A stretch of DNA of 64,000 nucleotides from positions 96,784,001 through 96,848,000 of the forward strand of contig NC_086107.1 in NCBI RefSeq assembly GCF_963921235.1, in the 5' to 3' direction. How positions within the stretch are numbered: position 1 is the stretch's first letter; every line of letters starts with the position of its first letter. Made by a program: the position numbers and the translations under genes. The notes below the pieces were generated by a model. The model was not told where the DNA came from. It saw only the letters and a list, made by a program, of their open reading frames with translations, and did no database searches. Origin of the DNA: Mobula hypostoma. Its lineage: Eukaryota. Below, piece by piece: positions 1 through 64,000 of this stretch.

Positions 1-43
1 ACGTTGCAAAGGCACTGGAAGAAGATCTCTTCCCAGCACTCAC

Positions 44-140
44 CCTCGATGATCCCCCAAGGAGTTTTCCTTCCCAACACTCGTTTCCCATTTATTTGAT
101 ATTCGGTGTCACTGCCAACGATGGCAAATGGCATGGTTTC
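44..140 (-). CDS. SEPTIN3: Septin-3 coding exon (ETMPFAIVGSDTEYQINGKRVLGRKTPWGIIE, start of the septin unique element); last exon visible in window
   Basis: Reverse complement reads tgtcccgcag|GAAACCATG...ATCGAGG|gtgagt; 97 nt, phase 0 in, phase 1 out. Matches the septin PFAVVGS and GRxxPWG motifs. Not captured by the ORF track. Confidence 0.95.
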
Positions 141-1240
141 CTGCGGGACAGAGGAAAGCATGTCATTAATGGTGTGTGACAGAAAACCCGCAATAAAGCC
201 AGCAGAGGTGCCAAACTGCTCAGCGAGTGCCTTATGTGGTGACTTTCGCCAGAAGTGGATCCTACATGCAGAGCACTCAAGGCTACCCATCACCATGTGG
301 AGAAGGTAGAGAGAGATTACTGCGGGAGTTTCACGCCTCATTGGTGGGGCTGAACCCGTGGCAGGATCAGCTGTTGGCTGCACTCTCCTCCTGGTGCTCG
401 TCATCCGAGACAGACCAGCTCCCCGTCACACTTACCTGCTGCCAGCAGCCAACGACGAGTATTTCACCATTACTAAATCTCTCTGGTTTGGAATCCACTT
501 GAAATTCATCCTAGAATTGGTTACAATAACAGCAAGACCTGGTGACGTCTGTGTCTGTACTTGTCTGAGATTTAGTTCCAGTACTATTGTGAATACAACA
601 TATAGATGCTTTGACATCCCACACTGCTGGTGCAGGGGCACTGATCTCCACCCATGACCTGTCAGTGAGTGAGCTCCAGAGTCAGTGATCTACCCATAAC
701 CTGAGGGTCTCTCCATGTTCTCAGCATCTGCCATCTCTCTGGTGTCTGCACATCCGTAACCTGGTTCATTTACCTTTGGGGTTGCTGGCTTGAGTTCCTT
801 GAAGTTGACCAAATGAATAGAAAGGACAATCACAACCCAATCTAGATCCCATTCCTCAGAATTTGAGCCCTGGCAGGTGGTTTGAATAACACAAATGTTA
901 TTACTTCTGCTGTTGAGTACACTTGTATTTGCTACACCCTCACATATCTATCACAGGACTACAAGACTTAGGAGCAGAGTGAGGCTATTTAGCCTATTGA
1001 GTTTGCCCTGCCATTCCATCATGGCTGATTTATTATCCCTTTCAACTCCATTCTTCTGCCTTCTCCCCATAATCTTTGATGCCCTTATTAATCAAGAGCC
1101 CATCAACTTCTGCATTAATTATACCCAATGACTTGACCTCCACAGCCATTTGTATTCAACTGCACAGCTGTGTACACATCTCGTTGATGTTTACCTGACA
1201 GGTACAGCCCAACGTGTGGAGGAAATGGATTCCTACTCAC

Positions 1241-1336
1241 CCTGATCTTGTCGTTCTCTATCTTATCCTCCATGTCTTCATCAAATTCCCTCTGCGGGTA
1301 GAACTCAATATTGTTTGCCTCCAGCTCTTTCCGGAC
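1241..1336 (-). CDS. SEPTIN3: Septin-3 coding exon (VRKELEANNIEFYPQREFDEDMEDKIENDKIR)
   Basis: ttctaacataag|GTCCGG...ATCAGG|gtgagt; 96 nt, phase 0/0; very close to the vertebrate SEPT3 sequence as I know it. Confidence 0.95.
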
Positions 1337-2201
1337 CTTATGTTAGAAGGACAAAGAGAATCACTGTTGGCTGTCGTACCAGGAAATGGTGCTAAGAGGT
1401 GGGCTGCAGAGTTTCAGGAAAAGATGGGCTAGTTTCAGGGACCATAGTACATTGCTCAAGTATCCTGAGCCTTGACTTACCCATTAGGAGACGTGGATCT
1501 GATTTCCACCACAGAAGGGGACTTTACATTAAAATGAATCCGGAATAAAAAGCTTGTCTCAGTGTTGAGGTCTGTGAATCACTAGGTTGTAAGAACCTGC
1601 CCGGCTCTTCAGAGAAGGAAAGTTGCCAACCCAGATGGGTATACGGGCCTGGGAATCCATTCAGTTCAGGAGCAGTTAGGGATGGTCAATAACCTTGACC
1701 TTGCCTTGCCCATCCATGAATGAACAAAGAGTAGGCCATAAGATATAGGAGCGGATAAGGCTATTCAGCCCATCGAGTCTGCTCTGCCATAAAGCTCCAA
1801 TCCTACAGCAGCTGTGACTCAAGCACCAGGAGTCAACACCAATACTCTGCTCTGACAAATTGTCACAGCTACATTGGCCATTGAACATTGGGCAGAGGAA
1901 TTTGATTCTCTTTGTCACATTTTTGTTAACAAACACATACCAGCCGATGCAATGGATCTCAAAAGAACAGTTCGTTAACGTGGCAGGGTAACAGTTGAAC
2001 TCAGCAAATTTTCTTGTACAGATTGTACTTGGGACTGTTAGTAAGTCAGTAAGTTAGTTAGTAAGTTAGTATGTCATGCCTCCCTCCGGTGAAGATATAG
2101 ACCATCTATATATGAAAGTACACCATATACCTCCTTTTATAAAAGGCATAATCTTTTTTCAATAAACTACTTATATTTATATACATCACTCAAACTTAAT
2201 A

Positions 2202-2741
2202 CAGTCAGCGGCCATTTTATTAGGTTTGCCTGCTTGTTAATGCAAATAAATTCCATATAATCAGCCAATCACGTGGCAGCAACTCAATGCATAAAAGCAT
2301 GCAGACATAGTGAAGAGGTTTATTTGTTTTTCAAACTAAACATCAGAATGGGGAAGGGCTGTGATCTAAGTGTCTCTGACAGTGGAATGATTGTGGCTGC
2401 CAGCTGGGGTGGTTTGAATATCTCAGAAACTGCTGATATCCTGTGATTTTCACACACAACAGCTTCTAGAGTTTGCAGAGAATGGTGTTAAAAAGCAAAC
2501 AAAAATATCCAGTGAGGGGCATTTCTGTGGGTGACAACATCTTGTTAATGAGAGAGGAATGGTCAGTCTGGTTCAAGCTGACAGGAAGGTGACAATAACT
2601 CAAATACTACACGTTACAACAGTGGCGTGCAGAAATGCACCTCTGAGTGCACAAAACATTGAACCGTGAAGTAGATGGGCTACAGCAGCAGAAGGCAACA
2701 CCAAGTTTCATTCCTGTCCCTAATAAAGTGGTCACTGAGTG
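2202..2741 (+). mobile_element. Internally deleted Tc1-like DNA transposon
   Basis: Inverted ends cagtcagcggccattttattagg / cctaataaagtggtcactgagtg, TA at the left end. Interior encodes a decayed HTH fragment (DLSVSDSGMIVAA..GLNISETADIL.FSHTTASRV.REW). Confidence 0.8.
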
Positions 2742-4267
2742 TTCTTTACGATCAACAAACTGCAGATTCATTCTTGCGGGGGGGGGTTTTACAAATTCCA
2801 GTGTATTCCCTCCATATCCACATTCACTTCTGAACTTGCCAACGTGCCTGTGCTCACAGACCTTCTCCGCAGTCACCTTGAACATTGCCAACTCTGCTGT
2901 TGTTCAACACTGTGATATTTATAGAGGTGTCAAGGGTACAGTTACAGGTAGCAGGAACAATCTGACTTGTAATCTAAATATAACTCTCTGCCATTTCAGA
3001 GCAGACATCTCTCGATCACTTCAGATCCTGGCATCATTCCGAATGAGTTGCTACCTTTATCTGCAAACAACAACTCTATATTATAGCTAAACCTGCTGGG
3101 AATGTCATACGATCCTGCTGGGAATGTCCTACCACCTTCCATGAGCAACATATAACACAAAGAACAATGATCTCGTCTTATAAAATACATTTTTTTGTTC
3201 TATTCACCTGTGCCCCACCTTTCCTGCAGCTTAAAACCAGCTTATTTTATCTTTTCTCTGGCTCTTTTTTTTTGAAGGTTTTCAGACAAACATTCACTCT
3301 GTTTCTCTCTCCACAGGTGCTGTCTGACCTGCTGAGTGTTTCCAGCACTTTAGACTTCTAGCATCTGCATTTTTAAAAATCTTTGTTTTGAGATTTTATT
3401 TGTTTTGGCGGGAGGATCTAAACTCATGGATCGACATTGACTTGACTTCTCCCTCTCGAGCCCACGTGAAGTTTGAGTCTCGTGGTTAGCCCCTGCCCCA
3501 ACACTAGCTCTGGGGTCTGAGATGGTTGGAAGGAAGGCCCCAACATCATGGCATTCTGACAGCAAGGGCTTTTCACAGTTTCTGAACATCACTGATGGCC
3601 AAGGACAGGGATGTTCATAAACAATTTAAAACATGCAGACCTTTACCAAAAATTAAATACCTTCACCATCTTTTAACTATTGTTCAATAGCAAAATGAAC
3701 TGCAGCTAATTAATTAAATAAACATAAACAAAGAAATAAAGAAAAATAAACAAGAAACTTATTAAATGGAAGTTGAGGACCCATTCAAATGGGACTGTGT
3801 TAGACATGCCAGCTGGGCTACAATTAAACTGTAAGTGTATTCAGTCCATCAGCTCAGGCTCTGCATTCACTGGACAAATGACAAGCACCTGACACTCAGC
3901 GCACTCCAGACCACTGCAGGGTGGTGTGCAGGTTCCAAAGGCGAGAACGTACTGATGTGTAGAGCCCAGCTCCGGCGCTCCCTATGGACACACTGGCTCG
4001 CCAGCAGCCCCTTCCAGCCCAGTGTCTCTGTCAGTGCTGTGACTGCTCCACTCCCTCTGTAAGATTCCGTCATGCACAGCTCACCCTTTGCCTCGGCAGC
4101 TCTCCAGCGCATCCCTACACTGTGATGGAAAATTCTGTTCAACCAGGTTTCACACTGAAGGAAATGAATCCTTTGAGAATTTGCTTCTTCAAGGGTTCTT
4201 AGACTACTCTGACAGGTTGTTCATAAACCTATAAGATACAGGAGCAGGGCCGTTCATCCCTGTTGAG

Positions 4268-5507
4268 CAGAGGTCCCCAACCTTTTTTGCATCGCGGATC
4301 GGTTTATTATTGACAATATTCTTGCGGACCGGCAGACCCGGGGTGGGGGGGGGGCGGGTAGGGTTGCCAACGGACAAGAGTAGCAGTCAAATACGTTGTG
4401 TTTACCCCGAGTAAGACTACAATGACCATGAAGCCTTGCGCAGGCACCAGTGTGCACATGCGTGTACGTGCCGATTTTTTTCTACAAATCGTTTTTGGTG
4501 ATTCTGTTCGGGGGGGGGGTGGGCTTTTAATCATGACCAGAATATAGGTAATAAGTGGCTAATACATTCAATTTCGTTTCTAAAGGGGTTTATCTAATGA
4601 ATTTAATATTAAACACACAGCGCATATTTTCCTCACATGAATATAGTGATATTATCAACTATCAGGGGAGGACAGGGGAGCTTGAAGTAAGTGTTGAATG
4701 AACTTCCAGTAGAAGTGGCAGAGGCAGGTTCGATATTATCATTTAAAGAAAAATTGGATAGGTATATGAACAGGAAAGGAATGGAGGGTTATGGCCTGAG
4801 TGCAGGTCAGTGGGACTAGGTGAGAGTAGCGTTCGGCACGGACTAGAAGAGCAGAGATGGCCTGTTTCTGTGCTGTAATTGTTATATGGTTATATAAGTC
4901 ACTTATAAGTCAAAAGCATCCTAACATTTTGAGTAACGTTTGGATATTAAACACACAGCACATATTTCCCCCGTATGAACATAGAAAATCATTGCAACAC
5001 ACCAGTATCGCTGAATCAGTGGGAGCCCTGGGCTTGTTTCCCTGCAACAAGACGGTGCCATCGAGGGGTGATGGGAGACAGCGATACTCGAAGGGGGTTC
5101 CTTATGTCCAGTTTATTCCGCAATTTAGTTTTCGTTACATTCATTGCAGAGATATGTTGGAAATGGAAGCAACGTTTTCAGTGCTTTCATGGCTATCTCA
5201 GGATATTTAGCCTTGACTTTGATCCAGAATGCCAGTAGAGATGTTATGTCAAACATACTTTTTAGCCCGTCATCATTTGCAAGCTCGAGGAGTTGATCTC
5301 CTTCCAGCGCTGACATGGATGATGCACGGGTAATGACCTTGCATGCGTAATGACCTCACGTGCATTCAAGTTCAACAGTAGGCGTGAGAGGGAATGAGGA
5401 AAGGTGCGGCTGACTCATATCGCCAAATCATATCGTTTCCTTGCGGCCTGGTAGCGCATGCTTCGCGGCCTGGTACCGGTCCGCGGCCTGGTGGTTGGGG
5501 ACCGCTG
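4268..5507 (-). mobile_element. Non-autonomous hAT (Charlie/Buster-like) element with a nested CR1 3' fragment (about 4680-4890)
   Basis: TIRs cagaggtccccaacc / ggttggggaccgctg; perfect 8-bp TSD ctgttgag (4260-4267, 5508-5515); hAT dimerisation remnant FWIKVKAKYPEIAMKALKTLLPFPTYLC in ORF 5125..5316. Confidence 0.9.
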
Positions 5508-6707
5508 CTGTTGAGTCTGCTCCACTATTCAATCATTCTCCCCATTACCTTTAACCCTTTTACTGATCAAGAACCCATCGACCTCTGCCTTAAACACTCA
5601 ATAACTTGGTCTCCACAGTCACCTGAGGCAACGAGTTCCTCAGATTCTGGCCAAAGAAATTCTTCTTCATCTCAGTTTGAGCTGCCTTTACTTTGAGGCT
5701 GTGCCCTTGGCTGCCCCACTTGGCATCACTATCCATTGGGACCAGTAAACGATTACACCCCCTTCTGCCCTTGTGGAAGGGGTTTTGTGGCCATGTCCAC
5801 GCCCACAGTGGTGATCTGCACCTTCAACAAACTCTATGCATCTTTGGCCATGAGAAATGGGCGCTGTACATATCCTACAGGATCCTGAAGCCTTTCTGAA
5901 AGTTTTGAGCTTCTGACCATAACAAAACAAAGCAGCCATCACTTCTTCCTCAGATCTCACTGGTGCCCAGATGATGTCACACGCAGCTTCCCCATTTGAC
6001 CCATTGATCCATGGACTTGGTCCTTTCCAACACAGTTCCTGCATTTAGCAAGTGCCAGGACTCTCGCAAACCTGTCTGCTGCCCTGGAGCGTGATCGTGC
6101 CACATGCCCCCTGTGTAAAGGTTGTGCCAGTACACGTTCCCTGTGGTGCTGGCTGTTGTCTGTACTGCAGTCCTACCCCGCAACACCCTGTGAAGCTCCC
6201 AAGAGAACAACACTCACAGACTGAGGCTTCATCTCCTCCGCTGTCCCACTACAAGTGGTACTGGCTTTTCACTAAAACCCAGAAACGCAGAAAACTCCTT
6301 TTTCTCTCTGCCGAAATGCTATCCCAACCTCATCACCAATTGATGATGTCTTCCACTGACACATGCAGATGAAAGCAACAGGTATGTACGAACAAGGCTT
6401 AGCACCTACAACATGTACAGGTCACTTTTACAGGAACTGAATAAAAAGGAACAGGAATAGGCTAATCAGCCCCCAGAAATAGCTCCTCCCTTCGGTCACA
6501 TCACAGACAATCCCAGCAATCTCAGTACCACTTTCCCATTCTCTCCCCACACCCCTCGACTCCCTAACAGCTTCAATGCCTGCCTCCAACTTGCTCTCTC
6601 GTGCTGAATTATTATTGTCACATGTACTGAAATATCATGAAAAGCTATTGCTTCTGGACTATCTACAGAGATTATTCCAGACACAAAAATATCAAAGAGA
6701 AAGCAAT

Positions 6708-6975
6708 CAACAGGAATTCTGCAGATGCTGGAAATTCAAGCAACACACATCAAAGTTGCTGGTGAACGCAACAGGCCAGGCAGCATCTCTAGGAAGAGGT
6801 ACAGTCGACGTTTCAGGCCGAGACCCTTCGTCAGGACTAACTGAAGGAAGAGCTTACTAACTCTTCCTTCAGTTAGTCCTTACGCAGGGTCTTGGCCTGA
6901 AACGTCGACTATATCTCTTCCTAGAGATGCTGCCTGGCCTGCTGCGTTCACCAGCAACTTTGATGTGTGTTGCTT
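6708..6975. mobile_element. Palindromic Penelope-derived mini-element (two inverted pLTRs) with hammerhead motifs
   Basis: Inverted arms of about 115 bp (6738-6852 / 6861-6975) plus a 30-bp unpaired tail; 14-bp TSD aaagagaaagcaat (6694-6707, 6976-6989). Confidence 0.85.
6803..6838 (-). ncRNA. Minimal type I hammerhead ribozyme motif (intact core)
   Basis: AGTC-CTGACGA-AGGgtctcggCCT-GAAAC-GTC-GACT: stem I, catalytic core, stem II, palindromic ACGT stem III and GUC cleavage triplet. Confidence 0.75.
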
Positions 6976-8088
6976 AAAGAGAAAGCAATAACTGAATGCA
7001 GAATAGAGTGTTACAGTCAGAGAGCGCGCGCAGTGCAGGCAAACAATAAGGTGCAAGGGCCACAATGAGGTAGCTTGGAAGATCACAAGTTCTTTTTTTA
7101 ACATATGACAGGTCTGATAATATCAATACTGGGGAATTCTAAAGAATGACCCAAAACATTACGTAATTCTGTTTTCCCTTCACAGATGCTGCTTGACCTG
7201 TTGAGTATTTCCAGCATTTTCTGTTTTTATTTGAGACTTTCAACATCTAGTTTTCTTGATTTTTATCAAAATAGGTATATCACATCTAATAAAGTGCAGC
7301 ATGTCCATGTATGGCAACACACCATATTTGGCAGAAACCCTGTCTGCAATGTTTGAATGCAATTTTTAGCACGTTAGTAGGATATGTTAAAATATTACTC
7401 ACAGGAGTTTAACACTAAAACAGCAAACTGTAAAGTATTCTGAAATGTTTTGAAAATATTAATGCTTTTGGACAAGGTGGAATCAGACCATGTTGGCATA
7501 GAAAGCGGCCATTTTGTCCAGCAAATCAATGCCAGCTCCTACACGAGCAAGTTCAGTAATGGCAACCTCCAGCTTTTGCACAGTTACAAATTATTCCCTC
7601 TCAGAAGCTAACTGGCTCCCTTTTCAAAGCTCTGACTGTTTTCAGCACTACTATAGCAGTCAGAGCCAGACCGTTAACTACTCATTGTAAAAAAAAAGTC
7701 TCCTTGTCTCCCTCCGCACTGTTATCCAGAGCCTTAAAGGTGGTCCCTTAGAGAAATAGATTTATTTTTCTCATATTTTCTAAACTGTTCTCTCTTCATC
7801 TTACTGGTTCTCCAAGCTGACCTGATAACTAAACTCTTCCTGTATTGGAAGTATCCTTGTAGATGAGCATGCTCCCTCAAGGGGCTTCTGACATCCTTCC
7901 TTATGTAGGGTTACCAAAACAGGATGACCTGATAACTTCTTTTATGAAGTTCAAAATTCCACCTGCTTTACCTCTTAACATAGTGGTCAAGTTCCTGGAT
8001 AAGGGCAGCCAAGGGTAACCCTTGCATTATCACAGAGTGGGGTGGCACGGAATTAAAGATGCTCATGACAAGGTTGGAGCAAACTCAC

Positions 8089-8206
8089 CCTCAGTTTGAA
8101 ATCGTGCCTCTCCTCCAGAGTCATCGTGTCTGCTTTTGCAATGACGGGAATGATGTTCATTATTTTTCCCAGGCGCTTCATGAACTCGATGTCCAGGGGT
8201 CGCAGG
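8089..8206 (-). CDS. SEPTIN3: Septin-3 coding exon with G4 AKAD motif ([40 protein letters not shown])
   Basis: cttcttgcag|CCTGCGA...CTGAGG|gtgagt; 118 nt; lies inside ORF 8053..8316. Confidence 0.96.
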
Positions 8207-9059
8207 CTGCAAGAAGAAATGCAATTGTCACCGCCAATATCCGCAATGCTGCTTCCACGTCCTCCCGGTACAGGCCTCATCCTAAACACCACCAGGGGGA
8301 GCCACCCCTTCTCCACTCATCCCCATGCACTGGGGGAGCATCCTCGATTGATTTTTCTTCCACCCCTCAGAGACAAGGGATTGTCCAACCCCCCTCCACA
8401 CTTTCTGTGATGCTGGCCATGGTTACCTGTAGAGCTGGCCAGTGAGAGGTACCCTCCTTTGTTTGGCTTGGTATAAGCAATGCCCATGCAGATGAATGCA
8501 CAAGGACTCCAACTGGTCACCTTCCCCCTCAGGCCTGAAAACATTCCCACTGTGAAGATTCTTCTGGTGAGCTTCGGATTGTACCCGTACCCACCCCCTC
8601 ATGGTCAGCACAGTGCGCATCGCCACAGAAGCACTGTGTTTTAGAAGCTCCCCTTCTCTCCTGCTCCTATTGCTTTACATCTTTATAGCTATTCTGTTGT
8701 CTTCTAGCCCTTTTTTTTAAGGTTATGAGGATGCGCAGTCCTCTTTTATTGTCATTTAGTAATGCAGGACTCTTTCTAGTCCTGAAGAGGGGCTTCTGCC
8801 TGAATTGTCGACTGTTTATTCTTTTCCATAGATACTGCCCAATCTGCTGAGTTCCTGCAGCATTTTGTATGTGTTGGTTTGGATTTCCAGGATCTCGTGT
8901 TCTTTGTGGTCATTTTATTCACAATGTCTAGTTCTTCGGTTCAACCCTTATCCCATCCTTTCACTCCTGGAGTTGCTTGCTTTCAACTGGATGGCCCAGA
9001 TTTTACACACTTTCAGCACTGATGGCAACATCCAAATGAAAATCCAAATTCCATTCTCA

Positions 9060-9520
9060 ATCCTGTTCTGACATGTCAGTCCCTGGCCTCCTGTTGTGCC
9101 GAGATGAGGCCACTCTCAGGGTCGGGGAGCAACACCTTATTTTACATCTGGGTAGTCTCCAACCTGGTGGCATGAATATGGTCTTCTCCTTCCGGTAAAA
9201 AACAATTCCCTCCCCTTTTCCTCTTCTTCTATTCCCCACTCTGGCCTCTTACTTTTTCTCACCTCCTGGGTCTTCTCCTCCTTCCCTTTCTCCTATGGTC
9301 CACTCTCCTCTCCCATCAGATTCCTTCCCATCCAGCTCTTTACTAGCTTCACCTATCACCTTCTAGCTATCTTCCTTCCCCCTCTCCAAACTTTTTCTTT
9401 TGGCATCTTTTCCCTTCCTTTCCAGTCCTGAAGAAAGGTCTGGCCTGAAACGTTGACTGTTTATTCCCTTCTTTAGATGCTGCCTGACCTGCTGAGTTCC
9501 TCCAGCATTTTGTGTGTGGC
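9060..9520 (+). mobile_element. Penelope-like element 3' fragment (GIY-YIG tail plus pLTR with hammerhead motif at about 9424-9458)
   Basis: Translates DMSVPGLLLCRDEATLRVGEQHLILHLGSLQPGGMN, then a pyrimidine tract and agtcCTGAAGA...GAAACgttgact. Confidence 0.75.
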
Positions 9521-9725
9521 ATCCGAATGAAATTACTCCAGTTTCATGAAAAACTCATTCCTATTCGGAGTGGAACCTGATACGGACAGAGTTGTCTCGT
9601 AAAGTTTGCAAAGATTTTCGTTAATGCATGGCACATACACATTGGTAGACCTTGTAACCCCTTGCAATAGAAGTTAGTGATAGGCTAGGGTTGGGGGATT
9701 TGGGTTTTGGACTGTTTATACATAC

Positions 9726-9863
9726 GAGTGCCCAGTGGGGGAGATGAAGTAGAGGCAGCAGTGCACGCGGGTGTCGGGAATACGTTTCTTCCTCGAGATG
9801 TTCGCCTCCTCCTTCAGGAACTTCTCGTACTGTTCACTGATGTACTTCTCAATTGGCTCCCAG
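9726..9863 (-). CDS. SEPTIN3: Septin-3 coding exon (CWEPIEKYISEQYEKFLKEEANISRKKRIPDTRVHCCLYFISPTGHS)
   Basis: ctctttgcag|CTGGGAG...CACTC|gtatgt; 138 nt, phase 2/2; septin DTRVHCCLYF motif. Confidence 0.96.
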
Positions 9864-10999
9864 CTGCAAAGAGCAAAACACGTGTTGGAGGCTGCTGGCT
9901 ACAGAGAGGGTAGGAAACACTCAGACGTGGACTGCAGAGAGGGTAGGAAACACTCAGAAATGGACTGGCACTTGGGAGACGTGTGCCTGTTACTCTGATG
10001 AGTTCACCCTGAGTTTCCGTTGTATCAGTGAGCAGTGTTACCCAGCTCAGTAACTCATCTGAAGTGGTATTACACAGCCTCAGAGTGGGGTATTAGATCA
10101 TCTGGTATAGTGATCAGATCATAGATCATTGACCTGAAATATTAACTCTCTTCCCTTCTCCATGGATGCTGTCTGACCTGCCGAGTGTTTCCTTCATTTT
10201 CTGTTTTGACTTCAGAGTGAAAGGTTTAGTATCTGGTAGGGAGTCACATACAGACTGAACTGGCTTGCGGAACGACACACACATAGTGTGGGAACCCTAT
10301 TAAACTAGACTTTGCCGGGAACCTACAAAGGTGTGTGAATCAGTGGTGGTCGGGTTGGTCCCTGTGGTTCTCTGAGGAAACTGAAAAGCCAGTGTCCATG
10401 TGCTTTACATGGGCCAAGGTTCATTCCTGCCCTCACCCTCCCCTGACTAACTCCATCTCCACTCCCTGCTGCCTCGGTAAAACCGCCATATAATAAAGGA
10501 CCCTTCCTATCCTCTCCCACCGGCCAGAAGATACAAAAGCCTAAGAGCATGTCAAAGTCAAGGTCAAAGTAAATGTTAGTATTAAAATACATATTACTCT
10601 GCTTTGCTGCTGCTTGTGCATGGGAGGGGGGCTTTGGGGTTCTAACATTTTTACTGTCACTCATTCTTCAGGGCACTCTTCTGTTTTTGTGGATGTCTGT
10701 GAAGAACAAGAATTTCAGGTTGTATATTGTATATGTTCTCTGATATTAAATGGAATTGTTGAAATATTAAACACACGTCACCATATATCTCCCTGAGATT
10801 CACCTTTCCTGTGGCCATAGTCAGCAAATAGATAGACTAGTAAGTGTATCAGCATCAATGAAAGATCAACCAGAGCGCAGGAGTCAACAAACTGCGCAAA
10901 TGTAAATATAAATAAATAGCAATAAGTAATGAAATAAAGAGTCCTTAAAGCGGTTGTGGGAACATCTCAGTAGATGAGTATAGTTATCCCCTTTTATTC

Positions 11000-11345
11000 A
11001 AGAGCTTGATAATCGAGGGGTAGTAACTGTTCTTGAACCTGGTGGTGCGAGTCCTGAGGCTCTCTTAGCTTTTTCTCGATGGCAGCAGCAAGAAGAGTGC
11101 ATGTCCTGGGTGGTGGGGATCTCTGATGATGGATGCTGCTTTCCTGTGACAGCATTTCATGTGGTTGTGCTCAGTGGTTGAAAGGGCTTAACCAGTGATG
11201 TACTGGCTGAATCCACTACCTTTTGTAGGATTTTCCACTCAAAGGCATTGGTGTTCCCATACCAGGCTGTGATGTAGCCAGTTAACACACTCTCCACTAC
11301 ACATCTGTAGAAGTTTGTCAAAGTTTTCGATGTTACGCTGAATCA
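11000..11345 (-). mobile_element. Rex1/Babar-like LINE 3' fragment
   Basis: Similar to the fragments at about 13150-13540 and 56880-58240; typical ...FYRCVVESVLTGYITAWYGN...AASIIRDPHHPGH text. Confidence 0.6.
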
Positions 11346-12188
11346 GGCTCAAGGCACTTCAACCCCACTGTTACCAGACACTTGAGCAGATCTCTTGTAT
11401 GTAGAAAGATGGGCTCTTGATTTTCCAAACTATCTCATCGTGGCCCACGCGAGCCTGGTCCCCAGCAGTAGCTGAGGAAATGTGAAGCAGAGCTTCACCG
11501 GCACTGCACAGTGTACTTGTGCAGGGAGGCATCCACACTCACAAGGTGACCCCGGTGGTGTCCAGATGTGTATCGTGTGTTGTTGGATCCATTCCAAATG
11601 CTCTGCATGCGACATCTTACCCATGGAGAACCAGGATGTTCCCACTCACAACTTTCAACATTTTGAGGGAGTGTGGATCATGGACACAGACCCACTTCCA
11701 TGGAATTCCATCCCCCCACCCTTCCTGCTCCTTTGGCAGGCTGGCCTACTTCAGTTCCGGCCTTTCACAGCCATTCTTTTCTCACCTTTGCTGACATCCC
11801 ATGATGAACACGCGAGGAACTGGATGGGGGGGGCCATTCAGCCCCTCGTGTCTGCTGCACTGTTCAGTGAGACCACAGCTGACCTTTCAACTCGGCTCCA
11901 TTTACCTGCATTAACCCCTCTATCAACCTCTGACCCAAACACACGCAGTGACTGAGCCTCCTCAATTCTCCTGGGCAAAGGGTTCCAAACATTCACATCC
12001 TCAGGTGAAGGGATTTGTTCCCAGCTCAGTCTGACGGCTGGACCTCACCTTGTTGACTGTGACCCAATAGACAACAGACAATAGGTGCAGGAGTAGGCCA
12101 TTTGGCCCTTCGAGTCAGCACTGCCATTCACTGTGATCACGGCTGATCATCCACAACCATGTGTGGTTCGAGTGTTTTCCTCACCTAC

Positions 12189-12270
12189 CAGTTGTCATTG
12201 TTGATCTGATCTCCGAATCCAGGTGTGTCAATCACTGTCAGCTTCATCTTCACCCCCTTCTCCTCGATGA
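12189..12270 (-). CDS. SEPTIN3: Septin-3 coding exon with G3 DTPG motif ([28 protein letters not shown])
   Basis: ttctttccag|TCATCGAG...AACTG|gtaggt; 82 nt, phase 1 in, phase 2 out. Confidence 0.96.
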
Positions 12271-12446
12271 CTGGAAAGAAGATAAAACCATCATGTCCAT
12301 TATAATGAGTGCATTGGCTTTGAGTGTTTTTTTTAAACTTTCTGGGAGTGGTAGGTTACCAGTGTTTGGCTGGTCGTCAACAACTGACTGATGAAGCTGA
12401 TGTTGTCCAATGAACTGCCTCTAACTCTGGAGCCCCAACTCCAGTC

Positions 12447-12565
12447 AACCTGATTGGTTCAGAGCAACTCTGCTCAACCTGATTGGTTCAGAGCAACTCT
12501 GCTCGACCTGATTGGTTCAGAGCAACTCTGAAGCCCCAACCCCATTCAACCTGATTGGTTCAGAC
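12447..12565. repeat. 29-bp tandem repeat (about 3 copies plus a fourth partial) containing TGATTGG
   Basis: tgattggttcagagcaactctg at 12451, 12480 and 12509, partial copy at 12552. Confidence 0.85.
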
Positions 12566-14560
12566 CCCAGCCTACTTGCTGTTTTCCCTGTAAAATGGCA
12601 GAGCTGCTGACCAGTTGCTATAAACTTGCTGCCTATATCTTGCTGCGGAGCCTGGGTGGGTGTGAGGGTGAGCTGCTTACTCTGGGCTTGTTCTGAAGTA
12701 CGTTGCTGCTTATTTCTCTTACTGGGCCCAGAAGCACGGAATGGGATGTTTGGTGATGTTCAGTTCCACTCTCACCTCCTCAGAAAGTGAGTAATCCAGT
12801 GTGCGAACACCTTTACCAGAACTGCAGGGGTACATGATAATGGCTCACCACCATTTTCCCCAGGGCAATTCGGGTCTAACCAGCAATACCCAAGTCCCAA
12901 AAACGGAATAAAACTGAAAAGGTAATTAATTGGAATTGGTTTATTGTTGTCACATGTACCGTGGTACAGTGAAAAGCTTCTCTTGCATTCTGTTCATACA
13001 CATCAAATCATTACACAATGCTTTGGGTTAGAACAAGGTAAAATAGTAACAGAATGCAGAATAAAGTATGATAGCTGCAAGAGAGTGTCCAGTATAGGTA
13101 GACAAGATCATAACAAGACAGATTGTGAGGACAAAAGTCTATCTTATTGTACTAGGGAACCATTCAATCGTTCTCTGCCAGTGGGGTAGACGCTGTCCTT
13201 GACCCTGGTGGTATGTGCGTTCAGACTTTTGTATTTTCTGCCCCACGAGAGGGGGAGAACAAAAATGTCTGGGTTGTCGTTGGGGTCTTCAATTATAATT
13301 TTAATGCTTTACCATGGCAGTGAGAAATGTAGACAGAGTCCAAGGAGGGGAAGTTGGTTTCTAGGATGTGCTGAGCTCTGACCACAACTCTCTACAGTTT
13401 CCTGCAGTCACGGCTAGAGTAGTTGCTATTCAAGGCATGATGCATCCAGAAACGATACTTAGCATGATACATCAATAAAAAGGGTTGATGGGGGACATCT
13501 CAAATTTGTTTTTAGCCTTCAGGTGAAGTAGAGGTGGGATGACAGCTGGAGAAGCAGGTAAGATCTCATGAGGTTTGGTGTAATATATTGGCATGGGTTG
13601 AGATGTGGGTTAGCGATGCTGGGTGGAGGACACAAAAAGCTTGCAGAGAGACAGAGATTGGTTTAGTAGTTGCCAGATGGAGTGCAATGTGGTTATTTCA
13701 GAAGGAGGAATGGAAAAGCAGTTTATTATTTAAATAACGTAGCACTGCACAATGAAGACACAAGAGACCGCAGATGCTGGAACCTAGAGTAATAAAACCT
13801 GTTGGAGAAACTCAGTGAGTCAGGCTGCATCTGTGAAGACAGGAGGGCGGCTGGCTTTTCAGGCCACACCCTGCATCAGGACTGACTGTATGGACAGGAG
13901 ATAGTCAACGTGAAGAGGTAAGGGGTGAGGCACAGGCTGGTAGTCACAGGTGGAACCAGTTGAAATGAAAGGCAGATGGACTCTGGTGGGAGTGAAGACA
14001 GAAATAGAGCTAGACTTTCCAGCCTCTTTTCCCTCTCTCCATTTCTGCCTCCATTACAGTATTACAGTGGAGTAACGGGAATTGCAGAGAGGAGCTGGCC
14101 AAAGTTGATTGGAAGGGGACACGAGCAGGGATGACGGTAGAAGAGCAATGGCTGGAGTTTCTGGGGGCAGTTCGAAAGGCACAGGATAGATATATCCCAA
14201 AGATGAGAAAAGTCCGCAAAGGGGAAGATGAGGCAACCGTGGCTGACAGCATAAATGCAAAAGAAAGGGCATATAATACAGTAAAAATTAATCGTAAGTT
14301 AGAGGATTGGGAAGCTTTTAAAAACCAAAAGAAGGCAACTGAAAAAGAGCATAAAGAGAGAAAAGATGAAATATTAAGGTAAGCCAGCCAATAAATATCA
14401 AAGAGGATATTAAAGGTTTTTTTTCCCAGATATATAAAGAGTAAAAGAGAGGCAAGAGGGGATATTGGACTGCTGGAAAATGATACTGGAGAGGTAACAA
14501 TGGGGGAGAAAGAAATGGAGAACTTTTTTTCCAGATATATAAAGAGTTAAAGAGAGGCAA

Positions 14561-14818
14561 CACTCACAATGCGCTGGAGGAACTCAGCAGGTCATTCAGC
14601 ATCAGTTGAAAAGATTAGTCGATGTTTCGGGCCGAAACCCTTCGTCAGGACTGAAGGAAGAACTTTCAAACCCTCCCCAACATTCTTCCTTCAGTCCTGA
14701 CGAAGGGTTTCGGCCCGAAACGTCGACTAATCTTTTCAACTGATGCTGACTGACCTGCTGAGTTCCTCCAGCACATTGTGAGTGGTCCTTTGACAACAGC
14801 ATCTGCAGATTATTTTGT
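14561..14818. mobile_element. Palindromic Penelope-derived mini-element inserted in the CR1
   Basis: Inverted arms at about 14561-14662 / 14683-14784 plus a tail; TSD gttaaagagaggcaa (14546-14560) vs gttaaaaagaggcaa (14819-14833). Confidence 0.85.
14693..14728 (+). ncRNA. Minimal hammerhead ribozyme motif (intact); mirror copy on minus at 14617-14652 with AUC triplet
   Basis: AGTC-CTGACGA-aGGGtttcggCCC-GAAAC-GTC-GACT. Confidence 0.75.
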
Positions 14819-17420
14819 GTTAAAAAGAGGCAAGGGAGGATATTGGACCGCCAGAAAATGATACTGGAGAGGTAATAATGGGGGACAGAGAAATGGAGGA
14901 CACATTTATTATTTTGCATCAGTCTTCACTGTGGAAGACACCAGCAGTATGCCAGAAATTCAAGAGTGTCAGGGGGCAGAAGTGAGTGTAGTTGCTATTT
15001 CTGAGGAAAAGGTGCTTGGGAAGCCGATGGGTAGATGAGCCGCCTGGACCAGGTGGGCTACACCCCATGGTTTTGAAAGAAGTAGCTGAAGAGATTGTGC
15101 AGGCATAAAAATGATCTTTCAAGAATCACCTGATTCTGGAATGGTTCCTGAGGACTGGAAATTGTAAATGTCACTCCACTCTTTAAGAAGGCAGGGAAGC
15201 AGAAGAAAGGAAATAATAGGCCAGGTAGCCTGACTTCAGGGGTTTGGAAGATGTTAAAGTCCATTATGAAGGATGAGGTTATGGAGTTCTTGGTGAGACA
15301 GGTCAAGATGGGACAAAGCCAGTATGCTTTCCTTAAGGGAAAACCTTGCCTGACAAACATGTTGGAATTCTTTGAGGAGATTACAAGTAGAATAGATAAA
15401 TGGGATCAGTGGATGTTGTATATTTGGATTTTCAGAAGGTCTTTGACAAGGTGTCACACATGAGGCTGCTTAACAAGATAAGCAAGTATCTTGTTGAGGA
15501 AGTGTATCCTTCTGGTTGGCTGCCAGTGACAAGTGGTGTTCCACAGGGGTCGGTATTGACTCCACTTCTTTTCACATTATATGGCAATGATTTTGATGAC
15601 AGAATTGATGGCTTTGTGGCCAAGATTTTAGGTGATATAAAGACAGGTGGAGGCACAGGTAGTATTGAGGAAGCAGGGAGTCTGCAGAAGGGCTGGGACA
15701 GATTGGCAGAATGGGTGAAGAAATGGCAGATGGAGGTGTATGGTCATGCACTTTGGTAGAAGGAATAAAGGCATGGACTATTTTCTAAATGGGGGAAAAT
15801 TCAAAATTCAGAGCTGCAAAGGGACTTGGTTAACTCACAGGTAGAGTTAGTGGAAAGAAAGGCGATGTTAGCATTCATTTCAAGAGGACTGGAATACAAG
15901 AGCAAGGATGTAATGCTGAGTCTTTACAAGGCATTGGTCAGACCGCACTTGGAGTACTGTGAGCAATTTTAGGCCCCTTAACTAAAAGATGTGCTGACAT
16001 TGGAGGGGCTCCAGAGGACGTTCATGAGAATGATTCCAGGAATGAAAGGGTTAACATCTGAGGAACATTTGAATGCTCCGAGCCAGTAGTCACGGGAACT
16101 TAGAAGAACGAGCAAGGACCTATTACATATTGAAAGGTCTAGACAGAATGAATATGGAGAGAATGGTGCATCTAGGACCAGAGGGCACAGTTTCAGGATA
16201 GGAGGATGTCTATTTAGAACAGAGATGAGGAGGAATTTCTTTAGACGCCAGAGGGCACTGAACCTGTCGAATTCATTGCCATGGATGGCTGTGGAGACCA
16301 AGTCATTGGGTATATCTAAAGCAGAGTTTGATAGTTCCTTAGTTCATCAGGGCATCAAAGGTTACAAGGAGAAGGCAGGAGAATGGGGTTAACAGGAATA
16401 ATAAATCAGCCTTGATGAAATGGCAGGGCAAGGTTGATGGGCTGAGTGGCCTAATTCTGCTCCCACGTTTTATGGTATCTTCCTGTTATCCACCAGTCAC
16501 AGTCCCCCTACTTCTCCTTCATACGTCTTGATTGCTTGTATGTCATCTCAACTTGTAATGACAAAGACAAGGTGTTTCAATCGTTTACACTTTTATTCCT
16601 GCCTTTTGAGGAGGATTTAAGGAAGACTGGGGTGCCAAGGTAACATCATGGTTAGTGCAACGCTATTGCAGCTCAGGGCATTTCAAGTTTGGAGTTCAGA
16701 GTTCAACTCCGGTGCTGTCACTAAGGAGTTGGTACTTTATCCCCGTGACTGCATAGTTTCCTCCAGGTGCTCTGGTTTCCTCCTACTTTCCAAAGGCGTA
16801 CCAGTCAGTAGGTTAGTTGGTCATTGTAAATTGTCCGGTGATTAGGCCAGTGGCTAAATCGGTGGGTTGCTGGGCAGCATGCTCATTGGGCCTGTTCTGC
16901 ACTCTCTCTCCAAATTAAAAAAATAATTAAAGGATTGATTGGGAATCCTAGATTACTTGGCAATAGGGAGAAATCTGTCTACAGGAACGTAAGGAAGGAG
17001 GAAATCTTATTCATCAGCTAAAACTGGCGAGAGGCTAGAAAACCTGACCCAGATCCTGGTTCAAGAGGGAAATTTGAAGACTTACTATGAGTTTTGAATG
17101 ACACATTTTGAATGATTTTGCTTGTAGGGCGAAAGGGCCAATTACAAGTCAGCTACATGGTTACAGTGTAGACCTGAGACAAGAACCACCGATGTACAGG
17201 ATTAGCAGCTGCCACTTTGCAACCATCACATGCTCAGTAAGAAGCTGGAAAGGGGGAATTTACTCCTTCCGGTCTTGCAGAAGGAAAATTCATCTGTTGT
17301 TTCTCAGTGCTGCACCCAACAGGGATTTACCTGCAAACTGCCGTCTCTAATCTCAGTTCAGTTTTGTCTCCTTTACCTGGAAGAGTAACCATAAAGACTC
17401 TAGTTTACAAATATTCTCAC

Positions 17421-17549
17421 CGTGTCCAACTGTTTTGATCTCCACTGTTTTTGGGACTTTCTCTTCCCGGTTTCGACCGCAGGATTTCCGACTAACTTGT
17501 GACTTGAACAGGGTGTTCACCAGAGTTGACTTCCCCAGACCACTCTGCC
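17421..17549 (-). CDS. SEPTIN3: Septin-3 coding exon with P-loop (GQSGLGKSTLVNTLFKSQVSRKSCGRNREEKVPKTVEIKTVGH)
   Basis: cttgctctag|GGCAGAGT...GGACACG|gtgaga; 129 nt, phase 1/1; G1 GxxxxGKS motif. Confidence 0.96.
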
Positions 17550-17899
17550 CTAGAGCAAGTGAGGAAAGGAAATCAGTATTTGTTTAAAAAGGGGAAAGGG
17601 AAAATGAAAAAAATATCTCGAATGTGCTCAGCTGCTGAATTTGGACGGAAGGGAAAGGAAACAGCTTGGCAAATTGGAGTCAAAACTGCATATAGACATA
17701 AAATCACAGAGGTGTGCAGAACAGAAACAGGCCCTTCAGCCCATCACTTCCATGCTGACCCTTTTGCCCATCTACACTAATTCCACTTGCCTGGATTGGG
17801 ACCATACATTTGCTTCTTTCTGTCTAAGTTCCTCATAAATGTGGTGATTATATCTGATTCCACCATCTCCTCTGGAAGTGCATTCCAGGTAGCTCTTCC

Positions 17900-19468
17900 C
17901 TGTGCAGTCCATTTATTTTTGTCTGCCCAACATGCTTTTTGTATGTGTCCTACTTTGTTGCATTTTTTGCAAGTTTCGCCTTTAAATCTGCATTGGTTTG
18001 GTGTATGAGAGCCCCTGCCATAATGGTAACAGACTTGTTTGGCTTTGCCAGTTTCTGTTTAGAGTTTGTTCAATCCTGACTACAACATAATGATGTCTCT
18101 GTCTACTGTTTCCATTGATACAGCTATTTCAACTGCTCTTTTAAATGTAAGTTGTGCATCAGTTAGGAGCCACTTTTGAAGGCTTTCTTGTAAGATTTCA
18201 CAAAAACTAAGCGATCTCTCAGTGCAACATTAAGCCCATCACTGAACTAAGAATGCTCAGACAACTTCTTCAATTCAGTCACACACACTGAAATGAACTT
18301 CCCTTCCTTTTGATTCTGCTTATGAAACTAAAGTGTTTTCCAATCAACAATGGTTTTGGTTCTAAATATTCCTGCTTTACTTTCATGATATCAGCTAAGT
18401 TCATTTTGGCTGGTATTGTTGGAGCAGTTGAATATCTAAGCAAACTGTATGACCTTAAACCCAATACACTCAGCAAAACTAGTACTCATTTCTCATTAGC
18501 TATTCCATTTGTCTCAAAATACTGCTCAATTTTCTCAGTATACAATATTCAGTTATCTGTTGTGCAATCAAACACATCTAACATTCTGATGTAGCCAACA
18601 TTTCTGCTCCTTTTGTTTATTTGTGATTATGATCACCCTGTGCTCACAATTTATGAACCTGTGAATATGTCCGTTTTCTGCTTTTTTTAAACTCAATCTT
18701 CTCTGTCTCCCTTTTCTGAAGAGACACTTGCTGTGCTACTTTTTTAAAAACTTGAATGTCTTGCTGTGCTTCAAAAGGTAGACAGTTGTCTTGGGTTTAT
18801 TTAAAACTTAATCATCACCACTGTTATGCTTTGTAGCTCTAAAACGTTAAACTATCTTAAAGATTAAACCTCATTGAAACCCAGCAAATGCTGAAAGGCC
18901 TCAGCAGAGTGGATGCGGAAAGGATGTTTCCTATGGTGGGGGAATTGAAGACAAGAGGGCACAGCCTCAGAATAGAGGGACGTCCTTTTAGAATGGAGAT
19001 GAGGAGGAATTTCTTCAGGCAGAACATGGTGAATCTGTGGAACCTGTTGCCGTAGGCGGTTGTGGAGACCAAATCATTTGGTGTATTTAAAGCAGAGGTT
19101 GATAAATTCTTCATTAGTTAGAGCATGAAGGGATATGGGGGAGAAGGCAGGAGATGGAGTCTGAAAGGGAAATGGATCAGCCATGATGAAAAGGTGGAGC
19201 CGACTCGATGGGCCAAATGGCCTGATTCTGTTCCTATATCCCATGATCTTATAGTTGAAAACAAAAACATGGATCCAGGAGTTACGTATCCTAGGTTTGT
19301 TTTTACTTTAAGCGAGGCACGCACGCATAACATAACAGGATCATAATGTATGCAATTGACTTATTTTTACGTATAACCTGCAAGTATTTCTCTAAATGAT
19401 CAAGAATGCTTAATCAAACAATATATTTACAATATTACTCAAATACTACTGAAATATTAAATACTAGA
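17900..19468 (-). mobile_element. Gypsy LTR retrotransposon remnant: 5' LTR (about 19468-18822, split by a CR1 insertion), PBS-like site and pseudogenised gag
   Basis: Minus-strand translation gives LYTEKIEQYFETNGIANEK*V.VLLSVLG...LEPKPLLI and knuckles CYHYGRGSHTPNQC / CKKCNKVGHIQKAC. The LTR end ...cataaca is followed by gtggtgatga. Confidence 0.8.
18862..19252 (+). mobile_element. CR1 3' fragment nested in the Gypsy LTR
   Basis: LKGLSRVDAERMFPMVGE..TRGHSLRIEGRPFRMEMRRNFF plus the 3' tail. Confidence 0.8.
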
Positions 19469-20009
19469 TCCCAATAATCAAAAGTTGACAATGTACACTA
19501 GGAACACAGTTACGCTGAAAGGGTGAGAGGTCGTCAGCTGGGTGGGAATACAGTCGTGCGGCTGTTTCATTATCAGGAGCATCACTGCCCTGCATGCCTC
19601 CACTGGTTCAGCCACTGACCTGACAGTAGACCTCACAGGGTGTCTGGCGGGTCAGGTCAGGTCTGCAGGTTTGATTTGTGAAATGGTGCTCTGACTCTGG
19701 GATTAAATCTGAAGAATTATTTTATATGAATCAGTCGTCTTAAAACTGAACAAGTACTAAAATCTGAAGGCACCAGAGGGAGGCATCGAGTTCATGCTAA
19801 AAGGACCTCTGCAAGTGTTGAAAGAGATTGAATCACTGGCTGACGCTCTCTGGGAGTGGGAGTCTCCGGGGACATTTGGATCATTTTGCTAATTGCAGAG
19901 GTGGTAATAGTTATTGGCTGCGTTATTCAACTTGCACTGACTGAAGCAGAGGTCTACGTTGTGTGCACGCTCAGAAGCATTGTGAGTGTGTGTTTGTGTG
20001 TGTGCTCAG

Positions 20010-20012
<3 letters not shown>

Positions 20013-20049
<37 letters not shown>
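20013..20049. repeat. (TG)n microsatellite
   Basis: Direct reading. Confidence 0.95.
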
Positions 20050-20058
<9 letters not shown>

Positions 20059-21403
20059 CACGTGCATGTGTGAGCATTGTGCATGTGAAAGGAACCCTGT
20101 AACCAGGATGATCTTACGGACCAGCTTCAGCTGTCGCTTCCTTTGCCAAATGGGCATGGGCTGTCTCATTAAACAATCCAAGGACGGGACAGAGAGTTCT
20201 TTACCCTACTTGCATGGTGACAGGGATTTGGGGCAAAGATTTGCAAACCTTCATACCCAGACACTGGACAGTTTGGCTGCTCTGTTGAGTACCGGGAAAA
20301 AACACACATTCCAGCGAACCCGCTCTTTTAGAGATATTCGCTGCTGTATCATACTGACAGGTGCCACATGTTGCAAGGGATTGGTGCATTACAGGCAGCC
20401 TGTCACTGATAATCTGCGAGTGCCCGCCGCCTTTGGCATCACTTCTGTATGGGGTTTCTGACTGTAATGCGAGCAGTACAGGTCTGGCTGTATCTGACTC
20501 CAGTGCTGCTGGTGTAATGGCTGATGGAGGGAAACTATATCACCTGACTTCTGGCCTTTGTCGAACAGTGTCTCTCCCCATCCTCTACGGGAATAACTAA
20601 CAAACAAAAATCTCCAAAGAAAATGAAGAACTGTAAGGTTTTACTGCCTGGGATGTCCGAGCACTGGCTTTAGCTCCTGATTCCCCTGAGTATCAGCTCT
20701 AGAGGGCAGGGAATCAATGGAGCACCCACACAGTCCATTGATGGTACTGTCATACTTGAGGGCATCAGACAGCCTGGTCATGCACGGGTCAGATTGAGAG
20801 ATGGGTACTGTTTGAGTACCCTCCTTCCCTCCTCCACCCTCCACAGCTACTGTGGCTGAATATTCCTTGACAACGTAGCACAGACAGTGTCCTCTACTCA
20901 CTCTACCCATTGTCTCAGATACCTTATTCCCACCACAATTCCACACTCTTTATATTGATCCTCGATGAAGCTGAGGAACCCAGTCTTCATGAAGGTCAGC
21001 ACGATCGGTCCGTCACCAGGATTCTTTCTTGACACTTACAGAAAGCCTTCCCTAGATTTTCCCTAGCTTCCATGATCCCCTGATTTTTCAGAACAGGACT
21101 GTCCACTCTGAAAATGAGGCAACGAATTCCACAGATTCACCACCCTCTGGCTAAAGAAATTCCTCCTCATCTCTGTTCTAAAGGGAAGCCTTTGTATTTT
21201 GAGGCTGCACCAAAGGAACAGGGCTGTTATATAGAGCACTGAGTTTATCCAGCTTCTTCTGAAAGTTATCATTAAATCTGTTTCCCTTACCCTTTCCACT
21301 GATGGAGTAACATTTTCCTCAGCTCCCCCCCCCCCTTGGTCCCATCCCGCACGAGCATGTGTGCTCTGGCAGGTCAGTGTTAATGCAACGCCCAAGTTCT
21401 TAC

Positions 21404-21598
21404 CCACGACCATGATATTAAAATCGAATCCTGTCTTCATGGTCTTCCGTCGCATTTGCTCGATGATGGTGTCAATTCCCACGTAGCCCAGTAGCTGGGA
21501 GCCCACTGCCGATGGTTTCATGGGCACAGCGGGCTTGGGTTTGGCATCTTGAACCACTTCCGACATGCCGGAGCCCGGTTTTCTATCCTCTTCCAAAC
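21404..21598 (-). CDS. SEPTIN3: Septin-3 first common coding exon (GLEEDRKPGSGMSEVVQDAKPKPAVPMKP...GYVGIDTIIEQMRRKTMKTGFDFNIMVV)
   Basis: cttcctcaaag|GTTTGGAA...GTCGTGG|gtaaga; 195 nt, phase 1/1. PKPAVPMKP and IDTIIEQMR.KTMKTGFDFN point to SEPT3 rather than SEPT9 or SEPT12. Confidence 0.95.
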
Positions 21599-21619
21599 CT
21601 TTGAGGAAGCAGATGACAG

Positions 21620-22320
21620 AATAAATCCCACATCCTGACATCTCTTTATAGTCTCCTCTTCACTATTTTAACTGAAGAAATCTAATCAGCATCAGCCCCT
21701 TGTAGCTACTGCTCTCTACTCCAGACAACACCCTGGAGAACCTCTTCTGCACTCCTTCCATCGCTACTACGCCCTTTGTATTGTGTGGTGACTAGAACTG
21801 TACACAATATTCCAAGTGCAGTCCAACCAATACTTTGTACAGCTCCAACACGCCGTCCCAAATCTTCGATCTATGAAGGCAAGCATACCAAATGCTTTCT
21901 TCATCACCTTAAGCACCTGTGCACCCACTTTCAGGAAGCTATGGATTTGCACCTCAGGGTCCTTCTGTGCATCGACACTCCTGGGGTCCCCTGCCATTCA
22001 CTGTGTATGTGATTTAAGTGTTTGGCATCCCAAAGTGCATTTCCTCACACTTATCTGGATTAAGTTCCACCTGCTACCATCCTGCCCAACTTTCTAACTG
22101 ATCCACCTCCCTCCGTATCTTTCACAAGCTTCTTTTCTATCTGCGACTCCAATTTGTTTGTCCCACAGAACAACAACATAAGAAATAGGAGCAGGAGTCG
22201 GCATCTGGCCCATCGAGCCTACTCCGCCATTCAATAAGATCATGGCTGATCTGACCATAGACTCATCTCCACCTACCTGCCTTTTCCCCATAACCCTTAA
22301 TTCCCCTACTATGCAAAAGA
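21620..22320 (-). mobile_element. CR1 fragments
   Basis: KVMKKAFGMLAFI and LEYCV-like text; 3' tail aacataagaaataggagcaggag. Confidence 0.65.
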
Positions 22321-22899
22321 ACAGATTCTACCCCTTTGCACGCAGCTCCTGATGGTTGAAGGCCAGCAACCCATCAGCCTTGAGGATTATTTTTGGTTCC
22401 TGCCGAAGATAACTCAATGATCTGTGTACGTGGACTTCGCCTCGCCTTGCCCTGTGATGTCTGCCTGCACCCTCGCCGAATCACTGCTCTGCCTATAACT
22501 TGCAGCAGGTGTCATGGTCGTGTGAATATCCCATTAACCCATGTGGGCAGCGACCAGGAGGTACTGCACACTGGAATGGCCATAAGGTACTCGTCAATAC
22601 ACCGCAGTCTATAGTCGGGCTCCGGGGCTTGTCATACGCCTCCCCAGAGATCCACGAGAAAGGCTGCACTCTGCCGCTAAAGCAAATACAATTAATTCAT
22701 CATTGTGGTTAAGGGTCCTTTCGATAACAAAGACTCATGCCATAACCTCCCTGGCTTTGAACAACTGAAACTGTACGTAGTAAACTGCGATGGAAGTCTT
22801 TCAGATTTAAAATGTCCCCCATCTGGTTCTTTCTTCGTTTGGTCTCTTTATTCCCTCATTTCTTCTTGAACCTCGTCAGTGATGGAGACACACGATCCT

Positions 22900-23420
22900 C
22901 CAGTGAATGGCGTATTATACGACACTGCTTGAGGCCGAAGGCTGAGGGAGGAGGTGGGTAGCGGTGTGCTCTGACAAGTTCCCGGCTCCGGCAGCCTCTC
23001 GGAGCCGCTGTGTTTCCAGGCGACGGCGTTACACCGTAAAGCGAGCAACATGCGGCTGATTGAATGAATCACTCGGCAGAGGTGCAGCGGCGGGAATAAA
23101 CACCGCCGCCGCGGACAATCGTTTAATTCCAGATAACCTGGTGTCTGCAGTTAAAGAGAAGGATGGCCGGCAACGGGCAAGCAGAACACACGGCGGCAAC
23201 CCTCCAGCTCCATGGCAATGATTGTGGATGGAACCAATCAGAAGAGTGATTTCAACAACCAATCAGAAGAGTGACTTCAACAACCAATCAGAAGAATGCT
23301 TCTCCCAGACCAATAGCCTAGGGAAAGTGTCGGGCCGTAGTCAGGCACCTTACATAACCTCTGTGGGGCTTACACGTGTTGCCGCCATCCTCTGTGGTGG
23401 AGCCTATCTCCAGCTCTAAT
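22900..23420. promoter_or_regulatory. CpG-rich intronic segment with three tandem CCAAT boxes
   Basis: CpG cluster at 22900-23200; a 25-bp unit AACCAATCAGAAGAGTGA(T/C)TTCAAC starts at 23232, 23257 and 23282. Confidence 0.35.
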
Positions 23421-24540
23421 CGCCCCCATTAGGCCAAGAATACAAGGCCTCTCTTCCCAAAGCCCACCGTTGTAAGACAAACATGCCAGCTGTTCAAAGT
23501 TGAAAGCTCTGCATTTCTTCTAACAACCAGCGCAAACTCCAGATGACCCACAATTTTTAAAAGGGCATTTCAAATATGCTTGTTGTTACAACATTGGATG
23601 GCGTACTGTCCATTTTTGCACAGCAAGATCCCAGTGACTATGTGACTGAAAAAAAGACAGCCCCTGCTAGAAAACTGGAAACAGAAATTGTGAAAAATAC
23701 TCTGTGGGCCAGGCAGCAACTGTAGACAGAGAGAAACAGTTAATGGTTCACATCTAAAAGTTTTCTGCAGATAGAATTAAATTACAAATTTAAAAGACAT
23801 TTAGGCAGATCCCTGGACAGAAAAAGGTCAAGGGAGATTTGTGCCTAATGTGAGTAAATGGGTTGAGTGTGGATTTGCATCTAGGTCAGCACAGACAAGA
23901 TGGGCTGAAGGGCCCATTTCTGTGCCGTACAATTCTATGATTCAATGTTAGTGATGTGACTTTAGTAAAGTTAATGAGGGTACACATTTTGGCCGGTATC
24001 CTTCACAATAACAACCTGGATCTTTACAGATGTGAAGCTCACCACCTCTATTTTCTCAGGCTAAAGAAATTCAACATTTTTGCTTTGACCCTTACCAATT
24101 TTTATCAATGCATCATAGAAAGTATCCTGATACATCACAGACTGGTATGCCTACTGTTCTGCCCGAGACCGCAAGAAACTGCAGAGATTTATGGACACAG
24201 CACAGCACATCATGGAAACCAACTTCCCTGCATAGGCTCTGTCTGCACTTCCCACTGCCTTGGTGAAAGAAGACAACATATTCATAGATATTCTCTCTTC
24301 TCTCTCCATCCCATTGGATAGAAACTACAAAAGCCATGTACCACCTGGCCCAAGAACCGCTTCTAACCCATTAATGAACTAGCACGATAAGATGGACAAT
24401 CCACCTCATAATCTACCTCATTGTTACCTTGCACCTTATTGTTTATCTGCTCTGCACTTTCTCTTGAAGTGTATCACTTCATTCTGCATTCTGTTATTAT
24501 TTTCCCCTGTGGTTCCTCAATGCATTGTTGTAATGACATA

Positions 24541-25070
24541 CAGCGCTGTGCAAAAGTCTTAGGTACATATATGTATAGCCAGGGTGCCCAAGTCTTTTGC
24601 ACAGTAGAAGTCTTAATTGCACTGTACTTCTGCCACAAAGAAAAAACTAATTTCATGACATGTGAGTGATGATAAACCTGATTTTGATATGGGTCTCTAT
24701 TGTGGGCTGAGGTTGGGAAGGGGGCAAGAAGAGGGGAATCACAGTTGGGAAAAAGGGAAGAGAGAGGGGAGGGAGCAGGAAGCACCAGAGAGATATTTTG
24801 TAACGATCAATAAACCAGTTACTTGGAAGCAAATGACCTTGGCTAGTGTCTCAAGGTGGGGTGTGTCTGCACCCACACCATACCCCATCCGCCCCTGGCA
24901 CTCCTACCCTTACCCCTCCCACAGTGCTCCATCTTTGCCATTCCCAACCTCCTTTGCTCCCGCCGGATTTACAAACTCGCTCTCTGCTCCAAGTTGATAA
25001 ATACAGTACTGTGCAAAAGTCTTAGGCACCCTAGCTATGTGTGTGTGTGTGTGTCTGCGACAGTACTGCA
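24541..25070. repeat. Composite repeat with tiny palindromic MITE ends (ctgtgcaaaagtcttagg); second copy at about 31685-32080
   Basis: Inverted repeat 24546-24563 / 24587-24604; 24660-24990 aligns by eye to 31685-32020. Confidence 0.6.
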
Positions 25071-26707
25071 CATTTTAAAATTTAGAGATACAGCAGGGCA
25101 ACAAGCTCTTCCAGCCCTCTGAGTTCATGCCGCCCAATTAAACCCATGTGACCAATTGACCCACTAGCAGTACATCTCTGGAATGTGGGAGGAAACCGGA
25201 GCATCCGGAGGAATCCACACAGTCGGGTGGAGAACGTGCAAACTCCTTGCAGACAGTGGCAGAATTGAACCAGGGTTGCTGGACGCTCACACTACCTTGC
25301 GACCCCAGATGGAGTACAAAACAAAGCTTCTCGCTGTCCCTCGGTACATGTGACAATAATATGCCTATTGTCAATTTACATCTACTTGAGAGATCTTGCA
25401 TTTGTGATTTATCCGAACATTAGCACTGGACAGTGCAGCTCTCTGTCAGTACTGTGCTGGACCTTGGGCAGTGTTGTGTGCACAGGAGTTTAAACTTTAC
25501 GCTGGACCTTGGGCAGTGTTGTGTGCACAGGAGTTTTAAAGTTTAAACAATCATGTGCAAACACTCACTGTGGTGAAGTGATCACAGAGAATCCTTTGTT
25601 ACTCCAGCTTCCTCCATCACAATCCTGGGCTCAGTGGCAGGAGAGACAAAGGTTCAAAGTACATTCATTATCGAAGTATGTCTACCTAACACAACCTTGA
25701 GATTCGTCTCCTTACAGGCAGCCACGAAACAACAATACCCAAAAAACCCGTTTAAAAAAAAGACACCCAATGTGCAGAGAAAAAAGATCACGCAAACAAT
25801 AAATGCAAGCAAATAGCATTCTGAGTTGAACACAGAGTGTCCATTCACAGACCTTCAGTTCAGCGCAGAGCAGAACGGCAAGCTGAATTGCCCGGCCCAT
25901 TGCCTCGGGCCCCGATACCCTGACTTTTTCAATCTGGCCCTACGCCTATATTTTCATCCGAAACATTGGGTTCGGTGGCCTCGATACGTTCTGGGACCCG
26001 CACCCCACCGCCTCGACCCGGACTGTACCCGACCTTTCCAATTTGGCCCAGCGCTTAAATCGATTGAACCTCGGGTCTTCCTTGCCCTCGGTGACAGGCC
26101 CGTTGCCTCACCTCGGTTCGGCCACATCAAATTGCCTCCAAGTCCAAACGTAAGTTACAGACCCTTGTTCGCAATGATCGTTTGCCTGCCAGTGATGGTG
26201 AGATGGTGGGAGGGAAGAGCTTCAACATCGGCTTCAAGACCCTGTCATCGGGAAACTCCTCATGATCACCAGACGCTGCTCTCCCTGTTGAGCAGCACTG
26301 GGAAGGATCACTAAAGGCACAGAGTCGTACTCCAGGGTGTGGACTTCAAAGTCCATCACCAGGGGTAGGCCAGTGGCACCAACAATGAGCGAGCCAGCGG
26401 AGTCCTGAAGGACAGATGCCAGACTGGGTCTGCGGCAGGTGGTACGTGAACCAAATACGAGGAGGAGATTACTCGATCCATCTCTCACCAGTCCGCTTGG
26501 GGCCGGGGTTCCACCGGTAGTCTCAGAACACGCCTGGAGCTCAAAACTAGCTGTGCTTGGCATGTTGGAAACCGTCAGCAGCAGGAGAAATATGCACCAG
26601 CATGGGCAGATTCCCTCTCTCAGTCGAGGCATCAGTTAAGGAGTGGAATCAAAATCGGCTTTATTATCACTGACATATGCCTTGAATCCTGTTGTATTGT
26701 GGCAGCC

Positions 26708-27032
26708 ATACAACACAAGACGTAAAAGCATCCGTTAGTCTTGCGAGACCATGGATCTGCGCCTGGAAAGTCTTCACTCTCCAGGGTGCAGGCCTGGGCA
26801 AGGTTGTATGGAAGACCAGCAGTTGCCCATGCTGCAAGTCTCCCCTCTCCATGCCACTGATGTTGTCCAAGGGAAGGGCCAGGGCCGATACAGCTTGGCA
26901 CCGGTGTCGTCGCAGAGCACTGTGTGGTTAAGTGCCTTGCTCAAGGACACAACACACTGCCTCAGCTGGGGCTCGAACTAGCGACCTTCAGGTTGCCAGT
27001 CAAACGCCTTAACCACTTGGCCACGTGCCCAC
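26708..27032 (-). mobile_element. tRNA-derived SINE
   Basis: Minus-strand head with A-box GTGGCCAAGTGG and B-box-like AGTTCGAGCC, followed by gtgtccttgagcaaggcacttaacc. Confidence 0.7.
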
Positions 27033-27849
27033 ACAATGCAGGACATATAGTATAAATTACAACATAAAACATATATATCTCCAGTGGCAGTAATGAAAAG
27101 AGGACATGCCCTGGACGGTGAGGGTCCTTCGTGACGGAGGTGGAGAAGTGCATGCTGGGAGCAGCAGCAGCCACCAGCCTGATGAAGCTGCAACAATACT
27201 TGTACGCACCTCAATCAGCGGGCCAATGGATAGAACCCAGTGGTTTCATGGTCAGAGGTCCACAGCGCTGCCGTATCTCGCCCTGAGTGTTGGTGGACAA
27301 TTGAACTGCTGAAGGGGGAGGCGGCTCTAGAGTAGCTTTATAGAACAGAGAGCAGCAAAACATAGAAGCAGACCCTTTCTTCTCCAGACCTATCCTTTCT
27401 GCCTGCCAAAGTCCAAATCCTTTCATTCTCTGCCCTTCCCTGTGACTATCTAAGAGCCTCTTAAAGCCCTCTAATGTATCTTCCTCCACCACCACACCCC
27501 CATCGGGCCTCACATTCCAGGCACCTGTCACTGTGAATGAAAATTTACCCCACTCATCTCATTTGACTTTACCCCACTCTGGCTTTAAATTTATGCCCCC
27601 TAGTGGGGAAAAAGATACAGGGTGTCTACTTTATCTGTGCCTCATAATCTTATAAACTTTTATCAGATCTCCCCGCAGCCTCCACCGCTCTAGAGAAAGC
27701 AACTCAAATTTATCCAGCCTCTTATGATCGCACATGCCCCCCAAACCAGGCAGTGTCCCGGTAAACCTCTTCCACACCCTCTCCAAAACCTTCATGTCCT
27801 TCCTGTAGTGGGGTGACCTTAGGAGGTAAAGAGGGGTTATTAAAATGAC

Positions 27850-28068
27850 ACATTCTGCAGAGGCTGGAAATCCAGAGCAGCACACACACAAAATGCTGGA
27901 GGAACTCAGCATCTATGGAGATTTCAGGCCAAGACCCTTCTTCAGGACTAAGGTAAGTCATGTCTTGGACACTGAAGATTGGTCTCGGCCTGAAACGTTG
28001 ACTGCTTATTCATTTCCATAGATGCTGCCTGACCTGCTGAGTTCCTCCGGCATTTTATGTGTGTTGCT
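27850..28068. mobile_element. Older, decayed palindromic Penelope mini-element
   Basis: Inverted arms atgctggaggaactcagca / tgctgagttcctccggcat; degenerate hammerhead cores CTGAAGA on both strands. Confidence 0.65.
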
Positions 28069-29999
28069 AAAGAGAGCTTAGCTTTATCTGTCATATGTAC
28101 CCCAAAACATACAGTAAAATGTGTCCATTGCGTCAAATCAAATCAGCAAGGATCGTAATGAATGCAATACTCCGGATGCAGATTATTAGAGTTTTATAAA
28201 GCTACAACTTAACTTCTTGACTCTTGCACTCAAGACCTTGACCAATAGGGCAAGCATGCCACATGCCTTCCTTACCACCCCAAGAATATGTGCAGTATTT
28301 TCAGGGAGCTATGGACTTGGACACTAAGACCCTTCTCTACATGGAAGCACCTTCACCAGGTGGGTTGCAGAAGTTCAAACGTACAGTTTGTAACCACCTG
28401 GCATGTGCAGTAAGGAATTTTGATTTAGTTCTGGTAAGTGCCAGAGGTGTTGGTTCATCCTGGGCTCAATCCTGATCTTTGTGTGGAGCTTGCATGTCCC
28501 CTTTGTAACCATATGAGCTTCCTTTGGGTGCTCTAGTTTCCTCTCGCATCCCAGAGGTTGACTGGGTGCTGCAAACTGCCCCCAGTGTGTCGTGACTGGG
28601 AGAACCAGGGGGGAATTGATGGGAATCAGTTTCAGGGAATGGGGATGGCTCTGTGAACCTGCCCAGAGTCATTCAGATAAATACAGTAGCATCCTTCTTT
28701 ATCATAAGGATATGGAAATAAGTTACCAGGATAGAGAGAAATGGGAGCAGGCTCCTAGGGATCCAATGGACTGATGGACCCTATGACCCTCTGTGATCCA
28801 ATGGACTGCTGGACTCTGTGTCACAAGAAGTATAATACCCATAACCAAGGCAGCTAACCAACAGTGCTCTGTTCAAAAGGCAGGCCTTCCTCAGGAGCTT
28901 CCTTAAAGCAGTTTCTTTTAAGGAATCGTCTTTTGTGAGAGTGTTGAGATCCTCTTTAAATGGAATGATCACTTGCAGCTCTCTTCAAAGAGTGAGCCAC
29001 CTCACCTCCCCTTTCAGCGAATGCTCTCAGTGTTGGGACCACTTCAAAAAGTGTCCAGCCCTGTCAGAGTGGGCAATGTTACAGCCTCTTCAGAGCAAAA
29101 CACTTCAATCTGAAAGGGGCTTGGATCCAAGTGGGAGCCTGCCTTCCCTATGACCCATCCCTCCCAAGTTCCCTCAACTCTTCCAGCAAAAGCACGACGG
29201 GACAGCAGCGGAGACCGCGCTCAGATCTTTAGCAGGTTGATCCATTTACTCCCAATTGATCGGTGGGTCTCACCGTTGGGGTGTCTCTGTTCCATTGGGT
29301 GATGGATTGGAGTGCGGACCCTCGCTGATGGAGTGTTTTTTTAATGAGATGTTAAAGATTAAAGGTTAGCTTTAATTATCACAGCTAAATCAAAATATAC
29401 AATGAAATGCATTTTTTTGTGTCACTGACCAACCTGAGGCGTGGGGGTTGAGACCAGCAGAGGGAGATGGAGGGGTGGGGGATGTTGGTGCGTGGGGGAG
29501 ATAGTCGAAGGGTGTGGCTGTCTGAGGGGGGAAGAACAGTCTGGGAGGAGAGTCTGGGGTGGGAGTGGTAGACAGTCTGAGGGGGGAGAAAATCAGGGGG
29601 ACAGACAGTCCAGGGGTGTGGCTGTATGAGGGGGGTGACTGTTTATGATGGAGACAGTCTGGGGTAGGAACAGTCTGGGAGGGGACAGTTGGTGGGGGGG
29701 GAGTAGACAGTTGTGGGGAGACAAGGAAGGTGAATCAGAAAGTGAGACAGGGGAAGAGACGGGCCAGATGTGTTGAAACAGTGGATGAGACGGGTTAGAT
29801 GTGTTGAAAGAGGGGGAGAGACGGGATGAGACAGGGGGTGAGGCGGGATGAGATGTATTAGAACAGGGCGGGAGAGACGGGAATGAGACGGGGCGGCGGT
29901 GAGACACAGGGTTTTAGATGGTGAATGGGGAAAGACACGGAGGATGATCCGGGGTGTGTGTGGGTGGAGATGGGGACAGAGGGAAACTCTCAGGAATGA

Positions 30000-30900
30000 A
30001 TCACGGGTGCAGATACAAACGCCCGAATGACGTTGGGAACGATGAACACATAACCTGTGAATCAAAAATGGTTCTCTTCCATCGAACACGGACAAAGTGA
30101 ATCCGAGAGGCTGGGACCCAAACAGTTAATCGTTCCATCAAAGCAGCCCATCTTTCGGCGGGCACAACATGCAGCCATCCTTGTGGCTTCCGGATCTGGG
30201 AATCTCCCCACCGGGGAGCAGGGAGGGAAGGGTATCGGGATTAGATCCGTATCGGGGAGAGCCGGGGCTCGCCCACAGCCGACACACAACATACAAAAGG
30301 CACGGAGCTCAGCCACAGTACCTTGCCACATCTGGATGCTGCGAGTACCTGCGCCGGCCGCCTCGGATTCCAGCCGGAGCCTGTCGAATATTTACGGCTG
30401 CGACCTGATAATATTCCTGTGTTTTCCTGGGATCCTGGCCCCACTGCCGTCACGTGAGCCGATTATGGAAGGAGCGGCTCCCCCATCACATCACACACTC
30501 CACCACTCCCTTCTGAGACGCGAGAGCTTCCCTCAGCAGCTGAGCCCCCCTGCTCTCCGCCAGGCATGCTCAGACCGGAGATGCTCATCATCCCGGCCTC
30601 CCCAGCTCCCCCGGCGCAGCCACCGCCCGGCCGGGCTTTCCCTTCGGCGGGCAGTTTACCTCGCCGGGTGGCAGGTCGTGTGATGCCCCGCCGCCCCTAA
30701 CTAGGCGGAGGCCGCTCTCCACGGGCAGATGGCCGGGGCTGGGGTGTAAGACACAGGAGGGAGCAAGTGATAGAATCTGGAGCGACGGACAATCTGGAAG
30801 AAAGCGAGTCCGGCAGCATCTGCGGGAGATAAGGGAGCTGTCTACCATTCAGATCCAAATCCCCGGGCAGTCCCCACTCAGAGTTTGGACCCCAAAGGTT
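30000..30900 (-). promoter_or_regulatory. CpG island, probable promoter of the short SEPTIN3 isoform
   Basis: Dense CpGs and GC boxes (ccccgccgcccc near 30685) in an otherwise CpG-poor window; contains the MWQG donor and another minus-strand donor-like site (gag|gtaaac near 30659). Confidence 0.65.
30322..30331 (-). CDS. SEPTIN3: Candidate short-isoform first coding segment ATG TGG CAA G (MWQG-LEEDR...)
   Basis: ATGTGGCAAG|gtactg is a phase-1 donor inside the CpG island and is in frame with exon 21598. It parallels the mammalian MSKG-LPE start. Confidence 0.6.
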
Positions 30901-32104
30901 GACAATTCCTCCCCCTGCCCCCACAGAGTTCTCTGGACCCACTGAGTTGCTCCAGCAGATTGTTGCAACGGGACCCGGACATCTGGCTGAACTGGCCTCC
31001 CCCCTTGTGAACGGGACAAACCGGCCCGGAACAAGGAGCATTAAAATGCACCGCCACTTTTCATTAAAAATTCCGAATGTGCAGAATGTCAACCAGCCCT
31101 CCACGCCATCGGGGACTTCTTCAACAGGCAGTGCCTCAAGAAGGCGCCATCCATCACCGAGGACCCTCTCCATCGAGGACGTGCCCCCTTCTCCTTACTA
31201 CCATCGGAGAGAAGGTCCAGAAACCAGAAGCCTCACCCTGGACGATTCAAAACCAGCTTCTTCCCCCGCCCCACCCTGCCATTAGATTTCTGAACAGTTC
31301 ATAACTACCTCGTTATTCCCTTTTTTTGTATTTTAGTAAGTTATAGTAATTTTATATCTTGTCCTTCTGTTGGAAAACAAGAGATTTCACGTCAACACGG
31401 ATAAAATACTGGAGGAACCCGGCAGGTCGGGCAACACCTATGGAAATGCATAAACCGTTGACATTTCTGGCAGAGACCCCTCTTCACATCATCTAAATCC
31501 GTGACAAAAAAAAGGGACAAGGCCACCACTTAGTACCTAACTTTATTCTTCTGAATTATCTCACTGATCTGTGAGTGGGAACATTCCCCAGAGCGCAGCA
31601 GGACAAGTTCACAATGTGGAGTTAGGGAGGGACTGCAAAAACAGTGTAAGACAAAAAAAAAATCAACACATTTCAAGGCATACGTGAGCGATGATAAAAC
31701 TGATTCTGATAGGGGTCTCCATTGTGGACTGAGAGTGGGAAGGGGGTCAGGGAGAGGGGAATCACGGTTGGGAAAAGGGGAAGAGAGTGGGAAGTACCAG
31801 AGAGACATTCTGTAATGATCAATAAACCAATTGTTTGGAATCCAATGACCTTGCCTGGTGTCTCAGGGCTGGGTGTGTCTGCACCTGTGCCACCCCCCCA
31901 TCCCTGGCACTCCTTCTCTGCCACCTGTCCCACACTCCTCCCATGGTGCTCCACCCTTGCCATTCACAACACCCCCTGCTCCCGCCAGATTTGCAAACTC
32001 GCTCTCTGCCCCAGGGTGACAAGTACAGGACTGTACTAGGCACCCTGGTTATATATATGTGCCCAACACTTTTGCACAGTTCCGTAGGAGGCCGAACGGT
32101 GCGT

Positions 32105-33340
32105 TACATAGGTTGATAAAATTTATGAGAGGCATAGACATGATAGAGAGTCAAAGACTTTATCCCAGGACAAGAGAGTGCAGAAGAAGACACGGGTTTC
32201 AGGTGAGAGGGGAGAATTTAAGGCAGGTCTGACAGGATAAGTGTTTCACAGAGAGAATGGTAAATATCTGGAATGAGCTGCTGGAGGAAGTGGGCGAGGT
32301 GGGACAATAACAATGTTTAAAAGGCCTTTTTCTCTTTTGCATTTAAATCCCTTACTTCCAGCTTCTTTCGGTTAAGGTTTACGATTTTTTTTATGTGTAA
32401 ACATATTATAGCTCAGGTAGTAGGCAATATACCTTTTTATAAATACAGCTCTGCGGTGATAAAAGTTCTGATTAACTTTTCTATATATCGTAAGGTTGGC
32501 TTGGAGTTGGGTAGTGGGTGGGTGGGTGGGTGGGGTGGTAGCTAACTTTATATGATTCTACTATGGGTGATTTTCCTTAACTGTTATAAACTGGCCCATT
32601 CCCATTCTGATATGTCTATCCATGGCCTCCTCTACTGTAAAGATGAAGCCACACTCAGGTTGGAGGAGCAACACCTTATATTCCGTCTGGGTAGCCTCCA
32701 ACCTGATGGCATGAACATTGACTTCTCAAACTTCCGCTAATGTCCCACCTCCCCCTCATACCCTATCCATTATTTATTTATTTATATACACACATCCTTT
32801 TTCTCCCTCTGTCCCTCTGACTATACCCCTCGCCCATCCTCTGGGCTTCCCCCTCCCCCTTTTCTTTCTCCCTGGGCCTCCTGTCCCATGATCCTCTCAT
32901 ATCCCTTTTGCCAATCAACTGTCCAGCTCTTGGTTCCATTCCTCCCCTTCCTGTCTTCTCCTATCATTTTGGATCTCCCCCTCCCCCTCCAACTTTCAAA
33001 TCTCTTACTAGTTCGTCCTTCAGTTAGTCCTGACGAAGGGTCTCGGCCTGAAACGTCGACTGTCCCTCTTCCTAGAGATGCTGCCTGGCCTGCTGCGTTC
33101 ACCAGCAACTTTTATGTGTGTTGCTGTACATTTGATATGTTTGTTTTGCACTGTATAAACTTCTTTTTTACTGTTTTTGTTGTTGTTGCATTGTAGAAAC
33201 TTATAAAAAATTAATTTAAAAAAAGGCCTTTGGATGGGTTCGGATAGGGAAGGGGTATGGGGCTAATGGAGTAAATAGAATTAGCATAGATGGACATCAC
33301 AGTCAGTGTGGACAAGCTGGACTGAAGGGCTTAATTCTGT
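32105..33340 (+). mobile_element. Nested cluster: CR1 3' end, containing an L1-like 3' UTR (about 32331-33220), containing a Penelope 3' fragment (about 32591-33124)
   Basis: The CR1 text is interrupted and resumes at a duplicated aaaaggccttt. The inner piece translates HSHSDMSIHGLLYCKDEATLRLEEQHLIFRLGSLQPDGMNIDFSNFR. Confidence 0.75.
33026..33061 (+). ncRNA. Minimal hammerhead ribozyme motif in a Penelope pLTR
   Basis: AGTC-CTGACGA-AGGgtctcggCCT-GAAAC-GTC-GACT, identical to 6803-6838. Confidence 0.75.
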
Positions 33341-33754
33341 GTTGTTCTACAAAGTTCAAAGTACATTTATTATCAAAGTACATAAACTATATATAATCTT
33401 GAGATTCGTCTCCTTACAGGCAGCCTTGAAACAAAGGAACCCAACAGAACCCATTATAGGAAGAAGACCGTCAAACACCCAGTGTACAGGAAAATGCTTC
33501 AGTCAGTACTCATGCTGCTTATCAGCTGACCCTGTGCTGAGAAAGAGTCACTGACCCAAAACGTGACGTTTATCTCTCTCCACAGATTCTGCCTTACTGG
33601 TAGTGTTCTTCCAGAGTTTCAATTTTGTCTCATATTCCAGTATCTGCAGTTGTATTTGCCTTCCAAACATGGTACTGCATACATACACATAAACACACAG
33701 TCTCATGCACGCAAACACTCATATACATACACAGACGCACACATGCACACAAAG

Positions 33755-33755
<1 letters not shown>

Positions 33756-33797
<42 letters not shown>
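33756..33797. repeat. (CA)n microsatellite
   Basis: Direct reading. Confidence 0.95.
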
Positions 33798-33799
<2 letters not shown>

Positions 33800-36211
33800 T
33801 TTTTGTTCATTCACAGAATTACAAACTGAAGACAGCTGAGGAAGAGCCTGCGTTCATCGGTGCTAGAAACTGTCCCCATCCCGCTGGCTGGACCTGCAGC
33901 CCCACTGACCCGGCGCACACGCTGACCAGCATGCCGTGAACTTCCCGACATCAGCCTGATATAGTCTTCCTCCGCTGGGACTGCTTGCTCAGCTTTGAAG
34001 ATTTACACCGAGCCGATTCCGCCAGCACGCAGCCAACAGGGGCCGAAGGTCGAGCCGGCAGTGTGGCTGAGCGGTGGGGTCAGTGCTGCCGGCTCACAGT
34101 TTCAGAGACCCGGGTTCAACCCTGACCTCCGCCGTTGTCTGGCGTTCGCACGTGTTCCCCGTGACCACGTGGATTTGCCCCACGTGCTCCGGTTTCCTCC
34201 CCCCACCCCAAAAGGCTGGTGGGGGTGAATCGGCTGGTGTGAATCGCCCCTGGTGTAGGTTACTGTCACCCTCACTACCCATATCCCTCTTGCCACACAC
34301 CACTTCTGTCACCTCGATAACCCTCACTACCAGTATCCCTTCTCTGCCACAAACCACTTCTGCAGAGAACTTACTGAGTGCAGGCTGGACCTGTAGGTTG
34401 TTTCCTCGTCCACAGTCTATTTCCCTCAGAATCCCCCTCCTCCTACAGTCTTCCTCCTCCTACAATTTCCTCTCCCCGCAATCTCACCCCCTCAACACCT
34501 CTTCTCCTCAATCGCAGTCCCACTCCTCCTCTGCCATAACCTTCTTCTACCTGTTTCCAAGCAAACTCCCCTCCTACTAACGCTGTGCTGACTCCCCCAG
34601 ACAGGAACAATCGTCATGTCTACTCTTCAGCACCCCCCCCCACCAGCTCCCTGCTCCCATCCCACATAGCTCGCCCTCAGCCTTGTGCTCTGCGCTCCCC
34701 TCTGCCCCTCCTGCCGCCCTGCCCTCTTTCGTCCCCTTCCCAACCTACTTCCCACGCCACTCACTCCAGGAATTCCCCCAGCTGCCTCCCATCCCACTCT
34801 GAAGCAGCTTTAAAGTTCTGCGTTCAGATGGCCTCCTGCCTTGCCCCATCCACAAGATTCCATCCTTCCCTTTCTGGAAAGTTCTCTCGCAAGGAACCTT
34901 CAGTCAACAGGCCCAATCTTGGTGGATCAGTTGCACCCCACCCCTCCTCTATCCAGCCCTTTAACACTTCTGCAGTTTCAAGCCCTATTCCAGCAGAGAA
35001 GCAGGAGGATTCTGTACTCACAGCTCTTCCCCCGAGACTTTTTCAGGTTCTGCGTGTTAGGAAAGGACATCAGTTGTGACGTTCCTGACGAGTCACTGGC
35101 CCCCTATTGGTTTGTGCCCTCTATCTCAGTGAAACACAGCAGGAGGTGAAGACTGATAAGGAATAGCTGTTAGCTGAGAACCAAACCCACACCGATTTCC
35201 ACAGGCTGGCCGGGAGTGGGCTCACCTCTGGAAGACCCAGGGACTGCCTGTTGCTGAATTCCCCCCCGTTGTCTCGCTGCCCCTCCTTTGCTCTTTGTTG
35301 CCCCCTGTCATGACTCATAGGGGAAAGCCACGGATTGGCTGCTGTGGCACGGTGGGTGACCTGCTGTCCCATTCACACCAGCTGATTGGTTCTCAGTTTA
35401 CGGCCGACAAAGTCACCCAGCCTTATTGTGTCTGGTGTCTGGTTCATCCCCACACACACAGGGAGGAGTCAGGGGTGAGGCAGGGCCATGGTTACTGGTG
35501 TGTTAGCAACAGGGGGTAGGTTGAGGCTGTGACCGAAGCTGGTTATTGGCGGGCGATGCCCAGGCTGAATATTGGACCTCAGGCCTAGGCCTAGGCTGGA
35601 GCTTGCTGCTCAGGTGGGACCCATGCCTGGTACAGGGCAGCCCACCACCGGCTGGGCTCAGCCCAGTCTGAGGCCTTTCTTTGAGGCCTCAGTCTTCACA
35701 TCCTTTGCAGGTCACTGAGGTCACCTAGCTCACAATTCTCTGAGAGCTCCCTGTGAGTAAGTTACTCTTTCTGGGGGGGAGGGGGGAAGAAATTCCCACT
35801 CCCACCACATCTACCTCAAACATTAGCAAAGTTTCTCTCCATGGTTGCTGCCTGACCTGGTGAGCCTTCCTAGAATTTTCCATTTTTATCCTTTCCCCAC
35901 AGCCTCTGTTGATTTTCGAGGGAAGTTGGCGTCTCTTATTGCCCTCATATAAGACGCTCAACTTTCCTTTCGCGCGTGGAAGGTCGTTTATGTTAGGGGA
36001 CTCTCGGTAAGCTTGATCCTAGAATTGTCCACTAATCGCAGTAAAATAACAATAATTCTAACTGGCTGCATCCATGGTATGGGGGGGGGAGGTGGGGGCT
36101 AATATCAAAATAAGCTGCAGAGAGTTATAAACTTAGTCAGCTCCATCATGGGCACTAGCCTCCAGGCCACCTTCAAGGAGCGGTGACTCAGAAAGGCAGC
36201 GTCCATCATTA

Positions 36212-36416
36212 CTCACAGCATGCTGGAGGAACTCAGCAGGTCAGGCAGCATCCGTGGAAAAGATTGGTCGACGTTTCGGGCCGGAACCCTTCGTCAGGAC
36301 GTTTCCGGCCCGAAACGTCGACCGATCTTTGCCACGGATGCTGCCCGACCTGCTGAGTTCCTCCAGCGTGTTGTGAGTGTTGCTTTGACCCCAGCATCTG
36401 CAGATCATTTTGTGTT
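36212..36416. mobile_element. Palindromic Penelope-derived mini-element inside a Rex1-like LINE fragment; hammerhead motif on minus at 36267-36300
   Basis: TSD agcgtccatcatta (36198-36211) vs agcatccatcatta (36417-36430). The minus arm reads gtcCTGACGAagggttccggcccGAAACGTCgac; the plus arm lacks the CTGACGA half. Confidence 0.85.
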
Positions 36417-37647
36417 AGCATCCATCATTAAGGATCCCATCACTGAGGACATACCCCCTTCTTGTTGTTACCATCAGGTAGGAGGTACAGAAGCCTGAAG
36501 GCACACACTCAGCGATTCAGGAACAGCTTCTTCTCCTCTGCCATCAGATATCTGAATGGACATTGAAACCATGAAGACTACCTCACTACTAATTTTCTAT
36601 TTTTATTTTTGCACAATTTATTGAATTTAACTATAACTATTTTATATATACACTTACTGAAATTCACAGTTTTTTCCTCTATTATTATGTATCGCATTGT
36701 ACCGCTGTCACAAAGACAACAGATTTCATGACGTATGCCAATGATATTAAACCTGATTCTGATCTGCTCTCCAATTATTCAGAATTCCCAGTGGTTGGAC
36801 ATCTCCACTCACTGGTCGTCATTTCCCATGGTCCCTTTAAACCCATCGAAGCCCCAGTACCTGTGGTCGCTGTAAGGTTACCATTGGCCCCTTTCTGCAC
36901 TCTCCTTAAACTCGCTGGAAGATTGACAAAACTGCTGTGGAACATGTAAAAAAAGTGATTGGAAGTGTGTTGGGGGTTTTTGTGCTATTGAAGTCATGAG
37001 GGAACTAGACTCAGAGAATTTTACTGTCAAGACCAAGGCTGATTGAATCCTTTGAGCAACAGGGATTCCAGGCTCATTAAAAACCACCACAAATTACAGA
37101 TCCTGTTTCAATATTGGGGATAAAGACCCATCAAAGAACCATCAAACAAGTAGAAATTATAGGGTCCCTTTAGTCACAGGGGATAAAAGGCCACGTTAAA
37201 CTGAGGTTACAGATTGAAAAAGTTTTGGGTGTCCAGGCCGGAAGTAAGGGACAGGCCTGTTCAGATCACTGCTCCATGAAGTTTGCTTGGCTCTGCGCTG
37301 AAACATAGGACTCTTGTGGACTCCAGTTCAGAATGCTGGTTGCTTGTGGATTTTTTTCTCTCTCTCTGCACATTGGGTGTTCGACGGTCTTCTTTTTTTT
37401 TATATATATGGGTTCTTTTTTATGGGCATGATATGTTTTCTTTTCTCTTTGCTTATTGGGTGTTCAGTGGTCTTTTTTTTAAATGGGTTCTTTTGGGTTT
37501 CTTTGTTTTGTGGCTGCCTGTAAGGAGACGAATCTCAAGGTTCTATAATTTTTGCATACTTTGATAATAAATATACCTTGAACTTTGAGGCCTGATGAGC
37601 AACCAGTGATTAGAGTCTCCAATTAAACAGTGAGACACAATAAACTG

Positions 37648-37852
37648 CTTTTTTAATATATATATATAAAAAATTATAAAAGTTTCTTTATCTTATTTTT
37701 TATTATATTATTAGATTAATACTATGTATGATCTTGATAATGTTTATTTTACCTTTTATATGTATTGTTATCGATATAGATATTTGAGATAATTCTCCTC
37801 TTGTTTGTACTTTTTAAAAAATTAATAAAAGATTGATAAAGAAAGAAAGAAA
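37648..37852 (+). mobile_element. AT-rich retroposon 3' end (AATAAA plus (GAAA)n tail) flanked by a 68-bp direct repeat
   Basis: Direct repeats at 37580-37647 and 37853-37921. Confidence 0.65.
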
Positions 37853-37966
37853 GAACTTTGAGGCCTGATGAGCAACCAGTGATTAGAGTCTCCAATTAAA
37901 CAGTGAGACACAACTAAACTGTATAAATAACTACCACCGACTCGACTGGACTATCGGAGATTACAT

Positions 37967-38787
37967 TAATGTTCCCTCTAAGGTGTGCCCACGTGCGTGC
38001 ACACATATCTTTTGCTGCTAACGCACAGAGAAATTAAAACTTCCACTTTTTGGCAACTTAAACTGTGCCCAAAAAGTTGTCACCCTTGACATTGTTGGCA
38101 CGTTAAGTATATTTTACAACTGTACACAATCACGTTTCCTTTTATGGTTTCTGATGTGGACGGTGTTTGCAACGTGGAGATGGTGATGATTTGTCTGCAG
38201 ATTTTAGAACCAGTTTATTTATTCTGTTTTTATTGAAGAAATTATTGATTCACTATGTCGAATTCCAAAGAAGCAAAGGACATGAAGTATAAAAGAATGG
38301 CTAGTTCATTTACAGTGGAATGGCTTAATGAAACAGTAGAAACTGCTTCACCGAAAGCTCATGAGGTCAGGAAAGTGCAGCTACGAGAAATATTTATGTA
38401 CAATCCAGAAACTGGTGTTACCTGTGTGTATTGTCGCGATGCCAAAGTTGCTGGAGAATTTGCAAGTGGGGTGATATTTGTAATTTGACTTTTTAAAGCG
38501 TCATTTTGCAAGCAAATCACACATGGACAAGCAAGAGCTCCAGTGAGAAAATCCTTCATTACCCGCTAAAGGCCTGCCACGTACGTTTTGTGAGAGTGCA
38601 GATGAACGAGAGTGAAAACCATCAAATCCAGAGGAGATCAAAGTTCTTATTGATAGTGATTTGCCAGCTGTTAAAATGAATACCTTTAGATGTAAAATTC
38701 AGTGTGCACATGTTGTCACTGGGCAAAAAAATTGCACAACACAAGTCTTTTGTGCACACTGGACATTACAAATTAGAGGGAACATTG
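37967..38787 (+). mobile_element. Deleted hAT (Tip100/ZNF862-like) element
   Basis: TIRs aatgttccctctaa / ttagagggaacatt; 8-bp TSD gattacat / gattatat; ORF 38255..38488 has F..EWL...CVYC, followed by LKRH, resembling a TTF-type zinc finger. Confidence 0.8.
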
Positions 38788-40806
38788 GATTATATGTAGC
38801 TTAAGTATTTTACAAGGATATAGTATATTCTCCTGTTACTTTATCAGGGATTACAAGATTCATACTTAGACTGTGCTGTTCAAGATGATAAGAATCAATG
38901 CACACAAAATACTGGAGCGACTCAGCAGGTCAGAACTGATGATGGAACTCTGCTCTAAATGTCAACTGTTCATTTCCTTCCGTAGATGCTGTTGGCCTGC
39001 TGAGCCCCTCCAGCATTTTGTGTGTGTGTGTTGATCCCAATTTCCAGCATCTGCAGAATCTCTTGTGTTGTGATCGTGTGGATTCTGAGCTTAAACAGCC
39101 TTGGAGAGGACTGCAGCCTGAGCTGGATTGCAGAATGGCAAGTGAGCTTTGACTTCAACACTTTCTCTCCGTGACCACGTGGGTTTCCTCTGGGTGCTCT
39201 GGTTTCCTCCCACAGTCCAAAGACATACCGGTTGGTAGCTTAATTGGTCAATGTAAAATTGCCCTGTGGTTAGGTTCGGGTTAAATCAGCGGTTGCTTGG
39301 CGGTGCTGTTTGAAGGGCTGGTTGGCCTATTCCTCGCTGTATCCCAATAAATAAATAAATGAATTTTCGGACATGAGCAGCATGTATATATTTGGGAAGG
39401 GAATTGAAAAGTTGGGAGTCTGATCTTCAGTGATAACAGGACACTGGTGACATGTCATCTGTAGCTCTGTACACAGGAGTTAGCGTCTTCATTCAAGGAA
39501 GGCCGAGGGCAGACCTGGTAGAAGTTCATAAAATCGTGAGAGTATTTTCAAATACCCAGGGGCAGCATTTAATGTGAGAGGGGCAAAGTTCCGAGGGGGT
39601 GTACGGGGCAGGTTTTTTTTACACAGAGGGTGCCTGAGAAGCACTGCTGGAGGTAGTGATGGAGACAGACATGATAGAGGCTCTTAGAGAGGCACGTGGA
39701 TATGCAGAGAATGGAGGGATATGGACCATGAACAGGCACAAACTAATTAAGTGCCATTAGCTTAATTTGTTTAGTACAACATCATTCCTGTGCTGTACTG
39801 CTCTGTGTTCGTTTTTCTATGAATCAGAATCAGGTTTAATTTCACCAGCATATGTTGTGAAATTTATTGACTTTGTGACAGCAGTACAATTCAAAACACA
39901 ATAATAGAAAAATATGTGAATTAAACTAAATATATATTAAATAGTTACATTAAATACATAGTACAAAAGTAGAAATTTTAAAAAAGTAGTGAGGTAGTGT
40001 TCATGGGTTCAATGTCCATTCAGAGATCGGATGGCAGAGGAGAAGAAACTATCCCTGAACCATGTTAACTGCCCCGAGAAGGTTTACTACTAATACCTGC
40101 AATGGGTGGGTTGTTCCACATGGAAGGATTGGACAGGCTGAGCTTGTATCTGCTGGAGTTTAGAAGGATGAGGGGGAACTTATTTGAATGGTACAGATCC
40201 TGAGGGGTTTTGATGGGGTGTACGTGGAGGGAATGCTCCCTCTTCTGGGAGAATTTCGAACTGGGGGCGACTGTTTAAAACAAGAGATTGCCATTTGAGT
40301 GCAAACACTTTCCCTCACGGATTCCTTTGAGCTCACTTCCGCCAGGGGCGGTAAAAGCAGAGATTTTATGTACAAGGCAGAAGCGGTGGGGTGGGGGTGG
40401 GGGAGGGGAAGCGTGTGGGTGGGAAGGCCACCACATGTCGCCGAGCCTGATGGGTCACGTTGTTGTAAAATGGTGGAGCAGGTTTGAGGGGCTGAGTGGC
40501 CCGCTCCTGACTGGATTGTGTGAATGGAGAGCGGAGAGGAATGCACAGGGTGAGGGACAACAGGGCGGTACTTTCAGACCTTAAGCAAAGGAGGGAAGAA
40601 CTCAAGCATGGTAACAATCAGATGGAGGAAGACATGAGAGCAAGGGAGGATTATTGCTGTTTGGTGTCCTGTCCTACAAGATTGGTGCAGTGGACATTTG
40701 GAGATACCAAAGGGCCCCGACGGATGGGTTTAGACTTACTTCTTACACTGGAGCATAGATAATTAGCCCTTCACTGCCTTAAACAGGAGGACATCATTGG
40801 CCTAAC

Positions 40807-42259
40807 CTTCAGGAGAAGTTCTTCTCTTTGGTACCAACGTAATTCCAAAACTGTGTGATGTTTCTTGCTTCCTTTCTTGCCGCTGGTCCCAGTTCTCTGA
40901 ACTCAAAGGACCCGAGCTTGCTGGCAGACGCTGCTCTCTGAAGACCAAGACATCTCTGAAGCCTCCCCTCTGCATCCTTCTTCTGATCTTTCTGAACTGA
41001 ACCGGTGCCGAGAGTTCGCCTTCTTGCTCGGCGTGGTTCGCCCTCGGCGGCTGGCTGTCCGTCGGAGGAGGTGAGAGCTGCTCTCCAAACCATGCCCCTT
41101 GCTCACTGTGAGGGAACCCAGCATCTCGAGTGGGGATGAGGCTCCTACACTCGAAAACACTTCCAGCATCCTTGCTTAATGATCCGCGGAGATTTGCTGG
41201 TGTCCCTCCGTCCCTCGACGCACCTTTGGGACTGGGACTGTGGCTCGTGATTTCTTTGGCTGGGATGAGACCACACTGGCCTAACCTGACACGGTAAGTG
41301 ACTTGTGGCTTCTTCTCATCACGAGGTGGCTCGCCCTCACCCAAATCCCGTGAATATCGTGCGCCTGTCCTCTGTGGGATGCTCTGGGGTTTAGTTTTGT
41401 GACTGGGGTCAATACCAGAGTAGACCGGCCCCAGACTCTCACTGTCTGTGGGAGGTTCTGGTCTACGCTGCACTGTGGCGGGGAGCTGGGCACAGAGCCG
41501 CCCAAAGTCCACCCGGGAGCGAGAACTGAAGCATTCCGAGCCTGGAGATGAAGCTGGGGTAAAACCCGAGGCCTTTATAGGCCGATCGTGCTGGGAGTTC
41601 TGCGTATGTGGTCCTGAGCCAACAGCTGATTGTACAGAGCAAAGGTCTGAGTGAGGGTTTGGATTCGCCTGTCCTGCTGAGCTGCGGCTCAACAGGACTG
41701 CGGCTTTCTCGAGGAGCCGGTCCAAGTCAGCCTTTTGTCTTTGTGCTTCTGCGATGGTGATCTCCTTGTGCATGGTGACGATCTCTCCCATCTGGCTAGG
41801 CTGCTTGTTCATGCACCTTTCTCCGGTAACATCCTGCGTGGGAGCCGGTGAGCTGCTGAAATCTGCATTAGACTGATCAACTTTGGTGCCTTTGACCACC
41901 CAGCCGGGACGTGGGCTGCTGGGTACACTGGGGCCCGGACCCCGTCCTGGCAAATCCCCTGCTACCTTGGATCGAGCCGAAAGTTGCCGATGTGGCCCGG
42001 GGGCAGGGTCTTGGCTCCTGTTCTCCAGCAGGTTGTCCGAGCACTGTGAGAAGGAATCGATGGTGATCTTCCGCTTCAGGATAGGAGTCAGGATCTGCTG
42101 CCTGGCCCCCTGGTCAAGGCGGGGCTGACCCTGGAGCAGGTTGTGTGATGGGCGTCCTTCTCCATGCTTCTGGGGCTCCTGAGACAGTAGTGGGCTCAGC
42201 GGTGGCTTCCTTGTGACGCGTGCCGTAAAACCAAACTGCTTCTCCATTTCTGACACCAT
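40807..42259 (-). CDS. SEPTIN3: Candidate long-isoform N-terminal exon of Septin-3 (484 aa, Pro/Ser/Gly/Arg-rich); exon begins at 42268
   Basis: By far the longest ORF in the window. Acceptor tttgtcttacag| lies 9 nt before the ATG with an in-frame TGA just upstream. It ends CCTGAAG|gttagg, a phase-1 donor in frame with exon 21598. Confidence 0.75.
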
Positions 42260-42449
42260 TCACCCTCTCTGTAAGACAAACCAGACATCACAGACCGTGA
42301 ATACCCAGCTTTCAAACCCAACCCAGCACGGGACTTTTACAGTAAAAATGCAGATCGCAGGATTCATATCATTCCTAGCAAAACAACTTCACTTATGTAC
42401 CTGGAAAATATCTTTTAATTATTATCCTGGCAGGTGCTGTTTCATTGGC

Positions 42450-42755
42450 TCTTCGCTCAGCTCGGGAACGTCTGGACAGTGAAGAAGTCAGAACCCTCTT
42501 CATTGACTACAGCTCCACATTCAATGCCTTCTTCCCCTCAAAACTAATCAACAACCTTCAAGTCCTGGGCCTTAATACTTCATTGTACAGCTGGATCCTC
42601 GATTTCCTCACTTGCAGACTCCAGGCAGTTCAGATTGGCAACAGCATCTCCTCCACTATCTCCCTCAGCACAGGTGCACCACAGGGCTGTGTGCTTAGCC
42701 CCTGCTCTACTCACTCTACATTACAACTGTGAGCTAAGCACAGCTCCAATATCAT
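42450..42755 (+). mobile_element. Rex1/Babar-like reverse transcriptase fragment
   Basis: [10 protein letters not shown]...WILDFLT.R.Q.V.IG...[12 protein letters not shown] in ORF 42445..42732. Confidence 0.8.
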
Positions 42756-42804
42756 AATTGTTTGCCTATTTATTATTATTATTACTTGTATTACTTGAAG
42801 TTCC

Positions 42805-43380
42805 TATAGCCGGGGCTGGCAATTGCAACAAGCTCCCACTACCTATTAAATGCTCCCCAATGGTGTGCACCTCAAATAGCCTCTGACAACCAAGTTCAGC
42901 TCCCGGCCTTCACTTGTGGCTTAGCTACTAAGCCCGGCGGAACCGTTTCTACTGACAGGAGGAGGGCCAAAGCCGGGCTACTGGTGCCTTAAAATCAGTC
43001 ATTTCGATAGGGCTCGTCAGCCGTGGTTGGCAGCTCATCTAAGAGAAGGAAAACTCTGATCTCAAACCCCCGCTGCCTGGTGGCTCTACCCACTCATGGG
43101 GAAGGCTTCGGGAGTAAACCCTGGGGGAAAAACCTGGAGCTGGAGTCTCTAAGGCAGTCCTATGTTGAGTTCGATGTTGACTGACAGCTCCTGCAATGCT
43201 GCTGGTGCCAAACTGTATCGGTCTCTGCCGTTCCTTTGGATTCATCAGATGTTTGGAGAGAGGGAGTTGCTACGTGGGCAACAGCTTGCTCTCCGTATCA
43301 TACTGCCCCGGCTTGCGTATCTAGACAACTCGGACTCAATATCCATGGTCAACTCTGATTAACGGTGGCCAAGAAGAAGA
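42805..43380 (+). mobile_element. RTE-related short interspersed repeat; second copy at about 62290-62870
   Basis: The two copies share aagctcccactaccta...gacaaccaagt...aggaaaactctgatctcaaa...ggtgccaaactg. Confidence 0.6.
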
Positions 43381-43649
43381 AAATGAAGAAATTATTACTA
43401 CTTCTTTTTCTCTTTCTTCTTGTATTTGCATAGTTTGTTGTTTTAGTTGCACTTCGATTGTTGTTTGTCCTGTCGGGTGTAGTCTTCCTTTGGTTCTATT
43501 GTGTTTCTTGTATTTACTGTGATTGCCCATATTAAAGTGAATCTCAGGGTTGTATATGGTGACATATATGTACTTTATAACAAATTCACCTTGTACTTTG
43601 TACTTTTTACTTTTTAAGCTAATATCTGCCTGAGGCTGGAAAACCAGGA

Positions 43650-45130
43650 ACTCAGCAGATCAGGCTGCGTCTATTGAGGGAAATGAACAGACCATGTTTC
43701 ATGCTCAGACTCTTCATCAAGACTGCGAAGGAAGGGGAAAAAGGCCAGAATAAGAAAAGTGTAGGGGGAGGGGGAGGACCACCAAGCAGATAGGTGAATC
43801 CAGGTGAGATGGGCAAGGCAGGTTGGGAGAGGGGGTTGAGAAAAAGGAATGATATGAGAAGTTGGAACGTGATAGGTGAGGAAAGCAAAGGGTTGAAGAA
43901 GAAGGATCCTGATAGGAGAGGACATTAGACCCACAGAATAAGGGAAGAAGGCGAGGAATCAGAAGGAGGAGGTGAAGGTGATGGGTGGGCAGGTCATGAG
44001 GGTGTGTGAGAGGAAAGAGAAGGGTTAAAGCAGGAGTCCACAGACCCCTTGGTTAATGGTAGGGGTCCATGGTATAAAAAAGGTTGGAACCCTTGGCTTA
44101 ATGGGACCACAGGGACAAGGGAAAACAGAATGGACTGGTTAAGGGAGTCAGTGATATTGATGTTGTTGACATCAGGTTGGAGACTACCAAGAGAAAACAT
44201 GATGTGTTGCTTCTCCAATCCGCATCTGGCCTCAACGTGGTGGTAGAGAAGGCCATGGACAATGTGGCGGTAGAGCAGGCCATGGACAACATGGTGGTAG
44301 AGAGGCCATGGACAACGTGGTGGTAGAGAAGGCCATGGACAACGTGGTGGTAGAGAAGGCCATGGACAACGTGGCGGTAGAGAAGGTCATGGACATCATG
44401 GTGGTAGAGAGGCCATGGACATCATGGTGGTAGAGAGGCCATGAACAACGTGGTGGTAGACAAGGCCATGGACAACATGGCGGTAGAGAAGGCCATGGAC
44501 AACAATGCAGTAGAGAAGGCCATGGATATCATGGTGGTAGAGAGGCCATGGACAACATGGTGGTAGAGAAGGCCATGGACAACGTGACGGTAGAGAAGGC
44601 CATGGACAACAGTGCAGCAGAGAAGGTCATGGACAATGTGGCGGTAGAGAAGGCCATGGACAACATGGCGGTAGAGAGGCCATGGACAACGTGGCGGTAG
44701 AGAAGGCCGTGGACAAAGTGGCGGTAGAGAGGCCATGGACAACGTGGCGGTAGAGAAGGCCATGAACAATGGGTGGTAGAGAAGGCCATGGACAATGTGG
44801 CGGTAGAGAGGCCATGGACAACGTGGTGGTAGAGAAGGCCATGGACAAAGTGGCGGTAGAGAGGCCATGGACAACGTGGTGGTAGAGAAGGCCATGGACA
44901 ACGTGGTGGTAGAGAAGGCCATGAACAACGGGTAGTAGAGAAGGTCATGGACAATGTGGTGGTAGAAAAGGCCATGGACAACGTGGCGGTAGAGAAGCCA
45001 TGGACAAAGTGGCAGTAGAGAAGGCCATGGACAGCGTAGTGGTAGAGAGGCCATGGACAACATGGCGGTAGAGAAGACCACAGATAAACAGCATTCCATG
45101 GACTGACATTGGACAGTTTGGGAATAGGGT
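43650..45130 (-). mobile_element. Penelope 3' fragment interrupted by a minisatellite
   Basis: Minus strand reads LEKQHIMFSLGSLQPDVNNI (44150-44218), then a pyrimidine tract and decayed pLTR; the upstream MSVHG piece lies at about 45095-45130. Confidence 0.7.
44235..45080. repeat. 27-bp (some 26-bp) minisatellite, about 31 copies
   Basis: Unit gccatggacaacgtggtggtagagaag; the ORF track shows a 9-aa period (MAFSTTTLS). Confidence 0.95.
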
Positions 45131-45449
45131 CACCCTGCTTCCCCTCAAGATGATTTTGTTAATGATTTGCAGAATGAGCTGGTAATCTTCAATCAGGACT
45201 GTAATCCTAGATGCAACCTTGCTACGTTCCTTCTGAGAATTACAGCTCCAAGAAGCTTGCGGTCGTACCACTGCCGGGGGTGGGGGACACAGTGGGGCAG
45301 TTGGTAGAGCATGGCCTCACAGCTCCAGTCTCCCTGGTTCTACCCTGACCTCTGGTGCTGTCTATGTGGAGTCTGCATGTTCTCCCTGTTCAAAGCTCAA
45401 AGTAAACTCATTATCAAAGTATGCATATATTACCATATACTACCTTGAG

Positions 45450-45652
45450 CAATATTCCCTCTAATTTTTTTTTAACAGCTCACAGACCAACCATTGCTGT
45501 GGGGAGGAAATTTTTACATGGCCTGAAAAGTACACTACACTTTAAATGATACTTTATAAAAGAAACTGCATGGCAACAAAGGCTATGTGCACGGGGACAT
45601 TTCAGTTACTGCTCTTACTGCCGCGCACCCTCACAGCTTAAAGGGAACAGTG
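45450..45652. mobile_element. Short hAT-type MITE related to 37967-38787
   Basis: Ends caatattccctctaa / ttaaagggaacagtg; TSD not clean. Confidence 0.5.
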
Positions 45653-46037
45653 ACACTGTGATCCATTTTCTTGCAGGCATTTACAAGAAAAAAGAAATAA
45701 TAGAATTTTACAAAAAAACAGACAAAGACTGACAAATGCCAATGTGTAAAAGAAGGCAAACTGTGAAAATCAGATGAATATTGAGTACTGTGGCCATGTA
45801 GGTTCCTCTCACGTGCTCTGCTTTCCTCCCGCACCCACACTGCTGACCCGTTGGAATTGAATGACTGTCTGGCGTAGGAGTGTCAGATGGATCGGAGGGG
45901 AACTTGATGGACCTGTGAGAGACAGGAAGTTCCAGGGCTCCTGGCAGCCCTGGAGAAGTGATGGGACTTTTATAGAGCCACAGGTGTACAGCACAGAAAT
46001 GTGAACTTTGGTCCAACTCAGTAGCGATGCCTATATA

Positions 46038-46659
46038 CCAGGGGTGATTGATAAGTTTGTAGCCTAAGATAGAAGGAGTCAATTTTAGAAAACCTAGCAC
46101 ATTTATATTTCCTACATCTACACACTTAATCCAACGGTCGTGGAGCATACGGATCCCTTCTTTGTAGAAGTTGGCGTCTTGGACGTCTAGAAAGTGGTCC
46201 ACAGCAGGAGTGATTGATAGTTCATGGCCTAAAGTAGAAGGAGATGAGGATAAACTTCAAACTTTCTGCATTATCACTCAAAGAGTTGAACTGCACGTGC
46301 ATGTAACGAGAGCTGTATAACTCATCTCTTTCTACCTTCAGCCACAAACTTATCAATCACCCCTGCTGTAGACCACCTGGAGGTCCAAGATGCTCTCGTT
46401 ACATGCACGTGCAGTTCAGCTCTTTGAGTGATAATGCAGAAAGTTTGAAGTTAATAACTCATCTCCTTCTACCGTAGGCCACGAACTTCTCAGTCATCCC
46501 TGCTGTGGAGCACTTCTACAAAGAAGGGATCCGTATGTTCCACGACCACTGGACTAAGTGTGTACATGTAGGAGGGGACTATGTTGAAAAATAAATGTGC
46601 TAGGTTTTCTAAAATTGACTCCTTCTACCTTAGGCCACGAACTTATCAATCACCCCTCT
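46038..46659. mobile_element. Mariner-derived palindromic MITE
   Basis: TA flanks; long inverted ends aggggtgattgataagtt...ctagcacatttat; mariner C-terminal remnant FYKEGIRMLHDRWIKCV in both arms; internal inverted repeat at about 46250-46313 / 46392-46452. Confidence 0.85.
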
Positions 46660-49600
46660 TACAGTGATCCCATTTGCCAACCAGTATCCCCCTGAACATA
46701 TCCCACCCACGCACCTGTCCAAATATGTTTTAAATTAGAATCATGAAATCATTAAAAAGTACAGGACAGAAACAGGCCCTTCGGCCCATCGAGTCCACTT
46801 CGAGCCATTTAAACAGCCTACTCCTATTGACCTGCTCTGGGCATAGCCCTCCAGACCCCTGCCATCCATGTACCTATCCAAATTCTTTAACTGCATTGAC
46901 TTTTGCCTCTGGCAGCTCATTCCAGATACCCGCCAACCTCTGTGTGAAAACTTACCCCTCATGTCCCCTTTAAATTTCCACCCTCTCACCAGAAAAGCCA
47001 AGCACAACTCGACTAATGTTATTGATTACACCACCAAGTCCTTACAACAGAAAAAGAGACCATTTAAAACCCACAAAGGCCCCTGACTCTTATCCCCCAC
47101 TGACTGCCACTAATGATCCCGTAAAGCCTCTCCCCCCTCCCCACCATCACATTCCACCCCTCGCCTACACAGAAGGGGCAATTTACAACAGGCAGTTTAA
47201 CCTGGCAACCCGCACGTCTCTGTTCCGCGAGACATGACAACGCAGCGAAGCCCAGGTGGGGAGAACACTGAGCTTGGAGGTAGTCAGAGATCTCAGTGAG
47301 GACAAAATGTGCAGTGTGTGTGTTGCCCTTTTAAGCAGCATGGCTTTAGGGGGACATGGGTTAAACAAATCTGCTTATTCTGAGTGGCAATACAATTGCC
47401 AATTTTCAGGATGATGATATTGAAAATCACAAGCTGGCGGATGTAATCTGAGGGTCCTTTGCAACGGGGAGGACAAAGACCCTGGCGATTAACGAGAAGG
47501 TGAATTTTCCTCCAGGGTCTGAGGCACCCAGGAATGTTGCATCCAGTTTTCAATAACTTGGCACCTTATTTTAAAAAGTTGTGTGAACAACTTTCTACCC
47601 GCTTACTTAATCCCCATCACTCCTATTGGGGTGTGGACCACCAACAGGAGTTCACCAGAGTCCTCTGTCCTGGGCCAGTCATTCACGTTGACCTAGGTGT
47701 AGCCCATCTCCTTGCCGGATCCTTCCTCTCCTAGGGATGAGGTCTTTGGAACTTCTGTTGGCATTTCCGTAGCTTCGGCTTTTACAGGATGGGGTTGCGA
47801 GCCCTATGCCCAACCCTCCTCCTTTTGCAGCTGGGTTTGAGGCCGTCGCTGGTGGAGCGGGAGAGCTTTCTACCCAGTGGCTAACGTTATCACCTCATCT
47901 CCTCCGATGGTGCAGCAGCCCCTCGGTGCAGCACCCGAGTGTCAGCAGAACACAACCAGCTCGAGGCGTGCAGTAGGCTGAGCAGCATCTGCAGGAGGAA
48001 AGGAATCCTCGATGTTTCAGGCCCTGATGTGGAGTTTCAACCTAAAACATCAGTGATCCCGTTTCTTCAAAGATGCTGCTCGGCCTGCCGAGATTCTCCA
48101 GCAGATTGTGTGTTGCTTCAGACTCCAGCGTCTGTGGTCTCTTTTCTCCAGAGTGTCCACAGATCTTTTACCCTGGATTAAAGCAGCCTCTGAGTCAAAG
48201 ACAGGGAAGGGAGACACCCAGCCTTGTTATCTGTCCCTCTGACAAAGAACACGATTTAGCATCAAAACTGCTTTAATTAGTTAAATCCCAAGCAGCATTT
48301 GATCTCAGCTGGAAATCAACACTCTCCTACTCTCTCTGGAGAATCCGAGAGCTTCCTAGTTGTAAAGTCCATATAAAGATACCACAGCATCACCTACCTG
48401 CTATTTAACGCGAAGCGTTGGTAGTCAGGCAGTTGACCTCATTTTGGGTCTCTCAGAACCTTTGTTGCCCTGGTGTATCCAGAATGATAAAGCCCCACCG
48501 AGCCGACTGCCCCTTACACACGGCTGAGAGGCTTTTCCTTTCCAGTGTGGAGTAGCCTGATCCTCTTCATGCTTCCCCGAGCTGAGGCAGCAGAATGTTG
48601 GCCTGCACGTTGCGAGCCCACGTACAGCTCGCAACCCTGCACTAATTACCATAAATTTCCACACAAGTGGGGCCTTTGTAGTTCCATCCTCTCACAGCAT
48701 TCCTCCTTGTTTTTTTTCCCCTCCTTCCGCCCCAATAGGAGTGGCCTGTTGTAAATCTCTGAGTGGCAACTCATGGTTCCCTCGTTTTCGAGGGGACACT
48801 TGTCCGCGTGGTCCCGCCAGCACTAGATGTGGAATCTCGTATCCCGTGCCCCGTTGTATCCATGGTAGCTAAAACTGGGCTTGGCCTGCAACCCTCCGCG
48901 TTACTGTTGTTCACCTAATAATCCGGTGGCTGAGGGGCTGCTGCCTCCACCTCCCTTCCTAGCAGAGAGAATCAGACCCTCAGAAAACACTGAGTAAGAA
49001 CATAGACCATTGAACCTTTGGCCCACGATCTTGTGCTATTCTTTTAACCTACTCCTTCTTCAATCTAACCCTTCCCTCCTTCATAGCCTATTACCTTCCA
49101 CTTCCTTTCATCCATGTGCCCATCTAAGTCTCTTGTATGTCCCTAATGTATCAGCCTCTGCCGTCACCCTTGAAGTGCACTTCAGGCACTTCCCACTCTC
49201 TGTGTAAAAGAAAACCTACCTCTGACATCTGCACTGAACTTTCCTCCACCCACTTTAAAAGGATCTCCTCTGGTATTGGCCGTTACAGCCCTGGGAAAGA
49301 GGCATTGACTACTGTCAACTCGATTTATAATCTTATACACCTCTGTGAAGTCACCTGCCACCTTCCTTCATTCCAAAGAGAAGAGCCCTCGCTTGCTTAA
49401 TCTTTCCTCATAAGACATGATCTCCAATCCAGGCAACATCTTGGTTAATCTCCTCTGCATCTTCCAAATAACCTTTTCATAATCTTCTGCCTTCCACTGA
49501 GGCTCTCTCTGTGTGAGGAATTAGGCTTCTTTTCTCCGACCTGTCATCCAGGTGGGGCTTCATTCCATCTCCCTTGTTCCAAAGGAAACAATCACGGGCA

Positions 49601-49869
49601 AACCACGCTTCAATGGCTTGCCCAGACACTGCTGCTCACATCAAGGCCATTCCTATTCAACCAAGGAAAGCATCACAGCACTGAAACAGCTACCAGAGAC
49701 ACAATGGACTGAATGGCATTCTTTTGCTGAGGTATTTTATGGCCCTTTGGGCACATGAATTTTTCAGCTGGTTTGAGGTATGAAGGATGGTGCTGGTGAT
49801 GGTCCACAGCAGGCACTTGGTCTGAAACTAATCCAGCTCTAATTAACCCGAACATAACTCCCTCCTCCT

Positions 49870-51010
49870 AGTTCCTCATAGAGTCATACAGCATGGAACC
49901 ACACCCTTCGGCCTAAATCGTCCATGTCAATGTGTTCTCCAGTGAGATCGGCCCAAGTTTGGTCCAGTGCCCTCTGAACTTTGCCCTTCTATGTAGAAAG
50001 ATATCGAGATGTATTTTAAACGTTGCTAATTTTCCCACCTCAACCACTGTTTCCATCAGCTCGTCCCAAATAAGCACCACCCTTAGTGTGAAGAAGCTGA
50101 CCCTGATAACCCTCTTAAACCTCTTGCACTGATCTTAAATCCATGCCTTCTTGCTTTTAGTACACCTCCCTGGGAAGAAGACTGTATGCTTTCTCCCTGT
50201 CGTACCCCTCATGATTTTATATACCTCTGCTCATTCACCCCTCAATCTCCAACGTTAGGAATAGAGTCCCAGTCTACGCAACATTTCATTGTAACTCGGG
50301 CCTCCAAGCCCAGGCAATACCCTGGTAAATCTTTGCTGCCCTCTTTCTCTCTATATAAAGAAATATGACTGTGTTTCACAAAAACCCTTCTCACCTGCTC
50401 AGTAGTGAAGACTGGGGGTGGGGGTGGTGGTATAAGGAAGTGACCACAGTACTCCAAGTGCTGCCTCACCAACATCTTACATAACTGCATCATAACTTCC
50501 CCACTCCTCTACTGATTCCCCTGACTCATGAAGACCAGCATGCCACGCGTCTTCTTCACCATCCTGTCTACTTGTGCTGCTGCTTTCAGCGAACTATGCA
50601 CTTAAAGATTGGTTTCATGTGTCGCATGTAGATCGAAACGTTGAAACATGTAGTGAAATGTGTCGCTTGCATCAAATCAAATCAGTGAGGACCGTGCTGG
50701 GCAGCCCGCAGGAGTCACCATTCTACTTGTGCTTCTATAGCATGCCCTCAGCTTGCACTCTGAGGTCCCGCTCCCCAGGGCTCTTTGTTTCACTGTCTAG
50801 CTCCTATTGTGGAGTGAGCTCCCAAAATGCAATACCTCACATTGATCTGGATTGAAATTCATTTGTCAATCCTCAGCCCACACTTCAAGCTGATCTAGGT
50901 TCCCCTGTAATTCTTCATAACCTTCTAAACCATCTACAACACAACCCAAAGTCAACATCGCCCAAAGTTATTAACCGTACCTCGTGCTTTCACATCCAAA
51001 TCATTTACAT
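49870..51010 (-). mobile_element. Degenerate CR1 fragments
   Basis: MQLCKMLVRQHLEYC and the 3' tail catagagtcatacagcatgga. Confidence 0.6.
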
Positions 51011-52615
51011 CAATCCTTCCGCCAACTTCCTGCCACAGACTGGCATCAGTGGCATTCTGGAATGTCTGCGGGGGACCCTGACCAGCAGTGGTTCAAGGAA
51101 GCAGCCCACCTTGAGCTTCTCTAGGGCATTTAGGGGTTGGGAAGGAATGCCGGCCAGATCCCCAACAAATGACTGAAGACGCGCGCACTGTGAATCAATC
51201 TATGTTCCGTCCTCCATCGTGGAGCATTGCAGAGTTGACAACTTTATTCAACTTGGCACAGGTTTCTGAGCGTGACGAACCTGGCCCCCAACCCCAGCCT
51301 CTGCCACACCAGACACCATACTTACATGGTGGTCAGACCCCACCGCCCCCCCGGGAACAAGTGCAATACGCCGCCAAGGCAGACGGGGGCGGCCGTCAGT
51401 ATGATTCTGAACAGAGTGACACAGAGCTGACCCCACCCCACCTCCATCCCTCCACACATCAAATCATGTGGAGGCTCAACAATGGCCAGTAGTCATATTC
51501 TTGGTCCAGGCATTGCAACCATTCCTAAGGACAAATATCAGCAATGTCCATGAATGAGGCTTTGTGTCTCGCTTCATGTGCCAGACTTATCAGTACGGGT
51601 ATTGTTTTGGAGCGAGTCTTTTTTTTTCCCTCAAGAATGCCAAAAAGTGGAAGTTTCTTTTCCCTCCTTGTTTATTGGATAAAGGCTCTGTCCGGAGAAC
51701 GATACCTACAGCCACGCGACGGGCAAACATTCTGGTCTTTGATGGAAAGCCAAACCAGTAGGCTCTCCTCCTGCAGGGCATAGAAGCTGGCCCTTCAGCC
51801 CACTGAGTTTGTGCTGGCCATCAGCCATCCATTTTATTCTCCCTCCCCATTCCCACCAAGCGCCCCCAGATTTTACCCCTCACCTGAACACTAGGGGCAA
51901 TTTACAGCGGTCAATTAACCCAGCAACTAATCTTTAGGATGTGTGATCAAACTGAGCACCCGGGGGAAAGCCAAACAGTCACAGGGAGATGTCGCCCGAC
52001 CTGCTGAGTTCCTCCAGCATTTTGTGTGTGTTGCTCTGGACTTCCAGCATCTGTAGAATCTGTTGTGTCAATGGAGGAGATGCTGGTTTGAAACTGGAAT
52101 TGGTTTATTATTGTCACATGTACCAAGACACAGTGAAAAGCTTGTCTTGCATTCTGTTTATACAGATTAAATCATCACACAGTACATTCACGTAGAATAA
52201 GGTAAAACAATAACAGTGCCAATCAAAGATTAAAAGCTACCAAAAAGGTGCAATGTTCATAATGAGGTAGATTGCGAGGCTAAGAGCCCATTTTATCATA
52301 CAAGAAGTTCATTCAAGAGTTTGATGTCAGTGGGATAGAAGCTGTTCGTGAGCTTGGTGACACTGCACTGTCTCCTGGATTTTATAACTTTTTATAACTT
52401 GTTGTGTGTAACCTTGTCAGGGCTGTCCTCACTTTGCAGTCAAACCGCCAGATGAAGGGAGCCATGTGTTACAGAGATGTTTCACCCCAACGTCACTCAA
52501 TGGGCGACTCTTCACATCCAAGTCATGGGTCTAATTCCCATTCCCAATGGCCGGAGCCACACACAGCCAGAGATTCCTGGAACATTCATTCAGTTTTTTG
52601 TCTCTCCTCTCAGGT

Positions 52616-52887
52616 CCTTTTTTTTTAGCGTGTTGCACCAGACAGTCAGCTATTCTTGTCTGGCACGTGGTGTCAGGATTGGTCTCCTTTTGGATTAACC
52701 GGGTCACGATATGAACGTTCCTGACTCAACCCTTTTTTTTTTTATAAACGAGGCCGAGTGGTTAGCTCCACGCTCAACCCGGCACGGATGGAAAGCGTGC
52801 TTGGGGGGCGGGGGTGGTGGCCCGACTTGGATTCGAACTCGGGAGCCTTCGCTCCGGAGTCCAGTGCTGATGCCACTGAACCATTGG
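52616..52887 (-). mobile_element. tRNA-derived SINE with A tail
   Basis: A-box TGGTTCAGTGG, B-box GAGTTCGAATCC, 10-bp TSD cctctcaggt (52606-52615, 52888-52897). Confidence 0.85.
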
Positions 52888-54189
52888 CCTCTCAGGTGAA
52901 CATCAAGGAAGGCAGTCCCAGAGTTCTCCCCGTGTTATGCTCAATCAATGATCACGTTGCATCACCTTGGCCAGTTTGATTTTGACAGCATAGAGTTAAA
53001 CACCACAGAGAAAAGCCCCTCAGCCCATCATCCTTACTGACCATCAACCACCCATCTACACTAATTTTGTTATAATCTCCCCACGTACTCATTATCTTCC
53101 CCCAAGATTTTACTGCTCACCTACACCAATGGGACAACTTAGATCAGCCAATTGACCTGCAGAACCGCACGTCATTGAGATGTGAGAGGAAAACAGAGCA
53201 CCTGGAGAAAACCCGTGCAGTCACAAGTAGAACGTGCAGACTCCACATAGACAGCACTGGAGGTCAGGATCGATGGAGCAGTGAGGCAGCTGCACTACCC
53301 GCTGCAACAGAACGGAGGATTTAGTTCAAAACTATTCGTTGCCTAAAGAATAATTTCGAACATCCAAAGATGTCAGAAGTCACAACATAGAGAGAGAGAG
53401 AGAGAGAGAGAACACTTTAAAAGAAGTAACAGGGAGGAAAGCTGAAAAACATTCTGTCACAATGAGTCAGGTTATGTAGGAGATGGGATTCTAGCACAAC
53501 AGGCAGTGCTGCTGCCTCACGGTCCCAGAGACCCAGGTTCAAGGCCAACCTTGGGTGCTGTCTATGTGGAGTTTGCATGGTCTCCCTGTGACTGTGCTTC
53601 CCCTGGGTGCTCTGGTTTCTTCCCACATCCCGAAGATTTTCTGATTGGTGGGTTAATTGTCTGCTATTAATTGTCCCAATTGGGAGGAGGGTCAGGGGAG
53701 GGCTAAAGTAAAGGAGGGAGGGGGTTGGTGACACAGGTTTATCTGAACACTGACTTTGAGTTTCTGAGTCACGGAGCACAAATACATGCTTTTTGACCCA
53801 ACGAGTCTACGCTGACCACAGTACGCACCCAGCTGGAGCTAAATTCCAGTGTTTAAAGCCTCGCCCCTCCATGTACCTATCCAAGTGTTTCAACCACTTC
53901 TTTTGTGCGTGGTGGGTGGGTTGTGTTTGATGGTTTTTGAATGTTTTTTCTTTGTTTTGCGGCTGTCTACGGGGAAGATAAATCACAGGGTTGTACACTT
54001 TGACAATAAGTGCACTTTGAACCTTTGATTCCTGCAGGCTGCAACAGCCCAGACTGATATCCAGTCTCATCTGCCCCTGTTGGGCAGCTGCTGGCTCTGC
54101 TGATGAGGTTAGACTTCTTCAGACTAAAGAAACTCTTTTAGAATAAACCCCAAGTACGGCAGGAGCATGACTGCCATGCATTATCTCTG

Positions 54190-55250
54190 CTCCTGAGGGT
54201 GGCATTAGATGTGGAGATTACCTGGAAAATGGGTAGCTCAGGTGGTTGATGTTTGGGTTGAGTTGTTCTCCCTTCTTGGCAATCCATTTGAAAATGTTTT
54301 GCCACCATATGAGGAGACATCATCGGAGTGCTGTTCATTTGTGTTGTGTCCTCCGAATGCCTGGCCTTTATAAACTTATTTAATGCTCGAATGCTCCAAG
54401 AACGTAGAATTTCAGCTGTACCTAAACCTACAGCGACATTGGAGAGAATACTATGCAGACCTAAAGAACAAATCAGGACAAGACCAATATGGTCTACAAA
54501 ATCCAATGTGGGGACTACAACTATCAGCTGTAGCCAGGCCGCTGGTGGCACAATGGCATCAGCACCGGACTCCGGAGCGAAGACTCCCGAGTTCAAATCC
54601 AAGTCGGGCCACCCCCCGAGCACGTTTTCCATTTGCGCCGGGTTGAACGTCGAGCTAGCCACTCAGCCTTGTGAAGAAAAGGGTCGAGTCAGGAACGTTC
54701 ATACCGTGACCCAGTTAATCTGAAAGGAGACCAATCCTGACACCACATGCCAGACAAGAATGGCTGACTGTCTGGTGCGACACGCAAAAAAAAAAAGCTA
54801 TCAGCCAGACTGGGAGAAAACTATCCACAGGGGTCTATCCACCGGCTGTGAAGCAGCATGACCAACTCTCCCATGAAGAACGAGAGGGGCACTATTTGAC
54901 TGGGCATCTGTAAAAACAGTGACGCAAGCAAAGAGAATTCCTAGAAGCATTGTTTTCTGCAAAGCATTCTACATACAGACATGTAGGCCTTGATCCCATT
55001 TATAAGCCAATGCGGGCAAAATTCCAGACAACGCACAGAGTTCACCACCCAGCCAATCAGCGACGAGATCCCCTTCCCTACATCACAATTGAGTTTCCAT
55101 AACGACGACCAATCAACTGATTGATAAGAGTATAAAGGCCAGCATTTGGAGGACACACCAGAAGTGAACAGTACGCTGATGATGTCTCCTCGTATGGTGA
55201 TGAAACGTTTGCAAATGGATTGCCAAGATCGGAGAACAATTCAACCCAAT
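54190..55250 (+). mobile_element. Degenerate Penelope-like element of a second family (RT end, GIY-YIG, pLTR with hammerhead-like motif at 55176-55212)
   Basis: Fragments KPTATLERILCRPK, TNMVYKIQC, QTGRKLST and REFLEA; CTGATGA-tgtctcc..ggtgat-GAAACgtt. Confidence 0.7.
54533..54796 (+). mobile_element. tRNA-derived SINE (same family as 52616-52887) inserted in the Penelope GIY-YIG region
   Basis: A-box TGGCACAATGG, B-box GAGTTCAAATCC, A11 tail; ctatcagc repeated at 54521 and 54798. Confidence 0.85.
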
Positions 55251-55499
55251 TCAGTAATAGATATATTTCAGGTGGAGGCAGATAAATGAAAAGTCAAAGG
55301 AAAGAGGGTGATGGGGAACAGGCACAGGTGAGGAATTGGTCATCCATGATTATGTTGAATGGTAGGGCAGGCTTGAGGGGTTGAGCGGGTTCTTTCTGTT
55401 CCTGTTCACTAATGTTCACATTCTGCCCTTGATCTGCACTGGGAATGGGACCCTTTACTGAGAAGATTGGAAACAAATGGAGCAGATTTTGTTAAAGTT

Positions 55500-55790
55500 T
55501 GTAACAGAGGACTCCCTGATCTACGGGCTGTTCCCGGGGACGCACACGCAGACCAACATCCGGTGCTGCTGGCAGCTCATCAACTCGGTGAAAGACGCTA
55601 TTTGGTCGGCCCGAAACTTGATGATCTTCCAGCACATGGAGATGTCCGTGGGAGAATGCTGCCGACTGGCACATTCTCGGCTGCAGGAGTACGTGCTGAG
55701 GGACGCGCTGAAACTCGGTGCAGCCACCGCAAGGGCCCGGTGGGGAAGGACGACTGTTTAGGGTTCTTCTGTTATCGTACAGGCGGGGAC
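55500..55790 (+). mobile_element. L1/Tx1-clade ORF2 C-terminal fragment
   Basis: VTEDSLIYGLFPG...WQLINSVKDAIWSARN...ARARWG in ORF 55477..55761; CpG-rich, so relatively young. Confidence 0.7.
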
Positions 55791-56879
55791 TGGGTCCTTG
55801 GTAAAAATTCTTCAGCAAGAAATATGTGCAAAGGAAAATTGATGCTTAATGTAATTTGATTCTTACAGCTGGTACTGAAACTGGTCCTATATCAGGGTGC
55901 TGCATAAAATAATTTCCAAATTTTAAGCATAAAGTGGTTGGTTAGCATCCATCTGTTCTGAAGGACAATGGGTGATGCTGATCATCATCACAAGCCTGGC
56001 CGGAAGGTATGGAGATCCTGAGATGCCCAGTTGTCAAGATCCCCCTCTCAGCCTCACCAGTGTAGTCCAAAAGAAAGCTTATGAAGCAATACGTTTTGCA
56101 CCAGCTTGCCTGTAGGAACTGCTGGAAAATGTTCAATGACGTCCAGCCACCTTAGGGGCTCCACTCTGGATTTGCTGTCTGGGTTTACTCCCGTAGCCTT
56201 TATCTCTCCCGAGGCTGCCCACGAGGCAGTGGAGCTATTTACCCGTCACTGGATCATGAGCACCAGGGCGTGTCCACACACCGGTGAGCCTGGGTGGTAA
56301 GTGAGCAGGGGCCAGACCTCCTCCCCGTCCTCTGTCATTCAGCCTGGGTCTGAAAGGAGATCAGTTTCCGAGAGTCCCCAGTGAGGAGGCACTACCTGAG
56401 GCTTGCTGTTGGAGGGGCTGTGTACGGGCAGGGAGGGACTTACACATTCAGCTCTCCTCTTCGCAAGACTGTTAGCTGGCGGTGGAAACTGAAGTTGAGA
56501 CCGACGAGCACTACCCACTGCTCTACCACACTAGACACAACAACCATTTTGACACGTTTGCTTCTGGAAGACCTTGAGGCAAGTGAAGGAAGCCCAGGTG
56601 CTTTCATATCTTGGCGAAGGAAGTATTCTAGTCTGGCCGAGTGGTGCATCCCACAGTTCAATCAGAATCAGAATCAGGTTTATGATCACCGGCATGTGAC
56701 GTGAAATTTGTTAACTTAGCAGCAGCAGTTTCAATGCAATACATAATCTAGTAGAGAGAGAGAGAGACAGAGAGAAATAACAAAATAAAACATAGTAAAT
56801 AAACAAGTAAATCAATTATGTATATTGAATAGATTATTTTAAAAATGTGTGAAAACAGAAATACTGTATATTAAAAAAA

Positions 56880-58242
56880 GTGAGGTAGTGTCCAAAGTTT
56901 CAAAGTCCATTTAGGAATTGGATGGCAGAGGGGAAGAAGCTGTTCCTGAATCACTGAGTGTGTGTCTTCAGGCTTCTGTACCTCCTTCCTGATGGTAACA
57001 GTGAGAAAAGGACATGCCCTGGGTACTGGAGGTCTTTAATAATGGAAGCTGCCTTTCTGAGACACCGCTTCCTAAAGATGTCCTGGATACTTTGTAGGCT
57101 GGTACCCAAGATGGAGCTGACTAGATTTACAACCTTCTGCAGCTTCTTTCAGTCCTGTGCAGTAGCCCCTCCATACCAGACAGTGATGTAGCCTGTCAGA
57201 ATGCTCTTCACAGTGCAACTATAGAAGTTTTTGAGCATATTTGTCGACATGCCAAATTGCTTCAAACTCCTGTAAGGTGCTTCTTCTTTTATGTTACTGC
57301 GTAGGCTAATTAAAATGGCTTCTTCGTTATGTTATAATTAAAATGGATTCTTTGTTAACTGCTGAGAAAGTCCTCCCACCAGTAGTTTGTTTGGATTATG
57401 TTATTGATAAGAGAGTGATTGAACCAATTGGGATAGAAATTATTCTTTCTGTGTGTCTGTAAGGTATTGTGATGCGCAGGTTTTGGGGAGAAGGCGCGAC
57501 AGAGGGAGAGAGAATGGACAAGGTGCTATGAGCTGGCTAACGGGGTCGGACCCCGAGCAGGAGTCTGAGGTCCAGGTCTTCGGCGAGGAGGGGAGACGTT
57601 TATTTCACAGAAGAGAAATCCCTCAGCAAAAGGGAAGCAAATCCCTCAGCTCCAGTACCCAGTGTGGAGCATCTGGTCGACCACTGTGGTTGGTCCCAGG
57701 CGGCAGGTCGAGGTGGTCAGAAGGGATCGAGTGGTGAAGAGAGGATCGTTACTAGAGCTCCAACTGTTGGTGCACGAAGAGATTGAACTTTGATAAGTGT
57801 GGCGCCTTTTATTTTCCTTTTATATTTTATCTCTATTAATTATCTAGTTCCAGTAATATCTATAAACTGTAATTCACTTAATCGTATATGGTGTATTGTC
57901 TGTTATTTGGCAGGATGGGGTACATCACACAGCATCCACACAAACTTATTTACCAAGTTTGGCGGGGCCGAGGGCTGTTTCCCTAGACGACAGCCAGTCA
58001 AGCGACCCTGAGGCTTGCCAGGGGGCTACACTCCTAATAAAGTATAGCCGCTGTTGTGCTTTCTTTATGACTGCATCAGTATGCTGGGACCAGGTTAGAT
58101 CCTCAGAGATCTTGACACCCAGGAACTTGAAACTGCTCACTCTCTCTACATCTGATCCCTCTGTGAGGATTGGTATGTGTTCCTTCGTCTTACCCTTCCT
58201 GAAGTCCACAATCAGCTCTCTCGTCTTACTGATGTTGAGTGT
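56880..58242 (-). mobile_element. Rex1/Babar-like LINE 3' fragment split by a solo LTR
   Basis: VERVSSFKFLGVKISEDLTWSQHTDAVIKKAQQRLYFIR continues past the LTR into LKQFGMSTNMLKNFYSCTVKSILT. Confidence 0.85.
57271..58030 (+). mobile_element. Solo LTR (760 bp)
   Basis: TGTA...TACA termini with 4-bp TSD ctcc; interrupts the LINE reading frame cleanly. Confidence 0.85.
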
Positions 58243-59170
58243 GCGCTGGGGGGTATTAGGTAGCTCAGGACTTGTGTGAGCTGAGGTTAGTGTGTAATGT
58301 CACCTCCAGCACACCTCTGCCGCACTAGGAGGACAAGGAAATTGCTGTCTCAGCTGGAGGGTGTCCACATAACAAACTCAAAGTGAGAGACCATATGTTG
58401 AAGGGTGACAGGTATAAGAAACATGTCACACAAAGGGCAGCGGAACCAGGGACGATAGAACTGAGATCGTTCAGTGAGTGATGGTGTGTTGACCATAAAT
58501 ATTCAAAATGTTACTGGTTTTCTTCTTGCTTTGGGATTTCTCTTCTGTGAAATAAACGTTTCCGTAATAAAAGGAGGAAGTGGAGAAGTGGCAGAAGGAT
58601 TGCCAGCGTGGGGCCTTGTGTGAAAAGCTCGAGGCTCATCAGCTGATTATGGGTTGGGAGATATATTTTAATGGCACACAGTAAGGGAACATGAGACTTA
58701 AAGGGGGAAAAAAGGCAGAAAGGACACGTGGAGCAGTACTGGCTGCAGAAGGTAGGCAGGTCAATGAAGAAGGGAATAACTAGGGAGCGATTTACATCCA
58801 AAACCAGGCACGCAGTGAGGAGTGAATCTGTGGAACTTTATATTTTATCGAGATTGTGGAATTTGGGACCATGAGGAGAGGCTGAAGGGAGAGGGGGAAA
58901 TGAAGAGAAAGCTGTGCTGAGTAAGAGTTTGGCTAAAGGGCAGACACCCGTTTTTTTTCTGTGATACCTGTCCTAGTAGGTCTTCAGAAAGCAGGTCAAA
59001 GACAGAGAAACCAAATCAAGTTACCATAGATACTCAAAGTCTGGTTTAAATACGAATCACGTTTAGTAGGTCAGATGGGGACAGGAAAACTGAATTATGA
59101 CATTGGGTTGATGACCTTGTCAAGCACGCACGGTTCTACTCTGTACTTTTCCATAGTTGTATATACTGTA

Positions 59171-59172
<2 letters not shown>

Positions 59173-59226
<54 letters not shown>
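59173..59226. repeat. (CA)n microsatellite
   Basis: Direct reading. Confidence 0.95.
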
Positions 59227-59228
<2 letters not shown>

Positions 59229-60453
59229 AGTTAAATTACAAAGGCCCGATTTCTGGGGATGTACCCTTAAATCAAAGCTGACCTATTAAATTGATAAGGA
59301 ATGGACGGACAAGAAGAGAATTCTCCCCTCAGTTGGAAGGTGCCCAGACAACAGGCCCAGTGAGAGAGTAACAAGCCAAGTGCTGGAGTCAGACAGCGTC
59401 TGGCGTCTGTGGAGGAACCGGCCAAACCCAAGGTCCAGACCCTTCGTCTGGACTGAACGGGGGATAACCAGTATAAAGAGGTGAGGGGAAGCGGTGAGGC
59501 AAGAGCTGGCGGGTGATAGGTGGATCCAGGTGAGGGGGGCTGATCAGCGGATGGAGAAGGCAAGAGTGAAAATAGCAACCATTGCTGGGAGGAGATGGGT
59601 GGAGGCAAGCTGCAGGTAGTGGAATCTGAAAGGTGGAACATGGAATCGAATACTGGAGGGAGATGGGGGGAAGCAGAAGATGGAAACAGACCCGGAAGGA
59701 GTGCGTGTGTGATGGCAGATGAATTGGGAGGTGGAGGGGAAAGAAACAGGAGATGGGGGCTGGAATGGGTGTAGGAAGAATTGGGTAGATCAGGAGGAGA
59801 GAGAAAGGAGACAGAGGGGGTGTTGTTGGCTATCTGAAGCTGGAGAGTTGGGCTCCATGTTCCACCTTCCTATCCTATCTGCAGCCCCTTATTGCCTCCA
59901 TATCACCTCCCTGCCTCTACCCCTGTCTCCACTCTCCCCTTCTCCATCTGGCTTCCTCACTTGGATCTACGTATCACCTGCCATCTCTTACTCCACCCCA
60001 ATGTTCATAAATTAACATCGGCTATCTCCCCTCTATCTTTCAGTTCAGATGACCTGAAACATCGTCATTTCCATTTCCTCCCACAGATGCTGATCGATTT
60101 GTCCAGCCCTTCGTCTGTTGCTCGGGGTTCCAGTACCTGCATTCTCCTGTGTCCCCAGCTCAATGACAGAGGCTGGCCAAAGAGGAACGACATGGGGAAA
60201 GTTGGCGGGACCCTCCCACGAACACACACAGGCTCAAACGTAAGCTTTTGTCATGCGATTGATCATGCTCTGCCAGGCCTAGGAGTGACTACCCCAGGAG
60301 GACCTCAACCTCGTCGTTGGGTTTGGAGGCTTGCGTGCCTCAATAACCCGGAGAGCTACATTGGCTGGAGCCAGGGCTTTATGTTTTGCCTGTTGGTAGG
60401 GTTACCCATGCCAAACAGGTCAGAGGGCAGAGGCCAGATGAAGAGTGCTCCAC

Positions 60454-61313
60454 TGTGACGGGCTCCTGAATTACCCCTATAAACTGTGCTCGATTACCCC
60501 TATGAACTGTGCTTTTGGAAAAGAGAGAGAGAGAGAGAAAGTTACTTAACACCAACAACTTGTTTTTAAAAGAGAGAGAGAGAGAGATGAAGACTGCTCA
60601 CAGGTTGTTTATACTTTTTTCAAGGATGTTTGCCTGCTTGTACATTTCTTACACAGAGAGAGGAAGGAGGAGTTATTTGAGTGACAGTTGATGCTCAGCA
60701 CGGGAAGATAAAATAGGAGGTCAGATGATAGACCTCAGGCACATGTTTTGGACACTGAATGAGCTTTGTTGTGCCTGCAGAAAAAGTGGGTTTTTGGAGG
60801 ATCAATCAGGCAGATCGATCAGTGGCTCTTGCAGTGAAAAGGAAAGGGGTTGACTGGTGGGGGGTTGTCCATGTGACAACCCTTGCCTGGGTGATAGCTC
60901 CACCACAGAAAACTGGTCCTCTTTGTCGTGGTCACAGTCGGTGACTTTTAAAGGATTTCGGAGGACAATGAGAAGATCGATGGTGTCAGCTCACCTGAAG
61001 TCTCAAATCGCTCCCTCTCTCTCTCCATCACTACTCAACTCAATACCACAAACTGAACTGAACTGAAATTTACTCATCATTGTAAGACCGTATCTTTTTA
61101 CCCCTAGACTTGAAGAAGCTTGATTTTCATATATTTCCACACTTACTGATATGCGTACTTATATATAATCATTGCTAATCTGTTTGATTTATCTGCATTT
61201 ATATTATTGTATTGCGTGGTTACTACTAAATATCATTATTTAATAGCAATACCCGACTCCAAAGCGTTTTCCATCTCTGCTGGTTCTTTATTCCCGTCAC
61301 GGGGTACGTGACA
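60454..61313 (+). mobile_element. Solo LTR (860 bp) inserted in an RTE-like 5' fragment (about 60270-61520)
   Basis: TGT...ACA termini with 4-bp TSD ccac (60450-60453, 61314-61317). Confidence 0.8.
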
Positions 61314-62899
61314 CCACCAATCCTCTAAGTTCGGAGGTTCAGCCTATGGCTTACAACCCTGAGTGGTAAAACAAAACTGTTACGGAAACAGCAATGAAGA
61401 ATCCTTCTACATCCGAGTGTGACGGTATTGCTGAGTCTCCGCCCGGGACTTGCATGACTGACAGGAATGAAACCCAAGAGAAAGCTACTGACATGATGAA
61501 GGAAGACCTGAACACTGCCAGAGATGGAGGAGCAGGCAGTAAGGAAAGAGAGACTGAACTAACGGTGCTAAAGGGGTCGCGGTGCAGATCGGTGAGAAGG
61601 ATCAGGAAAGGAAGAAAAGAAGGAAGTTTTCCCCCATTGAAGGAAGCTTTGAAGGAGTAGTGATGGAGAAGCTTCGAGAAGGCAGATGGCACTTTGTACC
61701 CGGTGAGGTTATTTTGAAGAGACGCACGTGTATTGTAGAAAGCATAGCCGCCAGTCATGCGCACGAAGTTCAGGTTATCAGTAAAATGACGGCGTGCAGA
61801 TAATTTATTATGGCAGTGACATTGGTGAAGGTATAAATACAGTCTTGACACAAGGATTCCCCCACCCCCCCAAAATCCCTACCCTTGCCCTGGCTTATTG
61901 CAAAAGAAGTGCTGGGGATCTGTAATACTCACCAGAAGGGATGTGCGGGACCTTAGGTGTAACATCTCATCCCCCTGATGGCTGGGGCCAGACCCTGACC
62001 CACTGAGTGGTTTTGTCTGAAGGTGCTACTGCTCTCTCTGCCCTCCAAAATGTTGAGAATTTCCTTCCTCCACACATGCTGCTCGGCCCACTGAGTTTCT
62101 CCAGCTGATTATTTGTTGTTCCTGGTTCCAGCATCTACAATATCTTGCACCTCCAGACCTTGGACCTTTCTTGGATTGTCATGACAATGAGAAGAATACT
62201 TCACTTGACCTTATTGTTTTGCATCTGTATTAATGATTTAATGATATTGACTTAATTAATAATGTGGTAAATTCCTTAAGGTTGGTATAGCTGGAAGGGG
62301 GTTGTGGTGGGTCATGTGGATAAGCTCCCACTACCTACTAAATCCTCCCAATGGCGTGCATATCAAATAGCTTCTGACAACCAAGTCTAGCTCCTGGCCT
62401 TCACACGTGGCTTAACTACGAAGCTTGGAGGAACCATTTCTACTGACAGGAGAAGAAGCTGGGTTACTGGTGCCTTAAAACTTATCGCTCTGGGGAGATG
62501 GGGCTCATCAGCTGTGGTTGGCAGCTCATCTAGGAGAAGGAAAACTCTGATCTCAAAACTGTGCTGTTTTGTGGGTATACCCACTCGTGAGGAAGGCTTT
62601 GGGAGTAAACCCTGAGGAGAAAATCTGGAGCAGGAGTCCCTAAGGCAGTCCAACATTGAGTTCAGGGCTGACTGACACCTCCTGCAATGGCGCTGGTGCC
62701 AAACTGCATCGGTCTCTGCCGTTCCTCTGGACTCAACAACTGTGTAGAGAGGGGGAGCTTGCTACATGGGCAACAGCTTGCTCTCCATATCCTACTGACC
62801 TGGCTTGCATAATAGTGGCACTGCACCAACAACGTGGACAGTTAGGAGGCAGAATCCGTGGTTGACCCCGAAACAGGGAGCCTGAGCTGTGGCAAATTG

Positions 62900-63580
62900 T
62901 GTTAGTAAATTTGCAGATGACACGAAGACTGGAATGTAGTGACAACAAGGAAGGCTATCAAAGCTTGCAGCAGGATCTGGACCAGCTGGGAAAATGGAAT
63001 GAAAAATGCCAGGTGGAATTTAATGCAGACAGTGAGGTGTTGCACTTTGGGAGGACAAACCAGGGTAGGACTTCATTTCAAGAGGAGTAGAATATAAAAG
63101 CAAGAATGTAATGTTGAGACTTTGTAAAACACTAGTGAGGCTTCACCTGGAACACTGTGAGCAGTTTTGGGTCCCTTATCTGAGAAAGGATGTGCTGAAA
63201 CTAGAGAGGGTTCAAGGGAGGTTCACAAAAATTTTCCCAGGATTGAACGGCTTATCATATGAAGAGTGTTTAATGGCTCTTGGCCTCTATTCACTAGAAT
63301 TCAGAAGAATGAGGGGTGACCTCATTGAGACCTATCAAATGGTGAAAGGCCTTGATAGAGTGGATGTGGAGAGGATGTTTCCTATGGTGGGAGAGTCTAA
63401 GACCACAGGACACAGCTTCAGAATAGAGGGGTGTCCTTTGAGAACGGAGATGAGGAGGAATTTCTTTAGCCGGAGAGTGGTGAATCTGTGGGATTCTTTG
63501 CAACGGCCAAGTCTTTACGTATATATAAAGCAGAGGCTGATAGATTCTTGATTAGTCAGGGCATGAAGGGATACGGGGAG
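62900..63580 (+). mobile_element. CR1 ORF2 3' fragment
   Basis: KFADDT, LVRLHLEHCEQFWVPYLRKDVLKLERVQ and MRGDLIETY in ORF 63111..63551. Confidence 0.9.
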
Positions 63581-64000
63581 AAACATAGAAACATAGAAAG
63601 TAGGTGCAGGGGTAGGTCATTCGGCCCTTCGAGCCTGCACCGCCATTCAGTACGATCATGGCTGATCATCCAACTCAGAACCCTCTACCTGCCTTCTCTC
63701 CATACCCCCGATCCCTTTAGCCACAGGGGCCATATCTAACTCCCTCTTAAATATAGCCAATGAACTGGCCTCCACTGTTTCCTGTGGCGGAAAATTCCAC
63801 AGATTCATCACTCTCTGTGTGAAGAAGTTTTTCCTCATCTCGGTCCTAAAAGGCTTCCCCTTTATCCTCAAACTGTGACCCCTCGTTCTGGACTTCCCAA
63901 ACATCGGGAACAATCTTCCTACATCTAGCCTGTCCAATCCCTTTAGAATTTTATATGTTTCAATAAGATCCCCCCTCAATCTTCTAAATTCCAGCGAGTA
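63581..64000 (-). mobile_element. CR1 3' end, tail-to-tail with the previous copy
   Basis: ORF 63656..63979 (GDLIETYKILKGLDRLD...FRTEMRKNFFTQRV); tail repeat aaacatag x2. Confidence 0.9.

What the first reader, a model, noticed from the sequence alone, without database searches (positions are those of the whole stretch)
6694..6989. Hairpin mini-element made only of two inverted hammerhead-bearing Penelope pLTRs
Seen: a 268-bp insertion with a perfect 14-bp TSD, two inverted arms of about 115 bp, a 30-bp unpaired tail and no coding sequence. Each arm has a hammerhead motif: intact on minus (6803-6838), core mutated to CTTACGC on plus. The same architecture recurs with different arm sequences at 14561, 36212 and 27850, and more decayed at about 38900 and 47940. 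Established: Penelope-like elements carry minimal hammerheads in their pLTRs and often insert with an inverted pLTR plus a short tail. Inference: these are either extreme 5'-inverted truncations or a self-propagating, non-autonomous, ribozyme-bearing rod-like RNA family (retrozyme-like) that is very abundant in this genome.
Basis: partly seen in the sequence, partly recalled or inferred. Interest (0 to 1): 0.75.

Follow-up and report, generated by a model that had tools for sequence, protein, structure and literature searches.

The report
Abortive hairpin insertion of Penelope element
This 268-bp hairpin is a stunted, dead-on-arrival copy left by a very abundant Penelope-like jumping gene, one of thousands made afresh at each insertion and not a self-copying ribozyme element.

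Summary
Window 6708-6975 is a 268-bp insert between perfect 14-bp target duplications. It has two inverted arms of about 115 bp, an 8-nt junction and a 30-nt tail at one end. One arm keeps a minimal hammerhead; in the other the core is mutated. The arms match the 3' end of a Penelope-like element (PLE) encoding reverse transcriptase plus a GIY-YIG nuclease.

- The arm-loop-arm junction occurs 4 times in the 3.48-Gb genome, against 45,492 copies of the tail.
- In a sample of 60 tail-bearing copies, 23 are mini hairpins with 23 different junctions. Twenty-one of the 23 have their own 11-19-bp duplications.
- The mutated core is private to this copy.
- Each strand carries only one hammerhead, buried in a -226 kcal/mol rod.

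Each hairpin is therefore made anew as an abortive PLE integration product. Arm inner ends pile up 120-149 nt from the 3' end, and 6 of 23 hairpins are exactly symmetric. That points to copy-back at a discrete stop, possibly the RNA 5' end (inferred, untested).

This is ordinary PLE biology in an extreme, very abundant form (about 12,000-23,000 copies).

The parts
6694..6707 (.). Left copy of the 14-bp target-site duplication AAAGAGAAAGCAAT
   Evidence: perfect direct repeat with 6976-6989.
6708..6737 (-). Tail: a 30-nt 3'-terminal extension of the element (sense strand is the window minus strand), present at this end only
   Evidence: The same 30-mer occurs 45,492 times in the genome (<=1 mismatch) and 0 times in the reversed control. 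In a tandem master copy it continues into the 5' region of the next ORF.
6738..6852 (-). Direct (sense) arm: the last 115 nt of the PLE 3' region, reaching 145 nt from the element's 3' end
   Evidence: It aligns to the 3' end of linear copies that carry the RT/GIY-YIG ORF.
6804..6834 (-). Intact minimal type-I hammerhead core (CUGACGA, helix II, GAAAC-GUC|GAC). The predicted cut lies between 6807 and 6806, 99|100 nt from the 3' end. The helix I 5' strand reaches 6840.
   Evidence: pattern match. The motif was read against the min-HHR descriptor of Cervera and de la Pena 2014 (passages). Rfam gives no hit.
6853..6860 (+). 8-nt junction (CTTACTAA): the inverted arm runs 8 nt further than the direct arm; no filler nucleotides
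   Evidence: the same letters precede the arm in the linear copy at window 33004-33125 and in other loci.
6861..6975 (+). Inverted arm (a copy of the same 115 nt in the opposite orientation, no tail). Hammerhead core mutated to CTTACGC at 6879-6885.
   Evidence: The mutation is private: the other 18 aligned copies do not carry it (15 read CTGACGA, 2 CTGACAA, 1 CTGAGGA). The arms differ at 6 of 115 positions.
6976..6989 (.). Right copy of the 14-bp target-site duplication
14549..14833 (+). Second mini hairpin, from a different PLE family: TSD 14549-14560 / 14822-14833 (12 bp, 1 mismatch), arms 14561-14662 and 14683-14784, 20-nt junction, 37-nt tail 14785-14821, hammerhead cores on both strands
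   Evidence: Its junction 30-mer is unique in the genome, against 597 copies of its tail.
36198..36430 (+). Third mini hairpin: TSD 36198-36211 / 36417-36430 (14 bp, 1 mismatch), arms 36211-36286 and 36303-36378, tail 36380-36416
27850..28068 (-). Decayed mini hairpin of a further family: tail 27850-27878, residual inverted repeat 27882-27911 / 28035-28064. No TSD found.
33004..33125 (+). Linear (non-hairpin), tail-less copy of the same family's 3' end with an intact hammerhead. It shows what lies upstream of the arm in an uninverted copy.

Best explanation
The 268-bp hairpin is a single, complete but abortive integration event of an abundant canonical (RT + C-terminal GIY-YIG) Penelope-like element. 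The element's reverse transcriptase starts inside its RNA, at the site that leaves the 30-nt tail. It copied only about 145 nt of the 3'-terminal region, including the minimal hammerhead. A second, tail-less copy of the same stretch was then laid down in the opposite orientation. Staggered target nicks left the 14-bp duplication. The hairpin was therefore created at insertion. It lacks the ORF and the sequence downstream of the start site, and it did not propagate as a unit. The mutated hammerhead core and the other arm mismatches arose later. Shown here: PLE origin, one event per hairpin, a different junction in each copy, no unit amplification, and a sharp pile-up of arm inner ends 120-149 nt from the 3' end. 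Inferred: how the inversion forms. Copy-back of the nascent cDNA fits the exactly symmetric subset. Priming from both nicked target strands at two adjacent start zones, as seen in vitro for an Anolis PLE, may account for the rest. Also inferred: the pile-up marks a discrete 5' end of the template RNA.
For: (1) PLE origin. The arm and tail are the 3' end of longer copies with ORF pieces bearing RYIDD and CX2C...GVIYCVRCSRCGLLYIGET. GIY-YIG scores E=9.8e-4, below the Pfam cutoff. Of the 286 relatives found (best 120 listed), listed ones carry PF00078, PF01541 and PF26215. Full units lie in tandem about 3.51 kb apart.
(2) Junction test. The window's 28-mer occurs 4 times genome-wide against 45,492 tails. 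Hairpin B's junction occurs once against 597 tails.
(3) Census. I took the first 60 of the 100 listed exact tail matches. They comprise 23 mini hairpins, 2 borderline, 13 short solo copies, 7 of 181-1000 nt, 7 running off the fetched stretch, and 8 with a long arm. The 23 hairpins have 23 distinct junction coordinate pairs, some with filler and some with microhomology.
(4) One event each. TSDs of 11-19 bp (median 15) flank 21 of 23 hairpins and 10 of 13 short solos.
(5) Arms share a source. Within-copy arm divergence is 39/1742 (2.2%), against 3535/75160 (4.7%) between copies. Copies of one subfamily have different junctions (L009/L011, L007/L013).
(6) The CTTACGC core is private to the window copy (1 of 19).
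(7) Continuum. Asymmetric forms have one long arm carrying ORF sequence (L033, L036, L038, L039, L041; 8 of 60).
(8) Internal initiation. Tails extend 0-12 nt with letters (TTTGCGTTTT...) matching or close to what follows the tail in a tandem master copy; there the ATG lies 38 nt past the 30-mer.
(9) Discrete stop. 36 of 65 inner ends <=200 nt fall at 120-149, and none at 180-238.
(10) Symmetry. 6 of 23 hairpins are exactly symmetric, against 1.26 expected (P=0.00045 by shuffling).
(11) Literature. An inverted 5'-truncated copy and a one-sided 30-40-bp tail are typical of PLEs (Craig 2021, passages). An Anolis PLE protein nicks and extends both strands and starts at two adjacent internal sites that delimit the tail (Frangieh 2024, main text).
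Against: - Four copies share the window's junction, so a few re-mobilisations or duplications are not excluded. One of them (L009) belongs to a different subfamily and has a different outer end, which favours recurrence.
- The census covers only exact-tail (young) copies from the first 3.8 Mb of one contig, n=60.
- Copies longer than the 1-kb fetched stretch, and 'no inverted arm' calls for mid-length copies, are uncertain.
- In 2-3 hairpins (L075, L101, perhaps L093) the arms differ at subfamily-diagnostic sites, so a single-template copy-back cannot explain all of them.
- None of the 33 inverted arms carries the tail. Neither simple copy-back nor random use of two start sites predicts that.
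- No RNA data could be obtained. The RNA 5' end and the template requirements are argued by analogy with a distantly related PLE.
- The RT domain itself got no Pfam hit here.
Confidence: 0.85

Rival explanations
1. The hairpin is a self-propagating, non-autonomous, retrozyme-like element. The rod RNA would be transcribed, processed by its hammerheads, possibly circularised, and reverse-transcribed in trans by the PLE enzyme, amplifying as a unit.
For: The architecture is very common: 23 of 60 sampled tail-bearing copies. The window holds three clear hairpins, three decayed ones and a further decayed hairpin-like fragment at 9424-9518. The arms carry a hammerhead motif, and the RNA would fold as a rod. 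Four copies share the window's junction. PLE-derived retrozymes are proposed in vertebrates (preprint 10.64898/2026.07.22.740005, abstract and passages).
Against: - Junction count is 4 against 45,492 tails, and 1 against 597 for hairpin B.
- The 23 census hairpins have 23 different junctions.
- There is no shared arm asymmetry.
- Each strand carries only one hammerhead, and it is of the minimal type said to need a second copy in the same polarity. Release at both ends is therefore impossible.
- The motif is buried in a roughly 118-bp duplex (-226 kcal/mol).
- The hairpin ends at the RT start site and lacks what follows it in master copies. In the Anolis system that downstream region is required for templating.
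Confidence: 0.03
2. It is a MITE or foldback-type DNA transposon: terminal inverted repeats moved by a transposase, with a TSD.
For: It has long inverted repeats, a TSD, small size and no coding capacity.
Against: - TSD length varies from 11 to 19 bp between copies. This is unlike the fixed TSD length I recall as typical of DNA transposons.
- The ends are asymmetric, with a tail at one end only.
- The inner junction differs in every copy.
- The arms are collinear with the 3' end of an RT/GIY-YIG retroelement, and arm lengths grade into ORF-bearing copies.
Confidence: 0.01
3. The hairpin arose after insertion, either by two independent short PLE insertions landing head to head or by replication or recombination making a palindrome from one copy.
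For: The family is dense, about one tail per 76 kb. Nested and adjacent copies do occur (L088/L089; L052/L053).
Against: - One TSD brackets the whole hairpin, here and in 21 of 23 sampled hairpins.
- The inverted arm never has a tail (0 of 33). Independent insertions selected by nothing should often have one.
- The arms of one copy are closer to each other than to other copies.
- 38% of copies having a second hit exactly abutting is far beyond the chance expected at one copy per 76 kb.
Confidence: 0.03
4. A functional overlay that does not exclude the main explanation: some hairpin loci are used by the host as sources of double-stranded RNA (siRNA, piRNA or miRNA-like) against the PLE.
For: The RNA would form a near-perfect 118-bp duplex. 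Generic miRNA-precursor models score below threshold (mir-4788: 41 bits against a gathering score of 91). Thousands of such loci exist.
Against: There are no expression data. The Rfam hits are what any long hairpin gives. The window copy is decaying (6 of 115 arm mismatches) with no sign of conservation.
Confidence: 0.08

Closest known systems
Complex insertions of canonical EN+ Penelope-like elements: inverted 5'-truncated copy plus one-sided 30-40-bp tail (Craig et al. 2021, PMC8557442, passages read; Frangieh et al. 2024, PMC11167929, main text read; Evgen'ev and Arkhipova 2005, recalled only)
   Same: - RT plus GIY-YIG partner.
- Minimal hammerhead in the terminal repeat.
- Tail at one end only.
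- Adjacent inverted truncated copy.
- Variable TSD.
- Tandem master copies.
- Internal start of reverse transcription.
   Different: Here both copies are truncated to about 115-145 nt, so nothing but the two terminal fragments remains. This mini form is the commonest product in the sample (23 of 60). Inner ends cluster at 120-149 nt. In this family the start zone lies about 40 nt upstream of the ATG, not 111-118 nt inside the ORF as in the Anolis element.
Metazoan non-LTR retrozymes (review PMC7761336, passages; preprint 10.64898/2026.07.22.740005, abstract and passages)
   Same: Small, non-coding, hammerhead-bearing, derived from PLE terminal sequence, and presumably dependent on a PLE enzyme.
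   Different: Retrozymes are direct tandem repeats with hammerheads in one polarity, which release unit-length RNA that circularises. The hairpin has its two motifs on opposite strands, does not amplify as a unit, and ends at the RT start site. A true retrozyme-like 310-bp direct tandem array of this same family does exist elsewhere in the genome.
LINE-1 twin-priming inversions (Ostertag and Kazazian 2001; recalled, not read here)
   Same: A 5' inverted segment joined to a 3' direct segment within one TSD-flanked retrotransposition event. The junctions show microhomology or small gaps.
   Different: In twin priming the two segments copy adjacent, non-overlapping parts of one RNA. Here both arms copy the same stretch, a quarter are exactly symmetric, and the two outer ends differ systematically by the tail.
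Snap-back (hairpin) self-priming of first-strand cDNA by reverse transcriptases, and copy-back defective genomes (textbook knowledge, recalled)
   Same: It gives perfect palindromes with tiny or no loops. The exactly symmetric hairpins here (e.g. 131/131, 132/132, 139/139) show the same form.
   Different: Simple snap-back should copy the whole first strand including the tail, yet the inverted arm always stops 23-45 nt short. It also does not explain the asymmetric junctions.
MITEs and foldback elements
   Same: Short, non-coding, with long inverted repeats and a TSD.
   Different: The TSD length is variable, the ends are asymmetric, each copy has a unique centre, and the arms are homologous to a retroelement's 3' end.

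Membership tests
Penelope-like element insertion (canonical EN+ PLE) | Sequence belongs to an element whose single ORF encodes an RT followed by a C-terminal GIY-YIG endonuclease | tested here: met
   Arm and tail are collinear with the 3' end of copies carrying ORF pieces with RYIDD and GVIYCVRCSRCGLLYIGET. GIY-YIG scores E=9.8e-4, below the curated cutoff. Relatives carry PF00078 + PF01541 + PF26215. No Pfam RT hit was obtained on the pieces themselves.
Penelope-like element insertion (canonical EN+ PLE) | 30-40-bp tail present at only one end of the insertion | tested here: met
   A 30-nt tail lies at 6708-6737 only. In the sample, 0 of 33 inverted arms carry it.
Penelope-like element insertion (canonical EN+ PLE) | Adjacent inverted 5'-truncated copy forming inverted repeats | tested here: met
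   (118 nt, 94%). Among the 53 sampled copies that do not run off the fetched stretch, 33 have an adjacent inverted arm.
Penelope-like element insertion (canonical EN+ PLE) | Hammerhead motif in the terminal repeat | tested here: met
   motif read. Not recognised by Rfam.
Penelope-like element insertion (canonical EN+ PLE) | Master copies in tandem or partial tandem, with reverse transcription starting inside the RNA | tested here: met
   ORF matches lie 3,510-3,516 bp apart. In L110 the tail runs on into the next ORF's 5' region. Tail extensions of 0-12 nt in insertions match or resemble that continuation. The enzymology itself is not testable here.
Minimal type-I hammerhead (min-HHR of Cervera and de la Pena 2014) | Core CUGANGA ... 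[quoted passage not shown] | tested here: met
   CUGACGA-A-GGGU...GCCU-GAAAC on the minus strand at 6834-6804. Descriptor features come from the passages.
Minimal type-I hammerhead (min-HHR of Cervera and de la Pena 2014) | Conserved G10.1-C11.1 pair closing helix II | tested here: inconclusive
   In this copy the pair reads G-U (GGGUCUCGGCCU). It is G-C in hairpins B and B2 (GGGUUUCGGCCC, GGGUUCCGGCCC) and in several older copies. No double compensatory change was seen.
Minimal type-I hammerhead (min-HHR of Cervera and de la Pena 2014) | No helix III or loop 3; palindromic 15.2-16.2, so that two copies pair | tested here: met
   GAA-ACGU-C|GAC: ACGU is self-complementary with no loop.
Minimal type-I hammerhead (min-HHR of Cervera and de la Pena 2014) | Self-cleavage | not testable with these tools
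   No assay is available. Published min-HHRs cleave poorly in vitro, and the Anolis PLE ribozyme needs the protein.
Non-LTR retrozyme | Direct tandem repeats, each with a hammerhead in the same polarity | tested here: not met
   The two motifs are on opposite strands, and there is no tandem repeat at the locus.
Non-LTR retrozyme | Propagation of the unit as such (same unit boundaries at many loci) | tested here: not met
   Junction counts are 4 against 45,492 tails and 1 against 597. The 23 sampled hairpins have 23 different junctions.
Non-LTR retrozyme | Unit-length circular RNA | not testable with these tools
   No RNA run is on record for this sequence. The runs laid were contigs of unknown kind.
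MITE / foldback DNA transposon | Fixed-length TSD and symmetric terminal inverted repeats shared by all copies | tested here: not met
   TSDs range from 11 to 19 bp. The tail is one-sided. Centres are variable.

The most novel reading that the evidence does not exclude
The mini hairpins are not random truncations. They would be the regular 'strong-stop' by-product of the way PLEs start reverse transcription. Every PLE mRNA carries the internal start site about 135-145 nt from its own 5' end. An enzyme that starts there runs off the RNA after about 120-149 nt and then turns back on its own cDNA, or meets a second cDNA primed from the other nicked strand. The genome's roughly 12,000-23,000 hairpins would then be an in vivo record of the RNA 5' end, of two start zones about 30-40 nt apart, and of both-strand priming. 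As near-perfect inverted repeats of the element's own 5' leader, they could feed double-stranded RNA back against the active elements.
Probability: 0.25. Interest if true: 0.55.

Novelty: new member of a known kind. Interest (0 to 1): 0.3.

Why it matters
For annotation: tens of thousands of short TSD-flanked inverted repeats in this genome could be mistaken for MITEs, miRNA-like hairpins or novel ribozyme elements. They are PLE debris. They probably also account for many 'dispersed minimal hammerheads' of the kind reported in animal genomes (review passage).

For PLE biology: how the inverted copies and the one-sided tail arise is still described as unresolved (Craig 2021 passages). The only biochemical data come from one lizard element. 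The census here gives natural-product statistics that any integration model must explain:
- two start zones;
- a tail that is never on the inverted arm;
- a sharp stop at 120-149 nt;
- an excess of exactly symmetric junctions.

The finding does not reveal a new kind of mobile RNA.

Tried and rejected
- Rfam. Zero families reached gathering score over the whole window. At E<=10 over 6650-7050 only generic hairpin-like sub-threshold hits appeared (mir-4788, mir-4667, CC3664 and others). I rejected these as artefacts of a long inverted repeat.
- Pfam. The four other ORF pieces gave nothing. One piece gave GIY-YIG below the curated cutoff.
- RNA evidence. No RNA holder was listed. Four coded runs of unknown kind, held as contigs, were laid. 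They hold the arms at very high summed depth and many different joints, but contigs cannot show starts, strands or transcription. I draw no conclusion on expression from them.
- Enlarging the census to 100 copies.
- Cutting out full-length copies for the 5' end. One search returned matches but no loci. The ORF 5' region is absent from the 357 kb held. The idea that the 120-149-nt pile-up is a transcription start could therefore not be tested.
- A pair of long head-to-head copies, both with tails (L052/L053), was examined as a possible 'two-tail' event. No TSD links them, so it is left unresolved.
- An 80-nt, 88% direct similarity flanking hairpin B was considered as a giant TSD. I rejected this because it is far more diverged than the hairpin's arms.
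- Earlier notes of this scan: nothing fitted.
- Literature. Three full-text searches (listings only, plus the passages cited) turned up no paper that treats hairpin-only mini insertions as a class. [quoted passage not shown]
Full report
WHAT IS THERE

- A perfect 14-bp direct repeat, AAAGAGAAAGCAAT, lies at 6694-6707 and 6976-6989. It brackets a 268-bp insert at 6708-6975.
- The insert has a 30-nt unpaired end (6708-6737), an arm at 6738-6852, an 8-nt centre (6853-6860) and the complementary arm at 6861-6975.
- The repeat finder reports arms of 118 nt at 94% complementarity, 8 nt apart.
- The minus strand carries CTGACGA-AGGGTCTCGGCCT-GAAAC-GTC|GAC at 6834-6804. The plus-strand arm reads CTTACGC where the core should be (6879-6885).

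Read in its own sense (the window's minus strand), the element runs: inverted arm, junction, direct arm with intact hammerhead, tail.

The motif fits the published descriptor of the minimal PLE hammerhead (passages of PMC4209133).
- It has the CUGANGA and GAAA cores.
- It has an extra base before helix II.
- It has no helix III, only a self-complementary ACGU.
- The closing pair of helix II is G-U here. It is G-C in the window's other hairpins.

Rfam recognises no hammerhead at either threshold. The ribozyme assignment therefore rests on the motif, not on a model score.

- 14561-14784 and 36211-36378 are clear.
- 27882-28064, 38901-39024 and 47944-48117 are decayed remnants.
- Each has one tail-like extension at one end.

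WHAT IT BELONGS TO

The window lies in a 3.48-Gb assembly. The arm plus tail is the 3' end of longer copies. Some of these carry ORF pieces with an RT motif (FLRYIDDCIGA), a CX2C linker and GVIYCVRCSRCGLLYIGET.
- Pfam gives GIY-YIG only below its cutoff, and gives no RT hit.
- A protein search found 286 relatives. The best named ones are uncharacterised proteins of rays and sharks. Listed relatives carry PF00078, PF01541 and PF26215.
- RT followed by a C-terminal GIY-YIG nuclease is the definition of canonical EN+ Penelope-like elements (abstract of PMC8557442).
- ORF matches number in the thousands of candidates. Some frames are open for more than 1,000 codons, and some copies lie about 3.51 kb apart in tandem.
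- In one tandem junction (L110) the 30-nt tail runs straight on (TTTACGTTTAAATTC...) into the next unit, whose ATG lies 38 nt past the tail.

IS THE HAIRPIN A REPLICATING UNIT?

I ran that test.
- The 28-mer occurs 4 times (<=1 mismatch). The 30-nt tail occurs 45,492 times (<=1 mismatch, 0 in the reversed control).
- For the second hairpin, the junction 30-mer occurs once and its tail 597 times.
- I aligned 19 near-full-length relatives retrieved with the whole 268 bp. That set is biased towards the query's own junction. Even so, it shows at least 12 different centres.
- The CTTACGC mutation is present only in the window copy.
- Copies that share subfamily-specific letters in both arms (L009/L011, L007/L013) have different junctions.

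CENSUS

For a less biased view I took the first 60 of the 100 listed tail matches. All are exact matches on the first 3.8 Mb of one contig. For each I fetched 1 kb upstream and 170 nt downstream and mapped them on a natural linear copy. The classes are:

| Class | Copies (of 60) |
|---|---|
| Mini hairpins (both arms <=180 nt) | 23 |
| Borderline | 2 |
| Short solo direct copies | 13 |
| Direct copies of 181-1000 nt, no adjacent inverted arm detected | 7 |
| Copies running off the fetched stretch | 7 |
| Inverted pairs with at least one long arm | 8 |

Further results:
- The 23 hairpins have 23 different pairs of inner-end coordinates. Some have filler letters and some have overlapping microhomology.
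- TSDs of 11-19 bp (median 15, at most one mismatch) flank 21 of the 23 hairpins and 10 of the 13 short solos.
- Arms of one copy differ at 39 of 1,742 compared positions (2.2%). Arms of different copies differ at 4.7%.
- The window copy differs at 6 of 115 positions, so it is older than most of this young-biased sample.

If the sample is representative, mini hairpins of this one family number about 17,000 (95% interval 12,300-23,200).

Each hairpin is therefore one integration event that created its own inversion. The unit as such has not multiplied.

WHY IT CANNOT WORK AS A RETROZYME

Retrozymes are direct tandem repeats. Their same-polarity hammerheads cut out a unit-length RNA that is then circularised (review PMC7761336, passages). 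The hairpin differs on each point.
- Each strand holds only one sense hammerhead.
- It is of the minimal kind, argued to need a second copy to form helix III.
- In the predicted fold it is locked in a roughly 118-bp duplex (-226.3 kcal/mol, z = -28.6).
- The hairpin ends exactly at the start site of reverse transcription. It lacks the downstream sequence present in master copies. In the one PLE studied in vitro, that downstream sequence is required for templating (PMC11167929). This last point is an argument by analogy.

HOW IT IS MOST LIKELY MADE

Shown by the census:

(a) The tail end is ragged. It extends 0-12 nt past the 30-mer, with letters (TTTGCGTTTT...) that match or closely resemble the master-copy continuation. 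Synthesis therefore starts inside a longer RNA.

(b) The outer end of the inverted arm lies 23-45 nt inside the 3' end in 27 of 33 cases, with modes at 33-34 and 42. It never includes the tail.

(c) Inner ends are not a decay curve. Of the 65 ends <=200 nt, 36 fall at 120-149 nt and none at 180-238. This is just beyond the 5' edge of the hammerhead, which spans 100-133 with its cut at 99|100.

(d) Six of the 23 hairpins are exactly symmetric, against 1.26 expected when arms are re-paired at random (P = 0.00045).

(e) Asymmetric forms grade into copies with a long ORF-bearing arm.

These observations fit two published points. PLE insertions often carry an adjacent inverted 5'-truncated copy and a 30-40-bp tail at one end, attributed to still undefined features of integration (PMC8557442, passages). 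A purified lizard PLE protein nicks and extends both target strands and starts at two adjacent internal sites whose interval is the tail. Its hammerhead is dispensable for insertion in vitro (PMC11167929, main text).

My inference:
- The first cDNA starts at the distal zone, which gives the tail, and stops after about 120-149 nt.
- In the symmetric cases the enzyme turns back on its own product (copy-back).
- In the others, a second cDNA, started at the proximal zone from the other nicked strand, is joined to the first by microhomology or filler.

The sharp stop is most simply a physical 5' end of the template. An ordinary element mRNA would begin about 135-145 nt upstream of the start site. 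Initiation at that 5'-proximal site would then yield only a mini product. Full copies would need a read-through RNA from a tandem array. A 310-bp tandem derivative whose unit begins at about the same position is mild circumstantial support. I could not test this because no RNA run was listed and no further genome sequence could be fetched.

Unexplained: why the inverted arm is never tailed, and why in 2-3 hairpins the arms differ at subfamily-diagnostic sites.

COMPARISON AND VERDICT

The closest known thing is the ordinary complex PLE insertion. All of its sequence-level defining features that I could test are met.
- It works unlike a retrozyme (two defining features tested and not met).
- It works unlike a MITE (variable TSD, one-sided tail, unique centres).
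- It resembles LINE-1 twin-priming inversions and RT snap-back products in outcome. Both comparisons are recalled, not read here.

The window's hairpin is thus a new member of a known kind. The additions are quantitative:
- the mini hairpin is the commonest product of this family;
- its inner ends mark a discrete stop;
- a quarter of the hairpins are perfect turn-backs.

Three literature searches found no paper treating such minis as a class. The PLE literature does say that all structural variants occur, so I do not claim the form is unreported.

Interest is modest. The exciting reading is refuted, the ordinary one is well supported, and the residual value is as natural-product evidence for the PLE integration mechanism and as an annotation warning.

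Noticed in passing
L111 (G000:C2:157816650-157817400); a second locus lies on contig C50 near 58412479: A direct tandem array with a 310-bp period. Each unit holds the hammerhead-bearing arm from about 135 nt upstream of the tail end, the tail, and about 175 nt of the ORF 5' region, all in one polarity. Units are 99.8% identical. The unit junction occurs 6 times, at two loci (4 + 2).
   Followed up: partly
Genome places listed (pairs on contigs C40, C21, C2 and C12): Full PLE units in head-to-tail tandem, 3,510-3,516 bp apart. The tail-to-ORF junction 30-mer occurs 534 times (<=2 mismatches), about 1% of all tails. Frames open for more than 1,000 codons exist, so the family may still be active.
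   Followed up: partly
window 14444-14523 and 14822-14901: An 80-nt direct similarity (88%) lies on both sides of the second hairpin, offset by about 105 nt on the left. It is too diverged to be a target duplication and is probably two copies of another repeat.
   Followed up: partly
window 46034-46573: Nested inverted repeats (arms of 45-64 nt at 84-97%, spaced 78-340 nt) from an unrelated element. They are not similar to the PLE arms.
   Followed up: no
window 53218-53264 / 53548-53594: A 47-nt inverted repeat (83%) with arms 283 nt apart. Unidentified.
   Followed up: no
L103 (G000:C1:396909-402600): Two long copies of the PLE lie head to head, each with its own tail, with no target duplication linking their outer flanks. 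They may be two events or one event with a target deletion. The reference copy L039 also ends its alignment at 934 nt in two unrelated loci (L053, L067), which suggests an internal rearrangement in the reference.
   Followed up: partly
window 7184-7206, 8777-8895, 9424-9518, 51986-52065: Further short fragments of PLE terminal sequence, 72-87% identical to the arms. The one at 9424-9518 matches both arms (77%) and carries a hammerhead-like core at 9428, so it may be a further decayed hairpin. This 64-kb window holds about ten PLE 3' ends and no PLE ORF.
   Followed up: partly
coded runs X1 and X5 laid on window 6600-7100: Contigs of two coded organisms hold the arm sequence at very high summed depth. 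The depth collapses over the inner part of the right arm, and there are many different joints with different filler letters. The same family with variable centres therefore seems to be abundant in other sequenced samples. The kind of library is unknown.
   Followed up: no
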